This document shows positions 1-64,000 of a stretch of DNA of 64,000 nucleotides, in pieces. The notes under the pieces are model-generated. The model was given only the letters and a program-made list of their open reading frames with translations, did not search any database and was not told the DNA's origin. How positions within the stretch are numbered: position 1 is the first letter of the stretch; the number at the start of each line of letters is the position of its first letter. The position numbers and the translations under genes are program-made. Source of the DNA: Dehalococcoidia bacterium (GTDB taxonomy: Bacteria; Chloroflexota; Dehalococcoidia; Lucifugimonadales; UBA3495); assembly GCA_003523055.1 (NCBI GenBank), contig DPHC01000008.1:5967-69966 (forward strand), written 5' to 3'.

Positions 1-257
1 TATTTATATACCCAGATTATTTTAACCAAAACATTATGCGTTGGGAACTTTATAATGCATGCTGGACCGTGAAGTCCAAATCAGAAATGATTAGCGCATT
101 GACCAATATATATAACAAAGCATCTGCAACTCCTTATGGAACCAATGAAATTAATCATTTCCTCACTCAAGAGATACACGGAGGTACTGAAAATGCTGAT
201 GTGTTGTCAAATTATGTTGAACACATCAGCAATGTAGCTATGGGACAGACCTATTAA
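1..257 (+). CDS. C-terminal fragment of an unknown protein, truncated by the window edge
   Basis: The frame of the 36..257 ORF has no stop back to position 3, so the gene probably starts upstream of the window. No recognisable motif. Confidence 0.4.
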   Translation, partial: FIYPDYFNQNIMRWELYNACWTVKSKSEMISALTNIYNKASATPYGTNEINHFLTQEIHGGTENADVLSNYVEHISNVAMGQTY

Positions 258-1960
258 TGATATATAGGCATCTACTAAACTTAACTTTAATCCATAAAAT
301 CAAGGTGGGCAAATTAGTCATATTGAATTTCCTAATACCTCCGTTAGAGTTGTCTTTATTAGGATTAGTATTTCTCATACTCACCGCTTCTAAAGTGCCC
401 GAAATACCGGAGTTTTTCAATGACTATATCAGCATAGTACCTACCCTCATCCAGTACATCTTAATCCTAGCTATTCTAACTTTTGCATTAGTTTTGTTTT
501 GGGCTTTTCTCAGAATATATAGAACAAGAATTCAAGCTTTCACTAGATATAATATATATAGTGAACAAGCCAATCAAATAAGTGAAACATATTTCAACAT
601 ACCTGGAGATGCTGAATTATCTGAAAAGAATGAGGAAATCGCTAATTTAATCATACATCTGTCTGGCGGAGCATCAGCTCTGTATATGGCATGGATTGGA
701 TTTCTATCGGCAGTTTTCGGAGTGATTGTATTAGCAACCACTGTGTTACTCAGTTCATTCACCTTAGGAATCATTGCATCAATAATCGGACTGTTTTCAG
801 TTTTCATAAATTTTAAAAACTTTTCTCAAATGCAAAGCATCGGACAAACTAAAATAGCTACTCATGAACAAGTTTTGTTCGAAGTTAACCAAAATATTAG
901 AAGTTTCCAATTAATTAAATTCGACAACCTAATATCCCACATCACGAATAAATTAAAACTTGTCATTCAAAAAGATTGGCAATGGAGAGTTGATAAACGC
1001 CGAGCAGTTGAAAAAATTAAAGTATTATCTGATAGCTTTGGAATATTGTCTCTCCTAATTATAATAACCACTTCATCAATTTTTTTAAAAATACCTGCAG
1101 AACAATTAGTTATACTTCTCCTAATATTCAATCGATTAAGAAGCTATTTTTCTGAAGCACAAACTCACTGGGTCAATATCAGAGAACATAAACCAGCCAC
1201 CATTGAATTACTCAGCAGTCTGTCTAGATTTGTGAAATATTCAACTATAGACAATGCTGCAATCAGTAATCTTCATAGAATAGAGTTAAAGAATGTAGGT
1301 TTTTCATATTCGGATACTCCGATAATAAAGAGTGTTTCTGCCTTGATAACCAAAGGAGATAGAATACTACTTAAAGGACCTTCAGGAGAAGGTAAATCCA
1401 CACTTTTAAAATTAATTACAGGCTACTACCAGCCAACCACGGGGCAAATAATATTCAACAATTTACAAAAACAAAAACCTGATATTCAATCTATAGTGGG
1501 AGGAATTTTTTATTCAGCGAATGACATGTATATGCCAAACATACCACTGCGTGAAATAGTAGACCCCTTAAACATTCTAACTCAAAACCAGCTAGAAAAA
1601 ATATTAAAAAATGTATGCTTATACGACTTATTAAATGAACCAAAGATATTAAATGAATCTGTAGGTGATAATGGCAGCTACTTATCACTCGGGCAACGTC
1701 AACGTTTATTCCTTTCCAGAATATATCTAATGGAACCTTCTATGGTCATTTTAGATGAAGCTACTTCCAATCTTGATTCAGACACTGAAAACGAAGTACT
1801 GAAAAATCTAATGGATCATGTCGGTGAAGAAGCCATTATAATTTTTGCATCCCATCATACGCCATCACATTTTACTTTCAATAAAGCATTCACAGTATCT
1901 TCTGGAACAGTAATTCAAGAAAAAATTACCTCAAAAAAGGAATCATTCATTGATATATAA
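257..1960 (+). CDS. Fused ABC exporter (N-terminal multi-TM permease plus C-terminal ATPase)
   Basis: Hydrophobic N-terminal half. Walker A GPSGEGKST, ABC signature LSLGQRQR, Walker B ILDEATSNLD, H-loop ASHH. The ATG overlaps the upstream stop (TAATG). Confidence 0.85.
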   Translation: MIYRHLLNLTLIHKIKVGKLVILNFLIPPLELSLLGLVFLILTASKVPEIPEFFNDYISIVPTLIQYILILAILTFALVLFWAFLRIYRTRIQAFTRYNIYSEQANQISETYFNIPGDAELSEKNEEIANLIIHLSGGASALYMAWIGFLSAVFGVIVLATTVLLSSFTLGIIASIIGLFSVFINFKNFSQMQSIGQTKIATHEQVLFEVNQNIRSFQLIKFDNLISHITNKLKLVIQKDWQWRVDKRRAVEKIKVLSDSFGILSLLIIITTSSIFLKIPAEQLVILLLIFNRLRSYFSEAQTHWVNIREHKPATIELLSSLSRFVKYSTIDNAAISNLHRIELKNVGFSYSDTPIIKSVSALITKGDRILLKGPSGEGKSTLLKLITGYYQPTTGQIIFNNLQKQKPDIQSIVGGIFYSANDMYMPNIPLREIVDPLNILTQNQLEKILKNVCLYDLLNEPKILNESVGDNGSYLSLGQRQRLFLSRIYLMEPSMVILDEATSNLDSDTENEVLKNLMDHVGEEAIIIFASHHTPSHFTFNKAFTVSSGTVIQEKITSKKESFIDI

Positions 1961-2726
1961 ACGAGTTATAAATAAATTACGTAAAATAGCTTCGCCGACT
2001 CCTAATGTACCTACATCACTCAACCATTTACATGGTTTACAATCCGCTGTCGACTACGCAAATTCACAATCAGAATCGTCTGGCACTTCGTACTCAGATT
2101 ATTTGATTCTATATACGCACATTAAAGAGACTAAACCAAAGTACGTATTAGAATGTGGAACAGGAAAATCAACTTTCGTTATTGCACAAGCAATGTTAGA
2201 AAACCAATTAGAAAATCCGAACACACCTGAGTTTGATAAAATGAAATTAATATCAATGGAAGATAAATATGAATGGTACGAAAAATCCGTTAATATACTC
2301 CCAGAAAAGTTTCAAGAATTCGTTGAAATCCATCACTCAGAACTAACGTCTTATAGTTATTCATTATTAAACGGGATAATTTACAAAGATATACCCGACC
2401 TGCCTTACGATTTTGTCTTTATAGATGGACCTGACCAAAGTGGTGGGACAAATGTAACAGCATGTGACATAGATTTCATAAAAATTGTTAAAAACTCTAA
2501 TAATCCAGTAAGTGCTCTAATTGATAATCGGAAGCATACTATTTTGGCCTGCACTTTAGCATTTGGGCAAGACAAAGTCTCTTTTTATCCGGAGCTGGCT
2601 CTAGGCTATGTGAAGCCAGTTACTCAATCTGACTTGATAATAGCCGATAAAATGGCAATTCGAGCAACTTGGTTTAAAAACGGGCTTATTTCTTTAGAGA
2701 AAGGGAAACACATAAATTATTTATGA
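1950..2726 (+). CDS. Putative class I SAM-dependent methyltransferase
   Basis: VLECGTGKSTF glycine-rich SAM-binding-like motif and FVFIDGPDQ acidic strand. TTG start overlaps the ABC gene end, and the start is uncertain. Confidence 0.5.
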   Translation: MIYKRVINKLRKIASPTPNVPTSLNHLHGLQSAVDYANSQSESSGTSYSDYLILYTHIKETKPKYVLECGTGKSTFVIAQAMLENQLENPNTPEFDKMKLISMEDKYEWYEKSVNILPEKFQEFVEIHHSELTSYSYSLLNGIIYKDIPDLPYDFVFIDGPDQSGGTNVTACDIDFIKIVKNSNNPVSALIDNRKHTILACTLAFGQDKVSFYPELALGYVKPVTQSDLIIADKMAIRATWFKNGLISLEKGKHINYL

Positions 2727-3892
2727 CTTCTTCAGAAAATCCTCAATTTTTATTTTTGGTCGGTGCTCCCAGATCGGCTAACAGTGCGGTACATGCGCTA
2801 TTAGATAGTCATCCAGGCATACTTACATGGCCAGTAGAATGCCACTTTTTTACCGTTTTCAAACAAGTAGCAGGTGAATCCAAAACCGCACCTGTAAAAG
2901 AACTAAATAAAAGATTTATAGAGCATTTTGTTGATAGATTTCGTGAGAGATTAAGCCTCAATACTGTGCAACTCAAAGACAATGTATTTCAAATTTCAAA
3001 CATGTTTTCAGGTTTTGACATTCCGAAATTTATAAAAGAATTGGAATCAAATGCTAGTGACCAAATGACTGCATTAGAATATCTTACTTTTGTATTTTCT
3101 TCCTTTCATCAATGCAGTAATCAATATAAAAATACAAAAGTAAGATATTATTCAATGTTATTGACTTCACGCGGATTCGATTGGACCAATCCTGATGTAC
3201 TTAAACATTCTCGGCTAATATTTCCATACAGACCGTCTATAGAAAGTTATGGTTCATTAAGGGAAAACTATTTAAAGACGATTACTCCTAATGAATTTTT
3301 CCACATCAATGCGAAAAAGGGAATGTTGTATTGGATGAACACATATAAAAAAATATCTGACCATGCAAACAAATATAATAATCATTCAAATTTCCACGTT
3401 CTCAAAGTGTCAGATCTACGGACAAATCAAGAAAAAACAGTAAACAAATTATACGAATTCTTAAATATCAAACAACATAACTCTATGAACACCATGACCA
3501 TTTTAGGATTACCGTATGGAGGCAACGCTAGGGATGCTTCTCTAAATACTGGCCGCATTGCAAAAAAACCCAGCACCCTTCTATATCCTATATCAAGATT
3601 TGAACGACATTGCTTCCAAAAAATCAAATTGCACGATTTCGATAACGATCAAACAATATTCATTCCTCACTCAACATTAAGAATGGTATCATTAGCTATT
3701 TACTCAAGCCTATGGGAAATAAAGGGGAAATTCAAAGAAAATCATTACAATACTCCCTCTCGTTTAAAATTTATACACTGGAGGATTAAACTTTTAATTA
3801 AATTCCTTAAAATACAAAACATTCTACAAAATGAAGATACTCTAAAGTCATTCTCTGATAAACATGGTGATCCCATGGATTCTTTCGGGTAA
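2723..3892 (+). CDS. Sulfotransferase-fold protein (PAPS-type nucleotide-binding motifs, atypical)
   Basis: N-terminal FLVGAPRSANSAVHALLDSHPGI resembles the 5'-phosphosulfate-binding loop GxxRSGTT. A later YRPSIESYGS resembles the 3'-phosphate-binding RxPxxxxS motif. ATGA overlap with the upstream gene. Confidence 0.6.
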   Translation: MTSSENPQFLFLVGAPRSANSAVHALLDSHPGILTWPVECHFFTVFKQVAGESKTAPVKELNKRFIEHFVDRFRERLSLNTVQLKDNVFQISNMFSGFDIPKFIKELESNASDQMTALEYLTFVFSSFHQCSNQYKNTKVRYYSMLLTSRGFDWTNPDVLKHSRLIFPYRPSIESYGSLRENYLKTITPNEFFHINAKKGMLYWMNTYKKISDHANKYNNHSNFHVLKVSDLRTNQEKTVNKLYEFLNIKQHNSMNTMTILGLPYGGNARDASLNTGRIAKKPSTLLYPISRFERHCFQKIKLHDFDNDQTIFIPHSTLRMVSLAIYSSLWEIKGKFKENHYNTPSRLKFIHWRIKLLIKFLKIQNILQNEDTLKSFSDKHGDPMDSFG

Positions 3893-3901
3893 CCCAAATT
3901 G

Positions 3902-6900
3902 ATGGCAGCAAACATTAAAAATAATGTTAGTTTAGTTGTGTTAGATTGCTCCAGAGGAAATCGACGCTTAGATCAAAGACAAAGTCACCCTACAGCTTTA
4001 ACCCATATAAAAGATGAATCGACAATTTTAGATTGGACTAAACATTTTATTAATGTAAATGGTATTCATCATGTCACTTACATTGGTGGATACCAAATTC
4101 AGAAAGTAATGGAAAACTATTCTGACTTCCATTTTATATACCATAAATTTTGGGAAAGCACGGGGGAAATACGTGGATTGGATCTACTGCCAGAAGACGA
4201 TGACAAAGACTTAATCATTTTAAGAGCATCAAGCATTATAGTACCTGAAGCATTAACAGCATTAACAATTGAGACCAACAAAATATGTATTGGTAACAAT
4301 ACCGATTTAGAGACTGGGGACAATTTCAGCGGAGTACTTTACATCCCGCAAACATTGCGCAATGCATTTCAAAAACAAATCACAAAAATATCTTCAAAAG
4401 GTTCTTCATATAATTTAGAGGATTTATTACACACCTTACCTGAAACGCTACCTTGTTACACTAAATCGTTAAACTCACTAGTCGCTCCCATTGACAGCCC
4501 AATTGATCTAAGCAGAACCATTTTCCAAGGCAAAGCACAAACTTTAGAACAGGTAGGTCCTTTATTGAAGTCCTCGTCTGTTCTAAAACAATATAGGTTT
4601 TCTCACAAAACATGGATCGACCATCCCCAAAAAGTGATCTTAAATATTTTAACCGATTTCCCTGGAAAATCAGTGATCATACGAAGTACTTCCCAATCTG
4701 AAGATACGTTGATGAATTCGAATGCTGGTATATTCAAAACTGTTTTGAACATACCATCTGATAACAGTTTGTTACTCAAGAACGCCATAGAAGAAGTATT
4801 CGCCAGTTATGCTATAACTGATTTGATCAAGCCATCCGATGAGATATTTATACAGGAATTCCAAAGCAATTTATCTTCTAGTGGTGTTATTTTTACTAGA
4901 GATTTAGAATCCTCTGCTCCCTATATTCTAATAAATATAGATAGAACAAGCGGGAAATCTGACACAGTTACCGCTGGCACTGCTGGTGAAATAGAAACAA
5001 TTTTTATCAGTAAAAATAAACTTCATACTCAAACAGATTTTCAGGATTTAGAAATCAATGCCTGTGTGGCATTGATTTCAGAGCTAGAATACCTCACTAA
5101 CATGACAGATTTAGATATCGAATTCGGAATAGATATCAACAATACGATGTACTTGTTCCAAGTGCGTCCAATTTCAACCAAGGCAAGAAAATATATATTA
5201 CAAGACTCAGATCTATTTGACCAAATTGCGAATATTCAAGAGTTCATCAATGCCTTACCCATAATAAATCATGAAACTTTGGGCAAACACGCTCTTTTAG
5301 GAGCAATGACTGATTGGAATCCCATTGAAATGCTTGGAGCCACTCCAAGACCGCTTGCGTTATCTCTTTACCAAAAACTAATAGGGCGGCAAGCCTGGTC
5401 CATGGCGCGAGAACAATTAGGGTATCAAAAAGTAGGCAAAAACCAACTAATACATTCATTAGGCGGAATACCATATGTAAACATCCAATTGAGCCTCAAT
5501 TCATTCTTACCAAATGGAATCGACCGCGATACTGGAGAAAAATGGATTAACCATTGTTTAGACAAACTTCAAAAAAACCCGGAACTCCATGACAAAGTAG
5601 AATTTGAGATAACTCCTACCTGTATGGACCTAAATTTCGACAAGTATCTGGAGGAGCTTAATAGCCTTAATTTAACCAAATTACAAATTTCTAATTTCAA
5701 AATCTCAATGCAAAATTTGACTAATAATATACTTACTGAAAAAGTAATAAACTTAAACGAAGAATTATCAGCCCTAAAAGTATTAGAGCACAAATTGGAA
5801 CCTTGGGGTACCTTACATCCCCACACCATACCTGAATTAAGCGCTAAGATTACACATCTAACTACAATATGCGAAGAAATGGGTGTTTTACCTTTTGCCA
5901 AACTCGCAAGATGTGCATTCATATCAATATCAATGCTGAAGTCTTTGGTAGAACTGAAAATTATAACCGATGCAGAACTATCTGAAATCTACAAAAATAT
6001 ACCAACTATTGCTACTGACTTAACAGTTCACATGGGCCTCTACCAATCCGGAAAATTAACATTACAACAATTTCTAAAACAATACGGCCACTTAAGACCA
6101 AGCTCTTATGATATAACTTCTCCCAATTATGCAAATGGGCATGAGCAATATTTTAAAACAGGATCAGTTCCCCAATTAGAACAAAAATCCAATAGTGCTG
6201 AAGAATGCAGTGCGATATTAAGTAGTCATTCAAAAAAAATAGACGAACGTTTATTAGAGTCAGGCCTAACCATAAATACTGATACGCTAATCAAATTCAT
6301 AATAAAAAGTATACAAGGTAGAGAACAAGCTAAGTTTGAATTCATGAAAATTGTGGACAACATTCTCGAGTCTACAACTAAATTGGGACATCTCTTAGAT
6401 CTAGACAGGGACCAAATGTCGTTTTTAAACATCGAAGAATTAGAAAGACTTTCTTCAGAAAGCGCGAGTCCTGCAATAAAATCAGAATTATTAAGAATAA
6501 CAGAACATAATGAAAAAAAATGGAACCTTACTTGCCATACTAAATTGCCTCATTTAATAACTCCTAAAACGGATATTGGGTATTTTGAATACTCAAAGAC
6601 AGCTCCAAATTTTATATCCAATTCACGTATCATATCTAATTCTCTTTATTTAGAAAATAATCAAGTTGAATCTCAGCTGTCCGGAAAAATAATTCTAATC
6701 TCATCTGCTGACCCCGGATATGACTGGATATTCGGTCATGGTATAACAGGTTTAATCACAGAATATGGTGGTGCAGCATCTCACATGTCAATTAGGGCCG
6801 CAGAATTTGGAATACCAGCAGCAATCGGATGCGGTAAATTGTTATTTGACAAATTAAAAAACCAATCAGTTATTGAATTAGATTGCCTAAATAAAGTACT

Positions 6901-6919
6901 CCGAGGAATTTCATGTTAA
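3902..6919 (+). CDS. PEP-utilising-enzyme family protein (ATP-grasp plus swivelling phosphohistidine domain). L-glutamine kinase (Cj1418)-like, with an extra N-terminal domain
   Basis: C-terminal mobile-domain motif LITEYGGAASHMSIRAAEFGIPAAIGCG (catalytic His). Central PPDK_N/ATP-grasp-like region. No PEP/pyruvate TIM-barrel is apparent. About 200 aa of N-terminal nucleotidyltransferase-like extension. A TTG at 3899 is an alternative start. Confidence 0.7.
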   Translation: MAANIKNNVSLVVLDCSRGNRRLDQRQSHPTALTHIKDESTILDWTKHFINVNGIHHVTYIGGYQIQKVMENYSDFHFIYHKFWESTGEIRGLDLLPEDDDKDLIILRASSIIVPEALTALTIETNKICIGNNTDLETGDNFSGVLYIPQTLRNAFQKQITKISSKGSSYNLEDLLHTLPETLPCYTKSLNSLVAPIDSPIDLSRTIFQGKAQTLEQVGPLLKSSSVLKQYRFSHKTWIDHPQKVILNILTDFPGKSVIIRSTSQSEDTLMNSNAGIFKTVLNIPSDNSLLLKNAIEEVFASYAITDLIKPSDEIFIQEFQSNLSSSGVIFTRDLESSAPYILINIDRTSGKSDTVTAGTAGEIETIFISKNKLHTQTDFQDLEINACVALISELEYLTNMTDLDIEFGIDINNTMYLFQVRPISTKARKYILQDSDLFDQIANIQEFINALPIINHETLGKHALLGAMTDWNPIEMLGATPRPLALSLYQKLIGRQAWSMAREQLGYQKVGKNQLIHSLGGIPYVNIQLSLNSFLPNGIDRDTGEKWINHCLDKLQKNPELHDKVEFEITPTCMDLNFDKYLEELNSLNLTKLQISNFKISMQNLTNNILTEKVINLNEELSALKVLEHKLEPWGTLHPHTIPELSAKITHLTTICEEMGVLPFAKLARCAFISISMLKSLVELKIITDAELSEIYKNIPTIATDLTVHMGLYQSGKLTLQQFLKQYGHLRPSSYDITSPNYANGHEQYFKTGSVPQLEQKSNSAEECSAILSSHSKKIDERLLESGLTINTDTLIKFIIKSIQGREQAKFEFMKIVDNILESTTKLGHLLDLDRDQMSFLNIEELERLSSESASPAIKSELLRITEHNEKKWNLTCHTKLPHLITPKTDIGYFEYSKTAPNFISNSRIISNSLYLENNQVESQLSGKIILISSADPGYDWIFGHGITGLITEYGGAASHMSIRAAEFGIPAAIGCGKLLFDKLKNQSVIELDCLNKVLRGISC

Positions 6920-7578
6920 TAGCCGTTTCGATGCGCGTAACTGAAAATAATACGTACGTTGAACAACGTGATAGCCTTAGCCACGACTGGGCTCAACTAT
7001 TTAATGCGATATCAGTGACACCAATACTAATACCTAATTTAATTGAGGATCCTACAAAATATTTAAAAGATCTTCCAATATCTGGATTAATACTAACCGG
7101 AGGAGAATCCGTAATAGAGAATGACACTTCAACCCCAATCACTGCGTATAAAAAACGAGATGACACAGAACTTAACCTTTTAAGTTATGCAAGTGAAAAT
7201 AAAATACCGGTTTTGGGTACTTGCAGAGGCCTTCAATTAATAAACAGATTTTTTAATGGTAAAAATAGTTCAAGAATAAACCAAACCCATAGTCACAAAG
7301 TAGCATGCAATCATGATATAACAATTCTGACTAATTCAATTATTCCTGATATGTCTAAGCAAATAATTTCTGTAAACTCTTACCACGAAGACGGTGTTTT
7401 AATAGAAGAAATAAGTTCAGAGCTTAGAGCGTTTGCAACTTGGAATAACGAAACAGTGGAAGGAATATATCATCCCGAATTACCCATTTTGGCCATACAA
7501 TGGCATCCTGAAAGAAATCCTGAAATAACTTCATTAGACGAGAAAATAATCAATCACTGGGTCGAATTATGCAACTGA
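6913..7578 (+). CDS. Class I glutamine-amidotransferase-like / peptidase C26 hydrolase (Cj1417-like gamma-glutamyl-CDP-amidate hydrolase candidate)
   Basis: Nucleophile elbow PVLGTCRGLQLIN and a His in IQWHPER. Size about 220 aa. Position between the kinase-like and nucleotidyltransferase genes. Confidence 0.7.
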   Translation: MLIAVSMRVTENNTYVEQRDSLSHDWAQLFNAISVTPILIPNLIEDPTKYLKDLPISGLILTGGESVIENDTSTPITAYKKRDDTELNLLSYASENKIPVLGTCRGLQLINRFFNGKNSSRINQTHSHKVACNHDITILTNSIIPDMSKQIISVNSYHEDGVLIEEISSELRAFATWNNETVEGIYHPELPILAIQWHPERNPEITSLDEKIINHWVELCN

Positions 7579-8309
7579 TAATATTAGCTGCAGGCATGGG
7601 GTCCAGACTTAAACCCATAACAGATAATGTCCCTAAGGGATTAGTACAAGTTAACGGCAAATCAATACTAGAGTGGCAGGTTGATATAGCCCGACAGTTG
7701 GATATAACCGACATATGCATCGTAACTGGATATAAATCTGAATGCATTGACATACCTGAAACAACTACGATTCATAACCCTCAGTACAATACCACAAACA
7801 TGACACATTCTTTATTTTGTGCTCAAGAGTATTTTAAAGATGAATTCGTATTATCATATGGAGACATTATTTATTCTAAAAAAATTATGGAGAAATTATT
7901 AGATTCAAATGCACCAATATCCATAGTTGTTGATGACAATTGGAGATCATATTGGGAGGACAGATTCGATAATCCACTAGATGACGCAGAAAGTTTAACA
8001 ATAGCTAACAACCATATAACATCTATAGGGCAAAAACCAACTAGTTTAAACGATATAGAATCACAATATATAGGATTAATGTCTTTTAAGAACACAGGAG
8101 TGGCCTCATTAGTAGACTCTCATTCCGAGGTTCGCAGACATAATCCTTCTATTGCTCAACACATGTACATGACCGACTTACTACAATATATGATAAACAA
8201 AGAAATAAATCTCACTCCAGTCCATATTTCTAGTGGTTGGATTGAAATTGATTCATTAAAAGACCTTGAATTAGCTAAAATCTTGTTACCTAAAATAATT
8301 TTGTCATGA
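7569..8309 (+). CDS. Sugar/phospho-ligand nucleotidyltransferase (Cj1416-like CTP:phosphoglutamine cytidylyltransferase candidate)
   Basis: N-terminal LIILAAGMGSRLKPITDNVPKGLVQVNGKSIL is the canonical NTP-transferase signature. About 246 aa. Confidence 0.7.
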   Translation: MQLIILAAGMGSRLKPITDNVPKGLVQVNGKSILEWQVDIARQLDITDICIVTGYKSECIDIPETTTIHNPQYNTTNMTHSLFCAQEYFKDEFVLSYGDIIYSKKIMEKLLDSNAPISIVVDDNWRSYWEDRFDNPLDDAESLTIANNHITSIGQKPTSLNDIESQYIGLMSFKNTGVASLVDSHSEVRRHNPSIAQHMYMTDLLQYMINKEINLTPVHISSGWIEIDSLKDLELAKILLPKIILS

Positions 8310-9109
8310 AAAAAGTTTACAGATCTGAATCCAATATTGATTATTGGAATAGAAGATGGAGTGAATCAGGAACAGATGCTAAGGCATTCTTAGATCCTAA
8401 CATATACCCTGTAAAATACTCTAATTTAATAGTACAGGATAAAACCGAATGTTGTTTAGAAATTGGATCTGGGGTCGGAAGAATATTAAAGCATTACTTC
8501 TATCAAGGATTTAACATAACAGGAATTGAGAGAAGCAACATCGGTGTAGATACTATGCTAGCATCCGATAAAAATTTACCAGTTCAAATAGGTGATGCTG
8601 TAAATTTGCCATACGCAGATTCTACATTCGATAATGTGCTAGCATTTGGAGTCTTTCATAACATTGAAGATGAAGTGGCTCTAAAAAATAGTATTTCTCA
8701 ATGCAGTAGGGTATTAAAGCCGTCCGGAAGGTTTTGTATTTCCATCAGACCTGACAACTTAGAAATGAACTTAAATGAATGGTATTGGAAAATTTCTGGC
8801 TATAAAAAACAAAATCATGGAAATGACTCTACTACTTTTCATAGATGGTTGTTCAAAAAAAATGAATTTCAGCGAATCCTATCTAACAACAATTTACACA
8901 CAGTTAAAGTGCATGCAGCTCGCAATGTATCCATACTCTACCGGATAAAATGGCTTAGAACACAAAATAAAGACGAAACCTATCTGCGTTCTAATGGATA
9001 TAAGTTGAATTTCTTAGGAGCATCAATCGATAGATTGATAACCTTCATAATGCCTAACCAATTTTGCAATGTGTTTGTTTTCATAGGAGAGAAGCGACCC
9101 CAATGGTGA
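8306..9109 (+). CDS. Class I SAM-dependent methyltransferase
   Basis: CLEIGSGVGRIL motif I, acidic IERS, and DNVLAFGVFHNIED, a Methyltransf_11-like core. ATGA overlap upstream. Confidence 0.75.
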   Translation: MKKVYRSESNIDYWNRRWSESGTDAKAFLDPNIYPVKYSNLIVQDKTECCLEIGSGVGRILKHYFYQGFNITGIERSNIGVDTMLASDKNLPVQIGDAVNLPYADSTFDNVLAFGVFHNIEDEVALKNSISQCSRVLKPSGRFCISIRPDNLEMNLNEWYWKISGYKKQNHGNDSTTFHRWLFKKNEFQRILSNNNLHTVKVHAARNVSILYRIKWLRTQNKDETYLRSNGYKLNFLGASIDRLITFIMPNQFCNVFVFIGEKRPQW

Positions 9110-9621
9110 TCTGGATTATTGGGATGCCCGGAGCTGGCAAAACAGCAGTTGGTGCACTACTGTACAAACAAATATCATCTGACTACAAAAATACAGTTTT
9201 TATAGATGGTGATGATATACGCAATATCATGCTAAATGACTTAGGGCATACTATAGAAGACCGTAAAATAAATGCTACCAGAATTCGTAATCTCTGTAAG
9301 CATTTAGACAAGCAAAATATAAATATCGTGTGCTCTATAATGTCTATATTCCAAGAAGATCGGGATTGGAATCGCGAAAATTATGAATCATATTACGAAG
9401 TATTCTTAAACACTCCTTTGGAAATTTTAATTACCCGAGACCAAAAAGGTCTGTACTCGAAAGCTTATGACAATCAAATTAAAGATGTTGTCGGAATAGA
9501 TATACCTTTTAATCCACCTACTAATCCTGACTTGATTATAAACAATGACCCTAAAATTATAAATTTACAACAAATAACTGAAACGATTTATGACGCTATA
9601 CAAAAACAATTATCAAAATGA
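9103..9621 (+). CDS. Adenylylsulfate (APS) kinase-family kinase (Cj1415-like cytidine diphosphoramidate 3'-kinase candidate)
   Basis: P-loop IIGMPGAGKTAVG, then FIDGDDIRN, DRKINATRIRNL and RDQKGLYSKA, which follow the CysC pattern. The ATG at 9103 overlaps the upstream stop (ATGGTGA). The ORF track starts earlier, at 9064. Confidence 0.75.
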   Translation: MVIWIIGMPGAGKTAVGALLYKQISSDYKNTVFIDGDDIRNIMLNDLGHTIEDRKINATRIRNLCKHLDKQNINIVCSIMSIFQEDRDWNRENYESYYEVFLNTPLEILITRDQKGLYSKAYDNQIKDVVGIDIPFNPPTNPDLIINNDPKIINLQQITETIYDAIQKQLSK

Positions 9622-10232
9622 TTATGTACGTTTATACACTTACTAACATACTAAAAAAGAGACAAGACTACATGTACACTCCCTGGCATGGGAAAGATTT
9701 CATAACCGAGTACATTTCGAACAGGAAGCACGCATTGTCAAAGCTAGAAGACAATTATACGACCGCAGTAAGTGAATACGAATTAATCAAAGATATAGAA
9801 TCAACATTACAAATTCAATCAAGTCAAAAAACTCAAAATATAAACACTACCGCTATGTTGCTGGCATTAATTAACAATAATCTAGAACTCACAGATCATG
9901 CATCCGCATTATTTAAAATAGAATCTTTGCTAAAATCATTCGAAGTCAGAAAAAAGATTTACACTAAATACAATGAACTGTTTAAACCTTTGTCTAAAGA
10001 ATTCTCAAATTTAGAAAATTATATATTATTTTGTATAGTGTTACTAAAACAATTCACATTAACTAACGAATACAGGTATCTAAACACTATACTAAAGCTC
10101 AATGATCTGATTATATCAACAGGACTTGAGTCAGTAACAAAAACTAACAAGGCATTAATATCATTACTATTAACAAGAGAATTATCTTGTATACAGAAAC
10201 TTCTACAAGAAAGATCCATACAAGATGAATAA
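9618..10232 (+). CDS. Hypothetical protein
   Basis: 204-aa ORF, translationally coupled at both ends (ATGA overlaps). No recognisable motif. Confidence 0.5.
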   Translation: MIMYVYTLTNILKKRQDYMYTPWHGKDFITEYISNRKHALSKLEDNYTTAVSEYELIKDIESTLQIQSSQKTQNINTTAMLLALINNNLELTDHASALFKIESLLKSFEVRKKIYTKYNELFKPLSKEFSNLENYILFCIVLLKQFTLTNEYRYLNTILKLNDLIISTGLESVTKTNKALISLLLTRELSCIQKLLQERSIQDE

Positions 10233-10935
10233 GATTAATATCGGGTTATTAGGAGTGGATTCAATACGAACCAGAGCGTATATATCTGTGTTAACAAAAT
10301 TAAATATTACTCTAGAAGAAGCAATCATATTAAGTGGAGGGAAAAGCCATACACCTGAAGTAATCGAAAAAAGTTCTTATTTCAATAATCAAATTCACTC
10401 CATAAAAATGCTTCAAGCTTTAGGAACTCCTATAAATATATTAGAAACTTCAGACATAAATGATACAACAGTAGTTACAGCTTTAAATCATTCACGCCCT
10501 AAGTTATTTATATACTCAGGAAGTGGTGGTTCAATTATTAAAAATAATATTCTATCAACCCAAAAACAATTCCTACACATACATCCAGGCATATTGCCTG
10601 AATACCGCGGTAGCACAACTATTTACTATAGTCTTTTAAAAGAAAACAAATGTGGTGCCTCGGGTATAATTCTAGATGAAAATATAGATACTGGACCAGT
10701 AATTGCTAGCAAAGAATTCCCACCACCAGATAACAGAAAGTCTATAGATTATGAATATGATCCTTATGTAAGATCTGCATTATTATCAGACATATTGACT
10801 TATTATCTACATAACGGAAGGCTACCTGAAAAAATCAACCAAAACAGAGAAGGTTTTAATTACTACATTATGCATCCACTGTTAAGACACATTACCATGC
10901 TTTCACAAAGTCACCCATCAAATAGCGGAGTATGA
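10225..10935 (+). CDS. Formyltransferase-fold protein (N-formyl/N-acyl transferase candidate)
   Basis: LHIHPGILPEYRGSTT and DENIDTGPVI match the HxSLLPxxRG ... DxGxI core of Fmt/PurN-type formyltransferases. Confidence 0.65.
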   Translation: MNKINIGLLGVDSIRTRAYISVLTKLNITLEEAIILSGGKSHTPEVIEKSSYFNNQIHSIKMLQALGTPINILETSDINDTTVVTALNHSRPKLFIYSGSGGSIIKNNILSTQKQFLHIHPGILPEYRGSTTIYYSLLKENKCGASGIILDENIDTGPVIASKEFPPPDNRKSIDYEYDPYVRSALLSDILTYYLHNGRLPEKINQNREGFNYYIMHPLLRHITMLSQSHPSNSGV

Positions 10936-10936
10936 T

Positions 10937-11977
10937 ATGAATACATTTTACATAGACAACAAATTGGTCGGAGGCAACCGCTGTTTCATCATAGCCGAAA
11001 TCGCTCAAGCACATGACGGCAGTTTAGGTACAGCCCACGCATACATAGATGCTGTAGCGAAATCTGGTGCAGATGCCATCAAATTCCAAACCCATATTGC
11101 TTCAGCTGAAAGCACTCCAGATGAACCTTTCAGAATAAATTTTAGCAAACAAGATGAAACAAGATATGACTACTGGAAAAGAATGGAATTCACAGAAAGT
11201 CAGTGGGTCGGGCTATATGAACATTGTAATGAAGTTGGCATTACTTTTCTAAGTTCCCCATTTTCAGAGGAAGCCGTTGAATTGTTAGATAGCATCAACA
11301 TGCAAGCTTGGAAAGTAGCATCTGGAGAAATTAGTAACATACCTATGTTAACCAAAATTGCTGAAACAGGAAAGCCAATATTAATATCAACAGGCATGAG
11401 TGATATTGATGAAATTCACGAAACTCTGAATTATTTAACCCCGTATGAGAGCCCTGTCCTGATATTTCAAACGACTACTGCTTATCCGTGTCCTCCTGAA
11501 AAAATAGGTATAAACAATGTTCAATTATATAGGGATTTGTTTAATCTCCCAGTTGGGTTATCTGACCACTCAGGAACTATTTTTTCAGGTCTAGCCGGAG
11601 CAGCTATTGGCATTAACATGCTGGAAATCCACATAACATTCTCCAAACACATGTTCGGCCCAGACGTAACTGCTTCTATAACAACCGATGAATTAACGAC
11701 GCTTGTCACAGGAATTAGATACATAGAATCAATGAAAAATAACCCCGTAGACAAGAATCTAATAGCAGCTGAATTAAAACCACTCAGAGAATTATTTGCG
11801 AAAAGCATAGTAGCAAAGTCCAATTTACTGGAAGGGCATATTATTACTCTTGCTGACGTTGCATATAAAAAACCTGGGAATGGGCTATCTCCAGATAGCA
11901 TATCGCAAATAATTGGTAAACCATTAAACAAACCTGTGAAGACAGATAAACCAATTTTACTAACTGACGTAAATTAA
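10937..11977 (+). CDS. neuB: NeuB-family nonulosonic acid synthase (N-acylneuraminate/legionaminate/pseudaminate synthase type) with C-terminal SAF domain
   Basis: CFIIAEIAQAHDGSLGTAHAYIDAVAKSGADAIKFQTH, SDHSG, and a C-terminal SAF-like segment. The sugar specificity cannot be told from the sequence alone. Confidence 0.85.
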   Translation: MNTFYIDNKLVGGNRCFIIAEIAQAHDGSLGTAHAYIDAVAKSGADAIKFQTHIASAESTPDEPFRINFSKQDETRYDYWKRMEFTESQWVGLYEHCNEVGITFLSSPFSEEAVELLDSINMQAWKVASGEISNIPMLTKIAETGKPILISTGMSDIDEIHETLNYLTPYESPVLIFQTTTAYPCPPEKIGINNVQLYRDLFNLPVGLSDHSGTIFSGLAGAAIGINMLEIHITFSKHMFGPDVTASITTDELTTLVTGIRYIESMKNNPVDKNLIAAELKPLRELFAKSIVAKSNLLEGHIITLADVAYKKPGNGLSPDSISQIIGKPLNKPVKTDKPILLTDVN

Positions 11978-11991
11978 TTAGATATTTAAAA

Positions 11992-12702
11992 ATGAAAGAA
12001 TTAACAACATTAGCAATCATACCTGCTAGAGGAGGATCTAAATCCATACCCAAAAAAAACATTGTCGACTTACATGGTATACCTTTGATAGCACACAGTA
12101 TAAATACTGCGAAACAAACCTCATTAATAGATAAAACAATAGTAAGCACAGATTCGGAAGAAATCAAAGACATAAGTTTACAATTCGGTGCAGAAGTACC
12201 TTTTCTCCGGCCAGAAGACATTGCTCAAGACCACACACCTGACCTACCAGTATTTATACATTGCTTAAAATGGTTAGCCCAAAACCAAGATTATGTTCCA
12301 GATTTCGTGATTCATTTACGACCTACTACTCCATTTAGAGACATTTCCGTGATAGAAGATTGTATTAATCTCATGAAAAAAAACCTTAACGCAGATTCTT
12401 TAAGAGTTGTGACAATGTCCAAAGAACATCCATACAAGATGTGGACTTTCCAACCCTGTTCACTATACTTGAAACCATTATTAGATTCAGATATAGATGA
12501 ACCTTACAATCAACCCAGGCAAGCCCTTCCTACAACTTTCTTCCAACCCGGATATATAGACGTAATTAGGACCAATACAATACTACAAAAAAACTCCATG
12601 TCTGGTGACAATATTCTAGGGCATGTGCTTAAAGACAGCACAATTGTAGATATAGATGACCAATTAAGTTTAGATTTTTCCAGATTTTTATCTCATGAAT
12701 AA
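11992..12702 (+). CDS. neuA: Acylneuraminate (CMP-nonulosonate) cytidylyltransferase
   Basis: AIIPARGGSKSIPKKNI signature, about 236 aa, directly downstream of neuB. Confidence 0.85.
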   Translation: MKELTTLAIIPARGGSKSIPKKNIVDLHGIPLIAHSINTAKQTSLIDKTIVSTDSEEIKDISLQFGAEVPFLRPEDIAQDHTPDLPVFIHCLKWLAQNQDYVPDFVIHLRPTTPFRDISVIEDCINLMKKNLNADSLRVVTMSKEHPYKMWTFQPCSLYLKPLLDSDIDEPYNQPRQALPTTFFQPGYIDVIRTNTILQKNSMSGDNILGHVLKDSTIVDIDDQLSLDFSRFLSHE

Positions 12703-13693
12703 TTTTCAAGATTACTCAAACATAAGTGCTCTGATAGTAGGCTTAGGATCTGTCGGAACAAGACATTTAAATAATTTGAAATCCATAGGTGTCAAAAACC
12801 TAGGTGTTTACAGATCTCAAAATAATCATACAGTGCAAAATGCAGACCTAGATAATGTAAACATATATTATGACTATAAAGAGGCATTAGATCACGGGTA
12901 CTCATCAGTGTTCATTTGCAATCCTACTTCAATGCATATGGAATACGCACTAGAAGCAGCCTATAGTAAATGTAACTTATACATTGAAAAACCATTATCC
13001 AATAATTTAAACCATACTGAAGAATTAAAACATTTACAAAGAGCAAACAACTTAGTTGTCGCATTAGGGTACCAGTTTAAATTCCATCCAAATCTCAAAG
13101 CTATAAAAGAATGGCTAGGCAACAATGCCATAGGCCAGATAGTTCATTGTGCTGCAGATGTAGGCGAATATTTACCTTCATGGCATCCATGGGAAAACTA
13201 TAGAGACAGCTATGCTGCCAAAGCTGAACTAGGAGGAGGAGTAGCTCTAACACTCATCCATGAAATAGATTATTTGGAATGGTTACTCGGAGATCTCACA
13301 TTGGTATCATCACATGGTGGTACCTCAACAGTGCTGAAAACTGATGTAGAAGATTTCATAACAGCGACATTAATGACACCCAATAATACACCCTTGAATT
13401 TGCATATTGACTACTTGCAAAATCCTGCTTGTAGAAAGCTAAAAATCATAGGAGAAAAAGGAATAATCGAATGGAATTATTACACAGGTACAGCTAATTT
13501 AACGATTTCGGGAAATATCGTAGAAACATCCCTCGTGGCAAAAAGCTGGGAAAGGAATACAATGTTTATAGAAACATTAAATAACTTCTTACAATGTACT
13601 CAAACAATGGAAGAACCGATGTCAAATTTAAATAATTCTAGCCACGGGCTGGAAATCACATTAAAAATAAAAGATTCAATAACTCTGTCATAA
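12695..13693 (+). CDS. Gfo/Idh/MocA-family NAD(P)-dependent oxidoreductase
   Basis: N-terminal Rossmann IVGLGSVGTRHLNNL, the EKPL motif (YIEKPLS) and a C-terminal alpha/beta domain. Confidence 0.8.
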   Translation: MNNFQDYSNISALIVGLGSVGTRHLNNLKSIGVKNLGVYRSQNNHTVQNADLDNVNIYYDYKEALDHGYSSVFICNPTSMHMEYALEAAYSKCNLYIEKPLSNNLNHTEELKHLQRANNLVVALGYQFKFHPNLKAIKEWLGNNAIGQIVHCAADVGEYLPSWHPWENYRDSYAAKAELGGGVALTLIHEIDYLEWLLGDLTLVSSHGGTSTVLKTDVEDFITATLMTPNNTPLNLHIDYLQNPACRKLKIIGEKGIIEWNYYTGTANLTISGNIVETSLVAKSWERNTMFIETLNNFLQCTQTMEEPMSNLNNSSHGLEITLKIKDSITLS

Positions 13694-13711
13694 AACTACT
13701 GTGAGGCTCTA

Positions 13712-14815
13712 ATGTACGATATAAATTTTTTGCATAAAACAAATACTATAAAAAAAGACCTAATGAATGGCGATTTAACTTCAAAAGACATTATCTCTTT
13801 AGAAAAACAATTCGAAAACCTCCGGTCAAAGAACCCTCATGTCTTTAATATAGAAACTACTAATCACTGCAACATGACATGCCTCATGTGCCCGCGTACG
13901 AGCTTGATGACCCGTCAGGTATCTTGGATAGATGATGAAACTTTTGAAAATGTTCTGGATCAAATGACTCCCCACAACCAAGATAATCTAGAAGAATTCT
14001 GGGATCATATTAAGACAGAATACGGCATAACTTTTGATGAACATTCAGAAAACGCATTTTATTTCTATGTAGTCTCACGATGTGTAATACTACATGGATA
14101 CGGGGAACCTTTAGTAGATAAAAATATAATCAATCGTGTGCAAGCATGTACCGATAGAAATATACCTACATATTTCTCATGTGTTCCAGCCAATTTATCA
14201 GTTGAACGAGCAGAAAGTGTTATGAAAGCAGGGTTAACTGTCATGAAATTATCAATCGACGCTTTAGATGACGTAAACGCTAAACGAATACGTGGCAGAT
14301 ATAATAATTTTGATAAAGCCTATCAAACTGTTCTAGATGTGATAAAGATGAAAGAAGAGAAAGGATATAAAACCCTAATAGTGCCAACAATGATAGAACT
14401 TAACAGCGGAGAAGATAACAAAGAAATGCAACAACAATTCATAGATATGTGGAAAGGGCTTGATGTTTTTGCTTATGTAAAAAGCCAGGATAACCGATGG
14501 TATTATGAAGAAGACGAAGAATTAGAAAACAAATCCCATTACGCCCAGCAGTACTGTGAATATCCATGGTCTTCAATGACAGTAATGGCTAATGGTGACG
14601 TAGTACCGTGTACTCAAGACTATGACTGCGAAATGAAATTAGGAAATGTTAAAGACCAAAGTTTAGATGAAATATGGAATGGAGAAAAATATAATTTGCT
14701 CAGGGAATGGCATCTAAAAGGAAACTTCCCCAAAAACTTTAAATGCGTTGGCCGCTGTGACCAAACAAAGCTTTACCAAGTCATAGACAAAAACACTAAA
14801 AAAGCTTCAAAATAG
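13712..14815 (+). CDS. Radical SAM enzyme with C-terminal SPASM/twitch-type auxiliary cluster domain
   Basis: CX3CX2C at C53-C57-C60 (HCNMTCLMCPR). C-terminal CEYPWSSMTVMANGDVVPC (C-x12-G-x4-C) followed by further Cys residues (DYDC, KCVGRC). Confidence 0.85.
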   Translation: MYDINFLHKTNTIKKDLMNGDLTSKDIISLEKQFENLRSKNPHVFNIETTNHCNMTCLMCPRTSLMTRQVSWIDDETFENVLDQMTPHNQDNLEEFWDHIKTEYGITFDEHSENAFYFYVVSRCVILHGYGEPLVDKNIINRVQACTDRNIPTYFSCVPANLSVERAESVMKAGLTVMKLSIDALDDVNAKRIRGRYNNFDKAYQTVLDVIKMKEEKGYKTLIVPTMIELNSGEDNKEMQQQFIDMWKGLDVFAYVKSQDNRWYYEEDEELENKSHYAQQYCEYPWSSMTVMANGDVVPCTQDYDCEMKLGNVKDQSLDEIWNGEKYNLLREWHLKGNFPKNFKCVGRCDQTKLYQVIDKNTKKASK

Positions 14816-14826
14816 AGGAGATCCTC

Positions 14827-15735
14827 ATGACATCAGAACAGAATCAAATAAATATTGAAGATTTGATCAACCGACCTTCTCCAACTATCATCGCTGAAAT
14901 AGGATGCAACCACAAAGGAGATTTGGACACAGCAAAAGAAATGATCAAAATAGCTAAAGTATTCTGTGATGCACAATACGTCAAATTTCAAAAAAGGAAC
15001 CCCAAAGAACTTCTTAGCTATGAACAATATAATACTCCACATCCTATTGAAGAAAATTCATATGGGAAAACTTATGGAGAGCATAGAGAGTTTTTAGAGT
15101 TCTCAGTTGCACAACACCAAGAATTAATGGAATATTGCGAGGAAATTGGAATAGGCTACAGTAGTTCTGTGTGGGATATGACATCTGCTAAAGAAATAGT
15201 CAGCCTAAATCCAGATTTTATTAAAATTGGTTCTCCATCAAACACTCACACTAAAATGATTGAGTATATATGCAAGGAATTTCATGGAGATATACACCTT
15301 TCCTTGGGTATGACTACACCAAAAGAAGAATCAGAAATCATAGACACATTTCAAAAATATTCCAGATTAAGCGACTTAGTGTTATACCATTGCACATCAG
15401 GGTATCCAGTTCCACCAAAAGACATATGTCTTTTATCTATAAGTAGGTTGAAATCAGACTATCAGGAGCAAATCAAAGGGGTTGGCTTCTCAGCACATTA
15501 CACTGGAATAGGATTAGATGGTCCTGCTTTTATATTAGGCGCAGATTACATTGAGCGCCATTTTACACTAGATCGTGCATGGAAAGGCACGGATCATGCA
15601 GCGTCATTAGAACCAGATGGGCTGAGAAGAGTACGTAAAGACACATTAACGATTTCACAGGCGCTCAGCTACAAAACCCAAGCTATTATGGACATTGAAA
15701 AACCAAATAGAATTAAGCTCAAATACACAGACTAG
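14827..15735 (+). CDS. Second NeuB-family (sialic-acid-synthase-like) aldolase-type synthase, short form without SAF domain
   Basis: IIAEIGCNHKGDLDTAKEMIKIAKVFCDAQYVKFQKRNP and a FSAH motif. At 302 aa it ends before any SAF domain. Good GGAG RBS upstream. Confidence 0.75.
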   Translation: MTSEQNQINIEDLINRPSPTIIAEIGCNHKGDLDTAKEMIKIAKVFCDAQYVKFQKRNPKELLSYEQYNTPHPIEENSYGKTYGEHREFLEFSVAQHQELMEYCEEIGIGYSSSVWDMTSAKEIVSLNPDFIKIGSPSNTHTKMIEYICKEFHGDIHLSLGMTTPKEESEIIDTFQKYSRLSDLVLYHCTSGYPVPPKDICLLSISRLKSDYQEQIKGVGFSAHYTGIGLDGPAFILGADYIERHFTLDRAWKGTDHAASLEPDGLRRVRKDTLTISQALSYKTQAIMDIEKPNRIKLKYTD

Positions 15736-15744
15736 ATTGCTTAC

Positions 15745-17208
15745 ATGGATGCAGCAAACAAAAGAATAGCTTTATTAATAGAACAAGGATTCGGGGCACG
15801 AATACTATTACAAACAGATATACTAGAAACACTAATTAATTCTAACTTAAACCCTATCATCCTTACATCTGGGCCCGAAGCAATAGGAAATTACTTAAAA
15901 GATACTAAATTCTCTAAAATACCTATTCATCATTTAAATATTGAAAAAAACAAAACCCTAAAGCTAAACACTCTCATACGATTATTATCGTTCATCAGAC
16001 TTTTTTCTTTAAAAACTCGAACAGTTAAAGATTTGTTCAAAATGGAATTGTCAGATAGTAAAGCAAGTCGGAACATTAATAATAAATTATTTATGATATT
16101 GGTAAGATTCTTCGTTTACATTTCTAAAATAAATTATAGATTAATTTTTTTATTCATCCGGATAGAAAATAGAATTGCATTAAGAAACAGTAATGAGCTA
16201 TTTTTTTCCAAATATAAACCAGACGTACTGTTAACAACAAGCATCGGAACGTTTGATAATGACGCTAATCTAATTCGAGAAGCTAAATCCAGAGGTGTCA
16301 AAGTAATTAGTTACATCTTAAGCTGGGATAACAGTACAGTACGTGGATTCGGAATTAATTTAACTGACGACATAATCACATGGTCCGATACGATGAAAAA
16401 AGAATTAACTACATTGCATCACCTACCAGAAAATAAAATACATGTTGGAGGAGTCCCTCACTATGATACTTATGCCCGGCCTGATGCGTTGTGGAGTAAA
16501 CACGAATTGTTTCATAACATGAAAATACCGGTTACCAAAAACGTGATCTTATTAGGCACCAAATCTCCCAATGCATACAAATCCAACATGCAAGTAGCCG
16601 AAATAATATGTGATTTGATAAGTTCTGAGGAATCACTAAAAGATTATATTTTAGTAGTCAGATTACATCCCCTATATTTCAGATCCTCAGGAAATGGAAG
16701 TAATTTAATATCAGAAGATTGGAATTCGCTTGTTGAAAAATTTGGTTCAGAAGTCATTAACATGGATTATCCGCAGATAATTGGAAACGACTTACGTTAC
16801 TTTATGCCACAAGAAGAAATGGCTAAATTGGGATCCTTATTAAAGCATAGTAAAGTTGTAGTAAACATGTTTTCAACATTGAACATAGAGTCAAGTATTT
16901 TTGATATCCCAACAATAAATGTATGTTTCCAAGATGATTCCATGAAGAGCAATGATTATAAACAAGCTAGATTCAACATAGTCGCAGATTCTATACAAAC
17001 ACACAATCAAAGAGTAATCCAATATGATGCCACTGTGATAGCTTACGAAAAACATCAACTGCTTGAATTACTTAAGGCATCTTTATCACATCCAGAGCAA
17101 AAAAAACAAGGTCGAGCAAAACTTGTTAACTCGGAATGTGGAGAGAATTTAGGAGAATCTGGGGTATATATTGGTAAACTAATATCCAAATTATCCTATT
17201 CCGTATGA
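15745..17208 (+). CDS. Uncharacterised GT-B-like protein (candidate glycosyl/ulosonate transferase), paralog A
   Basis: 487 aa. Conserved SWDN motif (ILSWDNSTVRGF) and a C-terminal segment FSTLNIESSIFDIPTINV, typical of the GT-B/TagF-like nucleotide-sugar half. The family assignment is tentative. Confidence 0.45.
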   Translation: MDAANKRIALLIEQGFGARILLQTDILETLINSNLNPIILTSGPEAIGNYLKDTKFSKIPIHHLNIEKNKTLKLNTLIRLLSFIRLFSLKTRTVKDLFKMELSDSKASRNINNKLFMILVRFFVYISKINYRLIFLFIRIENRIALRNSNELFFSKYKPDVLLTTSIGTFDNDANLIREAKSRGVKVISYILSWDNSTVRGFGINLTDDIITWSDTMKKELTTLHHLPENKIHVGGVPHYDTYARPDALWSKHELFHNMKIPVTKNVILLGTKSPNAYKSNMQVAEIICDLISSEESLKDYILVVRLHPLYFRSSGNGSNLISEDWNSLVEKFGSEVINMDYPQIIGNDLRYFMPQEEMAKLGSLLKHSKVVVNMFSTLNIESSIFDIPTINVCFQDDSMKSNDYKQARFNIVADSIQTHNQRVIQYDATVIAYEKHQLLELLKASLSHPEQKKQGRAKLVNSECGENLGESGVYIGKLISKLSYSV

Positions 17209-17218
17209 TTTATTACAT

Positions 17219-18682
17219 ATGACAATATTTATACAAGCCTACCGATCATTTAGCATGAGATATATCATCGGTACCGACATATTTAAAACACTTATATCAA
17301 GTAATTGCCAAATAATCATTTTCGTATTAGAAGAGGATTTCCAATATTTTACAGATATATTTAAAAACACTTCTGTAATAGTAGAGTCTGTACATTACAA
17401 AGAATTGTTCAGTGATCTAAGAAAAAACCGCATAACAAATTTTTTAAACCTACTGAGAGTTCTTACATCTGGCCGACAAAGTACGCTAATAAATACCAAC
17501 ATATCAATATACAAACGTGACTACAAAAAACAATTTTCATACGGATTTGGTATTTATATTTATAAACTAATTACTATAAGCAGTTTCATAACTTGTAATT
17601 CAATCTTGGCTAGAAAAGTACTTTCATTTTTATTATCTATATCTTTTAAAGGTAAAATTTATGATAAATACTTTGAAAAATACAATCCTAAAACATTAAT
17701 AATATCTTCATTAGGTTACGGAATAGATCTTCATATGATGCATGCAGCAAAACGCCACAAATGCCGAATTATATCCATACCTCATAGCTGGGATAATCCG
17801 ACCACCAAAGGATATCGCGGGCCTAAGCCTGATTTAGTGTTCGCATGGACCAATCGCATGGCTACAGAAATTGCAGCTTTCCACGATCTTCCTAAAAATA
17901 TTATTAAAGTGTCGGGAGTTGCGCACTGGGATGATTACTTTAACGGAACATTGATTCTAAATAACAAGGACTCATTCATTATAAAGCACAATCTAGACCC
18001 GAATAAAAAAGTCTTATTTTACGCTCTAAGCGGACCAGCAAATTTTGAAAAACGGCTTGAAGTAATCGAAGCAATATTAGGCATTATTAAAAACAATCCA
18101 AGTAATTATAATCTACAATTACTTGTCAGGTTTCATCCTTTACACGTCCACAGGCATACATCAGGAGCAACATGGATGGAGCTACATGAAAACGATATAA
18201 GTGCTCTAAAAATGAAATATGGAAACCTAGTTACCTTTTGGGTCCCTAAGGAACCTCACAAAAATCAAATAAGCCAATTAGGAATGTCCGATATGCATGA
18301 TATGGCGTCAGCTATTCATTATTCAGATGTTTTAATTCAAGAATACTCAACCTTAATACTAGAATCTACAATATTTGATAAACCAACCATAAATATCAGC
18401 ATGTTCGCTTACCGTCAAACTGATCATTCGAATTTATTAGCTACTTTGATACATTTACAATATATATTGAAGTATGACACGTCAACAACTATACAAACTT
18501 TCGAGGAACTAAAAACAACAATTTTTAAATATTTAGACAATCCAGAAATTAAACAAAATGAACGTAGGAAATTGTTTAATAACGAACTTAATATTAACCC
18601 AGGAAGCGCCGGGAACTTCATTGGAAACAGCATTTTAAAGTACATGGACGATCTAGTAGTTCAAGGATCAAGCTCTCAATAA
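17219..18682 (+). CDS. Uncharacterised GT-B-like protein, paralog B (tandem duplicate of the previous gene)
   Basis: Also exactly 487 aa. Same landmarks (IPHSWDNPTTKGY, RFHPLH, YSTLILESTIFDKPTINI) at equivalent positions. Confidence 0.45.
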   Translation: MTIFIQAYRSFSMRYIIGTDIFKTLISSNCQIIIFVLEEDFQYFTDIFKNTSVIVESVHYKELFSDLRKNRITNFLNLLRVLTSGRQSTLINTNISIYKRDYKKQFSYGFGIYIYKLITISSFITCNSILARKVLSFLLSISFKGKIYDKYFEKYNPKTLIISSLGYGIDLHMMHAAKRHKCRIISIPHSWDNPTTKGYRGPKPDLVFAWTNRMATEIAAFHDLPKNIIKVSGVAHWDDYFNGTLILNNKDSFIIKHNLDPNKKVLFYALSGPANFEKRLEVIEAILGIIKNNPSNYNLQLLVRFHPLHVHRHTSGATWMELHENDISALKMKYGNLVTFWVPKEPHKNQISQLGMSDMHDMASAIHYSDVLIQEYSTLILESTIFDKPTINISMFAYRQTDHSNLLATLIHLQYILKYDTSTTIQTFEELKTTIFKYLDNPEIKQNERRKLFNNELNINPGSAGNFIGNSILKYMDDLVVQGSSSQ

Positions 18683-20509
18683 ATGTGTGGTATATCTGGA
18701 ATAATAGGTAATGACTGGGAGGAGTCCTCTCTAGATAAAATGATTACGTGTCAAATTCATAGAGGGCCAAACAATAGTGCTAAGTTTGTAGATGAATCTA
18801 AATTTGTAGGGCTTGGACATAATAGACTCTCTATACAAGACCTTAGAGAAGAAGCCAACTGTCCCATGACTGATAATTCTGGAAATTTAACATTGATATT
18901 TAATGGTGAAATATATAATTTTATTGAATTACGTGAACAATTGAAAGAATATACTTTCAAAACTAGTAGTGATACAGAGGTTATTCTAGCTGCATATCTG
19001 AAATGGGGAAAACAGTGCGTCACAAAATTCATAGGCATGTTCGCTTTAGCAATTTGGGACAATAAAAATCATTCTTTATTTTGTTCTAGGGATAGGCTTG
19101 GCATCAAACCTTTTTATTATTACTATAAAAACAATACATTAATATTCGCATCGGAAATCAAGAGCATATTGGCTGCTAAAGTCAAAGCTGAACCTAACTG
19201 GAACCAATGGTCAGATTACCTGAGATTTGGTGCAATGGATCATTCTCACGAAACATTTTTCAAAGACATCTACATGTTACCAGCTGGCCATAACTTATTA
19301 TTACACAATTTCGAATTATCTTTCCAACGATACTGGAATGTAGAAGATGCATCTATTGGCATAGATACCAGCGACCTCAAACAATCTACTGATTATCTAT
19401 ATAGTCTGCTAACCGATACCGCATCATTGCATTTACGTAGTGATGTACCTGTAAGTGTGAATCTATCTGGTGGAATTGACTCGAATCTTTTAGCTTTATT
19501 AATTGATAAACACACTACGTCAGACACCTGTTACTCTTTCACAAGTTCATTCGAAGACAAAACATATGATGAATACCAATATGTTAAAACATTAAAGTTA
19601 AATAATATAACCAAATTAAGTACTCTAACCAATTTTGAAGATATTCCTACACTCGCATACAAACTTACTAAAATACAAGAAGCGCCCTTTGGAGGAGTCC
19701 CGACCATAGCATATTACAAATTACACCAATCAATAAAAGAGCATAAAATCCCTGTTTCTTTAGAAGGACAAGGAATTGACGAATTGTTCGGCGGATACAC
19801 TTATACTCATCCTTATCATTATGCGGACATAGTAAAAACACATGGATGGACATTTTTATTACAAGAGTATCCAAATGCCGCCCAATACAGGAAAGTTATT
19901 GAATCAATTATTGAAGGCCATCCTGAAACAGTCAGTCAAGATGGTACAAGTCATTTACGGACCCAAGCCATTAACAAAGAACACTTATCGAACAAGAATG
20001 AACAACTCAAAATTGTAAGCCCTTACTCTGATAACCTTCGGGATACTTTATATAAGGATTTATTTCATACTAAACTACCTAGAGTTTTACGAATGAACGA
20101 CAAATTATCTATGTCTCAAAGCATTGAATTGCGGGAGCCATTCTTAGACCACCGTATAGTGGAGTTTGCTTTTAATTTAGATAACAATCTAAAAATAAAT
20201 CGTAGCGGTGGCAAATTCATAATTCGCCATCTTATGCAAAATTTAACTGGAGGGGACAGTTCTTACATTAAGAAACTTAAAATGTCGGTTGTGACTCCTC
20301 AAACAACATGGCTACAGAATGAACTATCTGGATGGGTAGAAAGCATATTAAACTCTCAATCATTCAAAACCAGAGGTATATTTGACACTCAAGTTGTAAA
20401 ATCACTATACGCTGATTTCAAAACTCACGGCTCAAATAATTCTTCCTACATTTGGCAATGGATAAATACTGAGCTGTGGTTCCAAACATTTATTGATCAA
20501 GCTATTTAA
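18683..20509 (+). CDS. Asparagine synthase (glutamine-hydrolysing)-family amidotransferase
   Basis: MCGI N-terminal Cys nucleophile (Ntn GATase). PP-loop SGGIDS (VNLSGGIDSNL). About 608 aa. Confidence 0.9.
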   Translation: MCGISGIIGNDWEESSLDKMITCQIHRGPNNSAKFVDESKFVGLGHNRLSIQDLREEANCPMTDNSGNLTLIFNGEIYNFIELREQLKEYTFKTSSDTEVILAAYLKWGKQCVTKFIGMFALAIWDNKNHSLFCSRDRLGIKPFYYYYKNNTLIFASEIKSILAAKVKAEPNWNQWSDYLRFGAMDHSHETFFKDIYMLPAGHNLLLHNFELSFQRYWNVEDASIGIDTSDLKQSTDYLYSLLTDTASLHLRSDVPVSVNLSGGIDSNLLALLIDKHTTSDTCYSFTSSFEDKTYDEYQYVKTLKLNNITKLSTLTNFEDIPTLAYKLTKIQEAPFGGVPTIAYYKLHQSIKEHKIPVSLEGQGIDELFGGYTYTHPYHYADIVKTHGWTFLLQEYPNAAQYRKVIESIIEGHPETVSQDGTSHLRTQAINKEHLSNKNEQLKIVSPYSDNLRDTLYKDLFHTKLPRVLRMNDKLSMSQSIELREPFLDHRIVEFAFNLDNNLKINRSGGKFIIRHLMQNLTGGDSSYIKKLKMSVVTPQTTWLQNELSGWVESILNSQSFKTRGIFDTQVVKSLYADFKTHGSNNSSYIWQWINTELWFQTFIDQAI

Positions 20510-20510
20510 C

Positions 20511-21431
20511 ATGAAATATATCTTTTGTATAATTAGGAAACTGTATAACAAAGTAAAAATATCGTTTCTTAAATTAATATTAAATTCTAATAATTTCCAA
20601 TTATATTCTTTACGAGCCTCACTTTATGCAAGGTTTTTAACTGAAAATCTACAATTGGACACTCACATCAAATTAGTAGACAGCTTACCATTCTTCAATA
20701 CTAATAACTTAGAAACCACCACATCTCCAGATTACAAGAGATTAATGGTGTTCGCGCCACATCAGGATGATGACATAATTGGATGCGGCGGAACTATATT
20801 AAATAGCATAAAAAACAAAGCTGAAATACAAGTAACTTATATCATGGATGGAGCTCCTCCTAAATTTCATGGTTCTCAAAGAACTGAGTACGTCAACACT
20901 CGGAATATTGAAGCTATTAATGTGTGGAAAACCATCAATAACAGTACTCCAATATTCCTCGAAACGCCCACAAGAGGGATAGCAATTGACCCCCAAACAG
21001 TAATTACAAAAATACAGGATGTTATTTCTAAATATGATCCGGATTGTATTTTTGTACCGTATTTTTTGGAAACACCTCTTGATCACCGAAGGAGTTCATA
21101 TGTTATTTGGCAAGCCCTGCAAAATATCAAACATAATATTAAACAAATATGGTGCTATCAAGTTACTACAATGATTAGCCCAAATATTGCAGTTGACATA
21201 TCTGACGTTGAACAGAATAAATTTGCGTTAATGAATTTATGGGAGTCCCAAAACAAATTATTCAACTATGCTCATCGTACGCGAGGGTTAAACGCAGCAA
21301 ACTCAGTTTATACTAAACAACTATCATCTTTGAAAAATACCCCCTATGTAGAACTGTTTCACGTATTAACCCCAAAGGAATATTCACAATTACTTCAACA
21401 CCACTATGCTAATACAAATTTATTCGGATAA
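20511..21431 (+). CDS. PIG-L/LmbE-family de-N-acetylase
   Basis: VFAPHQDDDIIGCGGTI is the AHPDDE-type zinc motif. ATG at 20511, just after the upstream stop. The ORF track start at 20493 overlaps asnB. Confidence 0.8.
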   Translation: MKYIFCIIRKLYNKVKISFLKLILNSNNFQLYSLRASLYARFLTENLQLDTHIKLVDSLPFFNTNNLETTTSPDYKRLMVFAPHQDDDIIGCGGTILNSIKNKAEIQVTYIMDGAPPKFHGSQRTEYVNTRNIEAINVWKTINNSTPIFLETPTRGIAIDPQTVITKIQDVISKYDPDCIFVPYFLETPLDHRRSSYVIWQALQNIKHNIKQIWCYQVTTMISPNIAVDISDVEQNKFALMNLWESQNKLFNYAHRTRGLNAANSVYTKQLSSLKNTPYVELFHVLTPKEYSQLLQHHYANTNLFG

Positions 21432-21436
21432 ATATA

Positions 21437-21922
21437 ATGACTACAACAAATAATATAGCTTTGTTTATAACAGATGTAGATGGAACGTTAACTGACGGAG
21501 GAATGTATTATTCTTCCCAAGGAGAGGTGATGAAAAAATTCAACACTAAAGATGCTGTTGGATTAAGACTACTACAAGAACAAGGAATAATAATTGCCAT
21601 AATTACAGGCGAAGATTCTGACATCGTTCGAGCGAGAGCCTTAAAATTAAAAATACAACATGTATACTGCGGTATATATGACAAACTAGCTATACTCAAC
21701 AGCCTTTGCGAACAACTAAATATTGATTCCCAAAATGTTGCATATGTAGGAGATGATCTCAATGACACAGAAATAATGAAAGCAGTTGGGCTATCGTTTG
21801 CTGTAGGCGATGCCGAAAAAACTATAAAAGAAATTGCCCATATCAATTTAGAACGATTAGGTGGATATGGAGCTGTACGTGAAGCAGCTAACTATATTTT
21901 GGAGCATCATAATGAAACGTAA
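21437..21922 (+). CDS. KdsC-family HAD phosphatase (ulosonate-phosphate phosphatase, e.g. KDN-9-P/Neu5Ac-9-P/Kdo-8-P type)
   Basis: FITDVDGTLTDGGMYY (DxDGT nucleophile motif), TKDAVGL, and VGDDLNDTEIM. 161 aa with no cap domain, as in KdsC. Confidence 0.85.
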   Translation: MTTTNNIALFITDVDGTLTDGGMYYSSQGEVMKKFNTKDAVGLRLLQEQGIIIAIITGEDSDIVRARALKLKIQHVYCGIYDKLAILNSLCEQLNIDSQNVAYVGDDLNDTEIMKAVGLSFAVGDAEKTIKEIAHINLERLGGYGAVREAANYILEHHNET

Positions 21923-23066
21923 AATCTGCGTGGTCATCACTGCAAGACCAAGCTATGCACGAATAAGAACTGTGCTACAAGCCATACAAAAAAACCCCAA
22001 TCTAGAATTGCAACTTATAGTCTCGGGATCCGCATTGCTCAGCAAATATGGATCAGCCGTTGATTTCATTAAAAAAGACGGATTCATACCAGCATCAGAA
22101 ATATACCATGTTATAGAAGGTGAAACTTTACTGTCTTCTGCAAAGTCCACTGGGTTAGCATTAATAGAACTGTCTAGTGAATTAAGTCGCCTTCAACCAG
22201 ACGCCGTGATAACAATAGCAGATAGATACGAAACATTAGCAACTGCAATAGCAGCATCATATTTGAACATCCCAGTTATACACATCCAAGGAGGAGAAGT
22301 TACGGGATCTATAGATGAAAAGGTTCGCCACGCAGTTACCAAGCTATCTGACATTCATATGGTATCAACTCAAAAAGCTTATGATCGAGTAGTTGCAATG
22401 GGAGAAGATCCATCCACAGTATATCTGACAGGCTGCCCTTCAATTGATATTGCAAAACAAGTTATAGCGGACCCGATATTAGATTTTAATCCTTTTACGA
22501 AATATGGAGGAGTTGGTGATACATTCGACACCAGCCAAGACTACTTAATTGTGATGCAACACCCAATCACGACAGAACAAGAATTCGCTAAAGAACAAGC
22601 TTTATCTACAATGCGAGCTATAAACCAAATTGGTATACCTACATTCTGGTTTTGGCCAAATCCAGATGCAGGCTCCGCTGTTATAGCTAAAGAAATCCGA
22701 ATTTTTAGAGAAACAACACCAGATTGTAATATACATTTCCTTATAAATATGTCGCCAGAAGACTTCCTAAAGCTGACATTATCATCAGCCTGTATTATAG
22801 GTAATTCCAGCGTAGCAATACGAGAATGCTCCTTCCTGGGAGTACCGGCGGTAAATATAGGTAACAGACAACGCGGCAGAGAGCGCGGTCAAAATGTAGT
22901 AGATACTAAACATGATACTGAAGAAATATTAGCTGCAATAAGTTGTCAAATAAAAAACACATCCATTAAAACCGATAACTTATACGGAAATGGCGACTCA
23001 GGCAAGAAGATATCAGAAATATTATCAACTTGTGAACTTAAAATAGAAAAAACCTTGATGATTTAA
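21912..23066 (+). CDS. neuC: UDP-N-acetylglucosamine 2-epimerase, NeuC-like (hydrolysing type)
   Basis: KICVVITARPSYARI, DRYETLA, and HIQGGEVTGSIDE rather than the HVEAGLR of WecB. ATG at 21912 overlaps the phosphatase stop by 11 nt. The ORF track start at 21861 is unlikely. Confidence 0.8.
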   Translation: MKRKICVVITARPSYARIRTVLQAIQKNPNLELQLIVSGSALLSKYGSAVDFIKKDGFIPASEIYHVIEGETLLSSAKSTGLALIELSSELSRLQPDAVITIADRYETLATAIAASYLNIPVIHIQGGEVTGSIDEKVRHAVTKLSDIHMVSTQKAYDRVVAMGEDPSTVYLTGCPSIDIAKQVIADPILDFNPFTKYGGVGDTFDTSQDYLIVMQHPITTEQEFAKEQALSTMRAINQIGIPTFWFWPNPDAGSAVIAKEIRIFRETTPDCNIHFLINMSPEDFLKLTLSSACIIGNSSVAIRECSFLGVPAVNIGNRQRGRERGQNVVDTKHDTEEILAAISCQIKNTSIKTDNLYGNGDSGKKISEILSTCELKIEKTLMI

Positions 23067-23079
23067 AAAGGGAATCACT

Positions 23080-23826
23080 ATGTATAATCAATCAAATAAC
23101 TTAGCCATAATTCCAGCTAGAGCAGGTAGTAAAGGTATCATAAACAAAAACTTGATGCAGGTAGGCAGTAAAAACCTTATAGAACATGCTATCAATGCAT
23201 CTGCTAGTAGCAAACGCCTTCAGCATACCATCGTGACATCCGATCATCCCTCAATATTAGAAATTGGAGAGAACTTAAATGTATATGTTCGGAACCGTCC
23301 TGCATATATGGCTACAGATGAATCGCCTGTGGTACTTTGCCTCCAAGACGCAGTAATGCATATGGAAACGACTCGTGGCACAGAATACACCAACATTATA
23401 CTGCTACAACCTACGTCACCAATTCGAACTGGCAAAGATATAGATAATATTATCAATATGCTAGATGCGGACTCCACCATTGAAGGAATAGTTAGCGTTG
23501 CAGAATGCGGTGTGTTTTTACCAGATCATCAATATGTAATAAAAGAATCTACAGCACACCCCTCGTCTTTATTAATCCCATATAACAACTACGATAGTCC
23601 TTTATCTAATCAACGAGCACGAAGGCAAGACATTCAACATAGCTATGTAAGAAACGGTGCTATTTATGCAGCTAGAAGAAACATTTTAATGGACGATGGG
23701 AAAATTATTGTGGACAATAAAGTCCCTTATATCATGCCAAAAAAATACATCTGCAATTTAGATGATTACGATGATTTAGCATTAGCTAAAATCATCGTCC
23801 CAGCTTGGGAAAATGATTTGCTATGA
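23080..23826 (+). CDS. Second acylneuraminate (CMP-ulosonate) cytidylyltransferase
   Basis: LAIIPARAGSKGIINKNL signature. 248 aa. Confidence 0.85.
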   Translation: MYNQSNNLAIIPARAGSKGIINKNLMQVGSKNLIEHAINASASSKRLQHTIVTSDHPSILEIGENLNVYVRNRPAYMATDESPVVLCLQDAVMHMETTRGTEYTNIILLQPTSPIRTGKDIDNIINMLDADSTIEGIVSVAECGVFLPDHQYVIKESTAHPSSLLIPYNNYDSPLSNQRARRQDIQHSYVRNGAIYAARRNILMDDGKIIVDNKVPYIMPKKYICNLDDYDDLALAKIIVPAWENDLL

Positions 23827-24740
23827 CTATCAATATTTTTAACAATGAGCCTGACGAATATTCATCTAAGGCAGTAGAAATACTAAAAACCGTTGGTGAT
23901 TATTATGAGTCAGTTAGTAACATACCAATACATATTTTAATCACTAGACTAAAACACAAAATCGATAAAAAATTTCTGGCGCAGTATCCTCATTTACAAT
24001 ACATACTTACCGCAACCACCGGATTGGACCATATAGATTTAGATGAATGCTCATCTCGGGATATTCACGTCATCTCACTCAACGGTGAATATGATTTTTT
24101 ATCAAGTATAGTTGCTACATCTGAACACACCATAGCTTTAATGTTATCTCTTCTACGTAATATTCCAAGGGCTATTTTAGATGTTCAAAATTCGCATTGG
24201 AGCCGAATGCAATTCAAAGGACATGAACTAAAAAATAAAACCATTTGCATATTAGGTATGGGCAGATTAGGAACCCAAGTCGCAAAAATGGCATCGGCAT
24301 TTCAAATGAATATCCAAGGATTTGACTACAAACAAGTTTCAACCTTCAATGTAACTAAAGATCTAACTAAAGCTTTAACAGGTTCAGATATATTGTCAAT
24401 TCATTTGCCTTATAACTCATCAACAAAAAAACTAGTAGGTCTGCCAGAAATATTATGCCTGAAACCAAACTCATACATAATAAATACTTCTCGAGGTCAA
24501 ATCCTTGACGAAAAAGCAGTGATCGAAAGCTTAGAAAAAAAACACTTGGCCGGCGTTGCTGTTGATGTATTAGAAAATGAATACAACTTAAAAAATAACG
24601 CTCTTTGGAATTACGCAAACACTCACAGTAATGTCATTATAACGCCCCATATATCTGGGTGTACCTATGAATCAATGGAAGCGACTGAAATATTCATAGC
24701 AAACAAATTCAAAGCTTTAATCAATTTAAAAACAAACTAA
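23823..24740 (+). CDS. D-isomer-specific 2-hydroxyacid dehydrogenase (glycerate/phosphoglycerate dehydrogenase-like)
   Basis: NAD motif LGMGRLGTQVAKMA. Catalytic R (NTSRGQILDE), E (DVLENE) and H (ITPHISG). Confidence 0.8.
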   Translation: MTINIFNNEPDEYSSKAVEILKTVGDYYESVSNIPIHILITRLKHKIDKKFLAQYPHLQYILTATTGLDHIDLDECSSRDIHVISLNGEYDFLSSIVATSEHTIALMLSLLRNIPRAILDVQNSHWSRMQFKGHELKNKTICILGMGRLGTQVAKMASAFQMNIQGFDYKQVSTFNVTKDLTKALTGSDILSIHLPYNSSTKKLVGLPEILCLKPNSYIINTSRGQILDEKAVIESLEKKHLAGVAVDVLENEYNLKNNALWNYANTHSNVIITPHISGCTYESMEATEIFIANKFKALINLKTN

Positions 24741-24768
24741 TGTTAATGGAGGAGCGTGCACCACACTC

Positions 24769-26307
24769 ATGAATGGATTATTCATCTCACAATCAGGCAG
24801 TTTAGAAATGTTTTATGGGTTGTCACAAGCAATGAATGACAGCTTGCATCTCAATAAAATGGGATTGTTAGTCTCGCATAGGAGAAATTTTAGTGATTTT
24901 CAAAAAGCTAATCCAGATAATTTATTAAAAAAATACACATTATTCAAAGAATGGGAAGTGACCAATAATTTCAAATCAGAAACTCTAGACTACAATTTGC
25001 TCAATGATTACGAAAAACAACTCGGAGTCAGCACGTTATGGGAAGCCTTAATAGCAGATCGGCGATTAACATTGGGGAGAAAAACAAGCTATTTTCAAGA
25101 TTACAATCCAAGATATTCTCATGAAGACTTACTAAAAATATTACAAACAGGCCTACAACATACCGAACAATTATTTGACGCCATTAAGCCGGATTTTGTA
25201 GTTTCATTCATATGTGTCACAATGCTGGAGTATTTATGCTATCTCTTTGCACAATCTCGCAATATACCATTTCTAAACATACGAACTGCACGTCTTGAAA
25301 ATTACATGGTTTATGGTAATAACGTAACTGATCCAAGTGAAAGGATAGTGAACAAATACCATGACTTGTCTAGGAACAGCATATCTCCACAATTATTGGA
25401 ACAATCTACAGATATCTATAAGAAAATCAAATCAGGATCTGGTAAATATGAGGGATTAACAATCCAAAATCCCAATGTTTACAAAAAATGGACATTCTTT
25501 TTAAAAAATTTTAACATTGTAAAAATTGTCAAAATTATGGTCACTGAATATCAAATCAAATTTGGTAAATACAAAGACAATCACGATCCTGGAATAATAA
25601 TACCTACCATTTTTGAGAGAATTTATAAACCTCTACTAAAAAAATCTATTAACCTCAAACTTAAAAAACAATACGTTCCAACATCAGATTTAAATAAATA
25701 CACTTACGCTTTTTTCCCACTTCATTTGGAACCTGAAAGGGTATTGTTGATTTCGGCCCGATATTACTTGAATCAAATTGAAGTAGTAAGAAACATAGCC
25801 CAAAGCCTGCCTGCAGGGATGACATTAATTGTAAAAGATCACCCTAAAGGATTTGGAAGAAGACCTTACAGTTTTTACGATAAGCTTTTAAAAATACCCA
25901 ATGTTAAGTTAATCCGGCCAGACGTCAATTCTGAGGTGATTATAGAAAATGCCAAATTGATAACAACGATAGCGGGAACAGTAGGATGGGAAGCCATCAT
26001 CAAAGAAAAGCCTGTAATCATATTCGGACCAACTATATATGATTTTTTACCATCAAGCATGGTAAGAAAAATAACAGACATAAACAAAACTAGCCAAATC
26101 ATACAAGAATTGTTAGAAACATATAAATTTAATGAAGCATCTATCATTCAAATGATAGCATCTAGTGTGTCAGAGTCTATCCCAATTAATTTTTACTCGA
26201 CGCTATTATCCAGAAAAAATGTAGTCAATATTGATTCAATTCAAGACGATTGGGATCAAGAAATTCGCAGACTTGCCAAATACACAATAAAATCTTTACA
26301 AGTTTGA
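24769..26307 (+). CDS. Capsule-polysaccharide-biosynthesis (KpsS/KpsC-like, Capsule_synth) family protein; candidate ulosonic acid transferase
   Basis: YAFFPLHLEPERVLL ... LIVKDHPKG ... TIAGTVGWEAIIKEKPVIIFG resembles the Capsule_synth family layout. Recognised by eye only. Confidence 0.5.
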   Translation: MNGLFISQSGSLEMFYGLSQAMNDSLHLNKMGLLVSHRRNFSDFQKANPDNLLKKYTLFKEWEVTNNFKSETLDYNLLNDYEKQLGVSTLWEALIADRRLTLGRKTSYFQDYNPRYSHEDLLKILQTGLQHTEQLFDAIKPDFVVSFICVTMLEYLCYLFAQSRNIPFLNIRTARLENYMVYGNNVTDPSERIVNKYHDLSRNSISPQLLEQSTDIYKKIKSGSGKYEGLTIQNPNVYKKWTFFLKNFNIVKIVKIMVTEYQIKFGKYKDNHDPGIIIPTIFERIYKPLLKKSINLKLKKQYVPTSDLNKYTYAFFPLHLEPERVLLISARYYLNQIEVVRNIAQSLPAGMTLIVKDHPKGFGRRPYSFYDKLLKIPNVKLIRPDVNSEVIIENAKLITTIAGTVGWEAIIKEKPVIIFGPTIYDFLPSSMVRKITDINKTSQIIQELLETYKFNEASIIQMIASSVSESIPINFYSTLLSRKNVVNIDSIQDDWDQEIRRLAKYTIKSLQV

Positions 26308-27545
26308 TAAATAACTTCACAAATACAGATTTATTGATATTGTCCGACTTCTCAGGCGGCTCTATAAGAGATCCTAAATTCCTTGCGCAAGACTTAATTT
26401 GCAAATTGAAATTAGAGCCTTTAGTAACTGCAGATAATGAAACACATGATTACAATCTACACTTCAATTTTGGAATACAAAACAACTCAAAACAACTGAA
26501 AACAATAAATATCATAATTGATTTAGAAGAGCAGCATCTAAATCTGAAACCCAAGACAATTTACACTTCTCCTTCGCCCACACATCAGTACTGTGAATCA
26601 AAAACTAATGTGTTACCAAATGAACTAGGCTATCAGTTTGAAATCAAAATCGATCCTGAAAGCTGCCTATATATATCAAACACACTATGGAACCCGATCG
26701 ATGCTATTAACAAAACATTTGAATCACTATGCCAGCAAGAGCCTCTACACGTTATCGACTATGGAACATCTTGCAATGGAAATAAATTATCAGCCTATAA
26801 AACATTTCAAGACCGTGATTTAAATAAACCATTAATTTTAATCACGTCTGGATTTCATCCTACTGAAGGAGATACTACTGCAACCGAGGCAATAGCCAAG
26901 TGGTTATTGACCACTGGTAAAGACAATACTAAAAATGTTGATTTTGTGATAATACCTGTAGTAAATCCTGATGGATTTACCTCAGGATATAATGGATGTA
27001 ATACTTCCGGAATAAATCTCTTTTGGGATTTTCAAAATTACAATCTTAAATCATGCCCAGAAGCCTATTATTTATGGGAGTTTATAAAACAATTTCCTCC
27101 CAATATTTATCTAGATTTTCATGCTTACTCTATTCAAGGCAAACAAAAAAAGATTGGCCCTTACTTCAAGCCTGAGATATTTTATTTTGGGAAACTCACT
27201 AAAGAGTATGCATCTAAAATGCTGAAATCATTAGAATCACTACCTGGTAATAAATCTCAAAAATTATATGCCCCTTCAACACTTGCTTATAAAATTACAA
27301 AAACATTCAACACAATAACATTTGCAAAATACCATTTGCATCAGGACCTGGGAATCCATGGGTTACAACAATTAGCGATTAACGTCGTACAAAACATAGT
27401 TCATACCCTTAATCACTGTGACTTGCACGACCAAATATTAAGACCTTATGGGAGCCGCCATAAACCGTATAAAGACATTTTAAGCCAAATGTTATACACA
27501 TGTAGATATTCCTTGCCAAAACAACTGAAGAAGCAATTTAAATAA
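26304..27545 (+). CDS. M14 zinc-carboxypeptidase-like protein
   Basis: SGFHPTEGD (HxxE), VIIPVVNPDGF and DFHAYS (third Zn ligand). The GxDLNRN substrate motif is replaced by GINLFWDF. TTG at 26304 overlaps the upstream TGA (TTGA). The ATG at 26250 would overlap by 58 nt. Confidence 0.55.
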   Translation: MINNFTNTDLLILSDFSGGSIRDPKFLAQDLICKLKLEPLVTADNETHDYNLHFNFGIQNNSKQLKTINIIIDLEEQHLNLKPKTIYTSPSPTHQYCESKTNVLPNELGYQFEIKIDPESCLYISNTLWNPIDAINKTFESLCQQEPLHVIDYGTSCNGNKLSAYKTFQDRDLNKPLILITSGFHPTEGDTTATEAIAKWLLTTGKDNTKNVDFVIIPVVNPDGFTSGYNGCNTSGINLFWDFQNYNLKSCPEAYYLWEFIKQFPPNIYLDFHAYSIQGKQKKIGPYFKPEIFYFGKLTKEYASKMLKSLESLPGNKSQKLYAPSTLAYKITKTFNTITFAKYHLHQDLGIHGLQQLAINVVQNIVHTLNHCDLHDQILRPYGSRHKPYKDILSQMLYTCRYSLPKQLKKQFK

Positions 27546-27555
27546 ATTGATAAAA

Positions 27556-28686
27556 ATGAACATAGTATTTTGGTCAGATTCTTATGTACCTTCTATTGCA
27601 GCTAATAGCATTCAAGTATTAAAAATGTGTAATGCTTTAACTAATTCTGGCCATGAAGTATGCCTTTATGCTAAAAAGCCTCATGGAACTCCGAATAATC
27701 TTAAAGACATTAACAATATATACGGCATTGACTCAATATTTGACATCAAAATTTTGAAAAGTAACCCCGATATTAAACATTTAGATTATGATTTTAAAAT
27801 TTGTTGGAAAATAATGAAAGGAAAGCCTGATTTAATTTATACTCGCAATATACGATCAGCAATTATATCATCCATTTTAAGCATTCCAACAATATTAGAA
27901 CTTCATTACCTCCCCGTAACCATTTTTAGTAAATTAGCACTGAAACTCTTACATAAGTCACCTCATTGTAAAAACATTGTAGTAATATCAAATAAATTAA
28001 AGAATGTCATATTACAAAAATACCCATATATAAATGAGTCTGAAATTCAAGTTGCTCATGACGCGGTTGATCTAGATAGATTCAACTTTAATCATAATGC
28101 AAATAAAATTACCAAGGAAGTATTGGAGCTGAATCCTGACAATAAGACAGCAGTTTATGTAGGACACCTTTATCCTGGTAGAGGCATTAAAATGATATTA
28201 AAATTAGCAAAATCATTATCAAATATAAATTTTTTAATCATTGGAGGACATTTTAATGATATTAAAACTTACCAAGATTACGCATATAAAAATCATATAA
28301 ACAATATAAAATTTGTAGGTTTCGTTCCAAACAGCCAATTGCCACATTATTATGCTTTAGCAGACGTATTGTTGATGCCTTATCAAAAAAAAGTCGAGGT
28401 GTCGGGCGGTGGAGACACCTCTGAATGGATGAGTCCTATGAAGACTTATGAATACATGGCAACAGGTAAGCCTATAATTTCAAGTGACCTTCCAGCATTG
28501 AGAGAGGTTTTAAATGAATCTAATGCTATCTTAGTTGAACCTGACAATGTAGAAGATTGGAAATACCATATAGAAAATACACTGACAAATACAATTTTAG
28601 CAACTAAAATAAGCTTCAATGCTCGGATGTGTGCCGAATCTAATACTTGGGATGATCGAGTTTCAAAAATTCTAGGACATCTATAA
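27556..28686 (+). CDS. GT4-family glycosyltransferase
   Basis: GT-B layout with a C-terminal EX7E-type motif (EWMSPMKTYEYMATGKPII). TTG at 27547 is an alternative start. Confidence 0.8.
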   Translation: MNIVFWSDSYVPSIAANSIQVLKMCNALTNSGHEVCLYAKKPHGTPNNLKDINNIYGIDSIFDIKILKSNPDIKHLDYDFKICWKIMKGKPDLIYTRNIRSAIISSILSIPTILELHYLPVTIFSKLALKLLHKSPHCKNIVVISNKLKNVILQKYPYINESEIQVAHDAVDLDRFNFNHNANKITKEVLELNPDNKTAVYVGHLYPGRGIKMILKLAKSLSNINFLIIGGHFNDIKTYQDYAYKNHINNIKFVGFVPNSQLPHYYALADVLLMPYQKKVEVSGGGDTSEWMSPMKTYEYMATGKPIISSDLPALREVLNESNAILVEPDNVEDWKYHIENTLTNTILATKISFNARMCAESNTWDDRVSKILGHL

Positions 28687-28690
28687 ACTA

Positions 28691-29482
28691 ATGACGAAAA
28701 TTGCCAAAGGGCTCAAAACAATAATTTTATCCGGAGGACTGGGTACCCGTCTATCGGAAGAAACTGATGTGAAACCCAAGCCTATGGTAGAAATCGGAGG
28801 CTACCCTATAATATGGCACATTATGAATATATATAGCACATATGGCCATAATGAATTCTATGTCGCTTTAGGTTACAAAGGAGAACAAATAAAACGATAT
28901 TTTATGGAATATAACCTACTTCAAAATGACCTGAATGTTAATTTACAAACTGGCACTACTACTGCAACTGGTAATGCAAAACATCAGAATTGGGACATAA
29001 ATTTGATGAATACAGGCCAAGACACCCAAACTGGTGGAAGAATTCTTAAGCTTCAAGATTACATTTCTTCAGGGACTTTTATGGCCACCTATGGGGATGG
29101 TGTCTCTGATATAAATATTCAAAACCTTATCCAATTTCATAAATCCCATGGCAAATTAGCGACTATCACCGCAGTAAGACCACCTTCTCGATTTGGTACA
29201 TTACAATTTGAAGATGATAAAGTTATATCTTTTGCAGAAAAACCTCAAATAGATGAAGGGTGGATCAATGGAGGATTTTTTGTATTGGAACCACAAGTCT
29301 TAGATTATATTGATAACGACAGCACTATTTTTGAAAGAGATCCTTTAGAAAAACTAGCGCAAGATGGTCAATTAATGGCATACAAACATCAAGGGTTCTG
29401 GCAACCAATGGATACACTCCGAGAACTTCGTCTTTTAAGAAACATGTGGGATACCAATCAGGCTCCATGGAAAACATGGTAG
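28691..29482 (+). CDS. rfbF: Glucose-1-phosphate cytidylyltransferase
   Basis: IILSGGLGTRLSEETDVKPKPMVEIGGYPIIWHIMNIYS ... FWQPMDTLRE ... APWKTW, a close colinear match to my recollection of Salmonella RfbF. Confidence 0.9.
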   Translation: MTKIAKGLKTIILSGGLGTRLSEETDVKPKPMVEIGGYPIIWHIMNIYSTYGHNEFYVALGYKGEQIKRYFMEYNLLQNDLNVNLQTGTTTATGNAKHQNWDINLMNTGQDTQTGGRILKLQDYISSGTFMATYGDGVSDINIQNLIQFHKSHGKLATITAVRPPSRFGTLQFEDDKVISFAEKPQIDEGWINGGFFVLEPQVLDYIDNDSTIFERDPLEKLAQDGQLMAYKHQGFWQPMDTLRELRLLRNMWDTNQAPWKTW

Positions 29483-30474
29483 CATCAAAAATACAAAACT
29501 TACAAAATACTAACGTTCTTGTAACAGGCGGTACTGGAATCATCGGATCTTGGCTAGTGGAAGAATTACTCTCTCATAATATTAATTCAAATTTAATAAT
29601 ATGGGGAGAGATAGAAAATCCTAAGTTCACTACCTCATCAATGTTAACCAAAACAAATAACCTATATGGATCACTTACCGACTTCGAATTCATTAAATCC
29701 TGTATTATAAATAACGAAATAGATGTAGTGTTCCATCTTGGTGCGCAAGCAATAGTAGAAACTGCTTACGACGATCCATTAACAACTTATGAATCTAATA
29801 TAAGAGGAACTTATAATTTGCTTGAGGCCTGCAGGATTTCTACAAACCCTGTGAAAGCTGTAATAGTTGCTTCTAGCGACAAAGCGTATGGAACTCATGA
29901 AAAATTGCCATATACTGAAAATACCAACCTCCAAGGAGTATTTCCATACGAAGTCTCAAAATCCTGCACAGATTTAATAGCACAATCTTATGCCGTGACA
30001 TATAACTTACCCGTAGGCATAGCTAGATGTGGAAATGTGTACGGAGGTGGAGATATGAACTGGAATCGTATTGTTCCAAGCACAATAGCTGATCTATTCA
30101 ATAATAAAGCTCCTATAATCCGGAGTGATGGTAGTAACTTAAGAGATTATATATATGTTAAAGATATTGTAGACGCATATATAACTTTAGCTGAAACAGT
30201 CCTGGCTGGCTCTGAATACGGTCAAGCTTTCAATTTTGGCAATAATCAGCCTTTGAGTGTAATTGATATTGTAAAAACAATATCGAACCTAATGAACAAA
30301 GAGGAACTTAGCCCTCAAATTCTTAATTCCGCCCATGGAGAAATCCATTCCCAATACCTTGACTGCACTAAAGCGAAACAAATATTAAACTGGCAACCTT
30401 CTTATTCATTAAAGAACGGTATGTCAGAAACTATAAATTGGTACAACGAGTTTTTAAGTAATTATCATGAGTGA
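29476..30474 (+). CDS. rfbG: CDP-glucose 4,6-dehydratase-like SDR
   Basis: [14 protein letters not shown] Rossmann motif and a YEVSK catalytic motif. Located between rfbF and rfbH. Start ambiguous (29446, 29467 or 29476). Confidence 0.7.
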
Positions 30475-31789
30475 TAACAAAAAAATAGAATCACTCCGCA
30501 CTCAGATAATGAAATTATCTGAGGAGTATTACCGAGAGAAATATCCTGACAAAACTTTCTCTCCCGGTGATGATTACATCCCAGTCTCTGGAAAAGTTAT
30601 AGATTCTTCAGAGTTAATCAATAGCATAGATGCTGCCCTAGATATGTGGTTCACATCTGGTAGGCACGCTAACCAATTTGAAAGAAACCTCGCTAAATAT
30701 TTCAATGTAAGGCATGCCATTTTATGCAATTCTGGTTCATCAGCAAATTTATTAGCTATAAGTAGCCTCACCTCACCTAAATTAGAAGATCGTCAACTCA
30801 AACCAGGAGATGAGATAATTACCGTAGCCGCTGGATTCCCTACAACGGTGAACCCAATTATACAAAATGGATTAATCCCAGTATTTATAGACATAGAGCT
30901 TGGTACATACAACACGACTATTCAAAAAATTGAAGAAGCCTTCGGTCCAAAAACCAAAGGAGTGTTTATAGCCCATACTCTCGGAAACCCTTACGACGCT
31001 AAATCTGTAAAAGAGTTTGCTAACCACCATAATTTATGGTTTATTGAGGACAATTGTGACGCCGTAGGATCCACACTTAATAATCAACTGACAGGAACAT
31101 TCGGAGACCTCTCAACCATCAGTATGTACCCGGCACACCACATTACGACAGGTGAAGGTGGTTGTGTCACCACCAATAGCCCTAATTTAAAAGTCTTAGT
31201 AGAATCCTTTCGTGAATGGGGAAGAGATTGTTGGTGTGAACCGGGTAAAGATAATACTTGCGGGAAAAGATTCGAATGGCAATTCCAAGACCTACCATTC
31301 GGTTATGATCATAAGTACATATACTCTCATATTGGATACAATTTAAAAATGACGGATTTTCAAGCGGCTATAGGCAATGCTCAACTAGATAAATTACCAA
31401 ATTTCATTGAAATCCGAAGGAATAATTTCCACTATTTAGATTCTCTTCTTAATCCTTTATCCGATTTCTTATTACTGCCAAAGGCAACTGAAAACACCAA
31501 TCCTTCTTGGTTCGGATATCCGATTACATTGAAATCCTCTTGCCATTTTAGTAGAAGAGATATAACTACATATCTGGAAAATAATAAAATCGGTACTCGG
31601 CTACTTTTCGCTGGTAATTTACTAAGACAACCAGCCTACAAACATATTAATCACCGTATAGTTGGTGACCTAACTAACACAGATATCGTAGCTGAAAATA
31701 CTTTTTGGATTGGAATCTATCCTGGGATCACCAAAGACATGTTAAATTACATGGCAACCACCATATCTAAATTCGTACAAGGTCATTAG
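30467..31789 (+). CDS. rfbH: CDP-6-deoxy-L-threo-D-glycero-4-hexulose 3-dehydrase (E1, RfbH/DdhC-type, DegT family)
   Basis: [14 protein letters not shown] (His replaces the PLP lysine). Fe-S motif [17 protein letters not shown] (C-x-C-x7-C). Colinear with remembered RfbH throughout ([35 protein letters not shown]). Confidence 0.9.
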
Positions 31790-31807
31790 TAGTCAATTTC
31801 TAGAATC

Positions 31808-32527
31808 ATGTTATTAACTGTAATTTTATGCGTATATAACGAAAAAAACCGGATTGAGCGAGCTTATCACCAGCTCCACTCTCAGTTAACCGAATCAAAG
31901 CTTCAATATGAAGTGATAATTATAGACAATGGCTCCTCAGATGGAACTCGTGGTTGGCTAAAAACTGTTTCAGAACCCCATACTACCGTCATTTTCAACG
32001 AAAGTAATTTGGGTAAAGGAGGATCTATAAAGTTAGGCATAAGACTATCCAAAGGAGATTATATACTTATCCATGATCCTGATTTGGAATACGACGCTAA
32101 AGACATCTTACCACTTATGAATCTCGCACTAACCAGTAAAGCTGATTTGGCTCTCGGAAGTAGAGTTTTAGGCGGTACGAATATCTCATATAAATATCTA
32201 CAGAACTATATAGGAGTAGCTGTACTCGCTAAAATCATAAATGTGCTATATATGAGTAACATTACTGATCCAGCTACGGCTATGAAATTAATGAAAGCTT
32301 CATTCATAAAAAACATCTGTCTCAAAAATTCTGGATTCAATCTAGATTTTGAAATAGTGGTCAAAACCTTAAGGCTCGCTGGTACTGTAGTAGAAAGTAG
32401 AATATCCTATTACCCACGAACCAAAGCCGAAGGTAAAAAGCTCAACGCTTGGAAAGATGGATTCGCTTCATTAATGACCATTATTATCAATAGATTTCAA
32501 ACCAAAGAAAAGATGAGATCAATATAA
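31808..32527 (+). CDS. GT2-family glycosyltransferase, polyprenyl-phosphate sugar synthase-like (DPM1/ArnC/GtrB type)
   Basis: LTVILCVYNEKNRI, IIIDNGSSDGT and HDPDLEYD (DxD). 239 aa, with no C-terminal TM segments. Confidence 0.75.
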   Translation: MLLTVILCVYNEKNRIERAYHQLHSQLTESKLQYEVIIIDNGSSDGTRGWLKTVSEPHTTVIFNESNLGKGGSIKLGIRLSKGDYILIHDPDLEYDAKDILPLMNLALTSKADLALGSRVLGGTNISYKYLQNYIGVAVLAKIINVLYMSNITDPATAMKLMKASFIKNICLKNSGFNLDFEIVVKTLRLAGTVVESRISYYPRTKAEGKKLNAWKDGFASLMTIIINRFQTKEKMRSI

Positions 32528-32739
32528 TTAGCTATTTACCCAAATACCCGAGCTATCTATTCAATGTTCTGACTCCAGAATTTCTCACCGTTTTAGTCAT
32601 TTTCTTAGTTGGCCTCATATCAAGGTTAATATTTTTAGAATTTTATTGGTACGATCCTTCTCAACTATGGGACGATGAACCAGATTATATATTCTTATCA
32701 AAATATATAATCTCAGGTGGAAGTTGGATATCAAGTAAC

Positions 32740-33807
32740 ATGCCACATAGCAGGCCAGTATTATTGAGTTTAATAATTAGTCCCTTTGCTGAATTGAATC
32801 CTCATATAATACGCATAATATTGGTCTTTATATCATCTACCACAACTATATTCGTGTACTTTTTAAGTAAAACTATTTTCCCTTCATCTAAATCGCTTAG
32901 GATAATATCCAGTATTATATGGGCATTATATCCCCCAGCAATTTGGTACTCTGGGCTAATTCTTACGGAGGCCTTAACATCATTACTTTTAATAATAACT
33001 GCTTTAACATTGATAAAACTGATATATACTCATAAAAGCTTCCCAGCTATATACGTAGGCATTTCTTTGGGATTATTAATCCTCACGAGATCTTCTTATG
33101 TATTTCTTCCTTTTGCATTAGTTAGTTTCTCAATATTGTCGCCATATGTATTTAAAAAGCCATTATTTACATTAAATCAATGCTTACTATTTATATTTAC
33201 AGCATGCATAGTAACCTCCCCTATAATAATTCGTAATTATTCCTCAGTCCAATCTTTTTTACCTACAGAAACTCGGTTGGCATATGGGTTAATCATGTCA
33301 AATGGAGATTTCAAAAGCACTAGTATTAGACAAGGAGGATATGACAAAAATACAGAGGCAATGAAAAAGTATTCAGAATTGCAACAACAGGGAGTCTCTT
33401 TTAGTGACCTTAATAAAGCTGCTAAAAGTATCACAATAGAACAGCTTAGAACCAATTATAATTTGTTACCTGAGATTCTCATGCACAGAACTATAAATTT
33501 TTGGGGACCCCGGCCGGATCCATTTGATTCAGAATTTACTAACAACGATATTATTATGGTAATAATATGGGCACCAATTTTATTAATGTTTCTATTTTCA
33601 TTTTTATGGCTCAGAAGTATAGAGTTCTGGCTGATTATCGGGATTTTAGCGTATGTTTACTTAACCAGTATGATTTTTTGGTGTTCCCCTAGATTTAGAT
33701 TTCCTATTGATTCTTTTATAATAATTCTCTCTGTTTATTCGAGTAATAAGCTCTTCTTATTCTTGTTACCTTATTTTAAATATAAGCAATTAACAACAAA
33801 TGATTGA
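32740..33807 (+). CDS. GT-C-fold polytopic membrane glycosyltransferase (ArnT/PMT_2-like). The true 5' end probably lies upstream of the first ATG
   Basis: Multiple hydrophobic helices throughout. The frame stays open back to 32494 and there encodes a TM helix plus a DDEPDY loop, but contains no ATG/GTG/TTG (see finding). Confidence 0.65.
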   Translation: MPHSRPVLLSLIISPFAELNPHIIRIILVFISSTTTIFVYFLSKTIFPSSKSLRIISSIIWALYPPAIWYSGLILTEALTSLLLIITALTLIKLIYTHKSFPAIYVGISLGLLILTRSSYVFLPFALVSFSILSPYVFKKPLFTLNQCLLFIFTACIVTSPIIIRNYSSVQSFLPTETRLAYGLIMSNGDFKSTSIRQGGYDKNTEAMKKYSELQQQGVSFSDLNKAAKSITIEQLRTNYNLLPEILMHRTINFWGPRPDPFDSEFTNNDIIMVIIWAPILLMFLFSFLWLRSIEFWLIIGILAYVYLTSMIFWCSPRFRFPIDSFIIILSVYSSNKLFLFLLPYFKYKQLTTND

Positions 33808-34717
33808 TTGGTACAGAAAAGAACTCCAATCGTACAAAAACACTTCGGTTTTAGTTACCGGAGGATCTGGTTTTTTTGGAAATCGGCTGATAAGCATATT
33901 AGAAGATTTAAATGCAGATGTGGTTAGCACTACAAGATCTCATACATTAAGTAAAAACAAACAGTCCATTCAAGTTGATTTAACAGATTTAGAAGAAAGC
34001 AAATCTTTATTGCAAAGCCATCAATATGAAATCATTTTTCATTTGTCAGGTTGGGTATCTAGCAACAAGAATTTTGAGCATGTAAGAACTGCTTACAACA
34101 ATAATTTGTTATCAACACTAAATTTATTAGAAAACAGCGTACGTTATTCACCAGGAAGCAAAATGGTTATCCCTGGATCAGAGTTAGAAGATAGTCATAT
34201 CATTACTCCGTATTCTGTATCTAAAAATGCCAGTTCTATGTATGTTGATTTATTTAAAAATCACTACAATGCCAATATAACATCACTGAAAATTTGTTTA
34301 ACATATGGCCCCACTCAAAATCAAGAAAGTTTAGTACCTCATATAATAAAATCGTTTTTGCAAAGCGATGATCTTTTAACCTTAAATTTAAATCGTGAAT
34401 GTGATGCATTGTACATAGATGATGTCGTAAATGCTCTTTTATTATCTGGATTATCAAAACACACTCCGAATACAATTCATATAGGCTCAGGCCAACATCT
34501 AACAGTTAAGAATATTTCAGATAATATTTTGAATTTGATGGGAAAAAACACTGCCTTAATTAAATATATTGAAGACATAACTAATATTTCAGATCTCAAT
34601 AACGTTAAAGATATAAACCCGGCTCTTGAATATATTAACTGGGCTCCTTCGTGGAATCTGTCAAGTGGGCTTACTGAAACCATCAACTGGTTCACACAGA
34701 AGATGAACACTCGATGA
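33800..34717 (+). CDS. NAD-dependent epimerase/dehydratase-family SDR (CDP-4-keto-dideoxyhexose reductase-type candidate)
   Basis: VLVTGGSGFFGNRL Rossmann motif and a YSVSK catalytic motif. About 305 aa, the size class of abequose/paratose synthases. Confidence 0.7.
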   Translation: MIDWYRKELQSYKNTSVLVTGGSGFFGNRLISILEDLNADVVSTTRSHTLSKNKQSIQVDLTDLEESKSLLQSHQYEIIFHLSGWVSSNKNFEHVRTAYNNNLLSTLNLLENSVRYSPGSKMVIPGSELEDSHIITPYSVSKNASSMYVDLFKNHYNANITSLKICLTYGPTQNQESLVPHIIKSFLQSDDLLTLNLNRECDALYIDDVVNALLLSGLSKHTPNTIHIGSGQHLTVKNISDNILNLMGKNTALIKYIEDITNISDLNNVKDINPALEYINWAPSWNLSSGLTETINWFTQKMNTR

Positions 34718-35916
34718 AAATCATACACGTTGCTGATTATGTTATGCCAGATATGGGATATCAAGAATTCATACTGCCTAAATGGAATGCAAAACATGGG
34801 CATTCAGTTCATATTATTACTTCTGATAGATACACTCCAGTTCCAGATTATGATGCTACATGGAAAGAAATTCTGGGCCCGAGACGTATAGGTTTCTCCA
34901 CTAAAATATTGAATAATGTAACGATACACAGACTACCAGTACGTTTAGAATTCAAAAGAAGGATCTGGTTATCTGGGTTAAAGGTAAAAATAAAAGAGAT
35001 TCAACCAGATATAGTTTTTTGCCACGGAACTAGTTCTCCACTGGCTTTCAAATTAGCAACAATTTGCAAACAACTACACATTCCCTTAATAATGGATAAT
35101 CATATGGCGTTTGTTGCGCAAGGGAAGGGTTTAACAGCAACCATATATTACTTTTTATTAAAATTGGTAACTAAAATATATATCAACAATCGAGTGCAGC
35201 ATTTCTTTGGCATGAGTCAGGAATCTTGTGACTTCATGGTTACCCAACAAGGAATTAACCGAACCAAAGTCTCAACATTAGATTTTGGTGTAGATACAGA
35301 TATATTTATTCCAGATCATGAAAAATCAGTTGTCACTAGATCAAAGTATGGAATACCAAACGAGGCAATAATAGTTATGCAAACAGGCAAACTATCAAAA
35401 GAAAAAGGAACCGAAACACTCACTGAAGCGATTTTAGAGCCCATGAAACAAAATCCAAATATATGGCTTGTGTTTGTTGGTGGAGGTAATGGTGATTACC
35501 TTGATAAATGTTTAAACCCTCTTACAGCCCAAAGCATGAGTGACAGAGTCAAAGTTATTCCTTTTGTGCCGATTACCGAATTACCGAATCTTATGAACAT
35601 GTCAGATATATGTGTATACCCTGGAGAATCGTCATTAAGTTGCATGGAAGCGTCTGCGTGCAACAAACCCGTTATTATAACTGATCTCCCATGGGGAAAA
35701 ACCAGAGCAGAAGCAGGAATTGGAACATGCTATGAAACAGGAAATGCAAAAAATTTGCAAATGCATTTAGAGCAATTAATGGAATCCCCAGCATTAAGGC
35801 AAAGCCTAGGGCAAACAGCAAGAACTAAAGTTATAGAATTATACTCCTACGATCAAGTAGCCAAAAATGTTGAATCCATAATGGAGAATATTGTAAAGTC
35901 CTATGTCAGTATTTAA
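34714..35916 (+). CDS. GT4-family glycosyltransferase
   Basis: GT-B layout. C-terminal SLSCMEASACNKPVIITD, an E-x7-E-like region. Confidence 0.8.
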   Translation: MKIIHVADYVMPDMGYQEFILPKWNAKHGHSVHIITSDRYTPVPDYDATWKEILGPRRIGFSTKILNNVTIHRLPVRLEFKRRIWLSGLKVKIKEIQPDIVFCHGTSSPLAFKLATICKQLHIPLIMDNHMAFVAQGKGLTATIYYFLLKLVTKIYINNRVQHFFGMSQESCDFMVTQQGINRTKVSTLDFGVDTDIFIPDHEKSVVTRSKYGIPNEAIIVMQTGKLSKEKGTETLTEAILEPMKQNPNIWLVFVGGGNGDYLDKCLNPLTAQSMSDRVKVIPFVPITELPNLMNMSDICVYPGESSLSCMEASACNKPVIITDLPWGKTRAEAGIGTCYETGNAKNLQMHLEQLMESPALRQSLGQTARTKVIELYSYDQVAKNVESIMENIVKSYVSI

Positions 35917-37027
35917 GAAATTTTTACACATTGTAGGAGCGAGACCTAATTTTATTAAAGTAGGCCCCTTAATAAAAAGCCTTGATGAAAAGATATTACC
36001 TGGGAATCAACTCTTGTTACACACAGGCCAACATTTCGACAATAATATGTCAGATGTGTTTTTTAATGAATTAGAATTACCCAAACCTGATATTAATTTA
36101 AATGTATCAACTGGTAATCCGATTCTTCAATTATCAGAAATGATCTCCGGTTTATCTGATACTCTAACAAATTTCAAACCCGACTGCATAATAGTTTACG
36201 GAGATACCAACTCTGCTCTTGCAGGTGCTCTGGCTGGTACAAAGCTTTCAATACCAGTAGCTCATGTAGAAGCAGGACTTCGATCAAATGACAAAAATAT
36301 GCCGGAAGAAATTAACCGTATTATTACTGACAATATATCAGAGTTCTTGTTCACACCATCAAAAGATGCTGATAAAAACCTAGCTCGTGAAAATATATCC
36401 GCAAATAAAATATTTTTTGTCGGCAATATCATGATAGACACTTTAATCAATTCAATGCCTAAAATAAATAATTCTTCTGTTTTGGAAAAACTCGGTCTCA
36501 TAAATAATCATGTTAGTCATATTCAGCCATACACAGTATTAACACTACACCGACCAACTAATGTAGACAATTACCAGCTGTTAAAACATCTATTAGAGTC
36601 TGTAACATCTGTACCTGATATCAGTCCGATTGTATTTCCCGTACATCCACGAGCAACTCACCTGGTAAATACGATCTGTAAAAATATAGACTCCAAAAGA
36701 CTCATATGCATTGAGCCATTAGGTTACTTAGATTTCTTGAAACTAATAAAAGAATCAAGTTTAGTAATTACTGACTCTGGCGGTATCCAAGAAGAAACAA
36801 CTTATCTACAAACACCCTGCATAACACTTAGAACTACTACAGAACGTCCCATTACCATTACAGAAGGTACCAACGAATTAATTAATCCTGAATCGTTAAA
36901 CCTGGCAGATCTTCTTAAAATATCCATACCAAATTTAAAAAACAAACCTTCAACAATACCTGAATTATGGGATGGGAAAACTGGCAGCAGGATAGCCCAT
37001 ATTTTAACCGCTCAATATGACAACTAA
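35903..37027 (+). CDS. wecB: UDP-N-acetylglucosamine 2-epimerase (non-hydrolysing), copy 1
   Basis: HIVGARPNFIKVGPL, VYGDTNSALAGAL, HVEAGLRS, PEEINR and TDSGGIQEE. Confidence 0.85.
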   Translation: MSVFKKFLHIVGARPNFIKVGPLIKSLDEKILPGNQLLLHTGQHFDNNMSDVFFNELELPKPDINLNVSTGNPILQLSEMISGLSDTLTNFKPDCIIVYGDTNSALAGALAGTKLSIPVAHVEAGLRSNDKNMPEEINRIITDNISEFLFTPSKDADKNLARENISANKIFFVGNIMIDTLINSMPKINNSSVLEKLGLINNHVSHIQPYTVLTLHRPTNVDNYQLLKHLLESVTSVPDISPIVFPVHPRATHLVNTICKNIDSKRLICIEPLGYLDFLKLIKESSLVITDSGGIQEETTYLQTPCITLRTTTERPITITEGTNELINPESLNLADLLKISIPNLKNKPSTIPELWDGKTGSRIAHILTAQYDN

Positions 37028-38189
37028 AACTAAAATATTATTTGCTGATCCCAGTGAAACATCAGGTGGGCCTAGGCAAGTTGGTCAAATTATATTAAAT
37101 GGACTAAATCCCGAAAAGTATGACATACTATTAGGAAGTCCTCAAAAAAATTACGCTATAAATCCGGGAATCAAAACCAAATATATGCCTGCAATACATA
37201 ACGTACAAAGGCCTAAAAGCTTAAAAGCCGCTTACACCACATTAAAAACTTTTCCAACCAATGTTATGTCTCTATGTAAATTTATTAAGTCCCATAAAAT
37301 TGATCTTATACATTCCAATAATGAGATCTGTTTTACAACGTTCGCTGCGGCGAAGTTGACCCAAACACCGCATGTTGTACATGTACACGGTTTAGGTTTT
37401 TCCAAAAGTATATTCTCGCAAATATTCGCTCAAATACTAAATAACTGTTCAGATGTGATAATTGCCGTGTCTGATTCAGTTACGAAAAAATTGGAGCAAT
37501 CTGGAGTACCTTCATCTAAAATAGAAACAATCTACAATGGAATAGATACTGACATCTTTTCTCCTTCCACTCCATCTTTATATGCTCACCATAAATTCAA
37601 TTTGCCAGAACATTGCCAAATCATAACAATGATCAGTGCTTTAGACCCTAGAAAGGGGCATGAGCTATTAATAAAAGCAGCAAACCACATTAAATCTTAT
37701 ACTCCAAATGCCTATTTTCTTATAGTAGGAGAAACTCTTCCAGATCAAATTCAATACAAAGCACACCTAACTGAACTAATACAGAGCTATGGTTTGGAAG
37801 ACCGAGTGTTGTTTACAGGATTTCAAGAAAATATTAGAGAGTTATTGAATTGTACATCGATATTAATTCAACCCTCTCTGACCGACGCTGGTCCGTTGGT
37901 ACCTCTAGAAGCAATGAGTTGTGGAATCCCAGTTGTAGCCACAAACGTTGGTGGAAATCCTGAAGAAATCATAAATGGCATAACAGGGCTAATAGTTCCA
38001 GAAAATGATCTAATATCTCTAGGTGAAGCTATCATTAAATTGCTTAATAATGATGAGTTTCGGCAAGAAATGGGTAATAATGCTAGGAAGTGGGTCAAAA
38101 GTAAATTCGATTCTAGAGCACTTATTGATAACATAGAATATGTCTATGATACTTTGATGAATAAACCTAAGGATACAAATATTAACTAA
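37017..38189 (+). CDS. GT4-family glycosyltransferase
   Basis: PLEAMSCGIPVVATNVGGNPEEI, the EX7E motif region. Confidence 0.85.
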   Translation: MTTKTKILFADPSETSGGPRQVGQIILNGLNPEKYDILLGSPQKNYAINPGIKTKYMPAIHNVQRPKSLKAAYTTLKTFPTNVMSLCKFIKSHKIDLIHSNNEICFTTFAAAKLTQTPHVVHVHGLGFSKSIFSQIFAQILNNCSDVIIAVSDSVTKKLEQSGVPSSKIETIYNGIDTDIFSPSTPSLYAHHKFNLPEHCQIITMISALDPRKGHELLIKAANHIKSYTPNAYFLIVGETLPDQIQYKAHLTELIQSYGLEDRVLFTGFQENIRELLNCTSILIQPSLTDAGPLVPLEAMSCGIPVVATNVGGNPEEIINGITGLIVPENDLISLGEAIIKLLNNDEFRQEMGNNARKWVKSKFDSRALIDNIEYVYDTLMNKPKDTNIN

Positions 38190-39940
38190 TGTTAATTTTA
38201 GGATTGAACGCATATAACGCTGACGCTTCAGCAGCCATTTTAGAAAATGGTAATCTCACCGCTGCTGTTGAAGAAGAAAGATTTACGCGTATAAAACATT
38301 CAGCAGGATTTCCGTACAACGGAGTCAAATTCTGCATAGACAATTCAAATTACGACAGTAAAGACCTACAACATATTGCAATTTGTAGAAATCCTAAAGC
38401 CCACTTAATGGAAAAAGTGTTGTTCACTTTATTAAATCGACCAAATATTTCTGGTGTGTTTGACAGAGTCAAAGCCAACGCAAAAGTGCTTGATTTGCAA
38501 AATGAGGTTAATGACAGCCTAAATATCATTGATCCACAATTTAAGCCTATTCTACATAAAGTCGAGCATCACAAAGCTCATATAGCAAGCGCCTTTTATG
38601 CTTCACCCTATAATGAATCAGCAGTATTTTCAGTAGATGGGTTTGGTGATTTTGTAAGCGCCATGTGGGGCGTTGGCATTGGAAATAAACTAAACATTAA
38701 CGGAGCTGTAAAATTTCCGCATTCCTTAGGAATTTTATATACCGCTATAACACAATATTTAGGCCTGACAAAATTTGGAGATGAGTACAAAACTATGGCC
38801 TTGGCTGCATACGCCTCTCCCAATAAAATGGATTTTTTCAGACGAATAATCAAAACAGATCCTCGAAAAATGGGGTTCCAATTGGATTTAAGATATTTTA
38901 ATCATCACAAAAACGTAAGTAGCATGCAATGGCTTGAAGGAGAACCTGTAATAGAGTCTCTGTACTCCGAATACCTTGTCAGAGAACTAGGTGCACCTCC
39001 TAGGCACTATGAAGATAACATGTCAGAATTTCATTACGAAATAGCCGCCTCATTACAACGTAGATTGGAAGAAATAGTTTTTGACATGTTGAACAAATTA
39101 CAGAAACAAACTGGTATGAAAAAATTAACAATGGCTGGTGGCGTAGCACTGAATTGCACAATGAACTCTAAAATATTGGAGCAAACACCTTTTGAAGAAT
39201 TATATATACAGCCAGCAGCCTGGGATGGCGGTACATCTCTAGGATCAGCTCTCTATGTATGGCATGATGTATTAAATAATCCCAGAGTTCAGCCCATGGA
39301 GCATGCTTATTGGGGCCCATCTTTTGATCGAAACCAAATTTCCGAAGTATTAGAGCAATACACTGAAAAAATATCTCAAACTGGCAAAACCGTAAGCGAA
39401 CATACAAATTCTAACGAAATAAGTAGAATCACTGCAAAAGATATTGCTGATGGTAAAATAATTGGATGGTTCCAAGGCAAAACAGAATTCGGGCCTCGGG
39501 CGTTAGGAAATCGAAGTATTCTCGCCGACCCTAGAAGACATGATATGCGAGAAATTTTAAACGACCGTATTAAACTACGAGAAACTTTTCGCCCATTTGC
39601 TCCGTCAATACTAGAAGAATATGTATCAGAATATTTCGATACAGATAAACCTTCTCCATATATGCTTGTCAATGCAAACGTTAAACCCGACAAACGAGAC
39701 ATATTGCCAGCAGTAGTACATATAGATGGGACAAGTCGAATACAAACAGTGTCACAAGACACCAATCCCCGATATTGGGACTTAATTAATGAATTCAAGA
39801 ATATTACCGGCGTTCCTATAATACTGAATACATCATTCAATGAAAATGAACCAATAGTATGTACACCTACGGAGGCTATTGAATGTTTCTTACGGACCAA
39901 TATGGATGTTTTAGTGTTAGGTGATTTCTTACTTAGGTAA
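38189..39940 (+). CDS. Carbamoyltransferase (NodU/CmcH family)
   Basis: ILGLNAYNADASAAILENGNLTAAVEEERFTRIKH at the N terminus. FGPRALGNRSILADPR, RPFAPS and LNTSFN in the C-terminal YrdC/Kae1-like part. Confidence 0.9.
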   Translation: MLILGLNAYNADASAAILENGNLTAAVEEERFTRIKHSAGFPYNGVKFCIDNSNYDSKDLQHIAICRNPKAHLMEKVLFTLLNRPNISGVFDRVKANAKVLDLQNEVNDSLNIIDPQFKPILHKVEHHKAHIASAFYASPYNESAVFSVDGFGDFVSAMWGVGIGNKLNINGAVKFPHSLGILYTAITQYLGLTKFGDEYKTMALAAYASPNKMDFFRRIIKTDPRKMGFQLDLRYFNHHKNVSSMQWLEGEPVIESLYSEYLVRELGAPPRHYEDNMSEFHYEIAASLQRRLEEIVFDMLNKLQKQTGMKKLTMAGGVALNCTMNSKILEQTPFEELYIQPAAWDGGTSLGSALYVWHDVLNNPRVQPMEHAYWGPSFDRNQISEVLEQYTEKISQTGKTVSEHTNSNEISRITAKDIADGKIIGWFQGKTEFGPRALGNRSILADPRRHDMREILNDRIKLRETFRPFAPSILEEYVSEYFDTDKPSPYMLVNANVKPDKRDILPAVVHIDGTSRIQTVSQDTNPRYWDLINEFKNITGVPIILNTSFNENEPIVCTPTEAIECFLRTNMDVLVLGDFLLR

Positions 39941-40997
39941 TAAAAATAAATTGACGTACTCTATCTGCCACCATACAAAATTTCCTAAAATGAAAGCATT
40001 AATGTGGGACAACGCAACATTATATGCTTCAAAAGGATACTCTGTACTAAAATATAATGTAACCTCTCCAGAAAATGGATGGATATTCGTAGGAAGATAC
40101 ATGCCAACTATTACTCAGATACTATGCGAGAAATCTGAGCTATTATCACGTGTTAAAAGAGCAGGATTCCATAATTTAACATTATTATCGGATAATTCAT
40201 TAATCGGAATAATAGACAAACATATAGTGAAATTGAATCCAAATTCCTATAAATTCGAAACTGTTTTCAAAATAACCCGTGGAACTAGACCTCTCTCTCT
40301 AGCCACAAATCCACAGGGACACGTTTTCTGGGGTGAATATTTTTCCAACGCAAATAAAGAGTCAGTGAACATCTATTGTTCATATGATTCTGGAGATTCA
40401 TGGAGTCCCATACATACATTTCCACAGATGAGCATACGACATATCCACAATATCATATGGGACAAACATATAGAATCATTCTGGATATTCACTGGTGATG
40501 AGCAACACGAATGCAACATTATAAGGGCAGACTCCAACATGAAGAACTTTCATTACATATTCAAAGGATCTCAACAAATACGATGCGTTGCAGGCATACC
40601 TAGACCTGAAGGTCTATATATTGCATCTGATACTCCGTATGAAAAAAATAATATCTATTTAATAGATAGAAATGATAAGTTAAATACTGTTTCTGAACTA
40701 CCAAGTTCTTCGTTATCGTCGTGTGAAGTTTCTGATTTATTATTCTTCTCATCTGCAGTTGAACCCAGCAATATAAATAAAACAAAAAACGCATCACTAA
40801 TGTATAGCATTGACGGTAATACTTGGAATTGTTTAGTGAAATGGAAAAAAAGTATTCTACCAAGCAAGCTATTCCAATTTGCTAACATCACATTCCCAAC
40901 TGGGTATAATGCTAGCAATTATGTAGCAGCGACTGGAATCTCTGTAAGAAATGAACATATGTCTACTCACCTATGGAAAATAGAAACCAAGGTATAG
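39921..40997 (+). CDS. Hypothetical protein with BNR/Asp-box-like repeats (beta-propeller, sialidase-fold candidate)
   Basis: SYDSGDSW and SIDGNTW match the SxDxGxxW Asp-box. No signal peptide. GTG start at 39921; the ATG at 39990 is an alternative. Confidence 0.45.
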   Translation: MISYLGNKNKLTYSICHHTKFPKMKALMWDNATLYASKGYSVLKYNVTSPENGWIFVGRYMPTITQILCEKSELLSRVKRAGFHNLTLLSDNSLIGIIDKHIVKLNPNSYKFETVFKITRGTRPLSLATNPQGHVFWGEYFSNANKESVNIYCSYDSGDSWSPIHTFPQMSIRHIHNIIWDKHIESFWIFTGDEQHECNIIRADSNMKNFHYIFKGSQQIRCVAGIPRPEGLYIASDTPYEKNNIYLIDRNDKLNTVSELPSSSLSSCEVSDLLFFSSAVEPSNINKTKNASLMYSIDGNTWNCLVKWKKSILPSKLFQFANITFPTGYNASNYVAATGISVRNEHMSTHLWKIETKV

Positions 40998-41001
40998 AGC
41001 C

Positions 41002-43158
41002 ATGAAAGCAATACAACAAGAATACAAAACTGGAATCTTGAGCTTGGTTAACATTCCTACGCCTGCTTTAAAATCAACTGAAATTCTTGTCAAAAATGAC
41101 AGTTCAGTGGTAAGTGTGGGAACAGAAAAAACCATGATCGACTTAGCAAAAAAAAGTTTACTTGGGAAAGCTCGAGCAAGACCAGATCTCGTTAAACGAG
41201 TATTAAATAGTATCAAAACAGAAGGTGTAACAGAAACTTACAGGCAAGTAGTGGCTAGATTAGAAAACCCTATACTACTAGGATACTCATCTAGTGGAAC
41301 AGTGCAAGAAACAGGGACAGATGTAACACAATTTAAAGTTGGGGACAGGGTGGCATGCACAGGATCTGGATTTGCCTCACATGCTGAATTTATTTCGGTG
41401 CCTGAGCATTTATGCGCTCTTTTGCCAGAATCTGTCACTCACTCTTCAGGAGCATTCTCTGCAATTGGTGGCATCTCACTCGAATCGGTAAAGCTTGCCA
41501 ATACGACAACTGGAGATATTGTAGGTGTAATTGGCACAGGATTGATAGGATTAATCACTATTCAATTATTATCCGCATATGGCTGTACTGTTATTGCTTT
41601 AGATATTGACAAGCATAAACTTGAATTAGCTCTAGAATTAGTGCCCAGTATAATAACTACAAATAATTATGATGAATTTGAACGGTTAGTTCACGGTAAG
41701 ACATCTGGTAAAGGATTAGACTCTGCGATCATCACGGCCTCTACTAACAGCAATCAACCCATTGAAATTTGTGCTAAAACTATTAAAGTCAGGGGAACCA
41801 TAGTATCTACAGGTCTCACTGGCCTGAATATCCCTCGACAATTATTTTATGAAAAAGAATTACGCTTCGTAGTATCAAAGGCCTGGGGTGATGACAAATT
41901 TTCATCCGAGAAATTGCCCGGAACATGGTCAGCGCAAGAAAATATCACCGAATTTCTGAGTTTTGTGTCAGCCAAAGAAGTAAATGTAGAAAAATTAATA
42001 ACCGGCAAGTATGAAATCGATGAAGCGTTAATAGCTTACAAGCAAATCTTAACTCCTTATAATTCGCACATCGGTCTCCTACTAACATACAATCAAGACA
42101 ATAATACTTCACAATATGTCGACAAGCATATATATAGTGGCAATAAACTAGAACGTAAAATTTCCCATAAAAAAATAAAAACTGCCATTATAGGAGCAGG
42201 ATTATATGCCAATGGTACATTTTTACCAGCTTTAAAAAAGACAAAATCTTTCAACTTACATGCAATTTGCACTCCAAACGGAGTGAGGTTAAAACATATT
42301 AAAACCAAATACAATTTCACATATGGTAGCACAGACGTAAAAGATATTATCGCAGATCCAGAATTAGAGTTAGCAATAATTCTCACAAGACACGATTCTC
42401 ATGCAAGAATGGTAAACACATTTTTACGACACGGCAAAAATGTGTTTGTAGAAAAACCATTGGCTCTCAATCACGATGAATTAAAAGAAATAAACCAAAG
42501 CCTGAACTTGGCACCTGATGAAAATAAACCCAAGTTGATTGTTGGGTTTAATCGGCGTTTTTCAAAGTTTTCTCGGTGGGCTAAATCTCAAATACCGCCC
42601 AATATGCCCGTAACATTAAATATTGTAATAAATGCAGGGAACTTCAACCAAGAAAGTTGGGCAGATCAAACTAACCAAGGAGGACGCATCGTAGGAGAAG
42701 CATGTCATTTTATTGACTTAATACAATTTTTCACTGATTCTATAGTTGAATCAGTTTATGCATACAATACAGTGCAAAATGGCTTTGACTATGTCATTAG
42801 TTTAAAAATGGCATCTGGAGCGATTGCTAACATATCATATTTAACATCTGGAAATAGTCGCCATAGAAGAGAATATATAGAAATTTATTGCAGTAGCAAG
42901 GTGATTTGCATAGACAATTTTAAAAAAGGTATCTGCTATACAAACCAATCCATAACTAAAATTAAAAATTGGTTATCATCGGACAGAGGTCACAAGAATG
43001 AATTACATTATTTGGCTAAATTAGTTAATCATAAAGTACTACCTGAAGTAACCATAACAGATTATATCAATACAACTTTAACAACTTTCGCAATAGAAGC
43101 CGCATTATCTACAGGCGAAGTACAGAAAATAGCTGATTGGGAACATGATTCCCTATGA
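41002..43158 (+). CDS. Bi-domain oxidoreductase: zinc-type MDR alcohol dehydrogenase fused to a Gfo/Idh/MocA domain
   Basis: N-terminal half has GDRVA and GVIGTGLIGLITIQL. C-terminal half has IIGAGLYANGTFLPAL and VEKPLAL. Confidence 0.8.
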   Translation: MKAIQQEYKTGILSLVNIPTPALKSTEILVKNDSSVVSVGTEKTMIDLAKKSLLGKARARPDLVKRVLNSIKTEGVTETYRQVVARLENPILLGYSSSGTVQETGTDVTQFKVGDRVACTGSGFASHAEFISVPEHLCALLPESVTHSSGAFSAIGGISLESVKLANTTTGDIVGVIGTGLIGLITIQLLSAYGCTVIALDIDKHKLELALELVPSIITTNNYDEFERLVHGKTSGKGLDSAIITASTNSNQPIEICAKTIKVRGTIVSTGLTGLNIPRQLFYEKELRFVVSKAWGDDKFSSEKLPGTWSAQENITEFLSFVSAKEVNVEKLITGKYEIDEALIAYKQILTPYNSHIGLLLTYNQDNNTSQYVDKHIYSGNKLERKISHKKIKTAIIGAGLYANGTFLPALKKTKSFNLHAICTPNGVRLKHIKTKYNFTYGSTDVKDIIADPELELAIILTRHDSHARMVNTFLRHGKNVFVEKPLALNHDELKEINQSLNLAPDENKPKLIVGFNRRFSKFSRWAKSQIPPNMPVTLNIVINAGNFNQESWADQTNQGGRIVGEACHFIDLIQFFTDSIVESVYAYNTVQNGFDYVISLKMASGAIANISYLTSGNSRHRREYIEIYCSSKVICIDNFKKGICYTNQSITKIKNWLSSDRGHKNELHYLAKLVNHKVLPEVTITDYINTTLTTFAIEAALSTGEVQKIADWEHDSL

Positions 43159-44384
43159 AAATATTGCTTATTACTGCTTATTTCCCTCCAGACAACGGTT
43201 CTGCTGCACATTTATTTCATGACTTAGCAATAAATTTGAATACGAGCGAACATGAGATCACTGTTATAACCACTATTCCACAGTATCACCCCACTGGAAA
43301 TACTAAAAAATACAAGTATAAATTATTAGTTAAAGAGCATATAAATGGAATAAACATACTACGAATATATTGTCCTAGATTTGAAGGCATATTCAAATTT
43401 GGCAGAGGGTTATGGCAAGTCTGGGCGTCTATTGCTTTATCTATAGCAGCAATTTGTGTAAAGCGGCATCACATATCATTAACTTATTCTCCACCTCTAC
43501 CTCTTTGCCTAGCTGGACTTCTGCTCAAGAAATTTAAAAAAACCAAGTGTATTGTTAATGTACAAGATCTGGTTCCACAAAGTATTATAGATTTAGGATT
43601 GCTAACCAACCCATATTTAATATCGATATTTGGTAAATTAGAAAAAACAGTTTACTCTCACGCCGACCATATCACTGTAATGTCTGAAGGAAATAGGAAT
43701 CACGTTATAAATATTCAAAAAAATGATAATAAAGTCAGTGTAGTCGAGAACTGGATTAACGTGCCAAATAAACATATAAACCATAACACTAATACATTTC
43801 GACAAACATATAATATTACTGAATCGTTTATAATTTTATTTGGAGGAGTATTAGGCTATTCCCAAGATTTAGACGTTATAATTCAAGCGGCACGATTAAC
43901 CATTGATAGAAAGGATATTTTATGGCTCATAATCGGAGACGGGATACAAAAACAACACTTAACAGATTTAATAGAGGAACACCAACTGACAAATATAAAG
44001 TTACTCCCAATGATGCCTAGAGAAGAATACAACGAGATTTTATCAGCATCCACAATTGGTTTAGCAACATTGAAACAATCGGTAAAAACTCCAGTCATAC
44101 CTTCTAAAATTTACAACTGTATGGCATTTGGGAAGCCAATTATTTGCATGATGGATCCATCTGGAGATGCTCCCAAACTCGTGACATCCTGTCAATGTGG
44201 AATTTCTTTGAAGCCCGGAGATGCAGAAGCTTTAGCGGAAAATACCATGATGTTAGTAGATGAACCTGAGATGCGCTTAGAACTCTCAGAAAACGGAATA
44301 GGTTATATAAAGGACCATTTAAATATCCAAAATTCTACACTTAAGTATTTAGACATCTTTAAAAACTTAATAGAAAATAAATAA
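43155..44384 (+). CDS. GT4-family glycosyltransferase (WcaI-like)
   Basis: KILLITAYFPPDNGSAAHLF at the N terminus, typical of WcaI-like GT4 enzymes. GT-B C-terminal half. Confidence 0.8.
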   Translation: MKILLITAYFPPDNGSAAHLFHDLAINLNTSEHEITVITTIPQYHPTGNTKKYKYKLLVKEHINGINILRIYCPRFEGIFKFGRGLWQVWASIALSIAAICVKRHHISLTYSPPLPLCLAGLLLKKFKKTKCIVNVQDLVPQSIIDLGLLTNPYLISIFGKLEKTVYSHADHITVMSEGNRNHVINIQKNDNKVSVVENWINVPNKHINHNTNTFRQTYNITESFIILFGGVLGYSQDLDVIIQAARLTIDRKDILWLIIGDGIQKQHLTDLIEEHQLTNIKLLPMMPREEYNEILSASTIGLATLKQSVKTPVIPSKIYNCMAFGKPIICMMDPSGDAPKLVTSCQCGISLKPGDAEALAENTMMLVDEPEMRLELSENGIGYIKDHLNIQNSTLKYLDIFKNLIENK

Positions 44385-44401
44385 CTTAAACAAGGACAGT
44401 A

Positions 44402-45430
44402 ATGGAATATAAAGAATATAAAGGTAAAAAAGTTTTAGTAACTGGCGGAGCTGGGGCAATCGGTTCTAATTTAACCAGGGAACTATTGGCAAATGGGGCA
44501 CAAGTAATTGTTCTGGACAATCTTTCTTCAGGTCAGGTATGGAACCTTCCTTCAACCTCAGGACTACTTTTTATTGAAGGGGATATATTAAATGAAGTGC
44601 TGTTAAAGCGTGTGTTTAATGAAAAACCTGACATAATTTTCCATTTAGCAGCTCTTTTTGCTAATCAAAACTCAGTAGACCATCCAGAATTGGATTTAGA
44701 TATAAACGGTAAAGGTACTTTAAAACTGTTAGAATACTCCAGTTTAGTAGGGATTGATAGATTTATATATGCATCATCTGGATGTTCAATTTATGGAAGT
44801 GATTCGCCATTACCGTTAACAGAATCATTCATGTCAATGCACTTAAGTTCCCCATACCAAATCACAAAAATGCTTGGCGAACTATATTGTAACTATTATT
44901 TGAATCACCACCAATTAAAGGTAGTTAAACCTAGGTTTTTCAATTCATATGGCCCTGGAGAGGTTCCAGGACAATACCATAATGTAATACCTAATTTTAT
45001 TTACTGGGGTTTAAAAGGATTACCTCTCCCGATTACAGGATCTGGGGAAGAAACTAGAGACTTTACATATGTAATGGACATAGCATCTGGTTTGTTAGCA
45101 TCAGGAGTTCATGAAGCAGCAATTGGTGAGGAATTTAATTTAGCTTCTGGCAAAGAAACCAAAATCATCGATTTAGCTAATTTGATAAACGAATTGACTG
45201 AAAACAATGCAGGAATAACATATGCAAAACGGAGAGGCTGGGACACTAAATCCAGGTTACTCGCCTCGATTGATAAAGCTAGCGATTTAATCGATTACAA
45301 TCCTCAAACTGACTTTTTGGTAGGTCTCTCTAATACCGTAGACTGGTTTAAAGAAAATTGGAACACCATAGACAAAGTAGCACAATTTGGACCAGGTGTT
45401 TCTTCAGCAGTTCGGGATATTAATCATTAA
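44402..45430 (+). CDS. NAD-dependent epimerase/dehydratase SDR (UDP-sugar 4-epimerase/decarboxylase type)
   Basis: VLVTGGAGAIGSNL and YQITK catalytic motif. Confidence 0.85.
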   Translation: MEYKEYKGKKVLVTGGAGAIGSNLTRELLANGAQVIVLDNLSSGQVWNLPSTSGLLFIEGDILNEVLLKRVFNEKPDIIFHLAALFANQNSVDHPELDLDINGKGTLKLLEYSSLVGIDRFIYASSGCSIYGSDSPLPLTESFMSMHLSSPYQITKMLGELYCNYYLNHHQLKVVKPRFFNSYGPGEVPGQYHNVIPNFIYWGLKGLPLPITGSGEETRDFTYVMDIASGLLASGVHEAAIGEEFNLASGKETKIIDLANLINELTENNAGITYAKRRGWDTKSRLLASIDKASDLIDYNPQTDFLVGLSNTVDWFKENWNTIDKVAQFGPGVSSAVRDINH

Positions 45431-45447
45431 ATGAAGGCTGGCCAGTA

Positions 45448-46581
45448 TTGAACATTCTAATAATTATTGGAACAAGACCCGAAGCAATTAAATTAGCTCC
45501 TATCGTTACCGAACTACAAACATGTGATAAAGACATTGAGGTCTCTGTTTGTATAACTGCGCAGCACCGGGAGTTATTAGATGACGTTTTAGAAAATTTT
45601 AAAATAATACCAGATTTCGATTTAAATATAATGTCTACTAATCAAACTTTGGAATCTGTAACATCAAATGTGTTAAATGGGATTACGAAAATTCTCAAAG
45701 AACAATCCTATGATTGGGTGATTGTCCAAGGAGATACTACTACAGCTTTGTCATCCGCTCTTGCAGCATTTTATCAAAAAGTAAAAGTAGGACACGTTGA
45801 GGCTGGGCTACGGACGTATAACAAAGCTGAACCTTTCCCTGAAGAAATAAATCGTCAACTTATAAGTAAATTATCTGATCTCCATTTCGCACCAACTGAA
45901 GAATCAAAATACAATCTAATACTTGAAAATATAGATGCCAATGACATTGTAGTTACAGGAAACACCGTCATTGATGCGTTATCAATCGCTATGAAACAAC
46001 CACCTACTAATTTTTTACAGAATATATTGCCATTAATTGGCTCAGGGAAAAAAATCGTCACCATAACAGCACATCGGAGAGAGAATTTTGGAGAACCTTT
46101 AGAAAATATCTGTACTGCCATTATAAAACTAGCAAGTATATACAAAGATCAGTATCATTTTGTGTATCCAGTGCACCCCAACCCTAATGTTAAAACAGTA
46201 GTATTTGACAAGCTCTCTGGTATAGAAAATATCACTCTGACAGAACCATTAAATTATTTCGATTTCATACAATTATTGAAACAATCTATTCTAGTAATAA
46301 CAGACTCTGGAGGATTACAAGAAGAAGCTCCATCATTTGGCATCCCTGTGATGATTTTAAGGAATAAAACTGAAAGGAATGAAGGAATTAAATCTGGAGC
46401 AGGATTAATAATAGGTACCAATACTAGCACTATTATCCAATCAGTGTCTCAATTATTAGATGACCCGACTGAATATAAATCTCAGTCTACTTACAATAAT
46501 CCCTACGGGGATGGTAAAGCAACTTCCAGGATAATTGGAAGTTTACTTGGATCTCATATCGAGGAATTCAAGCATACTTAA
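45448..46581 (+). CDS. wecB: UDP-N-acetylglucosamine 2-epimerase (non-hydrolysing), copy 2
   Basis: IIIGTRPEAIKLAPI, VQGDTTTALSSALAAF, HVEAGLRT, PEEINR and TDSGGLQEE. TTG start. Confidence 0.9.
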   Translation: MNILIIIGTRPEAIKLAPIVTELQTCDKDIEVSVCITAQHRELLDDVLENFKIIPDFDLNIMSTNQTLESVTSNVLNGITKILKEQSYDWVIVQGDTTTALSSALAAFYQKVKVGHVEAGLRTYNKAEPFPEEINRQLISKLSDLHFAPTEESKYNLILENIDANDIVVTGNTVIDALSIAMKQPPTNFLQNILPLIGSGKKIVTITAHRRENFGEPLENICTAIIKLASIYKDQYHFVYPVHPNPNVKTVVFDKLSGIENITLTEPLNYFDFIQLLKQSILVITDSGGLQEEAPSFGIPVMILRNKTERNEGIKSGAGLIIGTNTSTIIQSVSQLLDDPTEYKSQSTYNNPYGDGKATSRIIGSLLGSHIEEFKHT

Positions 46582-46582
46582 T

Positions 46583-47203
46583 ATGTTTGCATATAAAAAA
46601 TATAAAAGAATTTTAGATTTAAGCATAATTATTGTAGCTCACGTAATGCCTCCTTTCCCTATCATATGGTTGTTCATTTGGGTTGTTGTTCCGGTTGCAA
46701 TTTGGTTAGAAGATAAAGGGCCTATATTCTATACTCAAACCCGTATTGGTAAAAATGGGGTTTTATTTAAAATATATAAATTTAGAACCATGATACCTAA
46801 TGCGGAACTCAATGGTCCTGTGTGGGCGAGTAAAACAGATCCTAGAATTACCAAAGTAGGTAAAATTTTACGACTCACTGCTCTTGACGAATTACCACAA
46901 ATATTGAATATAATAAAAAACGACATGTCATTGGTAGGTCCCCGAGCTGAAAGGCCTGAATTACATAATCAATTCTGCGAAAAAATACCTGAATTCAAAC
47001 TCAGGCTATCTGTAAAACCTGGTCTTACAGGTACTGCTCAAATAAATGGTCCTTATGACTTAGAACCTCAAGAAAAGTTAAATTTTGATCTTAAGTATAT
47101 ACAATCAATCAGTTTCATAACCGATATGGCAATAATAATAAAATCAATCATTAACACCCTAACTGCAAAATGGGATAAACCCACTAAACAGAACACTAAG
47201 TGA
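46583..47203 (+). CDS. Small monotopic phosphoglycosyl transferase (bacterial sugar transferase, PglC/WbaP C-terminal type)
   Basis: One N-terminal hydrophobic helix, then KFRTM, PRITKVGKILRLTALDELPQILNIIKNDMSLVGPRAERPE. ATG at 46583, right after the wecB stop. Confidence 0.9.
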   Translation: MFAYKKYKRILDLSIIIVAHVMPPFPIIWLFIWVVVPVAIWLEDKGPIFYTQTRIGKNGVLFKIYKFRTMIPNAELNGPVWASKTDPRITKVGKILRLTALDELPQILNIIKNDMSLVGPRAERPELHNQFCEKIPEFKLRLSVKPGLTGTAQINGPYDLEPQEKLNFDLKYIQSISFITDMAIIIKSIINTLTAKWDKPTKQNTK

Positions 47204-47210
47204 GAATTTA

Positions 47211-48263
47211 TTGAATATTCTAGATGACTTAAACCAAATAAACCTATTTGATCCTACAAAAATGAGTGAACGCATTTCCAATCTTCCAACACTATTGAAA
47301 AAGGCATCCTCTCAAAATATTCAGCCTAGTAAAAATGATATCAGAAATATCAGAGACGTCATATTTGCTGGAATGGGAGGCTCAGCTATAGCAGCTAATA
47401 TAGTGTTAGACTACATAGGTATTTCTAGAAGCATACCCATGACAGTAAATAGACAAGAGGAATTACCTTATAAACCATCAAACAATACTTTATTAATAAT
47501 TAATAGTTTCTCCGGAAACACTGAAGAAACTATTAATATCTTCAAACTCGCACTTAAAACTTCCTGTAAAATAATTGTTGTGACGAGCGGCGGTAAACTG
47601 CTTCAATTGGCATCTGAAAACAATATAGAAACTATCACTATGACTGTGACTGGTGAACCTCGAAGCGTAGTCCCTTATCACTTAGTCGTTTTAATCAATT
47701 TGCTGTCGGCTTATCATCTGTTAGAAATACAAAATAGTGACATAAATGCAATTATCAAATTATCTACAACTCTAATTAAAACATACGGAATTGATAATCC
47801 GACATCCGATAACCTAGCTAAGCAATTAGCTAACAACCTTAAGAACAAATTAATATGTGTATACGGGGGAGGAATATTTACTAGTATGAGCCTCCGTTGG
47901 AAAACTCAAATTAACGAAAATGCTAAAACCACTTGTATTAGCGATACCATACCAGAATTATTACACAATACAATTGAATCATTTCAGAAATTCGAACAGT
48001 TTAATGACTCAATGTTCTTCCTAGTTTTACAACCTTCAAACACCACAGTGTGGCTACAAGAAAAATACAAAACATTAAAAACGTTATTCGAGACTTATAA
48101 TTTAACACACGAGTACCTGCAAATTGATGAAACAGATATTTTAAGGCAGATCATTTCCATGATGATTTTATGTGATTACACCAGTTACTACTTAGCAATA
48201 TTAAAGTCTGTGGATCCATCTACCAATGATGTAATTGACTCTGCAAAGAAAATGATGAGTTAA
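47211..48263 (+). CDS. SIS-domain bifunctional phosphoglucose/phosphomannose isomerase-like protein
   Basis: FAGMGGSAIAANIV SIS motif and about 350 aa, an architecture like archaeal/bacterial PGI/PMI. TTG start. Confidence 0.55.
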   Translation: MNILDDLNQINLFDPTKMSERISNLPTLLKKASSQNIQPSKNDIRNIRDVIFAGMGGSAIAANIVLDYIGISRSIPMTVNRQEELPYKPSNNTLLIINSFSGNTEETINIFKLALKTSCKIIVVTSGGKLLQLASENNIETITMTVTGEPRSVVPYHLVVLINLLSAYHLLEIQNSDINAIIKLSTTLIKTYGIDNPTSDNLAKQLANNLKNKLICVYGGGIFTSMSLRWKTQINENAKTTCISDTIPELLHNTIESFQKFEQFNDSMFFLVLQPSNTTVWLQEKYKTLKTLFETYNLTHEYLQIDETDILRQIISMMILCDYTSYYLAILKSVDPSTNDVIDSAKKMMS

Positions 48264-48320
48264 ATTACACTCTATGTTAATATTTGCCCTATATAACAAA
48301 TATAAATTTAGAGGTATTTT

Positions 48321-49016
48321 ATGGAACCATTAATTAGAAACATAAATGATAATACTGATTCTCCTGGTAGGTTAGTAACTTTAGATCAAAATCCACCAAC
48401 ATGTACTCTGTCATATTCTAAATATGATGACGGCGAAACTAGCCCTCATCATATCCATGAATGGGAACATGAAGTATATATAATTTCAGGCAAAGGAACA
48501 TTGTTTTGTGACGGGATTGAATATCCAGTACAAGCAGGAGATGGTTTATTCATACCACCAAATGTTGATCACTATACTTTAAATAACGGTAAAGATGGAT
48601 TCCTAAGTAGAATAGAAGTAAATCCATTAATAGCCGCCCAATCTGGCGGATCAACTAAACAAGGTGGAGGAACTGGCGCTGCCCCTACAATACGACACCA
48701 CAGCGCATTACAAGCAGGGAATGTGCTTATTGGCAGCCCTGAAGGAGCTCTAAACTATGTAATGCTTTATAACGGTGCAATGAAGCCTGGTTCAGTGAGC
48801 CACGAAGAAACTGGAGGACATGTACACCCTTGGGAACATGTAGTATACATCTTGGAAGGCGAAGGAATCATAAATTGCGAAGGTACCGATTACAAAGTGG
48901 TGGCTGGTGACGGAATATTAGTACCGCAAAACAGCCATCACCAATGGAGAAACGAATCTTCCACTCCTCTTTTGAGAGTAACTTTTAACCCCATTGAATC
49001 AGAGAATAAAGATTAA
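48321..49016 (+). CDS. Bicupin protein (two cupin_2 domains)
   Basis: Two copies of the metal motif: HHIHEWEHEVYIISGKG and GGHVHPWEHVVYILEGEG, each followed by GD..xxP.N..H. AGAGG RBS upstream. Confidence 0.7.
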   Translation: MEPLIRNINDNTDSPGRLVTLDQNPPTCTLSYSKYDDGETSPHHIHEWEHEVYIISGKGTLFCDGIEYPVQAGDGLFIPPNVDHYTLNNGKDGFLSRIEVNPLIAAQSGGSTKQGGGTGAAPTIRHHSALQAGNVLIGSPEGALNYVMLYNGAMKPGSVSHEETGGHVHPWEHVVYILEGEGIINCEGTDYKVVAGDGILVPQNSHHQWRNESSTPLLRVTFNPIESENKD

Positions 49017-50197
49017 GAAATTCGGTACTCTGGACGTTTCAACAATTGTCTAGCAATAACAATCTTAAGTATTTCATTTGTCCCTTCACCGATGATCATT
49101 AAAGGGGCATCTCTGTAATATCTCTCAACAGGAAGATCTTTAATAAAGCCGTATCCGCCATGGATTCTCATTGCATCCATGGCGACTTCCTGGCAAATCT
49201 CACTCGCATACAGCTTCGCCATTCCAGATTCGGCGTCCGAACGCTCTCCCAAATCTTTTTTTTCCGCTGCATCATAAGTAAGCAATCTAGCTGCTTGAAT
49301 TTTAGTTGCCATTTCAGCTAATTTAGTCTGTATTATTTGAGTGTCAGATAATGGGGCGTCAAAACTATACCTTTGCTGAGAATATTTAATAGCTGCTTCA
49401 AAAGCAGCTTGTGCTACTCCTACTGCTCGAGCAGCAACATTGATTCTACCTGTCTCCAAACCACTCATAACTTGATAGAATCCTTTGTTTTCTTCTCCTC
49501 CAATAATATTATCGGCAGGGATTTTTAAATTATCAAAAAATATCTCACAGGTGTCCAATCCTCTATACCCTAATTTATCTAAATCTCGTCCAATACGGAA
49601 TCCTTCGCCTTTTTCCATTACAAATGCCGTTAACCCTCTATGTTTAGAGTTGGGGTCAGGGTCTGTTCTAGCTAATAAACAAAACATATCTCCGTGTCTG
49701 GCATTGGTAATAAACATTTTTGAACCATTTACTATATATTCCTCGCCATCTTTTTCAGCTCTAGTTTTCAAGCTGGCGACATCTGTACCTCCACCAGGTT
49801 CAGTCAAGGCTAATCCACCCCTTTTAATCCCTGAAGCAAGGTCAGGAAGAAATTTGTTCTTTTGTTCCTCAGTTCCATAATGGCTTAGTACGTACGTTAA
49901 TATATGATGTGTTCCAATAACACCACTGATACTCATCAATCCCTTACTTAATTCTTCGAATATCATGGCAAAGGTAGTATAATCCAATCCCATACCTCCA
50001 TATTCCTCAGGAACAGTAATCCCAAAGAGACCTAAACCTTTCATAGTTTCAATAAGTTCTAATGGGACTTCGTCATTTTTATCAATCTCAGATGCTATTG
50101 GAGCCACGTCTCTTTTCACGAAATCTTTGACCATGTTTACTATCTGATTCTTAGTTTCATTAGAGGTTCTGCTCATATATTTCTCCAAATTTTTCAA
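49013..50197 (-). CDS. Acyl-CoA dehydrogenase
   Basis: LALTEPGGGTDVAS, a catalytic region ending YRDAPLMIIGEGTNEI, and about 394 aa. Confidence 0.9.
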   Translation of the reverse strand: MKNLEKYMSRTSNETKNQIVNMVKDFVKRDVAPIASEIDKNDEVPLELIETMKGLGLFGITVPEEYGGMGLDYTTFAMIFEELSKGLMSISGVIGTHHILTYVLSHYGTEEQKNKFLPDLASGIKRGGLALTEPGGGTDVASLKTRAEKDGEEYIVNGSKMFITNARHGDMFCLLARTDPDPNSKHRGLTAFVMEKGEGFRIGRDLDKLGYRGLDTCEIFFDNLKIPADNIIGGEENKGFYQVMSGLETGRINVAARAVGVAQAAFEAAIKYSQQRYSFDAPLSDTQIIQTKLAEMATKIQAARLLTYDAAEKKDLGERSDAESGMAKLYASEICQEVAMDAMRIHGGYGFIKDLPVERYYRDAPLMIIGEGTNEILKIVIARQLLKRPEYRIS

Positions 50198-50286
50198 ATA
50201 CTGTAATTTGGGTTCTTAAACCATTTTAATAAGCATATCAAACGATTTATACTGTGTACATAAATTAATGAGCGTCAATAAGAAAA

Positions 50287-52275
50287 GTGGAACAACTCCT
50301 AAAACTTAATAATTTAAAATCCTTAGTACGAAACCACGACCATAATTATTATGTGCTAGACAAGTCAATTATTTCAGATTCTGAATACGATACATTGTTG
50401 TTAGAAATCCGTGCTATAGAAGCAGAATTTCCTGAATTAATAACACCTGATTCTCCAACTCAAAGAGTAGGTGGTAAAGCACAAAGCCAATTTGAACCCA
50501 TTACACATAGCATACCGATGTTAAGTTTGGCCAATACCTTTGATAGAACAGGTTTAAATGAATGGTTTAACAGGGTATCTGCAATAATAAACTCTGAAAA
50601 TATCACATTTACAACCGAACTGAAAATTGATGGATTAGCCATAAGTTTAATATATGAAAATGGCATTTTCACTAGAGGGTCTACTAGAGGCAATGGATTG
50701 GTAGGAGAAGATGTCACCTCTAATTTAAAAACTATAAAATCTATTCCTCTTTCCTTAAATAACGACATTTCAGGGGTTTTGGAAATTCGCGGTGAGATTT
50801 ATATGCCCTTAAAAGTATTCAACAAAATAAACGAATTCAGGGCAGAAAATGATCAGTCTTTAATGGCCAATCCAAGAAACGCGGCATCTGGTTCAATAAG
50901 ACAGCTGGATCCCAATGTGACTTCTGAAAGAGAGTTAGAAATATGGATTTATTCATTATCGAATTATGAATACCAATCTTTTAATTCTCATTTCGAAAGT
51001 TTAAATTGGCTCCAAGGAAAAGGGTTTCGAATCAATCCTCACACCAAACCATGTGGTTCTCTTGACGAAGTACAGCAATATTATGAATATTGGACAAAAC
51101 ATCGTTACGATTTGGGGTATGACATAGACGGTATAGTTATTAAAGTTGATTCTCTGGCATCGCAAAATGAATTAGGGTTTGCAGGAAGAGAACCAAGGTG
51201 GGCAATAGCTTATAAATTTCCATCTGAAAAAGCAAACACTAAATTAATAGACATAGGAATCAACATAGGAAGAACCGGAAGCGTGAACCCTTATGCGATT
51301 TTGACACCCATAAACATCGGAGGAGTAATTGTAACGAACGCATCATTACACAATGAAGAAGATATTTTAAGAAAAGATATCCGAATAGGTGACACGGTTA
51401 TAGTCGAAAGAGCCGGGGATGTTATACCACACATTTTAGGTCCAGTATTAGAAGCAAGAACAGGGAATGAAATGATTTTCAGTGTCCCAAACAATTGCCC
51501 TGAATGTGGGTCCATTATCTCAAAATTAGAGTCTATACACAGATGCACAAATTCAAATTGTCCGGCGATATTCCTTGAATCTGTCAAACATTTTGTCAGC
51601 AAAAATGCGATGGATATAGATGGTTTAGGTGAGCAATGGTGTTCTATTTTTATTAATAACAACATGATACATAGCTTGAGTGATATATATAAATTAACCG
51701 TTGAGGTCCTTAACCCATTGGACAGAATGGGAGATATTTTAGCTGAGAAAATTATTTCTAATATCAACGCAAGTAAAAACCGGCCATTAGACAGACTTAT
51801 ATTCAGTTTAGGCATATTACACGTTGGTTCTGAAATAGCCATTATTTTGGTTGATTCATTCAAATCTCTGAGCAATATATCTCAAGCTTCTTATGAAGAG
51901 CTCGTAGGTATTGAAGGTATTGGCCCTAAAATAGCCGAATCTATAACTGAATACTTTAAACTGGAAACTAATTTAAAATTAATCGAAGAACTTTCTCAGG
52001 CAGGGCTCAGTTTAGAAGCAATAATCACAGGCCTAACATCTGATAAATTAACAGGGTTAACTTTTGTTATAACAGGAACACTGCCTAACATGACTCGAGG
52101 TCAGATGGGAGATATGATTAAAACCAATGGGGGTAAAGTTGCTAATACAGTAACAAAAAATACCTCTTACCTGATCATAGGAGATTCACCAGGGTCTAAG
52201 CACAACCAAGCGCAAAAACTCGGCACAGAGATTATAGAAGAACATAAGTTTTTAGAAATTTTATCTAACATGTGA
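50287..52275 (+). CDS. ligA: NAD-dependent DNA ligase
   Basis: Adenylation motif ELKIDGLAISL, a Zn finger CPECGS...C..NCP, HhH repeats and a C-terminal BRCT (FVITGTL). GTG start. Confidence 0.95.
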   Translation: MEQLLKLNNLKSLVRNHDHNYYVLDKSIISDSEYDTLLLEIRAIEAEFPELITPDSPTQRVGGKAQSQFEPITHSIPMLSLANTFDRTGLNEWFNRVSAIINSENITFTTELKIDGLAISLIYENGIFTRGSTRGNGLVGEDVTSNLKTIKSIPLSLNNDISGVLEIRGEIYMPLKVFNKINEFRAENDQSLMANPRNAASGSIRQLDPNVTSERELEIWIYSLSNYEYQSFNSHFESLNWLQGKGFRINPHTKPCGSLDEVQQYYEYWTKHRYDLGYDIDGIVIKVDSLASQNELGFAGREPRWAIAYKFPSEKANTKLIDIGINIGRTGSVNPYAILTPINIGGVIVTNASLHNEEDILRKDIRIGDTVIVERAGDVIPHILGPVLEARTGNEMIFSVPNNCPECGSIISKLESIHRCTNSNCPAIFLESVKHFVSKNAMDIDGLGEQWCSIFINNNMIHSLSDIYKLTVEVLNPLDRMGDILAEKIISNINASKNRPLDRLIFSLGILHVGSEIAIILVDSFKSLSNISQASYEELVGIEGIGPKIAESITEYFKLETNLKLIEELSQAGLSLEAIITGLTSDKLTGLTFVITGTLPNMTRGQMGDMIKTNGGKVANTVTKNTSYLIIGDSPGSKHNQAQKLGTEIIEEHKFLEILSNM

Positions 52276-52288
52276 GACATAATAACTA

Positions 52289-52849
52289 ATGAAAATCATT
52301 GTAGGATTAGGTAACCCAGGTCCTAAATATACAGAAACTAGGCATAATATTGGATTTAAAATATTAGATCAACTTAGCCAAGATTTGTCCTTACCAAAAC
52401 AAGAACGTAAAGCTAAGTGTATTTTAAATATAGGAACTTACAACGATATAGACGTAGTCCTAGTAAAACCAAGAACATTTATAAACAATAGTGGAATCGC
52501 TATTAAATATATAATGGATCGGTTCAAAGTAACGAAAGAAGATATATTAATCATATATGACGACGTTGCGCTCCCGGTCGGTAAAATCAGAATTAGAGAG
52601 AATGGTTCAAGTGGGGGGCACAACGGCATTAAATCAATTATAGATGCTCTTCAAACTTCAATATTCCAAAGATTAAGAATAGGAGTAGGGTCTCCAAATA
52701 ACGACTCAATAGACATGATAAATTGGGTTCTTGGCAAATTTAATAACGAAGACAAAAAAATAATAAATAACTGCGTAGCCGACTGTAGTGAAATAGTAAA
52801 ATTTTGGATGACCAACGATATAAATACAACGATGAATACATACAATTAA
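52289..52849 (+). CDS. pth: Peptidyl-tRNA hydrolase
   Basis: IVGLGNPGPKYTETRHNIGF and GGHNGIKSI. Confidence 0.95.
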   Translation: MKIIVGLGNPGPKYTETRHNIGFKILDQLSQDLSLPKQERKAKCILNIGTYNDIDVVLVKPRTFINNSGIAIKYIMDRFKVTKEDILIIYDDVALPVGKIRIRENGSSGGHNGIKSIIDALQTSIFQRLRIGVGSPNNDSIDMINWVLGKFNNEDKKIINNCVADCSEIVKFWMTNDINTTMNTYN

Positions 52850-52852
52850 ACA

Positions 52853-54739
52853 ATGAAAAAACCTTTATTTAACTTAAGTTTATTATGCTTATTATCTGTT
52901 TCTTTGTTATGCTGCAAACTAACCACAAAAGAATTTACCAATGAATTTCCAATATGCCAACAAGATAACACCACAGCCATCAACGAGCATATATCTGAGT
53001 CGTTAGAAGCTAAGTATCCAGCAGCAAATATCCCAACAAATTTAAATTTATGCGACATGATTAGCGAATTAAAGATTACTCCAACCCATACCCCTGATAC
53101 AGATATTATTAACGCAATTGAATCAGTGTGGGTTACAGATATATCTCAGCAAAAAGACACTAACCATAAAATCAAACTGGAGCTTAGTACTGAAAATTTC
53201 GAATGGTATTTTGCTGACAATATACTAGTAAATATAGAATTATTAAATACAGTATCTGAAAAAATTGAATCTCAAATCTATCCGGTTTTGTCTGATAATT
53301 TCGGTGATTATTGGAGAAACAAAACTATACCAGAACAAAAACTAAAAATTATCCATGTTCCTTTAGGAAAAGGAATCGCTGGTTATTTTAATGACCGAGA
53401 CATGTATCCTAAGGCACTATTCCCTCATAGTAATGAGTTAGTAGGTATCTACGTCAATACTATGATCCAAATGTCAAACCCTGTATACCTAGAAGTGTTA
53501 ACACACGAACTGCAACATGCTATCCACTGGAACCAAGATCGCACTGAGGAAACATGGGTAAATGAAGGATTATCAGAATATGGGGTAGAATTAGCATCTT
53601 TAAGAACTTTTAATTTAGCTAAATTTAACCCTGAAACATCATTAGTTAACTGGCCATACGTTAATCAACTGCCGAATTACATTACATCAAATTTGTTTAT
53701 GAAATATTTTTATGAACATTATGTTAAAAACTCGGAACAAAAGCTCATTTTTATACAAGAGCCTTTAGATGGGATACATGGAATCAACAATTATTTAATG
53801 GACACCAACCAGAATAAAACTTTCTATGAGATTTTTTCAGATTGGGGAATAGCAAACTTAATTAACGAATCCAACACACTATACGGTTATAGCACTATAA
53901 GCGGTAACGTATTCGACTTCGCTAATCAAAACAGCATTGGGTACAACGAAGCAGTGGAACGTCAAATAACTCAATTTAGTACACACTATATAGACATTGC
54001 CATACCAAAAGAATCTGGAGAATTAGATATTTATTTTGAAGGCACCGAATTCACGCAATCATTTCCATACTCTATTAATACAATCGATAACTCGTGTTGG
54101 TGGAGTAATAAAGGTGATTCAATCAACACTTCATTGACTGGAAAAATAAATTTAGATGGATTAAATGCTTCTACTCTAAGTTTTTCTGCTTCTTATGATA
54201 TTGAAGAGAATTGGGATTTCGCGTATATACAAATTTCAAATGACAATCAAAAGACTTGGCAATCAATTAAAACTAAAAATATGAAAACATCCCTATATGC
54301 ATTGAACCATTTAAAACACGGCTATACAGGCAGGCAAGAATTTATTAATTATTCACTAGATTTGTCTGAATACCAAAATCAAGATATTCATATTAAGTTT
54401 TCTTACATCACAGACGGGAGTACTACTGGACCTGGATTTTGCGTGGGAGATATAAAAACTGAAAACAGCTCTGAATTAAAAATAGAGTGGATGCCTGATG
54501 GATTTGTGTATATTAATAACAATGCTCCTCAAGGTTATATGGTTAATATAATTCAGATGGGATTAGAAAACAAAGTTATTCCACTAGAATTAAATCACTC
54601 GAATCGCGCGACAATAAGGTTACCGATACCAACATACGGGAACTGGTATGTTATATCAGTAGTCGCGTACAACGAAATTTCTAATTTACCAGCGACCTAT
54701 ACCACAGGAGTTAACAACGATCATAGCATAGATAAATAA
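52853..54739 (+). CDS. Predicted lipoprotein zinc metalloprotease (gluzincin, HExxH...E)
   Basis: Signal/lipobox-like N terminus MKKPLFNLSLLCLLSVSLLCC. THELQHAIH plus downstream WVNEGLSEY. Confidence 0.6.
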   Translation: MKKPLFNLSLLCLLSVSLLCCKLTTKEFTNEFPICQQDNTTAINEHISESLEAKYPAANIPTNLNLCDMISELKITPTHTPDTDIINAIESVWVTDISQQKDTNHKIKLELSTENFEWYFADNILVNIELLNTVSEKIESQIYPVLSDNFGDYWRNKTIPEQKLKIIHVPLGKGIAGYFNDRDMYPKALFPHSNELVGIYVNTMIQMSNPVYLEVLTHELQHAIHWNQDRTEETWVNEGLSEYGVELASLRTFNLAKFNPETSLVNWPYVNQLPNYITSNLFMKYFYEHYVKNSEQKLIFIQEPLDGIHGINNYLMDTNQNKTFYEIFSDWGIANLINESNTLYGYSTISGNVFDFANQNSIGYNEAVERQITQFSTHYIDIAIPKESGELDIYFEGTEFTQSFPYSINTIDNSCWWSNKGDSINTSLTGKINLDGLNASTLSFSASYDIEENWDFAYIQISNDNQKTWQSIKTKNMKTSLYALNHLKHGYTGRQEFINYSLDLSEYQNQDIHIKFSYITDGSTTGPGFCVGDIKTENSSELKIEWMPDGFVYINNNAPQGYMVNIIQMGLENKVIPLELNHSNRATIRLPIPTYGNWYVISVVAYNEISNLPATYTTGVNNDHSIDK

Positions 54740-56025
54740 CGGTTAACTTCAAAATCCGTTACTTCAGTTCTATAAAGATCGAGTTCAATTTTTTTGTTAC
54801 TAATAAAACTAGTAAATATATGTTTCCCTAAAGTTTGTTGTAATAATTCACTGTGCTCTGAAAGACTTATGGCTTCTTCTAAACTTCCAGGTAACTGGTC
54901 ACTAACATCAACCTTACCAGGGCGTGGTAAATCATATTTACCTGTTATACCTTTTAAACCTGCTGCTAACATTACACTAAATGCTAAATAGGGATTACAG
55001 GCTGGATCCGGTGCTCTATATTCAATTCTTACAGAGTTTTCTCCGCCTATTTTAAAAGCTGGGATTCTGACCAGGTCAGATTGGCTAGAATGCGCCCAAG
55101 AAACATCCAATGGGGCCTCGTGACCTGAAACTAGTCTTTTATAAGAATTCACCCATTGATTAGTAACTAATGTGATTTCAGGAGCATGTTTCAATAATCC
55201 AGCCACAAAGTATTTGGCGTCATTTGATAAATGAAATTCATCATTTGGATCATAAAAAGCATTACTATCCCCTTTAAACAGAGATTGGTAAGTATGCATG
55301 CCTGATCCATTAATGCCATTAATGGGTTTAGGCATAAATGTAGCATATGCCCCTTTTGCAGCTGCTAATTCTTTTATAACTAGTTTCGCAGTAATCACAT
55401 TATCAGCCATAGTTAAAGCATCAGTATACTGCAAGTCAATTTCATTTTGGCTAGGCGCTACTTCATGGTGAGAATATTTTACTGGTATACCCATAGCCGC
55501 AAGGTTCAAAACGGTATCACGTCTCAAATCTCCTGAGACTTGTCCGGAATTTTGATCAAAATAGCCACCATTATCTAATAAAACAGGAGTTTCATCATTA
55601 GCTAAGTAAAAAAACTCTAGTTCGGTTCCGACATAAAATGTGAAACCCGAATCAGCTAATCGCTTTAAATTCTGTTTCAAAATATTACGTGAATCACCTG
55701 TAAATGGTTTCTCGTCAGGAGTGAATATGTCACAAAACATCCTAGCCGTACCATTATCAGTCGGTCGCCACGGTAACACAGTAAAAGTAGAAGGATCTGG
55801 GAACGCTCTCACATCGCTCTCATTATTACGTGCAAAACCGTCAATCGATGATCCATCAAATCCTACACCTCGGTACAAAGCATCTTCAAGGTCATCTATT
55901 GTAATGGCAAAACCTTTTAAATTACCTAAGATATCAGTGAACCATAATCTAATGAATTTGATATCATTTTCTCTAGCATCACGTAAGACAAACTCTATTT
56001 CATCATGTTTCTGGGAGTTATTCAT
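54721..56025 (-). CDS. Glutamine synthetase, short type I (GSI-alpha-like)
   Basis: FDGSSIDGF, HHEVAPSQNEIDL, NGSGMHTYQS and NSYKRL. 434 aa. Its 3' end overlaps the convergent protease gene by 19 nt. Confidence 0.9.
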   Translation of the reverse strand: MNNSQKHDEIEFVLRDARENDIKFIRLWFTDILGNLKGFAITIDDLEDALYRGVGFDGSSIDGFARNNESDVRAFPDPSTFTVLPWRPTDNGTARMFCDIFTPDEKPFTGDSRNILKQNLKRLADSGFTFYVGTELEFFYLANDETPVLLDNGGYFDQNSGQVSGDLRRDTVLNLAAMGIPVKYSHHEVAPSQNEIDLQYTDALTMADNVITAKLVIKELAAAKGAYATFMPKPINGINGSGMHTYQSLFKGDSNAFYDPNDEFHLSNDAKYFVAGLLKHAPEITLVTNQWVNSYKRLVSGHEAPLDVSWAHSSQSDLVRIPAFKIGGENSVRIEYRAPDPACNPYLAFSVMLAAGLKGITGKYDLPRPGKVDVSDQLPGSLEEAISLSEHSELLQQTLGKHIFTSFISNKKIELDLYRTEVTDFEVNRYLSML

Positions 56026-56102
56026 AGTGTCACACTCCGAAGTGTTTGCATTAAAGCCTCAGGTACAACGAGTTGGGTGATTTTATCAAAGCTCATTATA
56101 AC

Positions 56103-56139
56103 AGGGGCAAATTATTTTTAATAAAATAAGCTTGCCCCT
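56103..56139 (-). terminator. Possible stem-loop downstream of glnA (weak terminator candidate)
   Basis: AGGGGCAA (56103-56110) pairs with TTGCCCCT (56132-56139) across a 21-nt AT-rich loop. The trailing U-tract on the minus strand is poor. Confidence 0.3.
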
Positions 56140-56165
56140 ATCTTCTTGCCATAACTTATATAAAA

Positions 56166-57599
56166 CTAAGCGTCAAAGGAAAGATAAAACTCATAAGGAT
56201 GTGGTCTCAACCGAATAGGATCAACATCATTAGTACGTTTAAAATTGATCCAAGATGATATAACATCTTCAGTAAATACATCACCTTTTAATAAAAATTC
56301 GTGATCTGCCTCTAAAGCATTCAATGCCTCTTCTAAACTACTAGGAACTTGAGGCAACTTAGACAATTCTTCTGCAGATAATTCGAACAAATCTTGTTCA
56401 AGTGGTTCTCCGGGGTCATAGCCATTCTCAATGCCATCCAAACCTGCCATCAGCATGGCCGAAAATGTCAAATATGGGTTACAAGTCGGATCTGCAGATC
56501 TAAATTCGACTCTCTTAGCTGCTGGATTTTGAAAATACATTGGGATTCTGCATGCTGCAGATCGGTTTCTAGCAGATAAAGCGAGGATTGTTGGAGCTTC
56601 AAAACCGGGTGTTAGCCTTTTATAAGAGTTAGTTGTAGGGGCTCCAAAAGCCATAAGAGCCTTTCCGTGCTTAATCAATCCACCGATATAGTTTAATCCC
56701 ATTTTGGACATGCCAGCATATCCATCTCCAGCAAATAAAGGAACATCATCTTTCCAAATTGATTGGTGTATGTGCATACCGGTGCCATTGTCATTAAAAA
56801 TCGGCTTGGGCATAAAAGTGGCTACTTTACCATATTGCTTAGCTATATTTTTAATGACATATTTATATATCATAACCTTATCTGCAGTAGTGAGGAGTTT
56901 ATCGAACACAATATCAATCTCAGCTTGTCCAGCTGTGGCTACTTCATGATGTTGTTTTTCAACAGCTATTCCGAAAGTATTAACTAATGTTCTAACCATA
57001 TCACTACGCATATCTTGCATCGTATCAATCGGTGAAACAGGGAAATAACCTTCTTTATGCCTTGGTCTCAAGCCTTTATTTAAGGTGACACCATCCAACA
57101 TAGTTTTTTCTCCAGAGTTCCAAATGCCTTCATCTGAATCAATATGATGTTCCGAATAATTCGGTCCATAACCAAATCTGACTGAATCAAAAACGAAAAA
57201 TTCGACTTCTGGGCCCCATAACGAATCATCGCCTAAACCAGTTTTTTTAAGATAAGCTTCTGCTTTTTTCGCAATGTTTCTAGGATCTCTAGAATAGTCT
57301 TTCCCAGTAAGTGGGTCTCTGATATCAGCTATAACGGTTACATGACCCTTATTAAAAGGATCTATTGCTACTGTTGAAACATCAGGAACCAGAAGCATAT
57401 CTGATTCTTCAATTGATTGAAATCCCCTAATGCTAGATCCATCAAAACCTGTTCCATCTGTGAATAACGAATCTTTAACTTCACTAGTAGGAACTGCTAC
57501 ATGTTGCCAGGTCCCTGGTAAGTCTGTGAATTTAATGTCTAACATGTCGCATTCATTATCTTTCATAAGTTTTAAAACGTTAGCAGCCTCATTAGCCAT
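56166..57599 (-). CDS. glnA: Glutamine synthetase type I (GSI-beta-like, about 477 aa)
   Basis: FDGSSIRGF, HHEVATAGQAEID, NGTGMHIHQS and NSYKRLTPGFEAP. GGAGGAAA RBS just upstream on the minus strand. Confidence 0.95.
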   Translation of the reverse strand: MANEAANVLKLMKDNECDMLDIKFTDLPGTWQHVAVPTSEVKDSLFTDGTGFDGSSIRGFQSIEESDMLLVPDVSTVAIDPFNKGHVTVIADIRDPLTGKDYSRDPRNIAKKAEAYLKKTGLGDDSLWGPEVEFFVFDSVRFGYGPNYSEHHIDSDEGIWNSGEKTMLDGVTLNKGLRPRHKEGYFPVSPIDTMQDMRSDMVRTLVNTFGIAVEKQHHEVATAGQAEIDIVFDKLLTTADKVMIYKYVIKNIAKQYGKVATFMPKPIFNDNGTGMHIHQSIWKDDVPLFAGDGYAGMSKMGLNYIGGLIKHGKALMAFGAPTTNSYKRLTPGFEAPTILALSARNRSAACRIPMYFQNPAAKRVEFRSADPTCNPYLTFSAMLMAGLDGIENGYDPGEPLEQDLFELSAEELSKLPQVPSSLEEALNALEADHEFLLKGDVFTEDVISSWINFKRTNDVDPIRLRPHPYEFYLSFDA

Positions 57600-57650
57600 A
57601 TCATTTCCTCCTTAATTTGCGAACTATACTGATGTTCGAAGTAGTAAAAT

Positions 57651-57699
57651 TATATAAATAAACTGTTACGTTTATATTACGTAACAGTTTATTTATATA
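57651..57699. promoter_or_regulatory. Perfect 20-bp inverted repeat between amt and glnA (operator and/or intercistronic hairpin)
   Basis: TATATAAATAAACTGTTACG (57651-57670) and its exact reverse complement (57680-57699), with a 9-nt spacer. Lies 52 nt upstream of the glnA start and 22 nt past the amt stop. Confidence 0.5.
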
Positions 57700-57720
57700 T
57701 TATGATTGATACCGAGTTTC

Positions 57721-58932
57721 CTATCTATTGTAAGCTGATTCTCCGTGCTGATTAGAGTCAAGACCTTCTTGTTCTTCTTGTTCTGTAACTCTGAGGCCGA
57801 TGGTATATTTAATGGCCAATAAAATCACTGAAGTCATAACAAATGACCAAATCCATGTCACTACGATACCTATAACTTGTACAGTTATTTGATCCCAGTA
57901 TTCAGGACTGAAAACTCCTGGCAAACCAGCAGCAGCAAATCCTACTCCTGCAAACAAACCAGTAGCTAATGCTCCCCATGTGCCGCCCATTCCATGGACT
58001 CCCCACACAGCTAATGCATCATCAACACCTAATTTCAATAAGAGTTCTATAGAAAGGTAGCATATAACACCTGCTCCTAAACCTATGAATAAGGCAGGTA
58101 TCACTCCTACGAATCCACATGCTGGAGTTATAGCTACTAACCCAGCAATAGCTCCAGAGGCGGCTCCTACAGCTCCAGGTTTTTTACCCATTACTAAAGC
58201 CATTCCAAGCCAGGTAACCATACCCATTGCAGCAGCAGTATTAGTAACTACAAAAGCATTTACTGCAAATTCATTAGCCGCTAATGCACTACCGGCATTA
58301 AACCCAAACCATCCGAACCATAGGAATCCAGCTCCCATTAATATCATAGGTATGTTGTGTTCAGAAGAATCATGCTGCACTCCTGCAGCATGCTTGAATC
58401 CCATTCTAGGGCCAATTATTAATGCAGCTGCCAAAGCACCTATACCAGAATTTATATGTACTACGGTGCCACCGGCAAAGTCCAGTGCTCCCATTTCAAA
58501 CAACCATCCTCCAGATGCCCAAACCCAATGAGCAACTGGTGCATACACTATGGTTACCCACGCAACTACAAACACTGCGTATGCAGAAAATTTCATTCTT
58601 TCTGCAAAAGCTCCTGTTATAAGAGCTGGCGTAATAATTGCAAACATACATTGAAAGATCATGAACAGCATATCATCGGTGTTTTCCAAACCTGATAATG
58701 CCAAATAGTCCATTCCTCCAATAAATCCTCCAATAGATGTACCGAAAGCTATGCTGTAGCCCCATAACACCCAAACCACACTACAAAGTCCCATAGCTAC
58801 AAAGCTATGCATTATTGTGGTGATTGCATTTTTTCTGCTTACCATTCCGCCGTAAAACAATCCCAATCCAGGTGTCATCAACAGAACTAAAGCTGAACAA
58901 GTCATAATCCAAGCTAAATCAGCTGGTGCCAT
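57721..58932 (-). CDS. amt: Ammonium transporter
   Basis: Eleven-TM Gly/Ala-rich protein with DFAGGTVVHINSG and GVHGMGGTWGAL motifs. Confidence 0.95.
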   Translation of the reverse strand: MAPADLAWIMTCSALVLLMTPGLGLFYGGMVSRKNAITTIMHSFVAMGLCSVVWVLWGYSIAFGTSIGGFIGGMDYLALSGLENTDDMLFMIFQCMFAIITPALITGAFAERMKFSAYAVFVVAWVTIVYAPVAHWVWASGGWLFEMGALDFAGGTVVHINSGIGALAAALIIGPRMGFKHAAGVQHDSSEHNIPMILMGAGFLWFGWFGFNAGSALAANEFAVNAFVVTNTAAAMGMVTWLGMALVMGKKPGAVGAASGAIAGLVAITPACGFVGVIPALFIGLGAGVICYLSIELLLKLGVDDALAVWGVHGMGGTWGALATGLFAGVGFAAAGLPGVFSPEYWDQITVQVIGIVVTWIWSFVMTSVILLAIKYTIGLRVTEQEEQEGLDSNQHGESAYNR

Positions 58933-58982
58933 AATCTCCCCCTAATATCATTTAATTATATCTGGGAGTTTAACGGCAACAA

Positions 58983-59043
58983 ATTACATCAAAATTACAG
59001 ATTGTTTACGACGGAGTAAATTCTCTGTTACATTCATGTTACG
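58983..59043. promoter_or_regulatory. Array of helically phased (A/G/T)TTAC repeats in the amt/queF divergent intergenic region (candidate nitrogen-regulator boxes)
   Basis: ATTAC 58983, ATTAC 58993, TTTAC 59005, GTAAA 59016 (inverted), GTTAC 59027, GTTAC 59038. The last four pentamers are each separated by exactly 6 nt. Confidence 0.35.
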
Positions 59044-59140
59044 AATTTTAAATCTCGTCCTAGGTTTTTACTTTAATAATTAATACCTTTCTAACAATTT
59101 AATCTGATATCATATATAAGATTATACTTTTGGAGTTTAT

Positions 59141-59563
59141 ATGACTGCTCTTGACGATTTACAACAACAATACATTGATCTTGAATTCGAAATAGATATT
59201 AAGCCTGAGGCAGAAATCAGATCGCAGGCACTATTAGTATTCGAATATGACTATCCAGAACAATCATCAGTTATTGACTTAGACACCGAAGAATTTACTG
59301 CCGTTTGCCCCTGGACTGGTTTGCCTGACTATGGAAGTTTATTAATACGATACATCCCAAGTACAACTTGCATTGAACTAAAATCTTTGAAATATTATTT
59401 GCTATCATTTAGAGATGTAGGAATAGTCCAAGAACATGCCGCAAATAGGATATTAAAAGATCTCGTTAAACTTTGCTCTCCAAAATTCATGAAAGTTACA
59501 TTAGATTACAAACCTCGTGGAGGAATTCACACTACTGTCACTGTTGAACATCCAGAACTATAG
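59141..59563 (+). CDS. queF: NADPH-dependent 7-cyano-7-deazaguanine (preQ0) reductase, unimodular type
   Basis: EFTAVCPWTGLPDYG (catalytic Cys), the QueF motif ELKSLKYYL, and IVQEH. Confidence 0.9.
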   Translation: MTALDDLQQQYIDLEFEIDIKPEAEIRSQALLVFEYDYPEQSSVIDLDTEEFTAVCPWTGLPDYGSLLIRYIPSTTCIELKSLKYYLLSFRDVGIVQEHAANRILKDLVKLCSPKFMKVTLDYKPRGGIHTTVTVEHPEL

Positions 59564-59566
59564 TCT

Positions 59567-60286
59567 ATGAAAGTATTTGCGGTAAGCCTATTATCAGGTG
59601 GATTAGATTCTACAACAGTAACAACCATCGCAGCATCTTCAACTACCAATCTAGATGGGTTAACGTTTTTCTACGGCCAAAACCACTCTAAAGAAATAGA
59701 ACAGGCAAAATTAGTAGCCGAACATCTAGGAATACATCACAAAGTCATATCCATTGAATCTTTTAAAGAACTAGCCTGGTATTCTGCTTTAACGGATAAG
59801 GAATCAAACGACATTCCAATTGATAATAAGTTCATTGGAAATCAAATTCCTATTACTTATGTACCGCTCCGAAACTCGATGTTTGTAACCTTAGCTGCTT
59901 CATATTTAGAAAGTAAAATACTATATGCTATTGAACAAAACAAAGAAAATCCAAACAATATTGAAGCTCACATTTTTCTGGCTCCTAATATTGTAGATTA
60001 TAGCGGATATCCAGATTGTAGACCTGAATTTTATAAATCAATCTCTCATACGATAAATTTAGGGAGTAAAATTTATAATGAATATAATATTAAGTTTACG
60101 ATTAAAACGCCTATCATAAATCTAAGCAAAAAAGAAATCATTTTGCTCGCAAGAAAAATCTCCGCACCACTAGATAAAACTTGGAGTTGTTATCAAAACG
60201 AACCTACGCCATGTCAAAAGTGTGATAGTTGCATTTTACGAGCGAAAGGATTCAATGAGGCCGGGATGCAAGATCCTATCTTATAA
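59567..60286 (+). CDS. queC: 7-cyano-7-deazaguanine synthase
   Basis: PP-loop SLLSGGLDSTT, YVPLRNS, and a C-terminal Zn cysteine cluster CYQNEPTPCQKCDSC. Confidence 0.9.
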   Translation: MKVFAVSLLSGGLDSTTVTTIAASSTTNLDGLTFFYGQNHSKEIEQAKLVAEHLGIHHKVISIESFKELAWYSALTDKESNDIPIDNKFIGNQIPITYVPLRNSMFVTLAASYLESKILYAIEQNKENPNNIEAHIFLAPNIVDYSGYPDCRPEFYKSISHTINLGSKIYNEYNIKFTIKTPIINLSKKEIILLARKISAPLDKTWSCYQNEPTPCQKCDSCILRAKGFNEAGMQDPIL

Positions 60287-61144
60287 ATCCAACGACAATG
60301 ATATTTGTTCATTTTTAATTTTTATTAATGATATTCCTAACCACCAATGTTTACCCTGCCCTCTCCGCTTACGAACAAACCCAAATTCTCTTAAACCCAA
60401 GCCAAATCCTCTCTGAGACAAGCATTCTACATTCTGGTCATTAGACCAATTCTTATATGCTTCATACAAATCTCCCGCTAAAGACATGTTATCGTTATTA
60501 ACCACACATTCCAGGTTAACAAATCCTTTAATATTTTGATATTTTTTAGTGTGACGTTTATTACGGCTCTTATCATTATTTGCCTCATAAGATGCAAACG
60601 GGTCACTCGTAGCCTTGTCATTTATAATAGATTTTGACAAATTCAAAATATCAACAAACTCTTCTATACCGCCAAAATGGTCCCAACTAACAGCTGTTCC
60701 ATTCAATTCTCTGCAGTCAAATTCTCTATATGGATCGTGTGTATAAAACACAGTTTGAAATTCTGTATCACATTGCCATATTGGGTACATTGGGTCATTA
60801 ATAAAAGCTACTGCTAATAAATGAACAACACATCTAACATATTTAATTGTGTTGTCAGTTTCATTAATGGGATTGGTAGAAAATACACTTTTTAAAATGG
60901 TATCAAGCTCTACAGCAGTAAACGCAAAAGTTGTCTGCAAGTTATTCCTAACAGCAGGTAACAAAGACTCTCTATTCCTACTTGTAGAGCTACTGGTTTC
61001 GTGCGAAAAGTCAAATTTATTACTTGCATGACCTTTATAAGAGTACCGATCAAGAACTAATTTTCCGTTTTGCGCGGTCTCCAATAAAGATAATGACAGG
61101 TAAAAATTACTCTGCAATGCCGCCAATCTATCTTCTAAATTCAT
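60281..61144 (-). CDS. Hypothetical protein with a C-terminal phage/plasmid-primase-C-terminal-like (winged-helix) segment
   Basis: The last ~70 aa, DLYEAYKNWSNDQNVECLSQRGFGLGLREFGFVRKRRGQGKHWWLGISL, resemble the P4/D5-type primase C-terminal motif. The N-terminal ~200 aa are unrecognised. Confidence 0.5.
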   Translation of the reverse strand: MNLEDRLAALQSNFYLSLSLLETAQNGKLVLDRYSYKGHASNKFDFSHETSSSTSRNRESLLPAVRNNLQTTFAFTAVELDTILKSVFSTNPINETDNTIKYVRCVVHLLAVAFINDPMYPIWQCDTEFQTVFYTHDPYREFDCRELNGTAVSWDHFGGIEEFVDILNLSKSIINDKATSDPFASYEANNDKSRNKRHTKKYQNIKGFVNLECVVNNDNMSLAGDLYEAYKNWSNDQNVECLSQRGFGLGLREFGFVRKRRGQGKHWWLGISLIKIKNEQISLSLDL

Positions 61145-61170
61145 ATTACACCGGGAACACTAATCTACAT

Positions 61171-62142
61171 TTATTCGTTCAAATCCATAACAACTTTAAT
61201 GACGTTGTCTTGTCTTTGTTCATACATATCATAAGCAGCTTGCACTTCTGAAAACCCCATTTTATGAGTAAGCAAGGGAGCAGGATCACACCATCCTCTT
61301 TCTCGTAAAGCCACTATGTCTTGTATTTGGCCAATTGGATCCCCGCTTCGAGCGCCTGTAGTGGGTATAATAGTCGGTTGAAGATTCATCCAAGTATTGT
61401 GCTCAACTGGTACAAATGTATCAGCTTGCACACCGAATACTATGATAGTCCCGAACTGTTTAATATGCTTAAAAGCTAAATTTAACGTATCTGGGTAACC
61501 GGCAGCCTCTACAGTAATATCAGCCCCAAGCCCTCCAGTTAATTCACTAATTGCATCATCTAAATTCTCTTTGTCAGGATTTATTGTATGAGTCGCTCCA
61601 AATAATTTAGATTTCTCTAATCTATAGTCTAATGGGTCTACTACTATCACATTTCTTGCTCCCAACCGTGAAACTATCATTGTAAAACTTAAGCCTATGC
61701 TACCCTGTCCAAATATAACTACGTTTTTACTTAATACACTACCCATCTTCCTACATGCATAAAGCACGGTTCCGGAAGGTTGACACATCAACCATTCATC
61801 TAAAGGGCCTTGTTCAGGTAATACGATCATTCTGCTAGGGTCAGATACTACATATTGTTGCAAGCCACCAGTGCCTCTCGCCGGTATCACTATTACTCTT
61901 TGTCCTTCTTTGATTGAATCAGTTCGACTTTCTAATACTACTCCGGCTAATTCATGGCAAGGCAAGCCTGGATCCATCGGATAAGCTGATTCCTCTTTAA
62001 TCGGGCCATAATGATGCCTTATATCACTACCACAAACCGAAACTTTCTCTAGTTTTACCAAACATTGCCCGTCAATTGCCTGGGGTTGTTCGATATCTAT
62101 AAATTCAAAATGTTTAGGCGCCGTTAATCTTACTGCTTTCAT
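61171..62142 (-). CDS. Zinc-dependent (MDR) alcohol/polyol dehydrogenase
   Basis: VCGSDIRH, CHELAG and FGQGSIGL Rossmann motif. Confidence 0.85.
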   Translation of the reverse strand: MKAVRLTAPKHFEFIDIEQPQAIDGQCLVKLEKVSVCGSDIRHHYGPIKEESAYPMDPGLPCHELAGVVLESRTDSIKEGQRVIVIPARGTGGLQQYVVSDPSRMIVLPEQGPLDEWLMCQPSGTVLYACRKMGSVLSKNVVIFGQGSIGLSFTMIVSRLGARNVIVVDPLDYRLEKSKLFGATHTINPDKENLDDAISELTGGLGADITVEAAGYPDTLNLAFKHIKQFGTIIVFGVQADTFVPVEHNTWMNLQPTIIPTTGARSGDPIGQIQDIVALRERGWCDPAPLLTHKMGFSEVQAAYDMYEQRQDNVIKVVMDLNE

Positions 62143-62344
62143 ATTTCACTCCAACAAATCTCTAAAGTAAATGAATAATACCTTTAATACACTATAAATA
62201 TCAATTAGCTCTATAAATTACATTCTATTCATTTGATAATCATATAAAAGTCCATAAATATATTATGCCTATCCAAAAAGCCTATTTGACAGCAGTTAGC
62301 AATCGAGTTAGCCTTGATTTATATTCATATAGGAACATAGCATT

Positions 62345-63142
62345 TTGGTAAAATCTACAGAATTCATAAAAATTTGCCACCGAAAATTGGTCGCTACAGT
62401 AACCATAAACAGGCCCGAAGCGCTAAATTCCATCAACTATGATATGTGGTTAGAATTAACGAACATCCTTGATTTACTGGATCAAGATCTTCAAACACGG
62501 TGCATAATAATAACTGGAGCTGGTGAAAAAGCTTTCTGTGCAGGAGCAGATATTGCTGAGTTTAAGGATTTTAGATCTGATTCAGAAAAAGGTAAATCCT
62601 ATAACAATAGAGTAGACTGTCTATTGAACACCATAAGACACCTGAATACCCCAATCATCGCGATGGTCAATGGGATAGCCGCAGGCGGAGGGTGTGAGAT
62701 ATCAGTAGCAGCAGATTTAAGAATCGGATCAACAAATAGTAAGCTAGGGATTCCAGTAGCTAAACTAGGAATTACGATCGGCCATGCAGAAATGAAATCG
62801 TTAGTAGAATTGGTAGGCCGTGGAACCGCGATGTATATACTTTTAACCGGTAGACTTTTAAATGCAGATGAAGCGCTCAAATCAGGTCTTCTGAATCATG
62901 TAGTTGATCAGTCAGTTCTAGTATCCTTCACTAACGCCATCGCAGAAGAAATAGCAGACCTAGCTCCGCTGTCACACGCGGGTAACAAACAAACCATGAA
63001 TCATATATCTGAAATTTCCAGTTTAAATGAGTTAAATGAGCAACAAAAAATGCTACCCTTAGCCCAATTTGATACAGCGGATTATCAAGAAGGATTTAAC
63101 GCGTTCCTTGAAAAACGAAAACCTTCTTTTGAAGGAAAGTAA
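62345..63142 (+). CDS. Enoyl-CoA hydratase/isomerase (crotonase) family protein
   Basis: VTINRPEALNS, ITGAGEKAFCAGADI, NGIAAGGGCEI, and a C-terminal EGFNAFLEKRKP. TTG start. Confidence 0.85.
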   Translation: MVKSTEFIKICHRKLVATVTINRPEALNSINYDMWLELTNILDLLDQDLQTRCIIITGAGEKAFCAGADIAEFKDFRSDSEKGKSYNNRVDCLLNTIRHLNTPIIAMVNGIAAGGGCEISVAADLRIGSTNSKLGIPVAKLGITIGHAEMKSLVELVGRGTAMYILLTGRLLNADEALKSGLLNHVVDQSVLVSFTNAIAEEIADLAPLSHAGNKQTMNHISEISSLNELNEQQKMLPLAQFDTADYQEGFNAFLEKRKPSFEGK

Positions 63143-63143
63143 C

Positions 63144-63908
63144 ATGGATGAGGACAAATTACCAATAATAAAAAAGACAAAAAAAATACGAGCTGACGTA
63201 TTACTAGTAAAGAACAATCAAGTAGAAACAAGACAAAAAGCTCAGGCATTAATCATGCAAGGTTCCGCTTACGATCCAAGTGGGAAAATAATTAAACCAG
63301 GAACCCTATTAGACGAATCTCATACACTTATTGTTAAAGAGCAGTTACCTTATGTTGGAAGAGGTGGCGTTAAAATGGCCCATGCTCTAAAAACCTTTGA
63401 TATAGATGTTGCGGATTTAACAATCCTGGATGTTGGAGCTTCTACTGGCGGATTTACTGACTGTGCTATTCAAAGAGGTGCTTCCCACATATACGCCTTA
63501 GATGTTGGGCATGGACAAATCCATCACAGCCTGCAAAACAAACCCAATATTACAATAATAGAAAAAACTAACGCCAGATACCCTTTTGACTTACCAACTA
63601 AAGTACATGGGATATTCATTGATGTTGCATTTATTTCAAATAGGCTAATATTACCTGAGGTCAGTACACATTTAAAAAATGATGGCTTTATTATTTGTCT
63701 TATAAAGCCCCAATTCGAAGCTGGGCAAGAATATGTCGGATACCGTGGCGTTATCAGAGATCCAAAGGTACATGAAATGGTCATTACAGACTTTAAAACC
63801 TGGGCACAGGATAACAAATTCAATGTATTAGAATTGTGTGATTCTCCAATTTCAGGAAGAAACGGCAATAAAGAATTTTTCGCTTACTTAACAAAAAATT
63901 TAGATTAG
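63144..63908 (+). CDS. tlyA: TlyA-family rRNA 2'-O-methyltransferase (S4 plus FtsJ domains)
   Basis: S4-like RADVLLVKNNQVETRQKAQALIMQG and SAM motif LDVGASTGGFTDC. ATG at 63144, 2 nt after the crotonase stop. The ORF track start at 63069 is unlikely. Confidence 0.85.
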   Translation: MDEDKLPIIKKTKKIRADVLLVKNNQVETRQKAQALIMQGSAYDPSGKIIKPGTLLDESHTLIVKEQLPYVGRGGVKMAHALKTFDIDVADLTILDVGASTGGFTDCAIQRGASHIYALDVGHGQIHHSLQNKPNITIIEKTNARYPFDLPTKVHGIFIDVAFISNRLILPEVSTHLKNDGFIICLIKPQFEAGQEYVGYRGVIRDPKVHEMVITDFKTWAQDNKFNVLELCDSPISGRNGNKEFFAYLTKNLD

Positions 63909-63927
63909 AATAATTAGTGAGGTACTC

Positions 63928-64000
63928 ATGGAGATCGAACAAATAGCCAAAATATTGATTAAACAAAATAAAACCGTCTCTGTTGCTGAAGCATGTACAT
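63928..64000 (+). CDS. 5' end of a CinA/PncC-like (nicotinamide-nucleotide amidase domain) gene, truncated by the window edge
   Basis: MEIEQIAKILIKQNKTVSVAEACT matches the start of the CinA C-terminal-domain family (..tlatAESCTGG). Only 24 codons are visible. Confidence 0.45.
   Translation, partial: MEIEQIAKILIKQNKTVSVAEACT

What the first reader, a model, noticed from the sequence alone, without database searches (positions are those of the whole stretch)
1950..9621. Complete O-methyl-phosphoramidate (MeOPN)-like cofactor pathway in a non-Campylobacter, AT-rich genome
Five consecutive, translationally coupled genes match the Campylobacter jejuni MeOPN pathway as I recall it from the Raushel-lab work:
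- a PEP-utilising/ATP-grasp enzyme with a phosphohistidine domain but no TIM barrel (Cj1418, L-glutamine kinase);
- a class-I GATase-like Cys-His hydrolase (Cj1417, gamma-glutamyl-CDP-amidate hydrolase);
- an NTP-transferase (Cj1416, CTP:phosphoglutamine cytidylyltransferase);
- a SAM methyltransferase (Cj1419/Cj1420 type);
- an APS-kinase homolog (Cj1415, cytidine diphosphoramidate 3'-kinase).
The order kinase-hydrolase-cytidylyltransferase-...-CysC-like is the same as Cj1418-1417-1416-1415. A second methyltransferase lies upstream, as in C. jejuni.
This would make a PAPS-like 3'-phospho-CDP-amidate donor and place a phosphoramidate (N-P bond) on this organism's surface glycan. That modification is essentially known only from Campylobacter capsules.
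Basis: partly seen in the sequence, partly recalled or inferred. Interest (0 to 1): 0.85.

Follow-up and report, generated by a model that had tools for sequence, protein, structure and literature searches.

The report
Phosphoramidate-donor operon in a marine Chloroflexota
A marine, Chloroflexota-like bacterium carries a full set of genes resembling the Campylobacter pathway that makes a nitrogen-phosphorus (phosphoramidate) decoration for surface sugars; such gene sets turn out to be common across bacteria and archaea, and here the operon also holds a sulfotransferase-like enzyme that may attach the group.

Summary
Window 1950-10935 is one overlapping plus-strand operon. It encodes a glutamine-kinase-type enzyme with no TIM barrel (NCBIfam PRK05849, 799 bits against a cut-off of 501), a Cys-His-Glu amidohydrolase whose best family is gamma-glutamyl-CDP-amidate hydrolase, a LicC-like nucleotidyltransferase, two SAM methyltransferases and an APS-kinase homologue.

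The kinase homologue is not a normal CysC. Both Phe residues that stack the APS adenine are replaced. Its relatives sit next to glutamine-kinase genes, and in five genomes they are fused to them. The window has no ATP sulfurylase.

So the Campylobacter MeOPN (mpnA-D) reading is supported. I could not compare directly with C. jejuni sequences.

The rarity argument is overstated at gene level: at least 598 species genomes, bacterial and archaeal, encode a glutamine-kinase relative, and 72-75 of 80 loci examined keep the three-gene core.

- A sulfotransferase-fold gene (2723-3892). Its 42%-identical orthologue in a syntenic locus sits beside ATP sulfurylase and APS kinase instead of this cassette.
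- A conserved module of an unknown protein plus a formyltransferase-like protein.
- A degenerate nucleotidyltransferase-like N-terminal domain on the kinase.

I propose, as inference only, that the sulfotransferase-like protein transfers the phosphoramidate.

The parts
257..1960 (+). ABC exporter (permease plus ATPase; PglK/MsbA-like). First conserved gene of the operon; probable flippase or exporter of the lipid-linked glycan.
   Evidence: Pfam ABC_tran 8.9e-23. NCBIfam PglK-type model 1.3e-34, below its cut-off. Conserved upstream of the cassette in L084-L086, L089 and L090.
1950..2726 (+). Methyltransferase 1 (class I SAM-dependent fold; weak assignment).
   Evidence: Methyltransf_24 5e-05, 24.6 bits, just under the cut-off of 26.3. 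Orthologues occur only in the window's marine relatives and in L048, always next to the cassette.
2723..3892 (+). Candidate phosphoramidate transferase that would use the 3'-phosphorylated donor (inference).
   Evidence: Pfam Sulfotransfer_3 2.9e-09, 37.9 bits (cut-off 27). The motifs PRS[GA] (R17, S18), W36-P37-x-E39 and R170-x7-S178 are conserved across 22 family members. The AF2 model is poor (pLDDT 58.5), yet its top 15 PDB matches are all PAPS-dependent sulfotransferases. The 42%-identical orthologue in L092-L094 sits with ATP sulfurylase and APS kinase instead of the GlnK cassette.
3902..6919 (+). L-glutamine-kinase-type enzyme (Cj1418/MpnA-like), 1005 aa; an alternative TTG start lies at 3899. 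Four parts: a degenerate nucleotidyltransferase-like N-terminal domain (aa 1-200), an ATP-grasp domain, a helical middle region, and a phosphohistidine swivel domain (aa about 929-996; His961 in the motif GGAASHM).
   Evidence: NCBIfam PRK05849 3.4e-240, 799 bits vs cut-off 501, on residues 204-1002. PPDK_N and PEP-utilizers are the only Pfam domains. H961 is invariant in 24 homologues. N-terminal domain vs the Cj1416-type family: hhalign probability 99.5%, E 2.6e-23.
6913..7578 (+). Class I glutamine-amidotransferase-like hydrolase (Cj1417/MpnB-like; gamma-glutamyl-CDP-amidate hydrolase type) with Cys104-His198-Glu200.
   Evidence: Peptidase_C26 2.3e-29. Top NCBIfam family NF045546, 1.8e-31, matched end to end, but 110 bits < cut-off 250. 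Triad kept in 98-100% of 77 homologues. Follows GlnK in 72/80 loci.
7569..8309 (+). Nucleotidyltransferase (Cj1416/MpnC-like; CTP:phosphoglutamine cytidylyltransferase type) with G9-x-G11-x-R13 and K23.
   Evidence: NTP_transf_3 6.6e-14. Best PDB relative LicC 1jyk, 4.9e-17. Signature residues kept in 98-100% of 78 homologues. Present in 75/80 loci.
8306..9109 (+). Methyltransferase 2 (Methyltransf_11 type). Candidate O-methyltransferase for the phosphoramidate.
   Evidence: Methyltransf_11 1.2e-15. Methyltransf_11-type genes occur in 19/39 loci that have the APS-kinase homologue and in 0/41 without it. Fused in frame to a sulfotransferase domain in L065.
9103..9621 (+). APS-kinase homologue (Cj1415/MpnD-like; cytidine diphosphoramidate 3'-kinase type), 172 aa; an alternative TTG start lies at 9064.
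   Evidence: APS_kinase 5e-37. NCBIfam PRK05541 168 bits > 127, while apsK TIGR00455 at 133.7 is < 138.7. The window has LGH/SIF/VVG where solved APS kinases have LGF/SPY/[FL]TG. Homologues are fused to GlnK in L041, L066, L073, L077 and L078.
9618..10232 (+). Unknown 204-aa helical protein ('U204'). Conserved between the kinase homologue and the formyltransferase-like gene.
   Evidence: No Pfam or NCBIfam hit. Detected by tblastn in 13 of the 80 loci, in most of them between the kinase homologue and the formyltransferase-like gene. The AF2 single-sequence model is unreliable (pLDDT 52).
10225..10935 (+). Formyltransferase-fold protein with an altered catalytic motif (H118-x-H120...D155 instead of N-x-H...D). 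Role unknown.
   Evidence: Formyl_trans_N 2.3e-09. Profile vs PDB: Met-tRNA and sugar N-formyltransferases, best 4.3e-11. Invariant residues. Present in 18/39 loci with the kinase homologue and 1/41 without.
10937..12702 (+). NeuB-type nonulosonic acid synthase (10937-11977) and CMP-sugar cytidylyltransferase (11992-12702). Start of the glycan-building part of the locus; likely acceptor context.
   Evidence: NeuB 9.2e-64 and CTP_transf_3 4.5e-21. Conserved directly after the cassette in L084-L086, L089 and L090, and directly after the sulfotransferase-like gene in L092-L094.

Best explanation
Window 257-12702 is the front end of a roughly 48-kb surface-glycan locus of an uncultured marine, Chloroflexota-like bacterium. 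Genes 3902-9621 encode an MpnA-D-type pathway.

Inferred by homology to the C. jejuni enzymes:
1. The glutamine kinase uses ATP and a phospho-His961 intermediate to phosphorylate the amide N of L-glutamine.
2. The nucleotidyltransferase joins this to CMP, giving CDP-L-glutamine.
3. The Cys-His-Glu hydrolase releases glutamate, leaving cytidine diphosphoramidate.
4. The APS-kinase homologue phosphorylates the 3'-OH, giving a PAPS-like donor, 3'-phospho-CDP-amidate.

Inferred from comparative genomics only:
5. The sulfotransferase-fold protein (2723-3892) transfers the phosphoramidate to a hydroxyl of a nonulosonic-acid-containing glycan and releases 3'-phospho-CMP.
6. One of the two SAM methyltransferases O-methylates it.

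The conserved U204/formyltransferase-like pair modifies the donor or the product in an unknown way. The ABC exporter moves the finished lipid-linked glycan out.

My confidence is about 0.8 for steps 1-4, about 0.4 for step 5 and about 0.5 for step 6.
For: Family and residue evidence for steps 1-4:
- PRK05849 is above its cut-off, and the kinase has no TIM barrel.
- NF045546 is the hydrolase's top family.
- The catalytic Cys/His/Glu and G-x-G-x-R/K residues are conserved.
- Protein sizes match C. jejuni MpnD/C/B (170/253/200 aa in PMC7901785; 172/246/221 aa here).

Synteny:
- The order GlnK-Hyd-NT is kept in 72-75 of 80 species loci from many phyla.
- The whole operon is kept at 45-55% identity in marine relatives.

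The kinase homologue is specialised:
- Both APS adenine-stacking Phe residues are replaced (role of the Phe pair in PMC4373884).
- It is fused to GlnK in five genomes.
- No Sat/CysDN is present in the window.

Step 5:
- The sulfotransferase fold and its motifs for the 5'-phosphosulfate and 3'-phosphate sites are kept.
- Sulfotransferase-family genes lie inside or beside the cassette in Anaerolineales, Nomurabacteria, Planctomycetota, Magnetococcales, Chlamydiales, Bryobacterales, Geobacter, Bacteroidetes and Azospirillum.
- They are enriched where the kinase homologue is present (13/39 vs 4/41).
- In L092-L094 the orthologue sits with Sat and APS kinase and has no GlnK cassette. This looks like a swap of donor cassettes.

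Step 6:
- Methyltransf_11 genes occur in 19/39 loci with the kinase homologue and 0/41 without.
- L065 carries a sulfotransferase-methyltransferase fusion.
Against: - No direct comparison with Cj1415-Cj1422 sequences was possible.
- The hydrolase scores below the curated equivalog cut-off (110 vs 250 bits).
- The nucleotidyltransferase has no specific family model, and its nearest solved relative acts on phosphocholine.
- The sulfotransferase-like protein could be a true PAPS enzyme. Its orthologue in L092-L094 almost certainly is one, and I found no residue that separates the two contexts.
- The association statistics treat loci as independent, which they are not. Four loci have a sulfotransferase-like gene without the kinase homologue, and seven have the kinase homologue with a TagF-like gene.
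- C. jejuni MeOPN transferases are 609-642 aa (PMC7901785). I do not know their fold, and I found no protein of that kind here.
- The role of U204 and the formyltransferase-like protein is unexplained, so the final group may differ from MeOPN.
- There is no chemical evidence for phosphoramidate in any Chloroflexota glycan.
Confidence: 0.7

Rival explanations
1. The operon combines two unrelated decorations. The sulfotransferase-like protein is an ordinary PAPS-dependent sulfotransferase supplied by sulfate-activation genes elsewhere in the genome. The phosphoramidate donor made by the cassette is used by a different, unrecognised transferase, possibly U204 plus the formyltransferase-like protein.
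For: - The 42%-identical orthologue in L092-L094 lies in the same operon position next to ATP sulfurylase and APS kinase, so that one is most simply a sulfotransferase.
- The donor-binding motifs are the standard sulfotransferase ones.
- No context-specific residue difference was found.
- The formyltransferase-like gene is linked to the kinase homologue even more tightly than the sulfotransferase-like genes are (18/39 vs 1/41).
Against: - No sulfurylase or canonical APS kinase is present in the 64-kb window.
- Sulfotransferase-family genes recur inside kinase-homologue-bearing cassettes in at least 10 phyla without local sulfate activation, L046 excepted.
- Sulfotransferase-like and TagF-like genes almost never co-occur (1 of 80 loci), as expected of alternative transferases for one pathway.
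- A formyltransferase fold has no known phosphoryl-transfer chemistry (my knowledge).
Confidence: 0.3
2. The three-gene core makes a CDP-activated compound other than cytidine diphosphoramidate, for example a CDP-amino-acid or a CDP-phospho-alcohol head group. The resemblance to the MeOPN pathway would then be only at superfamily level.
For: - The hydrolase is below the curated equivalog cut-off.
- PGAP names homologues only 'PEP-utilizing enzyme', 'gamma-glutamyl-GABA hydrolase family' and 'phosphocholine cytidylyltransferase family'.
- Half of the loci lack the kinase homologue and pair the core with TagF-like transferases. This shows the core serves more than one downstream route.
Against: - The kinase passes a full-length equivalog model.
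- The hydrolase's best family by about 50 bits is the Cj1417 family.
- The trio of kinase without TIM barrel, GATase-like hydrolase and nucleotidyltransferase is the specific combination characterised in C. jejuni, and it has the same order here (PMC11800397 for the assignments).
- JGI annotation of homologues is 'glutamine kinase'.
Confidence: 0.1
3. The 9103-9621 protein is a genuine CysC (APS kinase) that makes PAPS for the neighbouring sulfotransferase.
For: - Strong APS_kinase Pfam hit (5e-37).
- Its best PDB matches are APS kinases.
- A sulfotransferase-family gene lies 5 kb upstream.
Against: - It has His and Val at the two positions where APS kinases stack the adenine between Phe residues, and S-I-F instead of S-P-Y. 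It shares these changes with about 35 cassette-linked homologues (PMC4373884).
- It is just below the apsK equivalog cut-off (133.7 vs 138.7).
- Homologues are fused to the glutamine kinase in five genomes.
- There is no ATP sulfurylase in the window.
Confidence: 0.05

Closest known systems
Campylobacter jejuni MeOPN cofactor pathway: Cj1418/MpnA glutamine kinase, Cj1417/MpnB hydrolase, Cj1416/MpnC cytidylyltransferase, Cj1415/MpnD CDP-amidate 3'-kinase, with methyltransferases Cj1419/1420
   Same: - Same four enzyme families in the same transcriptional order.
- Similar sizes for three of them (170/253/200 aa vs 172/246/221 aa; PMC7901785).
- Two roughly 255-aa methyltransferases nearby.
- Embedded in a surface-polysaccharide locus.
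- The kinase has ATP-grasp and phosphohistidine domains and no TIM barrel.
   Different: - The kinase is 1005 aa rather than 779 aa, with an extra degenerate nucleotidyltransferase-like N-terminal domain.
- A methyltransferase is inserted between the transferase and kinase genes.
- The operon also carries U204, a formyltransferase-like protein and a sulfotransferase-fold protein.
- No 600-aa Cj1421/1422-like candidate was recognised.
- The host is a marine Chloroflexota-like organism, and the glycan is built around nonulosonic acids rather than a Kps-type capsule.
- Sequence identity to the C. jejuni proteins was not measured.
PAPS system: ATP sulfurylase + APS kinase (CysC) + PAPS-dependent sulfotransferases (Sulfotransfer_3: TPST, CurM ST, Stf)
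   Same: - The kinase homologue shares the APS-kinase fold and P-loop.
- The 2723-3892 protein shares the sulfotransferase fold and the PRSG-type and R-x7-S motifs.
- The logic is the same: a 3'-phosphorylated nucleotide donor and a transferase that releases a 3',5'-bisphosphate nucleotide.
- In L092-L094 a real PAPS cassette occupies the place of the phosphoramidate cassette.
   Different: - The window has no sulfurylase.
- The adenine-stacking Phe pair of APS kinases is lost.
- The activated group would be phosphoramidate on a cytidine nucleotide rather than sulfate on adenosine.
TagF-like CDP-glycerol glycerophosphotransferases (PF04464) next to GlnK-Hyd-NT cores in other genomes
   Same: They are the commonest partner of the same three-gene core (25/41 loci without the kinase homologue). 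They would also transfer a phospho group from a CDP-linked donor.
   Different: None is present in the window. They go with loci that lack both the 3'-kinase and the methyltransferase, which suggests a second route that uses CDP-amidate directly.
MeOPN-like cluster reported in Borg extrachromosomal elements of Methanoperedens (bioRxiv 10.1101/2024.11.05.622173)
   Same: Homologues of Cj1416-1418 lie in a surface-glycan region outside Campylobacter.
   Different: That report rests on structure prediction, lists no 3'-kinase, and involves an archaeal element. Here the four-enzyme set plus methyltransferases is complete and bacterial.

Membership tests
L-glutamine kinase (Cj1418/MpnA; EC 2.7.3.13; NCBIfam PRK05849) | Full-length match to the family model above its curated cut-off | tested here: met
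   799.3 bits vs cut-off 501, E 3.4e-240, residues 204-1002 on model positions 6-786 of 789. I recall, but did not verify here, that this model represents Cj1418. The model length (789) fits MpnA at 779 aa (PMC7901785).
L-glutamine kinase (Cj1418/MpnA; EC 2.7.3.13; NCBIfam PRK05849) | ATP-grasp (PPDK_N-like) domain plus phosphohistidine swivel domain with the catalytic His, and no PEP/pyruvate-binding TIM barrel | tested here: met
   PPDK_N 6e-11 and PEP-utilizers 1.3e-12 are the only Pfam domains. The swivel domain ends at residue 996 of 1006. His961 in GGAASHM is invariant in 24 homologues.
L-glutamine kinase (Cj1418/MpnA; EC 2.7.3.13; NCBIfam PRK05849) | Reciprocal best hit to C. jejuni Cj1418, and glutamine N-phosphorylation activity | not testable with these tools
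   The single genome-collection scan returned no Campylobacter locus. The Raushel papers were not held. No PDB entry exists.
gamma-glutamyl-CDP-amidate hydrolase (Cj1417/MpnB; NCBIfam NF045546) | Score above the curated equivalog cut-off | tested here: not met
   109.8 bits vs cut-off 250. It is nevertheless the top family, aligned end to end (1-218 on 1-196 of 198) and about 50 bits ahead of GMP synthase subunit A. I therefore file it as a distant relative that probably works like Cj1417, not as a certified equivalog.
gamma-glutamyl-CDP-amidate hydrolase (Cj1417/MpnB; NCBIfam NF045546) | Class I GATase fold with a Cys-His-Glu triad, encoded next to the glutamine kinase | tested here: met
   Peptidase_C26 2.3e-29. 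C104 is kept in 100% and H198 and E200 in 98% of 77 homologues. It lies immediately after GlnK in 72/80 loci.
CTP:phosphoglutamine cytidylyltransferase (Cj1416/MpnC) | Nucleotidyltransferase fold with the G-x-G-x-R...K signature, encoded with the kinase and hydrolase | tested here: met
   NTP_transf_3 6.6e-14. G9, G11, R13 and K23 are kept in 98-100% of 78 homologues. Present in 75/80 loci.
CTP:phosphoglutamine cytidylyltransferase (Cj1416/MpnC) | A specific family model or direct similarity to Cj1416; CTP and phosphoglutamine specificity | not testable with these tools
   NCBIfam has no dedicated model; its best hit is a generic archaeal GlmU-type subfamily, below cut-off. The best PDB relative is LicC.
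Cytidine diphosphoramidate 3'-kinase (Cj1415/MpnD) | APS-kinase fold, but not a canonical APS kinase | tested here: met
   APS_kinase 5e-37. PRK05541 168 bits > 127, while apsK TIGR00455 at 133.7 is < 138.7. The Phe pair that sandwiches the APS adenine (PMC4373884) is His and Val here.
Cytidine diphosphoramidate 3'-kinase (Cj1415/MpnD) | Functional link to the glutamine-kinase pathway rather than to sulfate activation | tested here: met
   39 of 80 GlnK loci carry this type. Five genomes encode APS_kinase-PPDK_N-PEP-utilizers fusion proteins. No Sat/CysD/CysN is present in the window.
Cytidine diphosphoramidate 3'-kinase (Cj1415/MpnD) | Same clade as Cj1415; CDP-amidate preferred over APS | not testable with these tools
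PAPS-type sulfotransferase fold (Pfam Sulfotransfer_3) | Domain match above the gathering score, with the 5'-phosphosulfate-binding loop and the 3'-phosphate-binding R-x7-S motif | tested here: met
   37.9 bits vs cut-off 27. PRSANS aligns with PRSGTT of TPST1. R17, S18, R170 and S178 are invariant or nearly so in 22 members. The fold search returns only sulfotransferases among the top hits, although the model is poor. The meaning of the motifs comes from my knowledge of the sulfotransferase literature.
C. jejuni MeOPN transferases (Cj1421/Cj1422) | Homology to the 609-642-aa phase-variable transferases | not testable with these tools
Sizes are from PMC7901785. No unassigned protein of about 600 aa lies in the glycan locus, as every ORF of 100 aa or more was scanned.

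The most novel reading that the evidence does not exclude
Sulfotransferase-fold enzymes, such as the product of 2723-3892, are phosphoramidate transferases that use 3'-phospho-CDP-amidate exactly as sulfotransferases use PAPS. On this reading, the PAPS cassette (Sat + CysC) and the phosphoramidate cassette (GlnK-Hyd-NT-kinase) are interchangeable donor modules placed next to one transferase family. Methylated phosphoramidate glycans would then be widespread in bacteria and archaea, including abundant marine Chloroflexota. A second, kinase-free route would run through TagF-like enzymes.
Probability: 0.35. Interest if true: 0.8.

Novelty: new variant of a known kind. Interest (0 to 1): 0.58.

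Why it matters
Phosphoramidate (N-P) decoration of glycans is described chemically only in Campylobacter. A 2022 review still calls the glutamine kinase C. jejuni-specific (PMC9561416).

This window, and the hundreds of related loci it led to, suggest that the donor pathway is a widespread module of surface-glycan loci across bacteria and archaea. It comes in at least two architectures.

The window's version gathers every accessory gene in one operon: two methyltransferases, the 3'-kinase, a sulfotransferase-fold protein and a conserved unknown/formyltransferase-like pair.

That makes three open points directly testable with a handful of recombinant proteins:
- which enzyme fold uses the PAPS-like donor;
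- when methylation happens;
- what the extra module does.

It would also put an unusual, charge-altering modification, relevant to phage receptors, on the surface of a common marine lineage.

Tried and rejected
- **Direct comparison with C. jejuni proteins failed.** The primary Raushel papers were not held. No solved structure of Cj1415-1418 exists in the PDB copy.
- **Plasmid search.** It gave annotated homologues but only generic PGAP names.
- **Azospirillum fusion protein.** I guessed that the N-terminal 650 aa of the 846-aa Azospirillum kinase fusion was a sulfotransferase domain. Pfam did not support this, so I dropped it.
- **Fold of the MeOPN transferases.** I suspected the C. jejuni MeOPN transferases were TagF-like. 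The papers I could read list MeOPN transferases and CDP-glycerol glycerophosphotransferases as different genes, so their fold remains unknown to me.
- **Metagenome scan.** A 9-sequence alignment worked.
- **Structure prediction.** The sulfotransferase-like protein, with only 4 sequences, gave pLDDT 58.5, and I used it only as weak fold support. U204 without an alignment gave pLDDT 52 and was not searched further.
- **Donor-specific residues.** I looked for residues separating sulfotransferase orthologues in PAPS context from those in phosphoramidate context and found none convincing.
- **Other scans.** Promoter and terminator scans were at or below chance. No tRNA or Rfam family is present in the window.

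Full report
**What is in the sequence.** Window 257-12702 is an unbroken run of plus-strand genes whose ends overlap by 4-11 nt. Pfam and NCBIfam assign them as follows:

| Coordinates | Assignment |
|---|---|
| 257-1960 | ABC exporter |
| 1950-2726 | weak class I methyltransferase (MT1) |
| 2723-3892 | Sulfotransfer_3 protein (ST) |
| 3899/3902-6919 | 1005-aa protein with only PPDK_N and PEP-utilizers domains (GlnK) |
| 6913-7578 | Peptidase_C26/GATase protein (Hyd) |
| 7569-8309 | NTP_transf_3 protein (NT) |
| 8306-9109 | Methyltransf_11 protein (MT2) |
| 9064/9103-9621 | APS_kinase homologue (APSK-like) |
| 9618-10232 | 204-aa protein with no hit (U204) |
| 10225-10935 | Formyl_trans_N protein (FT) |
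| 10937-12702 | NeuB and a CMP-sugar cytidylyltransferase |

It missed ST, U204 and FT.

**The rest of the locus and the organism.**
- The locus runs to about 48 kb. It encodes a second NeuB and a second cytidylyltransferase, a radical-SAM/SPASM protein, an asparagine-synthase-like amidotransferase and a PIG-L deacetylase.
- It also encodes three UDP-GlcNAc 2-epimerases, several GT4/GT2 glycosyltransferases, a carbamoyltransferase and a polyprenyl glycosylphosphotransferase.
- It is therefore a lipid-linked surface-glycan locus built around nonulosonic acids.
- The 3' end of the window carries LigA, Pth, two GlnA genes, AmtB, QueC and QueF.
- The best named relatives of GlnA, at 77-80% identity, are marine Chloroflexi, Dehalococcoidia and SAR202 MAGs.
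- The same proteins occur in Tara, JGI and ENA marine assemblies and in NCBI MAG GCA_014240465.1.
- G+C is 32-38%.

**The four cofactor enzymes.**
- *GlnK.* It matches NCBIfam PRK05849 over residues 204-1002 with 799 bits (cut-off 501). It ends 10 residues after the swivel domain, so it has no TIM barrel. The phosphohistidine (His961, GGAASHM) is invariant in 24 homologues. JGI names several homologues 'glutamine kinase'.
- *Hyd.* Its best family is NF045546, gamma-glutamyl-CDP-amidate hydrolase, aligned end to end. The score of 110 bits is below the equivalog cut-off of 250. Cys104, His198 and Glu200 are kept in 98-100% of 77 homologues.
- *NT.* It has the G-x-G-x-R...K signature, kept in 98-100% of 78 homologues. 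Its closest solved relative is the CTP:phosphocholine cytidylyltransferase LicC.
- *APSK-like.* It passes the PRK05541 subfamily model but falls just short of the apsK equivalog.
- *Sizes.* They agree with C. jejuni MpnD/C/B (170/253/200 aa) and its two methyltransferases (253/257 aa). MpnA is 779 aa against 1005 aa here (tables in PMC7901785).
- *Assignments.* The functions of Cj1415-1418 are summarised in PMC11800397.

**Is the APS-kinase homologue a real CysC?** I aligned 42 homologues from GlnK loci with five solved APS kinases.
- True APS kinases read LGF, SPY and [FL]TG at three motifs. The window protein and about 35 cassette-linked homologues read LGH (or Y), S[IL]F and VVG.
- The two replaced Phe residues are the pair that sandwiches the APS adenine. 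That interaction is conserved across APS-kinase complexes (PMC4373884).
- In five genomes (a proteobacterium, Acidobacteriaceae, Gemmatimonadales, Bryobacterales, Chlamydiales) one ORF carries APS_kinase, PPDK_N and PEP-utilizers domains.
- No ATP sulfurylase, CysD or CysN is present anywhere in the window.

**Distribution.**
They span many bacterial phyla, Haloferax, DPANN archaea and Methanosarcinales.
- In the 80 best loci, NT is present in 75 and Hyd in 72, almost always in the order GlnK-Hyd-NT.
- Plasmids of Azospirillum, Vibrio, Cupriavidus and others also carry the core. PGAP gives them only generic names.
- A preprint had already noted Cj1416-1418 homologues in Borg elements (bioRxiv 10.1101/2024.11.05.622173).
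- The literature still describes the chemistry as Campylobacter-only (PMC6429109) and the kinase as C. jejuni-specific (PMC9561416).
- The finding is thus a real member of a large but almost unstudied family, not a unique transfer from Campylobacter.

**Two architectures.** I split the 80 loci by presence of the cassette-type kinase homologue, giving 39 with and 41 without. Partner genes sort sharply:

| Partner gene | With kinase homologue (39) | Without (41) | Fisher p |
|---|---|---|---|
| Methyltransf_11 methyltransferases | 19 | 0 | 6e-8 |
| FT | 18 | 1 | 2.5e-6 |
| Sulfotransferase-family genes | 13 | 4 | 0.014 |
| TagF-like CDP-glycerol glycerophosphotransferase genes (PF04464) | 7 | 25 | 1e-4 |

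- Sulfotransferase-like and TagF-like genes co-occur in only one locus.
- The p-values ignore phylogenetic non-independence and are only indicative.
- The window belongs to the class with kinase plus methyltransferase, as C. jejuni does. It has no TagF-like gene.

**The sulfotransferase-fold gene.**
- ST exceeds the Sulfotransfer_3 gathering score.
- Its family has 197 representatives at E ≤ 0.001 among 1.8 billion proteins.
- The family keeps PRS[GA], which aligns with PRSGTT of TPST1.
- A low-confidence model (pLDDT 58.5) still retrieves only PAPS-dependent sulfotransferases as its top 15 matches.
- The whole operon, including ST, is conserved at 45-55% identity in marine contigs.
- In other phyla, Pfam-confirmed sulfotransferase genes sit directly after FT (L009 Anaerolineales, L004 Nomurabacteria, L048 Planctomycetota) or next to it (L074).
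- Others sit beside APSK-GlnK fusions (L066, L041, L077) or beside the kinase homologue (L070).
- In L065 a sulfotransferase domain is fused in frame to a Methyltransf_11 domain.
- Azospirillum lipoferum plasmid AZO_p6 has two annotated sulfotransferase-domain genes in its cassette.

**The most telling comparison.** L092-L094 are syntenic marine loci with the order GT2 - APS kinase - ATP sulfurylase - ... - ABC - ST orthologue (42% identity) - NeuB - cytidylyltransferase - GFO - radical SAM. They have no GlnK cassette. The same transferase family in the same glycan locus is thus served either by a PAPS cassette or by the phosphoramidate cassette.
- This is what one expects if ST in the window uses the PAPS-like 3'-phospho-CDP-amidate.
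- It is also compatible with ST being a plain sulfotransferase fed from elsewhere.
- I found no residue that tells the two contexts apart.

**Other features.**
- The N-terminal 200 aa of GlnK is a diverged copy of the Cj1416-type nucleotidyltransferase fold (hhalign probability 99.5%, E 2.6e-23). Its signature is altered to S-R-G-x-R-R and it lacks the conserved Lys, so it is probably non-catalytic. Some homologues carry a recognisable PF12804 domain there.
- FT is a formyltransferase-fold protein. Its nearest solved relatives are Met-tRNA and sugar N-formyltransferases. The catalytic Asn is replaced by an invariant His (H118-x-H120...D155).
- Together with U204, FT forms an APSK-U204-FT module that recurs whether or not NeuB is present. 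I cannot assign it a role.

**Mechanism proposed.**
- Steps 1-4 follow the C. jejuni enzymology by homology: glutamine N-phosphorylation, cytidylylation, hydrolysis to CDP-amidate and 3'-phosphorylation. My confidence is about 0.8.
- Transfer by ST (about 0.4) and O-methylation by MT2 or MT1 (about 0.5) are inferences from gene association and fusions.
- The acceptor is probably a nonulosonic-acid-containing, polyprenyl-linked glycan exported by the ABC transporter.
- The end product may differ from MeOPN because of U204 and FT.

**Verdict.** The claimed rarity applies to the known chemistry, not to the genes. The window is best filed as a new variant of a known kind. It has the complete Mpn-type cofactor pathway in a marine Chloroflexota-like genome, an extended kinase, and accessory genes that yield a testable hypothesis for the transfer step.

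Noticed in passing
L092, L093, L094 (e.g. L093:4137-11143): These marine loci are syntenic with the window. In place of the GlnK cassette they carry an APS kinase, an ATP sulfurylase and a pyruvate-kinase-barrel protein. These lie upstream of the ABC exporter and of the 42%-identical sulfotransferase orthologue. This looks like a swap of donor cassettes.
   Followed up: yes
L041:9305-12355, L078:2992-5937, L073:9347-12313, L077:9377-12313, L066:2648-5587: Each is a single ORF that fuses an APS-kinase-like domain to the N-terminus of the glutamine-kinase core. The five come from five different phyla or orders.
   Followed up: yes
L065:13693-18030: A 1446-aa open frame in a Geobacter MAG, directly after the cassette. 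It has a Sulfotransfer_1 domain (aa 159-269) and a Methyltransf_11/25 domain (aa 411-596). The remaining roughly 850 aa are unassigned.
   Followed up: partly
window 15745-17208 and 17219-18682: Two tandem 487-aa paralogues with no Pfam hit. They match only weakly to the BFO_1060 glycosyltransferase and TIGR04396 surface-carbohydrate families. They may be nonulosonic-acid transferases.
   Followed up: partly
window 13712-14815: A radical-SAM/SPASM enzyme lies between the GFO-type oxidoreductase and the second NeuB. It is conserved in the related marine loci (L084-L086, L093). This is unusual within a nonulosonic-acid pathway.
   Followed up: no
window 10937-11977, 14827-15735, 11992-12702, 23080-23826: Two NeuB-type synthases and two CMP-sugar cytidylyltransferases, together with three UDP-GlcNAc 2-epimerases (21861-23066, 35903-37027, 45448-46581). 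The locus probably makes two different ulosonic acids.
   Followed up: no
window 38189-39940 and 41002-43158: A NodU/CmcH-type carbamoyltransferase, and a 718-aa fusion of a zinc-type alcohol dehydrogenase with a GFO/IDH/MocA oxidoreductase, both inside the glycan locus.
   Followed up: no
window 26250-27545: A Peptidase_M14 (zinc carboxypeptidase)-like protein lies between a Capsule_synth-like gene and a GT4 glycosyltransferase. Its start overlaps the preceding gene by 58 nt.
   Followed up: no
window 54721-56025 and 56166-57599, with 57721-58932: Two adjacent glutamine-synthetase paralogues. One is a canonical GlnA and the other a divergent copy just below the GlnA cut-off. An Amt ammonium transporter lies next to them, all on the minus strand.
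   Followed up: no
L082 (Vibrio alfacsensis plasmid NZ_CP140104.1, locus 4473-13051): cysD and cysN plus an SLC13 permease lie divergently next to GlnK-Hyd-NT and a TagF-like gene, with no 3'-kinase homologue. Sulfate activation and the phosphoramidate core are neighbours here too.
   Followed up: partly
L005:8184-9995, L019:6482-8227, L061:12098-14203: Large sulfatase/alkaline-phosphatase-superfamily proteins (PF00884, LtaS/EptA-like) recur next to GlnK cassettes of both architectures. They may be a further class of head-group transferases.
   Followed up: no
L083:4701-7241 (Azospirillum lipoferum 4B plasmid AZO_p6): An 846-aa protein annotated as adenylyl-sulfate kinase. Only the last roughly 150 aa are the cassette-type kinase domain. 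The first roughly 650 aa have no Pfam hit.
   Followed up: partly

What the first reader, a model, noticed from the sequence alone, without database searches (positions are those of the whole stretch)
2723..3892. Sulfotransferase-fold protein as candidate phosphoramidyl transferase using the PAPS analogue
A protein with sulfotransferase-type nucleotide-binding motifs sits directly upstream of, and is translationally coupled to, the MeOPN-like cofactor genes.
No sulfate adenylyltransferase (CysDN/Sat) is present in the window, so the adjacent APS-kinase homolog is more economically explained as the CDP-amidate kinase.
The product, 3'-phospho-cytidine-5'-diphosphoramidate, is a structural mimic of PAPS. 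A sulfotransferase fold is therefore the obvious scaffold to bind it and transfer the phosphoramidyl group to a sugar hydroxyl.
The 5'-phosphosulfate loop is atypical (GAPRSANS instead of GxxRSGTT), consistent with an altered leaving group or nucleobase.
As far as I recall, the Campylobacter transferases (Cj1421/Cj1422) are not described as sulfotransferase-family. This would then be a non-orthologous transferase solution.
Basis: inference. Interest (0 to 1): 0.8.

Follow-up and report, generated by a model that had tools for sequence, protein, structure and literature searches.

The report
Sulfotransferase-fold gene beside phosphoramidate cofactor genes
A real sulfotransferase-fold enzyme sits inside an operon that makes a PAPS-like phosphoramidate donor; such pairings recur across many bacteria and archaea, so it is a testable candidate for the still-uncharacterised enzyme that attaches phosphoramidate to surface sugars, though ordinary sulfation is not excluded.

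Summary
Window 2723-3892(+) encodes a 389-aa sulfotransferase-fold protein: Pfam Sulfotransfer_3 above its cutoff, an AF2 model at pLDDT 91.7, and the top 50 PDB fold matches all sulfotransferases. It lies in one operon with homologs of Cj1418, Cj1417, Cj1416 and Cj1415. The window has no ATP sulfurylase. The APS-kinase homolog carries the signature of glutamine-kinase-linked kinases (DLGH), not of true APS kinases (DLGF).

For:
- In 79 genomes chosen only for a glutamine-kinase homolog, sulfotransferase-fold genes of 11 subfamilies sit directly beside the module in 16. That is 16/203 adjacent versus 5/795 other positions.
- They favour loci that have the 3'-kinase (12/36 versus 4/43).
- A Geobacter locus fuses a sulfotransferase domain to a methyltransferase.

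Against:
- The nearest sister clade sits in a syntenic island where the seven-gene phosphoramidate cassette is replaced by APS kinase, ATP sulfurylase and a PK-like gene.
- The "atypical" GAPRSANS loop does not track the donor.
- No donor-specific residues emerged.

My best reading (about 0.55) is a phosphoramidyl transferase using 3'-phospho-CDP-amidate. The main rival (about 0.3) is an ordinary PAPS-dependent sugar sulfotransferase.

The parts
257..1960 (+). ABC exporter (fused permease and ATPase, 567 aa). It is a conserved island neighbour of the sulfotransferase-fold gene.
   Evidence: Pfam ABC_tran, 81.8 bits. It lies next to the ST gene in type I-a, II and III islands.
1950..2726 (+). 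Methyltransf_24 (TylF-like) methyltransferase-like protein. Its stop codon overlaps the ST start codon.
   Evidence: Pfam 24.6 bits, just below the cutoff. ATGA overlap. A 61%-identical ortholog exists in the Sat-type island, so this gene belongs to the island and not to the phosphoramidate cassette.
2723..3892 (+). The finding: a 389-aa sulfotransferase-fold protein. It is a candidate phosphoramidyl transferase, or else a sugar sulfotransferase.
   Evidence: for the fold. for the contexts.
3899..6919 (+). L-glutamine kinase homolog (Cj1418 type). It carries an extra N-terminal domain of about 200 aa related to NTP transferases.
   Evidence: NF004508, 799 bits, over residues 204-1002; PEP-utilizers and PPDK_N domains. 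Homologs of about 1000 aa carry PF12804 at the N-terminus.
6913..7578 (+). Gamma-glutamyl-CDP-amidate hydrolase homolog (Cj1417 type).
   Evidence: Peptidase_C26, 103 bits. NF045546, 110 bits, below its equivalog cutoff of 250.
7569..8309 (+). Nucleotidyltransferase (Cj1416-type cytidylyltransferase homolog).
   Evidence: NTP_transf_3 and NTP_transferase. Co-occurs with the glutamine kinase in 77 of 85 sources, meaning 84 fetched loci plus the window.
8306..9109 (+). Methyltransf_11 SAM methyltransferase, a candidate O-methylase of the phosphoramidate.
   Evidence: Pfam 58.3 bits. This cluster is found in 11 of 12 cases in loci that have the kinase.
9064..9621 (+). APS-kinase-fold kinase of the Cj1415 (cytidine diphosphoramidate 3'-kinase) type. 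The real start is probably the ATG near 9100 (MVIWIIG).
   Evidence: APS_kinase, 127.7 bits; NF004041, 168 bits. The DLGH-T motif is shared with the other glutamine-kinase-linked kinases, against DLGF-S in true APS kinases.
9618..10232 (+). Conserved 204-aa protein of unknown function that travels with the kinase.
   Evidence: No Pfam, NCBIfam or PDB match. It is present in 19-22 loci. It is fused to the kinase in L080 and to the formyltransferase-like protein in L065.
10225..10935 (+). Formyltransferase-like protein (Formyl_trans_N). The His and Asp of the catalytic triad are kept; the Asn is replaced by His.
   Evidence: Pfam 37.7 bits. PDB alignment to Fmt and PurN. Present in 33-35 glutamine-kinase loci.
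15745..18682 (+). Two paralogous 487-aa proteins with weak TagF-like / BFO_1060 glycosyltransferase similarity. They are rival transferase candidates, but more likely nonulosonic-acid transferases.
   Evidence: Glyphos_transf E 0.0023, below the cutoff. NF046086, 48.9 bits, below its cutoff of 200. Orthologs also exist in Sat-type islands that lack the phosphoramidate cassette.

Best explanation
The gene encodes a cytoplasmic sulfotransferase-fold group transferase that belongs functionally to the adjacent seven-gene cassette.

The proposed pathway has five steps:
1. The glutamine kinase phosphorylates the amide nitrogen of glutamine.
2. The cytidylyltransferase and the hydrolase convert the product to CDP-amidate.
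3. The Cj1415-type kinase adds the 3'-phosphate, giving 3'-phospho-cytidine-5'-diphosphoramidate, a structural analogue of PAPS.
4. The sulfotransferase-fold enzyme binds this donor. The 5'-PSB loop (R17/S18) holds the 5'-diphosphate and the 3'-PB motif (R170/S178) holds the 3'-phosphate. With Glu39 as general base, the enzyme transfers the phosphoramidyl group in line to a hydroxyl of the nonulosonic-acid-containing glycan made by the same island. Cytidine 3',5'-bisphosphate is released.
5. A neighbouring methyltransferase makes the O-methyl ester, before or after transfer.

What is shown: the fold, the motifs, the operon structure, the kinase class, and the recurrent genomic linkage.

What is inferred: the donor, the acceptor, the catalytic residues' roles, and the order of methylation.
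For: (1) Fold and nucleotide-binding motifs are intact.

(2) The same ST family is attached to the cassette in three different arrangements and in different organisms.
- ST directly 5' of the glutamine kinase in marine Chloroflexota-type islands.
- ST directly 5' of the glutamine kinase in an unrelated dTDP-sugar / PEP-mutase locus, L124.
- ST directly 3' of the formyltransferase-like gene in Planctomycetota L058, in L088/L089, and in L103, which has two ST paralogs.

(3) The pattern is general.
- In 79 species genomes picked only for a glutamine-kinase homolog, sulfotransferase-fold genes lie next to a module gene in 16.
- All ten proteins I sampled were confirmed by Pfam.
- They fall into 11 subfamilies below 30% identity, from Patescibacteria, Chloroflexota, Planctomycetota, Chlamydiales, Proteobacteria and DPANN archaea.
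- They occupy 16 of 203 adjacent positions against 5 of 795 non-adjacent positions in the same loci (odds ratio 13.5, p 4e-8).

(4) They favour loci that encode the 3'-kinase (12/36 versus 4/43, p 0.011). TagF-like transferases, which in their known members use plain CDP donors, favour loci without it (19/43 versus 3/36, p 4e-4).

(5) The three candidate transferase classes (ST-fold, alkaline-phosphatase superfamily, TagF-like) are almost mutually exclusive. The window has no alkaline-phosphatase-type or 384-aa TagF-type gene in any frame.

(6) A Geobacter locus encodes a sulfotransferase domain fused to a SAM methyltransferase right after the cytidylyltransferase. That fusion fits installation of methyl phosphoramidate.

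(7) CysQ-like bisphosphate-nucleotidase genes sit inside several kinase-containing modules, as expected for a PAPS-like cycle.

(8) In a syntenic island the seven-gene cassette and a Sat/APS-kinase/PK cassette are mutually exclusive, while the ST is kept. This is what is expected if the ST depends on whichever local cassette supplies its 3'-phospho-nucleotide donor.

(9) The window's kinase is not of the APS-kinase sequence class.
Against: - The nearest sister clade (39-43% identity) is linked to ATP sulfurylase plus a DLGF-type APS kinase, so close relatives are most simply true sulfotransferases.
- ST identity between the two island types (39-43%) is barely lower than within the phosphoramidate type (46%).
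- A search for positions that separate cassette types found only a handful of weak columns, none clearly in a base-binding site.
- Some family members have no donor cassette within 10 kb (L101, L104, L105).
- Four kinase-less loci also have an adjacent ST.
- Two loci (L056, L121) carry both sulfate-type genes and the phosphoramidate module, so their STs may be ordinary.
- Every motif present is equally compatible with PAPS.
- The linkage statistics count loci, not independent evolutionary events.
- The only genetically proven MeOPN transferases (Cj1421/Cj1422 of Campylobacter, about 590-640 aa) are much longer proteins. Their fold could not be examined here.
Confidence: 0.55

Rival explanations
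1. It is an ordinary PAPS-dependent carbohydrate sulfotransferase that sulfates the nonulosonic-acid glycan. PAPS comes from housekeeping genes elsewhere in the genome. The phosphoramidate cassette is an independent decoration system in the same island, and its transferase is another protein: the unknown 204-aa protein, the formyltransferase-like protein, or one of the 487-aa TagF-like paralogs.
For: - All canonical sulfotransferase motifs are present and the closest folds are PAPS enzymes.
- Sister-clade orthologs sit in a syntenic island with ATP sulfurylase and APS kinase.
- More distant family members sit with TauE, a PK-like gene and an APS kinase.
- There is no clear specificity-changing divergence.
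- Some members have no cassette nearby.
- Two cassette genes have no assigned role and could hide the real transferase.
Against: - It does not explain why sulfotransferase-fold genes of 11 subfamilies are 13-fold enriched at positions touching the module.
- It does not explain why they prefer loci with the 3'-kinase.
- It does not explain why a sulfotransferase is fused to a methyltransferase in such a module.
- It does not explain why the PAPS and phosphoramidate cassettes exclude each other in otherwise orthologous islands.
- The 204-aa and formyltransferase-like proteins also occur alongside alkaline-phosphatase-type or ST-fold candidates, so they look like accessories.
- The 487-aa paralogs are kept in islands that lack the cassette.
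Confidence: 0.3
2. The enzyme accepts both donors, or family members differ in their donor. It is a promiscuous 3'-phospho-nucleotide-dependent group transferase whose product is set by the donor cassette the island carries.
For: - Cassettes are swapped around a conserved ST with no obvious specificity-determining changes.
- The two donors share the 3'-phosphate and 5'-phospho-X geometry. This rests on the established chemistry of PAPS and on the donor shown in the Raushel papers cited.
Against: - Adenine and cytosine, and sulfuryl and phosphoramidyl, differ enough that full promiscuity would be unusual.
- No experimental precedent turned up in the literature searched.
Confidence: 0.1
3. The protein is not a transferase onto the glycan. 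Instead it acts on the cofactor itself or on a small molecule, or it is a non-catalytic nucleotide-binding partner.
For: - The C-terminal third or so (from about residue 260-290 onward) lies outside the Sulfotransfer_3 match. It is mainly family-specific helices of unknown role.
- The acceptor is entirely inferred.
Against: - The catalytic-type residues R17, E39 and R170 are invariant or nearly so across 50 diverse family members.
- The gene always lies in glycan islands next to an exporter.
Confidence: 0.05

Closest known systems
PAPS-dependent sulfotransferases of the Sulfotransfer_3 type (CurM ST, olefin-synthase ST, tyrosylprotein sulfotransferases, mycobacterial Stf enzymes)
   Same: They share the fold (Foldseek probability 1.0, TM 0.4-0.54). 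They share the 5'-PSB loop with Arg-Ser, the 3'-PB Arg...Ser motif, and a Glu a few residues after the conserved His-Pro that aligns with the Glu of CurM ST's PPE segment.
   Different: Identity is only 10-16%. The protein has a family-specific helical C-terminal extension. The family is small: 23 representative clusters at E<=1e-30 among 1.84 billion proteins. It lies in an operon that makes a cytidine phosphoramidate donor rather than PAPS.
Campylobacter jejuni MeOPN transferases Cj1421/Cj1422 and their 81-176 counterparts
   Same: They have the same proposed job and the same kind of neighbours: homologs of Cj1415-1418 plus SAM methyltransferases.
   Different: The Campylobacter proteins are 592-642 aa and phase-variable through poly-G tracts. 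The window protein is 389 aa with no homopolymeric G tract. None of the best 150 hits of the family profile has that length. Sequence or fold homology could not be tested directly.
TagF-like CDP-glycerol glycerophosphotransferases (Pfam Glyphos_transf)
   Same: They transfer a phospho-group from a cytidine diphosphate donor to a hydroxyl. They are the commonest candidate transferase next to glutamine-kinase modules that lack the 3'-kinase.
   Different: The fold is different (GT-B-like). They need no 3'-phosphate. They are nearly absent from kinase-containing modules of the window's type.
Alkaline-phosphatase-superfamily proteins (Pfam Sulfatase, about 590 aa) embedded in other glutamine-kinase modules
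   Same: They hold the same genomic position as the window's ST. They are sometimes between the cytidylyltransferase and the kinase, so they are probably an alternative transferase.
   Different: The fold is unrelated, and these enzymes probably work through a covalent intermediate. None is present in the window.

Membership tests
Sulfotransferase fold (Pfam Sulfotransfer_3, CL0023 P-loop-related) | Profile match above the curated cutoff | tested here: met
   37.9 bits against a cutoff of 27.
Sulfotransferase fold (Pfam Sulfotransfer_3, CL0023 P-loop-related) | Three-dimensional similarity to solved sulfotransferases | tested here: met
   Model at pLDDT 91.7. The top 50 PDB matches are all sulfotransferases, the best at E 3.7e-6.
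Sulfotransferase fold (Pfam Sulfotransfer_3, CL0023 P-loop-related) | 5'-phosphosulfate-binding loop with a basic residue followed by Ser/Thr | tested here: met
   G14-A-P-R17-S18-A-N-S. R17 is conserved in at least 90% of 50 family members. The Gly-Thr-Thr part is replaced in the window's near relatives only.
Sulfotransferase fold (Pfam Sulfotransfer_3, CL0023 P-loop-related) | 3'-phosphate-binding motif (Arg on the strand, Ser on the following helix) | tested here: met
   R170 is invariant and S178 at least 90% conserved. Both align to the CurM ST motif.
PAPS-dependent sulfotransferases (functional class) | Uses PAPS as donor and transfers sulfate | not testable with these tools
   The window has no local PAPS synthesis genes, but the sister clade is Sat-linked. 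Only an assay can decide.
Campylobacter MeOPN transferases (Cj1421/Cj1422) | Sequence or fold homology to Cj1421/Cj1422 | not tested
   No Cj1421/1422 sequence could be fetched: the C. jejuni locus was not among the 80 loci returned. No paper held describes their fold.
Campylobacter MeOPN transferases (Cj1421/Cj1422) | Length of about 590-640 aa with a phase-variable poly-G tract | tested here: not met
   The protein is 389 aa, and the longest G run in the gene is 4. Published lengths are 592-642 aa.
Campylobacter MeOPN transferases (Cj1421/Cj1422) | Encoded next to Cj1415-1418 homologs | tested here: met
MeOPN cofactor pathway (Cj1415-Cj1418), for the neighbouring genes | Glutamine kinase equivalog | tested here: met
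   NF004508, 799 bits against a cutoff of 501.
MeOPN cofactor pathway (Cj1415-Cj1418), for the neighbouring genes | Gamma-glutamyl-CDP-amidate hydrolase equivalog | tested here: inconclusive
   NF045546, 110 bits, is below its cutoff of 250. The right family (Peptidase_C26) is present and co-occurs with the kinase in 72 of 85 sources, meaning 84 loci plus the window.
MeOPN cofactor pathway (Cj1415-Cj1418), for the neighbouring genes | 3'-kinase distinct from true APS kinase | tested here: met
   The DLGH-T...NAxRI signature is shared with most kinases that lie beside glutamine kinases. Sat-linked, CysN-fused and PDB APS kinases have DLGF-S...ENIRR. Whether Cj1415 itself has this signature was not checked.

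The most novel reading that the evidence does not exclude
Sulfotransferase-fold enzymes form a widespread, unrecognised class of phosphoramidyl transferases. They use 3'-phospho-cytidine-5'-diphosphoramidate just as sulfotransferases use PAPS. Related marine bacteria switch the same glycan between sulfate and (methyl)phosphoramidate decoration by swapping the donor-synthesis cassette around a retained transferase.
Probability: 0.45. Interest if true: 0.85.

Novelty: new variant of a known kind. Interest (0 to 1): 0.68.

Why it matters
- The step that puts methyl phosphoramidate onto sugars is still biochemically undescribed. A 2025 paper from the laboratory that solved the cofactor pathway says the decoration enzymology remains to be elucidated.
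- Small, soluble sulfotransferase-fold candidates next to the cofactor genes would make that step directly testable. They would also give the first non-sulfuryl chemistry for this fold.
- The glutamine-kinase pathway, usually described as a Campylobacter peculiarity, has relatives in at least 595 species genomes of bacteria and archaea. These modules carry at least three alternative transferase types, sorted by whether the donor is 3'-phosphorylated.
- If the cassette swap is real, it is a compact natural example of how surface-glycan chemistry diversifies in ocean bacteria.

Tried and rejected
- **PSB loop as a donor signature:** rejected, because the loop varies within cassette types.
- **Specificity-determining positions between cassette types:** only a few weak columns from few sequences; inconclusive.
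- **First AF2 run with five sequences:** pLDDT 58 and unusable. It was replaced by a 50-sequence run.
- **Word-indexed homolog searches of the ST:** only 4 and then 7 proteins. The exhaustive representative search was needed.
- **Metagenome scan with the 19-sequence alignment:** It was repeated with 8 sequences.
- **Cj1421/Cj1422 fold:** literature searches and look-ups were unsuccessful. The Raushel author manuscripts are not held.
- **Attempt to reach a Campylobacter-like locus through a 775-aa low-GC glutamine kinase (P0116):** it gave a different organism, whose locus carries alkaline-phosphatase-type proteins and a separate sulfotransferase.
- **Idea that L017 replaces the ST by an alkaline-phosphatase-type protein:** dropped once a divergent ST was found next to its cassette.
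- **The 487-aa paralogs as the phosphoramidyl transferases:** judged unlikely because they persist in cassette-less islands and look like glycosyltransferases.
- **PDB sequence searches for the 204-aa protein and the glutamine kinase:** no informative match.
Full report
**The gene and its fold.**
- Window 2723-3892(+) is an intact 389-aa ORF.
- It matches Pfam Sulfotransfer_3 above the curated cutoff (37.9 against 27 bits) and Sulfotransfer_1 weakly. It has no NCBIfam match.
- A profile of the family finds CurM ST and tyrosylprotein sulfotransferases in the PDB only weakly. The aligned pieces are exactly the two nucleotide-binding motifs.
- An AF2 model on five sequences was poor. On a 50-sequence alignment it reached pLDDT 91.7 and pTM 0.91.
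- The 50 best PDB fold matches are all sulfotransferases, with TM 0.4-0.54 and 10-16% identity.
- Across 50 family members, R170 is invariant. R17, H30, P37, E39, S178 and E294 are at least 90% conserved.
- R17/S18 form the 5'-PSB loop and R170/S178 the 3'-PB motif. E39 (WPxE) aligns with the Glu of the PPE segment of CurM ST. That this Glu is the catalytic base there is from my memory of the CurM ST work, not tested here.
- The family is small: 204 representative clusters at E<=1e-3 and 23 at E<=1e-30, out of 1.84 billion.

**The surroundings in the window.**
- The ATG overlaps the stop of a Methyltransf_24-like gene. The next gene starts 6-9 nt after the stop.
- Downstream lie, in order:
  - a glutamine-kinase equivalog (NF004508, 799 bits) with an extra N-terminal domain;
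  - a Peptidase_C26 hydrolase;
  - an NTP transferase;
  - a Methyltransf_11 protein;
  - an APS-kinase-fold kinase;
  - a 204-aa protein with no match;
  - a formyltransferase-like protein.
- The rest of the first 49 kb is a glycan island. It holds two NeuB genes, two CMP-sugar synthetases, a radical-SAM enzyme, AsnB, three UDP-GlcNAc 2-epimerases, glycosyltransferases, a carbamoyltransferase and an initiating sugar transferase.
- Core genes follow: LigA, Pth, two glutamine synthetases and Amt.
- No ATP sulfurylase, CysD or CysN domain was found in any ORF of 150 aa or more. Six-frame tblastn with two Sat proteins gave nothing below E 0.8.
- The closest genomes for the glutamine kinase are marine Chloroflexota/Dehalococcoidia MAGs at 53% identity.

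**The kinase.**
- I aligned the APS-kinase-fold proteins from all loci.
- Most of those beside glutamine kinases have DLGH[ST]...R..NA.R or an insertion variant; a few have DLGY or DLGF.
- The Sat-linked kinase of L085, the CysN-fused kinase of L083, a distant kinase in L019 and the PDB APS kinases shown residue by residue have DLGFS..DR.ENIRR.
- The window's kinase (DLGHTIEDRKINATRI) belongs to the first class.
- In solved APS kinases this Phe contacts the adenine of APS. That is my recollection of the P. chrysogenum and human structures, marked as such.

**Near relatives of the ST.**
- The word-indexed search found only four relatives, all marine. All have the same gene order from the ABC exporter to the radical-SAM gene.
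- A family HMM run over 80 genome loci that were fetched with the glutamine kinase found the ST in the two Chloroflexota MAGs. It also found it in a Planctomycetota MAG (L058).
- In L058 the gene order is rearranged: the ST follows the formyltransferase-like gene, but the same ten-gene set is kept.
- P0128 (L088/L089), L100 and L103 repeat that arrangement. L103 has two ST paralogs.
- L124 has a 35%-identical ST, with the same GAPRSANS loop, directly upstream of glutamine kinase-hydrolase-cytidylyltransferase-kinase in an unrelated dTDP-sugar / PEP-mutase locus.
- P0133 lies one gene from a DLGH-type kinase.

**The complication.**
- P0274 (39% identity) and its relatives (L085-87, L095-97, L099) lie in an island that is orthologous to the window's on both sides.
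- The table gives identity to the window for a Sat-type island and for another island of the window's own type:

| Protein | Sat-type island (L096/L085) | Same-type island (L092) |
|---|---|---|
| NeuB | 68-71% | 70% |
| Radical-SAM | 69-77% | not in the fetched locus |
| ABC exporter | 44-47% | 45% |
| ST | 39-43% | 46% |

- That island lacks the seven cassette genes. About 5 kb upstream it carries an APS kinase (DLGF type), ATP sulfurylase (PF01747, 160 bits) and a pyruvate-kinase-barrel protein.
- More distant members (P0146, P0275) sit with TauE, a PK-like gene and an APS kinase.
- L101, L104 and L105 have no donor cassette within 10 kb.
- In an NJ tree the Sat-linked clade is sister to the window's clade. 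The P0127/L124 lineage and the L058-type clade lie outside it.
- Taken with the contexts, the simplest history is an ancestral link to the phosphoramidate cassette with a later replacement by a PAPS cassette. The tree is a simple distance tree and I did not test its support.
- The 5'-PSB loop reads as follows:

| Members | Cassette nearby | Loop |
|---|---|---|
| Window, L124 | phosphoramidate | PRSANS |
| P0127 | not determined (3.6-kb contig) | PRSANT |
| Sat-linked clade | PAPS | PRSSNN |
| L058-type | phosphoramidate | PRSGGS |
| TauE-linked members | TauE, PK-like, APS kinase | PRSGKK |

- So the loop is not a donor signature. A scan for cassette-specific residues was inconclusive.

**The broader pattern.**
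- The glutamine kinase has relatives in at least 595 species genomes.
- Iterative searches seeded with several sulfotransferase types found sulfotransferase-fold genes in many of the 79 usable loci.
- All ten that I sampled were confirmed by Pfam: seven above the cutoff and three just below.
- Sixteen loci have such a gene touching a module gene. They fall into 11 subfamilies that share less than 30% identity over 200 aa, from Patescibacteria, Chloroflexota, Planctomycetota, Chlamydiales, Alpha- and other Proteobacteria, Woesearchaeota and Nanoarchaeota.
- As an internal control within the same loci, 16 of 203 adjacent positions are sulfotransferase-fold, against 5 of 795 others (odds ratio 13.5, Fisher p 4e-8).
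- The three candidate transferase classes sort by whether the locus has the 3'-kinase:

| Candidate transferase | Loci with the 3'-kinase | Loci without it | Fisher p |
|---|---|---|---|
| ST-fold, within 1 gene | 12/36 | 4/43 | 0.011 |
| TagF-like, within 3 genes | 3/36 | 19/43 | 4e-4 |
| Alkaline-phosphatase superfamily, within 1 gene | 8/36 | 2/43 | 0.037 |

- The alkaline-phosphatase-superfamily proteins (about 590 aa) sometimes lie between the cytidylyltransferase and the kinase.
- The three classes hardly ever coincide in one locus.
- These counts are of loci, not of independent events, so the p-values overstate the evidence.
- In Geobacter L074 the gene after the cytidylyltransferase encodes a canonical sulfotransferase domain (GRSG loop, RD...S, RKGxxGEY) fused to a SAM methyltransferase domain.
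- CysQ-like genes occur inside several kinase-containing modules.

**Weighing the evidence.**
- The donor made by the cassette is a 3'-phospho-nucleoside 5'-phospho-X compound, like PAPS.
- A fold that reads the 3'-phosphate and the 5'-phosphate is therefore a natural receiver. The genomic linkage says such folds have been recruited to these modules many times.
- For the window's own protein the case is weaker than for the pattern as a whole, because its closest outgroup is Sat-linked and nothing in the sequence marks a change of donor.
- I put the phosphoramidyl-transferase reading at about 0.55. An ordinary sulfotransferase sharing the island is at about 0.3, dual or lineage-specific donor use at about 0.1, and other roles at about 0.05.
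- Whichever is right for this gene, the cassette swap around a retained ST and the general ST-module linkage are real features of the data.

**Comparison with what is known.**
- MeOPN transferases are known genetically in Campylobacter: Cj1421, Cj1422, CJJ81176_1421 and CJJ81176_1435, at 592-642 aa and phase-variable.
- I found no paper in the held library that describes their fold or links a sulfotransferase to this pathway. Subscription papers, including the cytidine diphosphoramidate kinase paper, are not held.
- In 2025 the decoration enzymology was still described as future work.
- The window protein is a member of the sulfotransferase fold family. Whether it is a member of the PAPS-dependent functional class is untestable here. 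It fails the length and phase-variation features of the Campylobacter transferases.

Noticed in passing
window 3899-4510 (N-terminal ~200 aa of the 1006-aa glutamine kinase homolog): Cj1418 is 779 aa, but this protein and many relatives of about 1000 aa carry an extra N-terminal domain. In some homologs it is recognised as a MobA-like NTP transferase (PF12804) and resembles the Cj1416-type cytidylyltransferase. In the window's copy it gives no Pfam hit and may be degenerate.
   Followed up: partly
window 9618-10935; L080, L125, L065: The unknown 204-aa protein and the formyltransferase-like protein form a conserved pair in about 20-33 glutamine-kinase loci. The 204-aa protein is fused to the kinase in L080 (360 aa) and probably in L125 (404 aa). 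It is fused to the formyltransferase-like protein in L065 (477 aa). This suggests they act on the 3'-phosphorylated cofactor, for example by modifying its nitrogen. Campylobacter has no described equivalent.
   Followed up: partly
L015, L016, L020-22, L025, L027, L030, L035, L037, L038, L051, L059, L067, L081: A TagF-like protein of about 384 aa (Glyphos_transf) accompanies glutamine-kinase modules only where no Cj1415-type kinase is present (15 of 15 loci). These loci usually have two nucleotidyltransferases. This looks like a variant pathway that transfers from the unphosphorylated CDP donor.
   Followed up: partly
L013, L034, L053, L061, L064, L017, L044, L024, L048, L121: Soluble alkaline-phosphatase-superfamily proteins (Pfam Sulfatase, about 575-615 aa) are embedded in or flank kinase-containing modules. 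Their length matches the Campylobacter MeOPN transferases. Whether Cj1421/Cj1422 belong to this superfamily could not be checked.
   Followed up: partly
L085-L087, L095-L097, L099 (about 4.1-7.0 kb in L085); contigs of P0146 and P0275: A pyruvate-kinase-barrel protein (335-444 aa) is co-operonic with an APS kinase. ATP sulfurylase accompanies it in one island type and a TauE-family transporter in another. The role of a PK-like protein in a PAPS-type cassette is unexplained.
   Followed up: no
L074 13705-18033: A 1442-aa Geobacter protein joins a canonical sulfotransferase domain (about residues 65-345) to a SAM methyltransferase domain (407-592), with about 850 further residues of unknown function. 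It lies immediately after the cytidylyltransferase of a kinase-containing module.
   Followed up: partly
L044, L073, L083, L121, L124: CysQ-like inositol-monophosphatase-family genes lie inside or beside kinase-containing glutamine-kinase modules. This fits removal of a nucleoside 3',5'-bisphosphate by-product. The window has none.
   Followed up: no
window 15745-18682: Two tandem paralogs of 487 aa (28% identical) have only sub-threshold TagF-like and BFO_1060 glycosyltransferase similarity. They are conserved in both island types and paired with two NeuB and two CMP-sugar synthetase genes, so they are probably nonulosonic-acid transferases of an undescribed family.
   Followed up: partly
L103 7294-8562 and 9947-11173: One metagenomic locus has two paralogous sulfotransferase-fold genes after the cassette. 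This recalls the two MeOPN transferases with different acceptor positions in Campylobacter.
   Followed up: no
window 54721-58932 (- strand): Two different glutamine synthetase genes (434 and 477 aa) lie next to an ammonium transporter, just outside the glycan island. They are unrelated to the finding.
   Followed up: no

Follow-up and report, generated by a model that had tools for sequence, protein, structure and literature searches.

A twitch-type radical SAM protein family in a conserved nonulosonic acid gene context that may work like BtrN

What does a radical SAM enzyme do among the genes for a sialic acid-like sugar? Nonulosonic acids, which include sialic acids, legionaminic acid, pseudaminic acid and KDN, cap bacterial flagella, capsules and S-layers and govern phage and immune recognition. 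To our knowledge, the accepted schemes for their biosynthesis contain no radical SAM step, and a literature search found no radical SAM or SPASM enzyme tied to NeuB or to a nonulosonic acid pathway. In the window analyzed here, a 64,000-nucleotide stretch of DNA from a marine, SAR202-type Dehalococcoidia bacterium, a radical SAM gene (13712–14815, + strand) lies between two NeuB homologs, one with a SAF domain (10937–11977) and one without (14827–15735), as the initial annotation had proposed. The conserved sugar-gene context of this gene suggests that nine-carbon acidic sugars are tailored by a radical step not described before, and, judging from its sequence and predicted fold, the enzyme may work like BtrN.

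The open reading frame begins with an ATG codon seven nucleotides downstream of a GAGG Shine–Dalgarno sequence, encodes a protein of 367 amino acids and is present in a single copy in the source genome. The protein matches Pfam Radical_SAM (PF04055; 40.6 bits against a cut-off of 29.5, E = 4e-10) and Pfam SPASM (PF13186; 59.1 bits against a cut-off of 21.5, E = 5.5e-16). Translation confirms the two cysteine motifs that the initial annotation had described as clear, and the cysteines of both are invariant in 76 sequences. The first, CNMTCLMC (CX3CX2C; C53, C57 and C60; nt 13868–13891), is invariant in a set of 22 homologs as well and aligns with CNRTCWYC of BtrN; C53, C57 and C60 are the predicted ligands of the SAM-cleaving [4Fe-4S] cluster. 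The second, C282-x12-G295-x4-C300, is followed by C345-x3-C349 (nt 14555–14758). The GGE-type motif on strand β2, H128-G-Y-G-E-P133, is invariant and aligns with FYGEP of BtrN.

The protein had been labeled SPASM/twitch, and the twitch part of that label stands, whereas two auxiliary clusters, and with them a full SPASM domain, are rejected because only four C-terminal cysteines are conserved. C282, C300, C345 and C349 are present in 100% of the 76 sequences, the C282–C300 motif lies on a hairpin in the AF2 model (strands 289–291 and 296–298), and all four align with the auxiliary cysteine positions of BtrN, as expected of the twitch subclass; the aligned region covers BtrN residues 168–238 at 42.7 bits. 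The fifth C-terminal cysteine, C306, varies across the family, which argues for a single-cluster twitch domain rather than a two-cluster SPASM domain. Consistent with this, the CX2CX5CX3C block of the seven-cysteine SPASM pattern (CX9-15GX4C ... CX2CX5CX3C ... C) is absent from the protein, and the Pfam SPASM model still scores 59 bits because it spans the twitch half too. The four invariant cysteines are predicted to ligate one auxiliary [4Fe-4S] cluster fully.

An eighth cysteine, C157 (codon 14180–14182), lies in the motif YFSC(V/N)PAN and is a non-ligand by homology to BtrN. Among true family members, only two Cytophagales proteins lack it, with alanine in its place, and it is a candidate catalytic or hydrogen-atom-donor cysteine. 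In the AF2 model (pLDDT 89.8), which has a full six-strand barrel, C157 lies on barrel strand β3 (residues 153–159), at its C-terminal end; a PDB search with residues 120–277, intended to place C157 on BtrN, returned chance matches only. The family also has a specific two-helix insertion at about residues 89–123 (nt 13976–14080), between helix α1 and the GGE strand, with helices at 90–104 and 113–123 in the AF2 secondary structure; BtrN lacks it, and BtrN residues 51 and 57 flank the stretch. A 42-residue helical N-terminal extension is conserved, with M1, I4 and F6 invariant in the 76 sequences, and generic radical SAM and SPASM matches start only at about residue 125. Six basic residues, R62, R68, K179, R194, K257 and R331, are invariant in the same alignment. 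Relative to the closest ortholog (79% identical), dN is 0.156 and dS is saturated.

The genes around the radical SAM gene encode the parts of two ulosonate routes. The two flanking genes named in the initial annotation were both confirmed by Pfam. Immediately upstream lies a Gfo/Idh/MocA NAD(P) oxidoreductase (12695–13693, +), a candidate partner reductase, and immediately downstream lies a short NeuB-family synthase of 302 amino acids without SAF (14827–15735, +; Pfam NeuB, 212.9 bits), to which TIGR03569 aligns over model positions 2–273 of 329. The gaps on the two sides are 18 and 11 nt. Further upstream are a full-length NeuB synthase with SAF (10937–11977, +; Pfam; TIGR03569, 308 bits) and a first CMP-ulosonate cytidylyltransferase (11992–12702, +; Pfam CTP_transf_3; PseF-like, 133.6 bits). 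A HAD hydrolase resembling KdsC and KDN-9-phosphate phosphatase (21437–21922, +) scores 167.9 bits with TIGR01670 against a cut-off of 107 and 168 bits with NF058599 (KDN-9-P phosphatase), slightly under the cut-off of 180, and probably works with the short NeuB. The full-length NeuB belongs to a second route, together with a NeuC-type hydrolyzing UDP-GlcNAc 2-epimerase (TIGR03568 NeuC; 370.9 bits against a cut-off of 235.9) and a second CMP-transferase (CTP_transf_3), which lie at 21861–23826 (+). No adh_short homolog was found in the window, and a tblastn search for counterparts of the relatives' SDR partners also came back empty. Elsewhere, at 2723–3892, the window carries a gene for a sulfotransferase-fold protein, which is not a sulfatase.

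The same context recurs among relatives. The relatives covered comprise 73 loci with a callable radical SAM gene, 24 of them from closely related Anaerolineaceae, so that fewer observations are independent than the counts suggest. In 65 of the loci, the radical SAM gene has a NeuB synthase within 10 kb, and in 69 it has NeuB or a CMP-transferase within the same distance. When the range is narrowed to three genes, 63 of the 73 loci still have NeuB or a CMP-transferase, and 54 have a CMP-transferase in particular. An NAD(P) oxidoreductase is found within three genes in 46 loci, and an oxidoreductase or an aminotransferase in 63; a Gfo/Idh/MocA gene occurs in 35. None of the 73 loci showed a peptide-precursor context or a conserved small neighbor, and glycan genes were present instead. 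Neither outcome that the initial annotation had named as refuting its reading was observed: the homologs are consistently linked to NeuB and CMP-transferase genes and not to RiPP genes, and the auxiliary cysteines are conserved. In the source genus, the radical SAM gene and NeuB are both present in three genomes and both absent in one. Roseospira is an exception, with the radical SAM gene beside NDP-hexose and flagellin genes and no NeuB within 10 kb.

Two kinds of ulosonate route are represented in these loci. The short NeuB is the nearest NeuB in 39 loci, with a KdsC-like HAD hydrolase alongside in 31 of them. The long NeuB is nearest in 24, where the hydrolase occurs in only two and NeuC is usually present; in Pelagibacteraceae, too, a family member accompanies a long NeuB and NeuC module. 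Loci of the oxidoreductase type and of the aminotransferase type are mixed on the protein tree. The occurrence of both NeuB routes, together with this mixing, suggests one common step on a common skeleton, and an enzyme family found with both routes probably works after the nine-carbon skeleton is complete.

Which known enzyme offers the best guide to the chemistry? The precedent suggested at the outset, BtrN (2-deoxy-scyllo-inosamine dehydrogenase of the butirosin pathway in Bacillus circulans; 4M7T/4M7S), holds up: among solved proteins it ranks first in the profile search (4m7t; E = 1.2e-14, with all four auxiliary cysteines aligned) and in the fold comparison (Foldseek E = 6.1e-11; TM-score 0.66 by BtrN length; overall identity about 16%). 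DesII and BlsE, two radical SAM enzymes that modify sugars, are also among the Foldseek neighbors. BtrN and the family share a radical SAM core, a one-cluster twitch domain and the twitch pattern C..G..PC-x-(E/Q)-D-(F/Y)...GN...IW...C-x2/3-C. The substrate of BtrN is a small polyol or sugar and not a peptide, and in several lineages of the family an aminotransferase gene lies 3′ of the radical SAM gene, just as BtrS follows BtrN. The differences are substantial, however. The family protein has 367 residues to the 250 of BtrN, including the 42-residue extension and an insertion of about 35 residues; its final cysteine pair is CX3C rather than CX2C; it has the additional conserved C157; and it occurs in a nonulosonate rather than an aminoglycoside context. 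The BtrN barrel is abridged, whereas the AF2 model of the family protein has all six strands. An assignment as a BtrN ortholog (2-DOIA dehydrogenase) was rejected, given the NeuB, CMP-transferase and glycosyltransferase context in the window and in the 73 loci and the sequence identity of about 16%. The auxiliary cluster of BtrN has four cysteine ligands and serves a two-electron oxidation of an alcohol to a ketone; MoaA has three cysteines and an open iron site, and its reaction is redox-neutral (PMC9012708).

The analysis shows conserved motifs, a fold and a cysteine pattern like those of BtrN, and a glycan context that recurs among relatives. All are consistent with an ulosonate-pathway enzyme that tailors a small molecule, which the protein very probably is. 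That it uses a BtrN-type mechanism in which a sugar carbinol becomes a ketone is a more tentative proposal, to which we give slightly less than an even chance. We infer the substrate, the attacked position, ketone formation and the partner enzymes as follows. The twitch enzyme would tailor a nine-carbon 3-deoxy-ulosonic sugar made by the nearby NeuB, phosphatase and CMP-transferase genes. Its CX3CX2C cluster would cleave SAM to give the 5′-deoxyadenosyl radical, which would take a hydrogen atom from a carbon that carries a hydroxyl group, in either the free ulosonate or its CMP ester. Attack at C4, C7, C8 or C9 is likely because these positions are shared by KDN-type and Neu5Ac-type products. 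The electron of the ketyl radical would then pass to the fully Cys-ligated auxiliary cluster, as in BtrN, leaving a keto-ulosonate. At this locus, the adjacent Gfo/Idh/MocA enzyme would reduce the ketone, for a net epimerization; the nearest relatives would rely for this on their overlapping PtmA-like SDR, and lineages with a DegT or class-III aminotransferase would aminate the ketone instead, following the logic of BtrN and BtrS. In general terms, we give a somewhat less than even chance to the reading that finished nonulosonic acids undergo a late, previously unrecognized radical step, with carbinol oxidation feeding stereo-inversion or amination, and that this family is the catalyst. The low identity to BtrN, the 42-residue extension and the insertion all count against the ketone model, as does C157, which suits an epimerase of the HygY or NeoN type better than a plain dehydrogenase.

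How firmly can the neighboring oxidoreductases be tied to this step? In locus L099, the SDR gene overlaps the radical SAM gene, and for at least 26 of the best 120 SDR homologs, the source is apparently shared with one of the best 120 radical SAM matches. The adjacent SDR is PtmA-like, and one SDR homolog is named "flagellin modification protein A". One sub-clade of PtmA-like SDRs is tightly coupled to the radical SAM gene, but a PtmA-like homolog with 48% identity has no radical SAM gene within 8 kb. Gfo/Idh/MocA and PtmA-like SDR genes are standard in loci of the legionaminic acid type that lack a radical SAM gene (PMC4481668). Because such oxidoreductases are common without the radical SAM gene, adjacency is weak evidence of partnership, and as proof of partnership it is only partly upheld.

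A first alternative is that the enzyme is a direct radical epimerase of the kind found in hygromycin B (HygY) and neomycin (NeoN) biosynthesis, with the same initial removal of hydrogen from a carbinol carbon of the ulosonate, after which C157 would return a hydrogen atom to the opposite face and so invert the stereocenter, with neither a free ketone nor a partner enzyme involved. These epimerases also have an auxiliary cluster and abstract hydrogen at a sugar carbinol, although their substrates are aminoglycoside pseudo-oligosaccharides, and their catalytic cysteine gives back the hydrogen atom. C157, which lies outside the seven predicted cluster ligands and is near-invariant apart from the two Cytophagales alanines, is a putative counterpart. 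Active sites of TIM barrels lie at the C-terminal ends of the strands, and this is where the AF2 model places C157 on β3. Exchange of the cysteine in HygY (C183A), in work by Besandre et al. in JACS in 2021, reportedly turns the epimerase into a ketone-former. In the two Cytophagales loci with the natural alanine, the radical SAM gene is followed by a class-III aminotransferase gene and then by GT9, KdtA-like transferase, CMP-transferase and NeuB genes, as expected if loss of the cysteine gives a ketone-former. In NeoN, Cys249 acts as the hydrogen-returning cysteine (PMC10991966). However, many members that retain C157 are also directly beside DegT or class-III aminotransferases (including loci L013–15, L023, L049 and L062), and the tightly coupled, overlapping SDR would be left without a role in the same step. 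We regard a direct epimerase as rather unlikely, though it is the main rival to the ketone model.

A second alternative shifts the step to before condensation, such that the enzyme would remodel a hexose, a hexosamine or a sugar phosphate that the SAF-less NeuB later joins to PEP. Here and in many other loci, the radical SAM gene adjoins a short NeuB, the loss of SAF suggests a non-standard aldose substrate, and the many invariant arginines and lysines would suit a sugar phosphate. However, a carboxylate or a CMP ester would be just as good a fit for these basic residues. The same family also occurs with long NeuB and NeuC, in the 24 long-NeuB loci and in Pelagibacteraceae, where the precursor is different; the two context types are mixed on the tree; and NeuB and the CMP-transferase are the only parts common to all contexts. 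Action on a precursor seems improbable, and a step on the finished ulosonate remains our preferred reading.

The finished ulosonate could instead be the substrate of a radical diol dehydratase working with a reductase, as AprD4 does with AprD3 in the C3′-deoxygenation of apramycin. A hydroxyl group would be expelled, for example from the C7–C9 side chain, and the resulting deoxy-ketone would be reduced or aminated to a deoxy- or amino-deoxy-ulosonate without any 4,6-dehydratase. AprD4, like DesII, is not known to have a twitch-type auxiliary cluster. The family resembles AprD4 and AprD3 in that the radical SAM gene lies next to that of a candidate NAD(P)H reductase, here an adjacent or overlapping SDR or Gfo/Idh/MocA gene: 46 of the 73 loci have an oxidoreductase gene no more than three genes away, some loci with an overlap between the two genes, and many loci have no PseB- or LegB-type dehydratase beside NeuB. 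The pairing of AprD4 with its NADPH-dependent partner AprD3 is itself established (PMC5461906), which provides a precedent. In contrast, AprD4 is only a remote Foldseek match (rank 49, E = 1.6e-4, with BtrN at rank 1) and carries out a redox-neutral dehydration, whereas a fully Cys-ligated auxiliary cluster is a hallmark of oxidizing twitch and SPASM enzymes (PMC9012708). We consider a dehydratase quite improbable.

Finally, a peptide or protein maturase, be it a SPASM/twitch enzyme of the RiPP type or one that activates a neighboring enzyme as anSMEs do, is highly improbable and was rejected: although the protein matches the Pfam SPASM model, gives weak partial matches to models for PqqE, mycofactocin and sactipeptide maturases and has SuiB-, SkfB- and CteB-type structures among its Foldseek neighbors, all NCBIfam maturase scores are at most 64 bits against cut-offs of 170–650, no RRE or PqqD domain was found at E ≤ 0.01, the window yielded no sulfatase gene, the auxiliary cluster is single rather than double, glycan genes surround the radical SAM gene in the 73 loci, and there is no free small ORF, since every small ORF of at least 20 amino acids in 13600–14900 overlaps a coding gene (all but one of them on the opposite strand), in agreement with the initial annotation, which had seen no precursor-peptide ORF nearby.

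The family as a whole is discrete and unnamed. The best NCBIfam/TIGRFAM match, TIGR04317, scores 64.2 bits against a cut-off of 380, so that no named family is reached, and only the generic SPASM model TIGR04085 approaches its own cut-off (26.4 against 27). The protein has 841 database homologs, which form about 48 clusters at 50% identity and range over at least 13 bacterial phyla and archaea, and the family is spread by horizontal transfer. A plasmid collection contained only paralogs with 29–31% identity and no family members.

Two known ulosonate systems are useful for comparison with the late ketone-forming step that we prefer. In Shewanella, KdnB and KdnA convert Kdo to Kdo8N by oxidation and then transamination of the ulosonic acid. 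KdnB is a metal-dependent oxidase of the alcohol dehydrogenase family, not a radical SAM enzyme, and its substrate is an eight-carbon sugar. The logic of late oxidation followed by transamination resembles the Cytophagales arrangement of a radical SAM enzyme with an aminotransferase, a KdtA-like transferase, a CMP-transferase and NeuB. The ptm-leg loci of Campylobacter and Plesiomonas share gene families with the surroundings of the radical SAM gene: their SDR PtmA, Gfo/Idh/MocA protein PtmF, LegF and LegI are matched there by a PtmA-like SDR, a PtmF-like oxidoreductase, a CMP-transferase and NeuB. These loci start from GDP-GlcNAc via LegB and LegC, and not with a short NeuB and a KdsC-like phosphatase. 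Table 5 of PMC4481668 lists no radical SAM enzyme in them.

If a late radical step does occur, it would give bacteria and archaea sialic acid-like sugars whose stereochemistry is new or which carry additional amino groups, bypassing the classical entry through a 4,6-dehydratase and an aminotransferase. It would also imply glycans outside current databases in SAR202, SAR11/Pelagibacteraceae, Nitrospina, Anaerolineae, Omnitrophota and a Methanolinea MAG. The chemistry as proposed would be a new reaction type for sugar biosynthesis and would predict undescribed sugars in globally abundant marine bacteria. Untargeted mass spectrometry of CMP-sugars already yields unassigned CMP-ulosonic acids (bioRxiv 10.64898/2026.04.20.719630). 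The question is directly testable in Roseibium aggregatum PHM038, a cultured, non-pathogenic marine alphaproteobacterium with an IS66-flanked cassette of four genes (L094, 10001–14057): the radical SAM gene, an overlapping SDR gene, a CMP-transferase gene with additional HAD length and a short NeuB gene. In the family to which Roseibium belongs, the SDR gene and the radical SAM gene both occur in only one of 132 species, which speaks for their co-inheritance.

The open reading frame proposed at 13712-14815 (+) is a real gene; its translation gives a 367-aa radical SAM protein (P0001), its ATG is preceded at 7 nt by a ribosome-binding site (GAGG), and it is single-copy in its own 1.79-Mb genome. 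Both cysteine motifs named in the initial annotation can be read in the protein: the CX3CX2C cluster as C53-x3-C57-x2-C60 (CNMTCLMC, nt 13868-13891) and the C-terminal motif as C282-x12-G-x4-C300, followed by C345-x3-C349 (nt 14555-14758). The Pfam Radical_SAM (40.6 bits) and SPASM (59.1 bits) models both score above their curated thresholds. With P0001, the NCBIfam family models all fall well short of their cut-offs (the top one reaches 64 bits against 380), and only the generic SPASM domain model TIGR04085 gets close (26.4 against 27), which places the protein outside every named family. A word-indexed search returned 841 relatives, the best 120 of which share 53–79% full-length identity, with named members in many phyla, and 48 clusters with E < 1e-30 came out of an exhaustive comparison with representatives at 50% identity. 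Full-length matches among these representatives reach down to about E 1e-58; beyond them only generic radical SAM/SPASM proteins align, from residue ~125 onward, and thus the family is discrete.

Conservation was scored on an alignment of 22 diverse members and on 76 proteins from relatives' genomic loci. The three SAM-cluster cysteines and C282, C300, C345 and C349 are invariant in both sets, so that the auxiliary-cluster motif holds across homologs, whereas C306 is conserved in neither. C157, in the motif YFSC(V/N)PAN, is kept in all true members but two Cytophagales proteins, which have Ala. The invariant basic residues (R62, R68, K179, R194, K257 and R331) and the signature Y-V-K-S-Q-D-N-R-W would suit an anionic sugar substrate. 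Relative to the closest ortholog, dN is 0.156 and dS is saturated; the gene is under purifying selection.

BtrN had been suggested as the closest mechanistic precedent, and it is the best solved relative by two routes. When the 22-member profile was compared with all PDB sequences, BtrN (4m7t/4m7s) was far ahead (E 1.2e-14), aligning over the CX3CX2C region, the GGE strand and the entire twitch domain, with the four conserved family cysteines coinciding with the four auxiliary-cluster cysteines of BtrN. A Foldseek search of the PDB with an AlphaFold2 model of P0001 (pLDDT 89.8, pTM 0.89) also ranked BtrN first (E 6.1e-11; TM 0.66 on BtrN's length), followed by SuiB, DesII, BlsE, SkfB and MoaA, with AprD4 at rank 49. 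BtrN is a twitch enzyme with four Cys ligands to its auxiliary cluster and performs a two-electron alcohol oxidation; MoaA has three Cys and an open iron site and is redox-neutral (PMC9012708). The family shares the auxiliary-Cys pattern of BtrN, but differs from it in three features: C157, two inserted helices (about residues 89–123) and, at the N terminus, a conserved helical extension of 42 residues.

The gene lies within a surface-glycan island of about 44 + strand genes (257 to 49016). It is bracketed as described in the initial annotation, by a Gfo/Idh/MocA oxidoreductase (12695-13693; 18-nt gap) and a SAF-less NeuB (14827-15735; 11-nt gap), and the second sialic-acid-synthase homolog, a full-length NeuB at 10937-11977, is found a short way 5' together with a cytidylyltransferase (11992-12702). 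The surrounding ulosonate genes form two interleaved modules. Module A comprises the long NeuB, CMP-transferase 2 (23080) and, at 21861, an epimerase of NeuC type that exceeds the TIGR03568 cut-off. Module B comprises the short NeuB, a KdsC/KDN-9-P-phosphatase-like HAD protein (21437; NF058599, 168 bits against a cut-off of 180), CMP-transferase 1 (the cytidylyltransferase at 11992-12702), the Gfo/Idh/MocA oxidoreductase and the radical SAM enzyme itself. Two tandem paralogous 487-aa proteins (15745-17208 and 17219-18682), which weakly match a BFO_1060 family glycosyltransferase model and "surface carbohydrate biosynthesis protein", are probably the transferases for the two CMP-ulosonates. Nearby glycan genes encode an AsnB-type amidotransferase, a PGDH-like 2-hydroxyacid dehydrogenase and a KpsC/S-type (Capsule_synth) protein (24769-26307); adjoining the last, in mid-operon, is a zinc-carboxypeptidase (Peptidase_M14)-like ORF (26250-27545). 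Inside the ulosonate operon are a formyltransferase-like protein (10225-10935) and a PIG-L-type deacetylase (20493-21431). A 2026 preprint (bioRxiv 10.64898/2026.04.20.719630) describes deacetylase and formyltransferase genes within a NulO cluster and, in Ca. Kuenenia, ties such a pair to CMP-NulOs with free or formylated amines; because of this resemblance, the sugar made here may be N-deacetylated or N-formylated.

The association with sialic-acid synthases extends to the neighborhoods of homologs. A one-genome-per-species scan gave 185 relatives; the best 80 of the 185 loci were fetched with 10-kb flanks, and neighbors were counted at the 73 with a callable radical SAM gene, by tblastn with window proteins and by independent clustering of all locus ORFs. 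NeuB lies within 10 kb at 65/73 loci (within three genes at 53), a CMP-transferase at 61 (54) and one or the other at 69 (63); by a rough estimate for a 3-Mb genome, any 21-kb stretch would contain NeuB by chance about 1–2% of the time. Independent lineages number fewer than 73, since 24 loci are from closely related Anaerolineaceae. The association is seen in Chloroflexota, Alpha- and Gammaproteobacteria, Nitrospinota, Acidobacteriota, Bdellovibrionota, Planctomycetota, Omnitrophota, Thermodesulfobacteriota, Bacteroidota, Nitrospirota and Methanolinea. Six loci have no NeuB within 10 kb; five of these genomes encode it at another site, and the remaining one is partial (1 Mb). Since 9/14 control genomes have NeuB too, finding it somewhere in a genome counts for little. 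Other neighbors among the 73 loci are PtmA-like SDRs (39), Gfo/Idh/MocA (35), DegT (21) and class-III aminotransferase (12) genes, KpsC/S-like transferases (21), B12-radical SAM genes (17) and Maf-type flagellin glycosyltransferases (17). Overall, P0001 very likely tailors a small molecule in the ulosonate pathway.

The contexts also bear on where in that pathway it acts. The nearest NeuB is short (<320 aa, no SAF) at 39 loci, with a KdsC-like phosphatase within 6 kb in 31 of them, and long at 24, where only two have the phosphatase and NeuC is typical; the enzyme therefore accompanies both sugar-phosphate (KDN-like) and ManNAc (Neu5Ac-like) routes. These context types are intermixed on the protein tree (14 label changes). 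What every context shares is a synthase and a CMP-transferase. The enzyme therefore presumably works once condensation is complete, with the 3-deoxy-non-2-ulosonate skeleton of both routes, or the CMP ester of that skeleton, as its substrate; action before condensation is quite improbable. The attacked position would most likely be one common to KDN and Neu5Ac, namely C4, C7, C8 or C9.

Candidate partners are frequent. At 46/73 loci the radical SAM gene has an NAD(P) oxidoreductase no more than three genes away; for an aminotransferase the count is 19, and for either of the two it is 63. In the nearest non-Chloroflexota relatives of the window (Rhodospirillales, Roseibium, Acidiferrobacteraceae and Nitrospina), orthologous SDRs (49–58% identity between these groups) stand directly 3', and in Roseibium and one further locus (L099) the two genes overlap. 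The window has no SDR homolog and a Gfo/Idh/MocA gene in its place, which suggests a non-orthologous replacement of the partner. A minimal, IS66-flanked cassette in the cultured Roseibium aggregatum PHM038 (locus L094 = L004, 7790-14057) offers a tractable system: it encodes the radical SAM enzyme, the overlapping SDR, a CMP-transferase whose 398 aa leave room for the phosphatase too and a SAF-less NeuB of 310 aa. Of 132 species in its family, PHM038 is the only one with the radical SAM gene and the only one with the SDR ortholog. In line with co-inheritance, for at least 26 of the best 120 database homologs of this SDR the longest contig is exactly as long as that of a best-120 radical SAM match. 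Three points speak against a strict partnership: the SDR is PtmA-like, with one homolog named "flagellin modification protein A", PtmF and PtmA are ordinary in legionaminic-acid loci without radical SAM genes (PMC4481668), and a 48%-identical homolog has no radical SAM gene within 8 kb.

On these data, a sugar carbinol radical could go one of three ways. We tentatively favor, at a little under even probability, BtrN-type oxidation to a ketone, which suits an auxiliary cluster predicted to be fully ligated, the ranking of BtrN as closest relative and the recurrence of either an oxidoreductase or an aminotransferase nearby; the ketone would then be reduced by the Gfo/Idh/MocA enzyme or SDR, for a net epimerization, or transaminated by a DegT or class-III aminotransferase. 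Direct epimerization of the HygY/NeoN type, with C157 handing back the hydrogen, is possible but unlikely. It would account for both the near-invariant extra cysteine and the two natural Ala variants (L095 = L038, 10001-15816, and L039, both Cytophagales MAGs), which provide a natural test of C157's role: there the radical SAM gene is directly followed by a class-III aminotransferase, then by GT9 heptosyltransferase-family, KdtA-like (Glycos_transf_N) transferase, CMP-transferase and NeuB genes, in what looks like an LPS-core amino-ulosonate cluster. Dehydration followed by reduction of the resulting deoxy-ketone, as in AprD4/AprD3, has precedent (PMC5461906), but the homology is weak and we consider it very doubtful. 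That P0001 is a peptide or protein maturase is scarcely credible; the claim that no precursor-peptide ORF is nearby proved correct, as every small ORF of the region overlaps coding genes and, with a single exception, lies on the other strand, and there is no room for a precursor beside the gene.

The gene is found in 3/4 genomes of the window's genus, the same three having both NeuB genes, and in none of 57 other genomes searched from the same family or order. Its nearest relatives on the tree are Proteobacteria, and it is therefore carried along with the glycan island by horizontal transfer. Carriers include aerobes (Pelagibacteraceae and Roseibium), and thus the enzyme is not merely an anaerobic stand-in for an oxygen-dependent step. 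A search of literature joining radical SAM/SPASM with nonulosonic, NeuB, pseudaminic, legionaminic or sialic-acid-synthase found no such pathway enzyme. The 2026 preprint does not mention the family; it does report unassigned CMP-ulosonic acids, one of them elongated in Magnetospirillum gryphiswaldense, so that products of such a kind are detectable. PMC6321876 lists phase-variable "Radical SAM, MoaA/NifB/PqqE/SkfB family" genes (CFT03427_1545, _1558) of Campylobacter fetus subsp. testudinum amid SDR, methyltransferase and formyltransferase genes.

Two marine Chloroflexota/Dehalococcoidia MAG loci (L001, L002) are fully syntenic with window 3899-24740. This includes the cassette directly 5' of the ulosonate genes (3899-9621), which with a sulfotransferase-fold gene (2723-3892) resembles the Campylobacter O-methyl-phosphoramidate cofactor pathway; it encodes a PPDK-like 1006-aa protein (PRK05849, 799 bits), a Peptidase_C26 protein (gamma-glutamyl-CDP-amidate hydrolase match, 110 bits, below cut-off), an NTP transferase, a Methyltransf_11 protein and an APS-kinase-like protein. 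Further along, an NTP transferase, a 4,6-dehydratase-type SDR and a 440-aa DegT-family protein (28691-31789), all 45–54% identical to a trio kept in Deltaproteobacteria and WOR-1 loci, probably make up a CDP/dTDP-deoxyhexose branch of their own, with no connection to the radical SAM enzyme. The island also encodes a 718-aa fusion of a zinc-type alcohol dehydrogenase (ADH_N/ADH_zinc_N) with Gfo/Idh/MocA (41002-43158). In Rhodospirillales, the radical SAM gene sits among flagellin, FlaF/FlbT and TPR-GT41 (FlmG-like) genes, which points to flagellin glycosylation, and ~750-aa fusions of CBS, NeuB, SAF and a xylose-isomerase-like TIM barrel (AP_endonuc_2) occur nearby (L013-L015, 5581-7827 (-); L098, 2147-4432). 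In Pelagibacteraceae single-cell genomes (SAR11; L016-L032, L096), the gene stands ahead of NeuB, NeuC, CMP-transferase and class-III aminotransferase genes; upstream are HisH/HisF-like genes and a 401–404-aa protein without Pfam match, which we guess could be an acetamidino-forming amidotransferase set.
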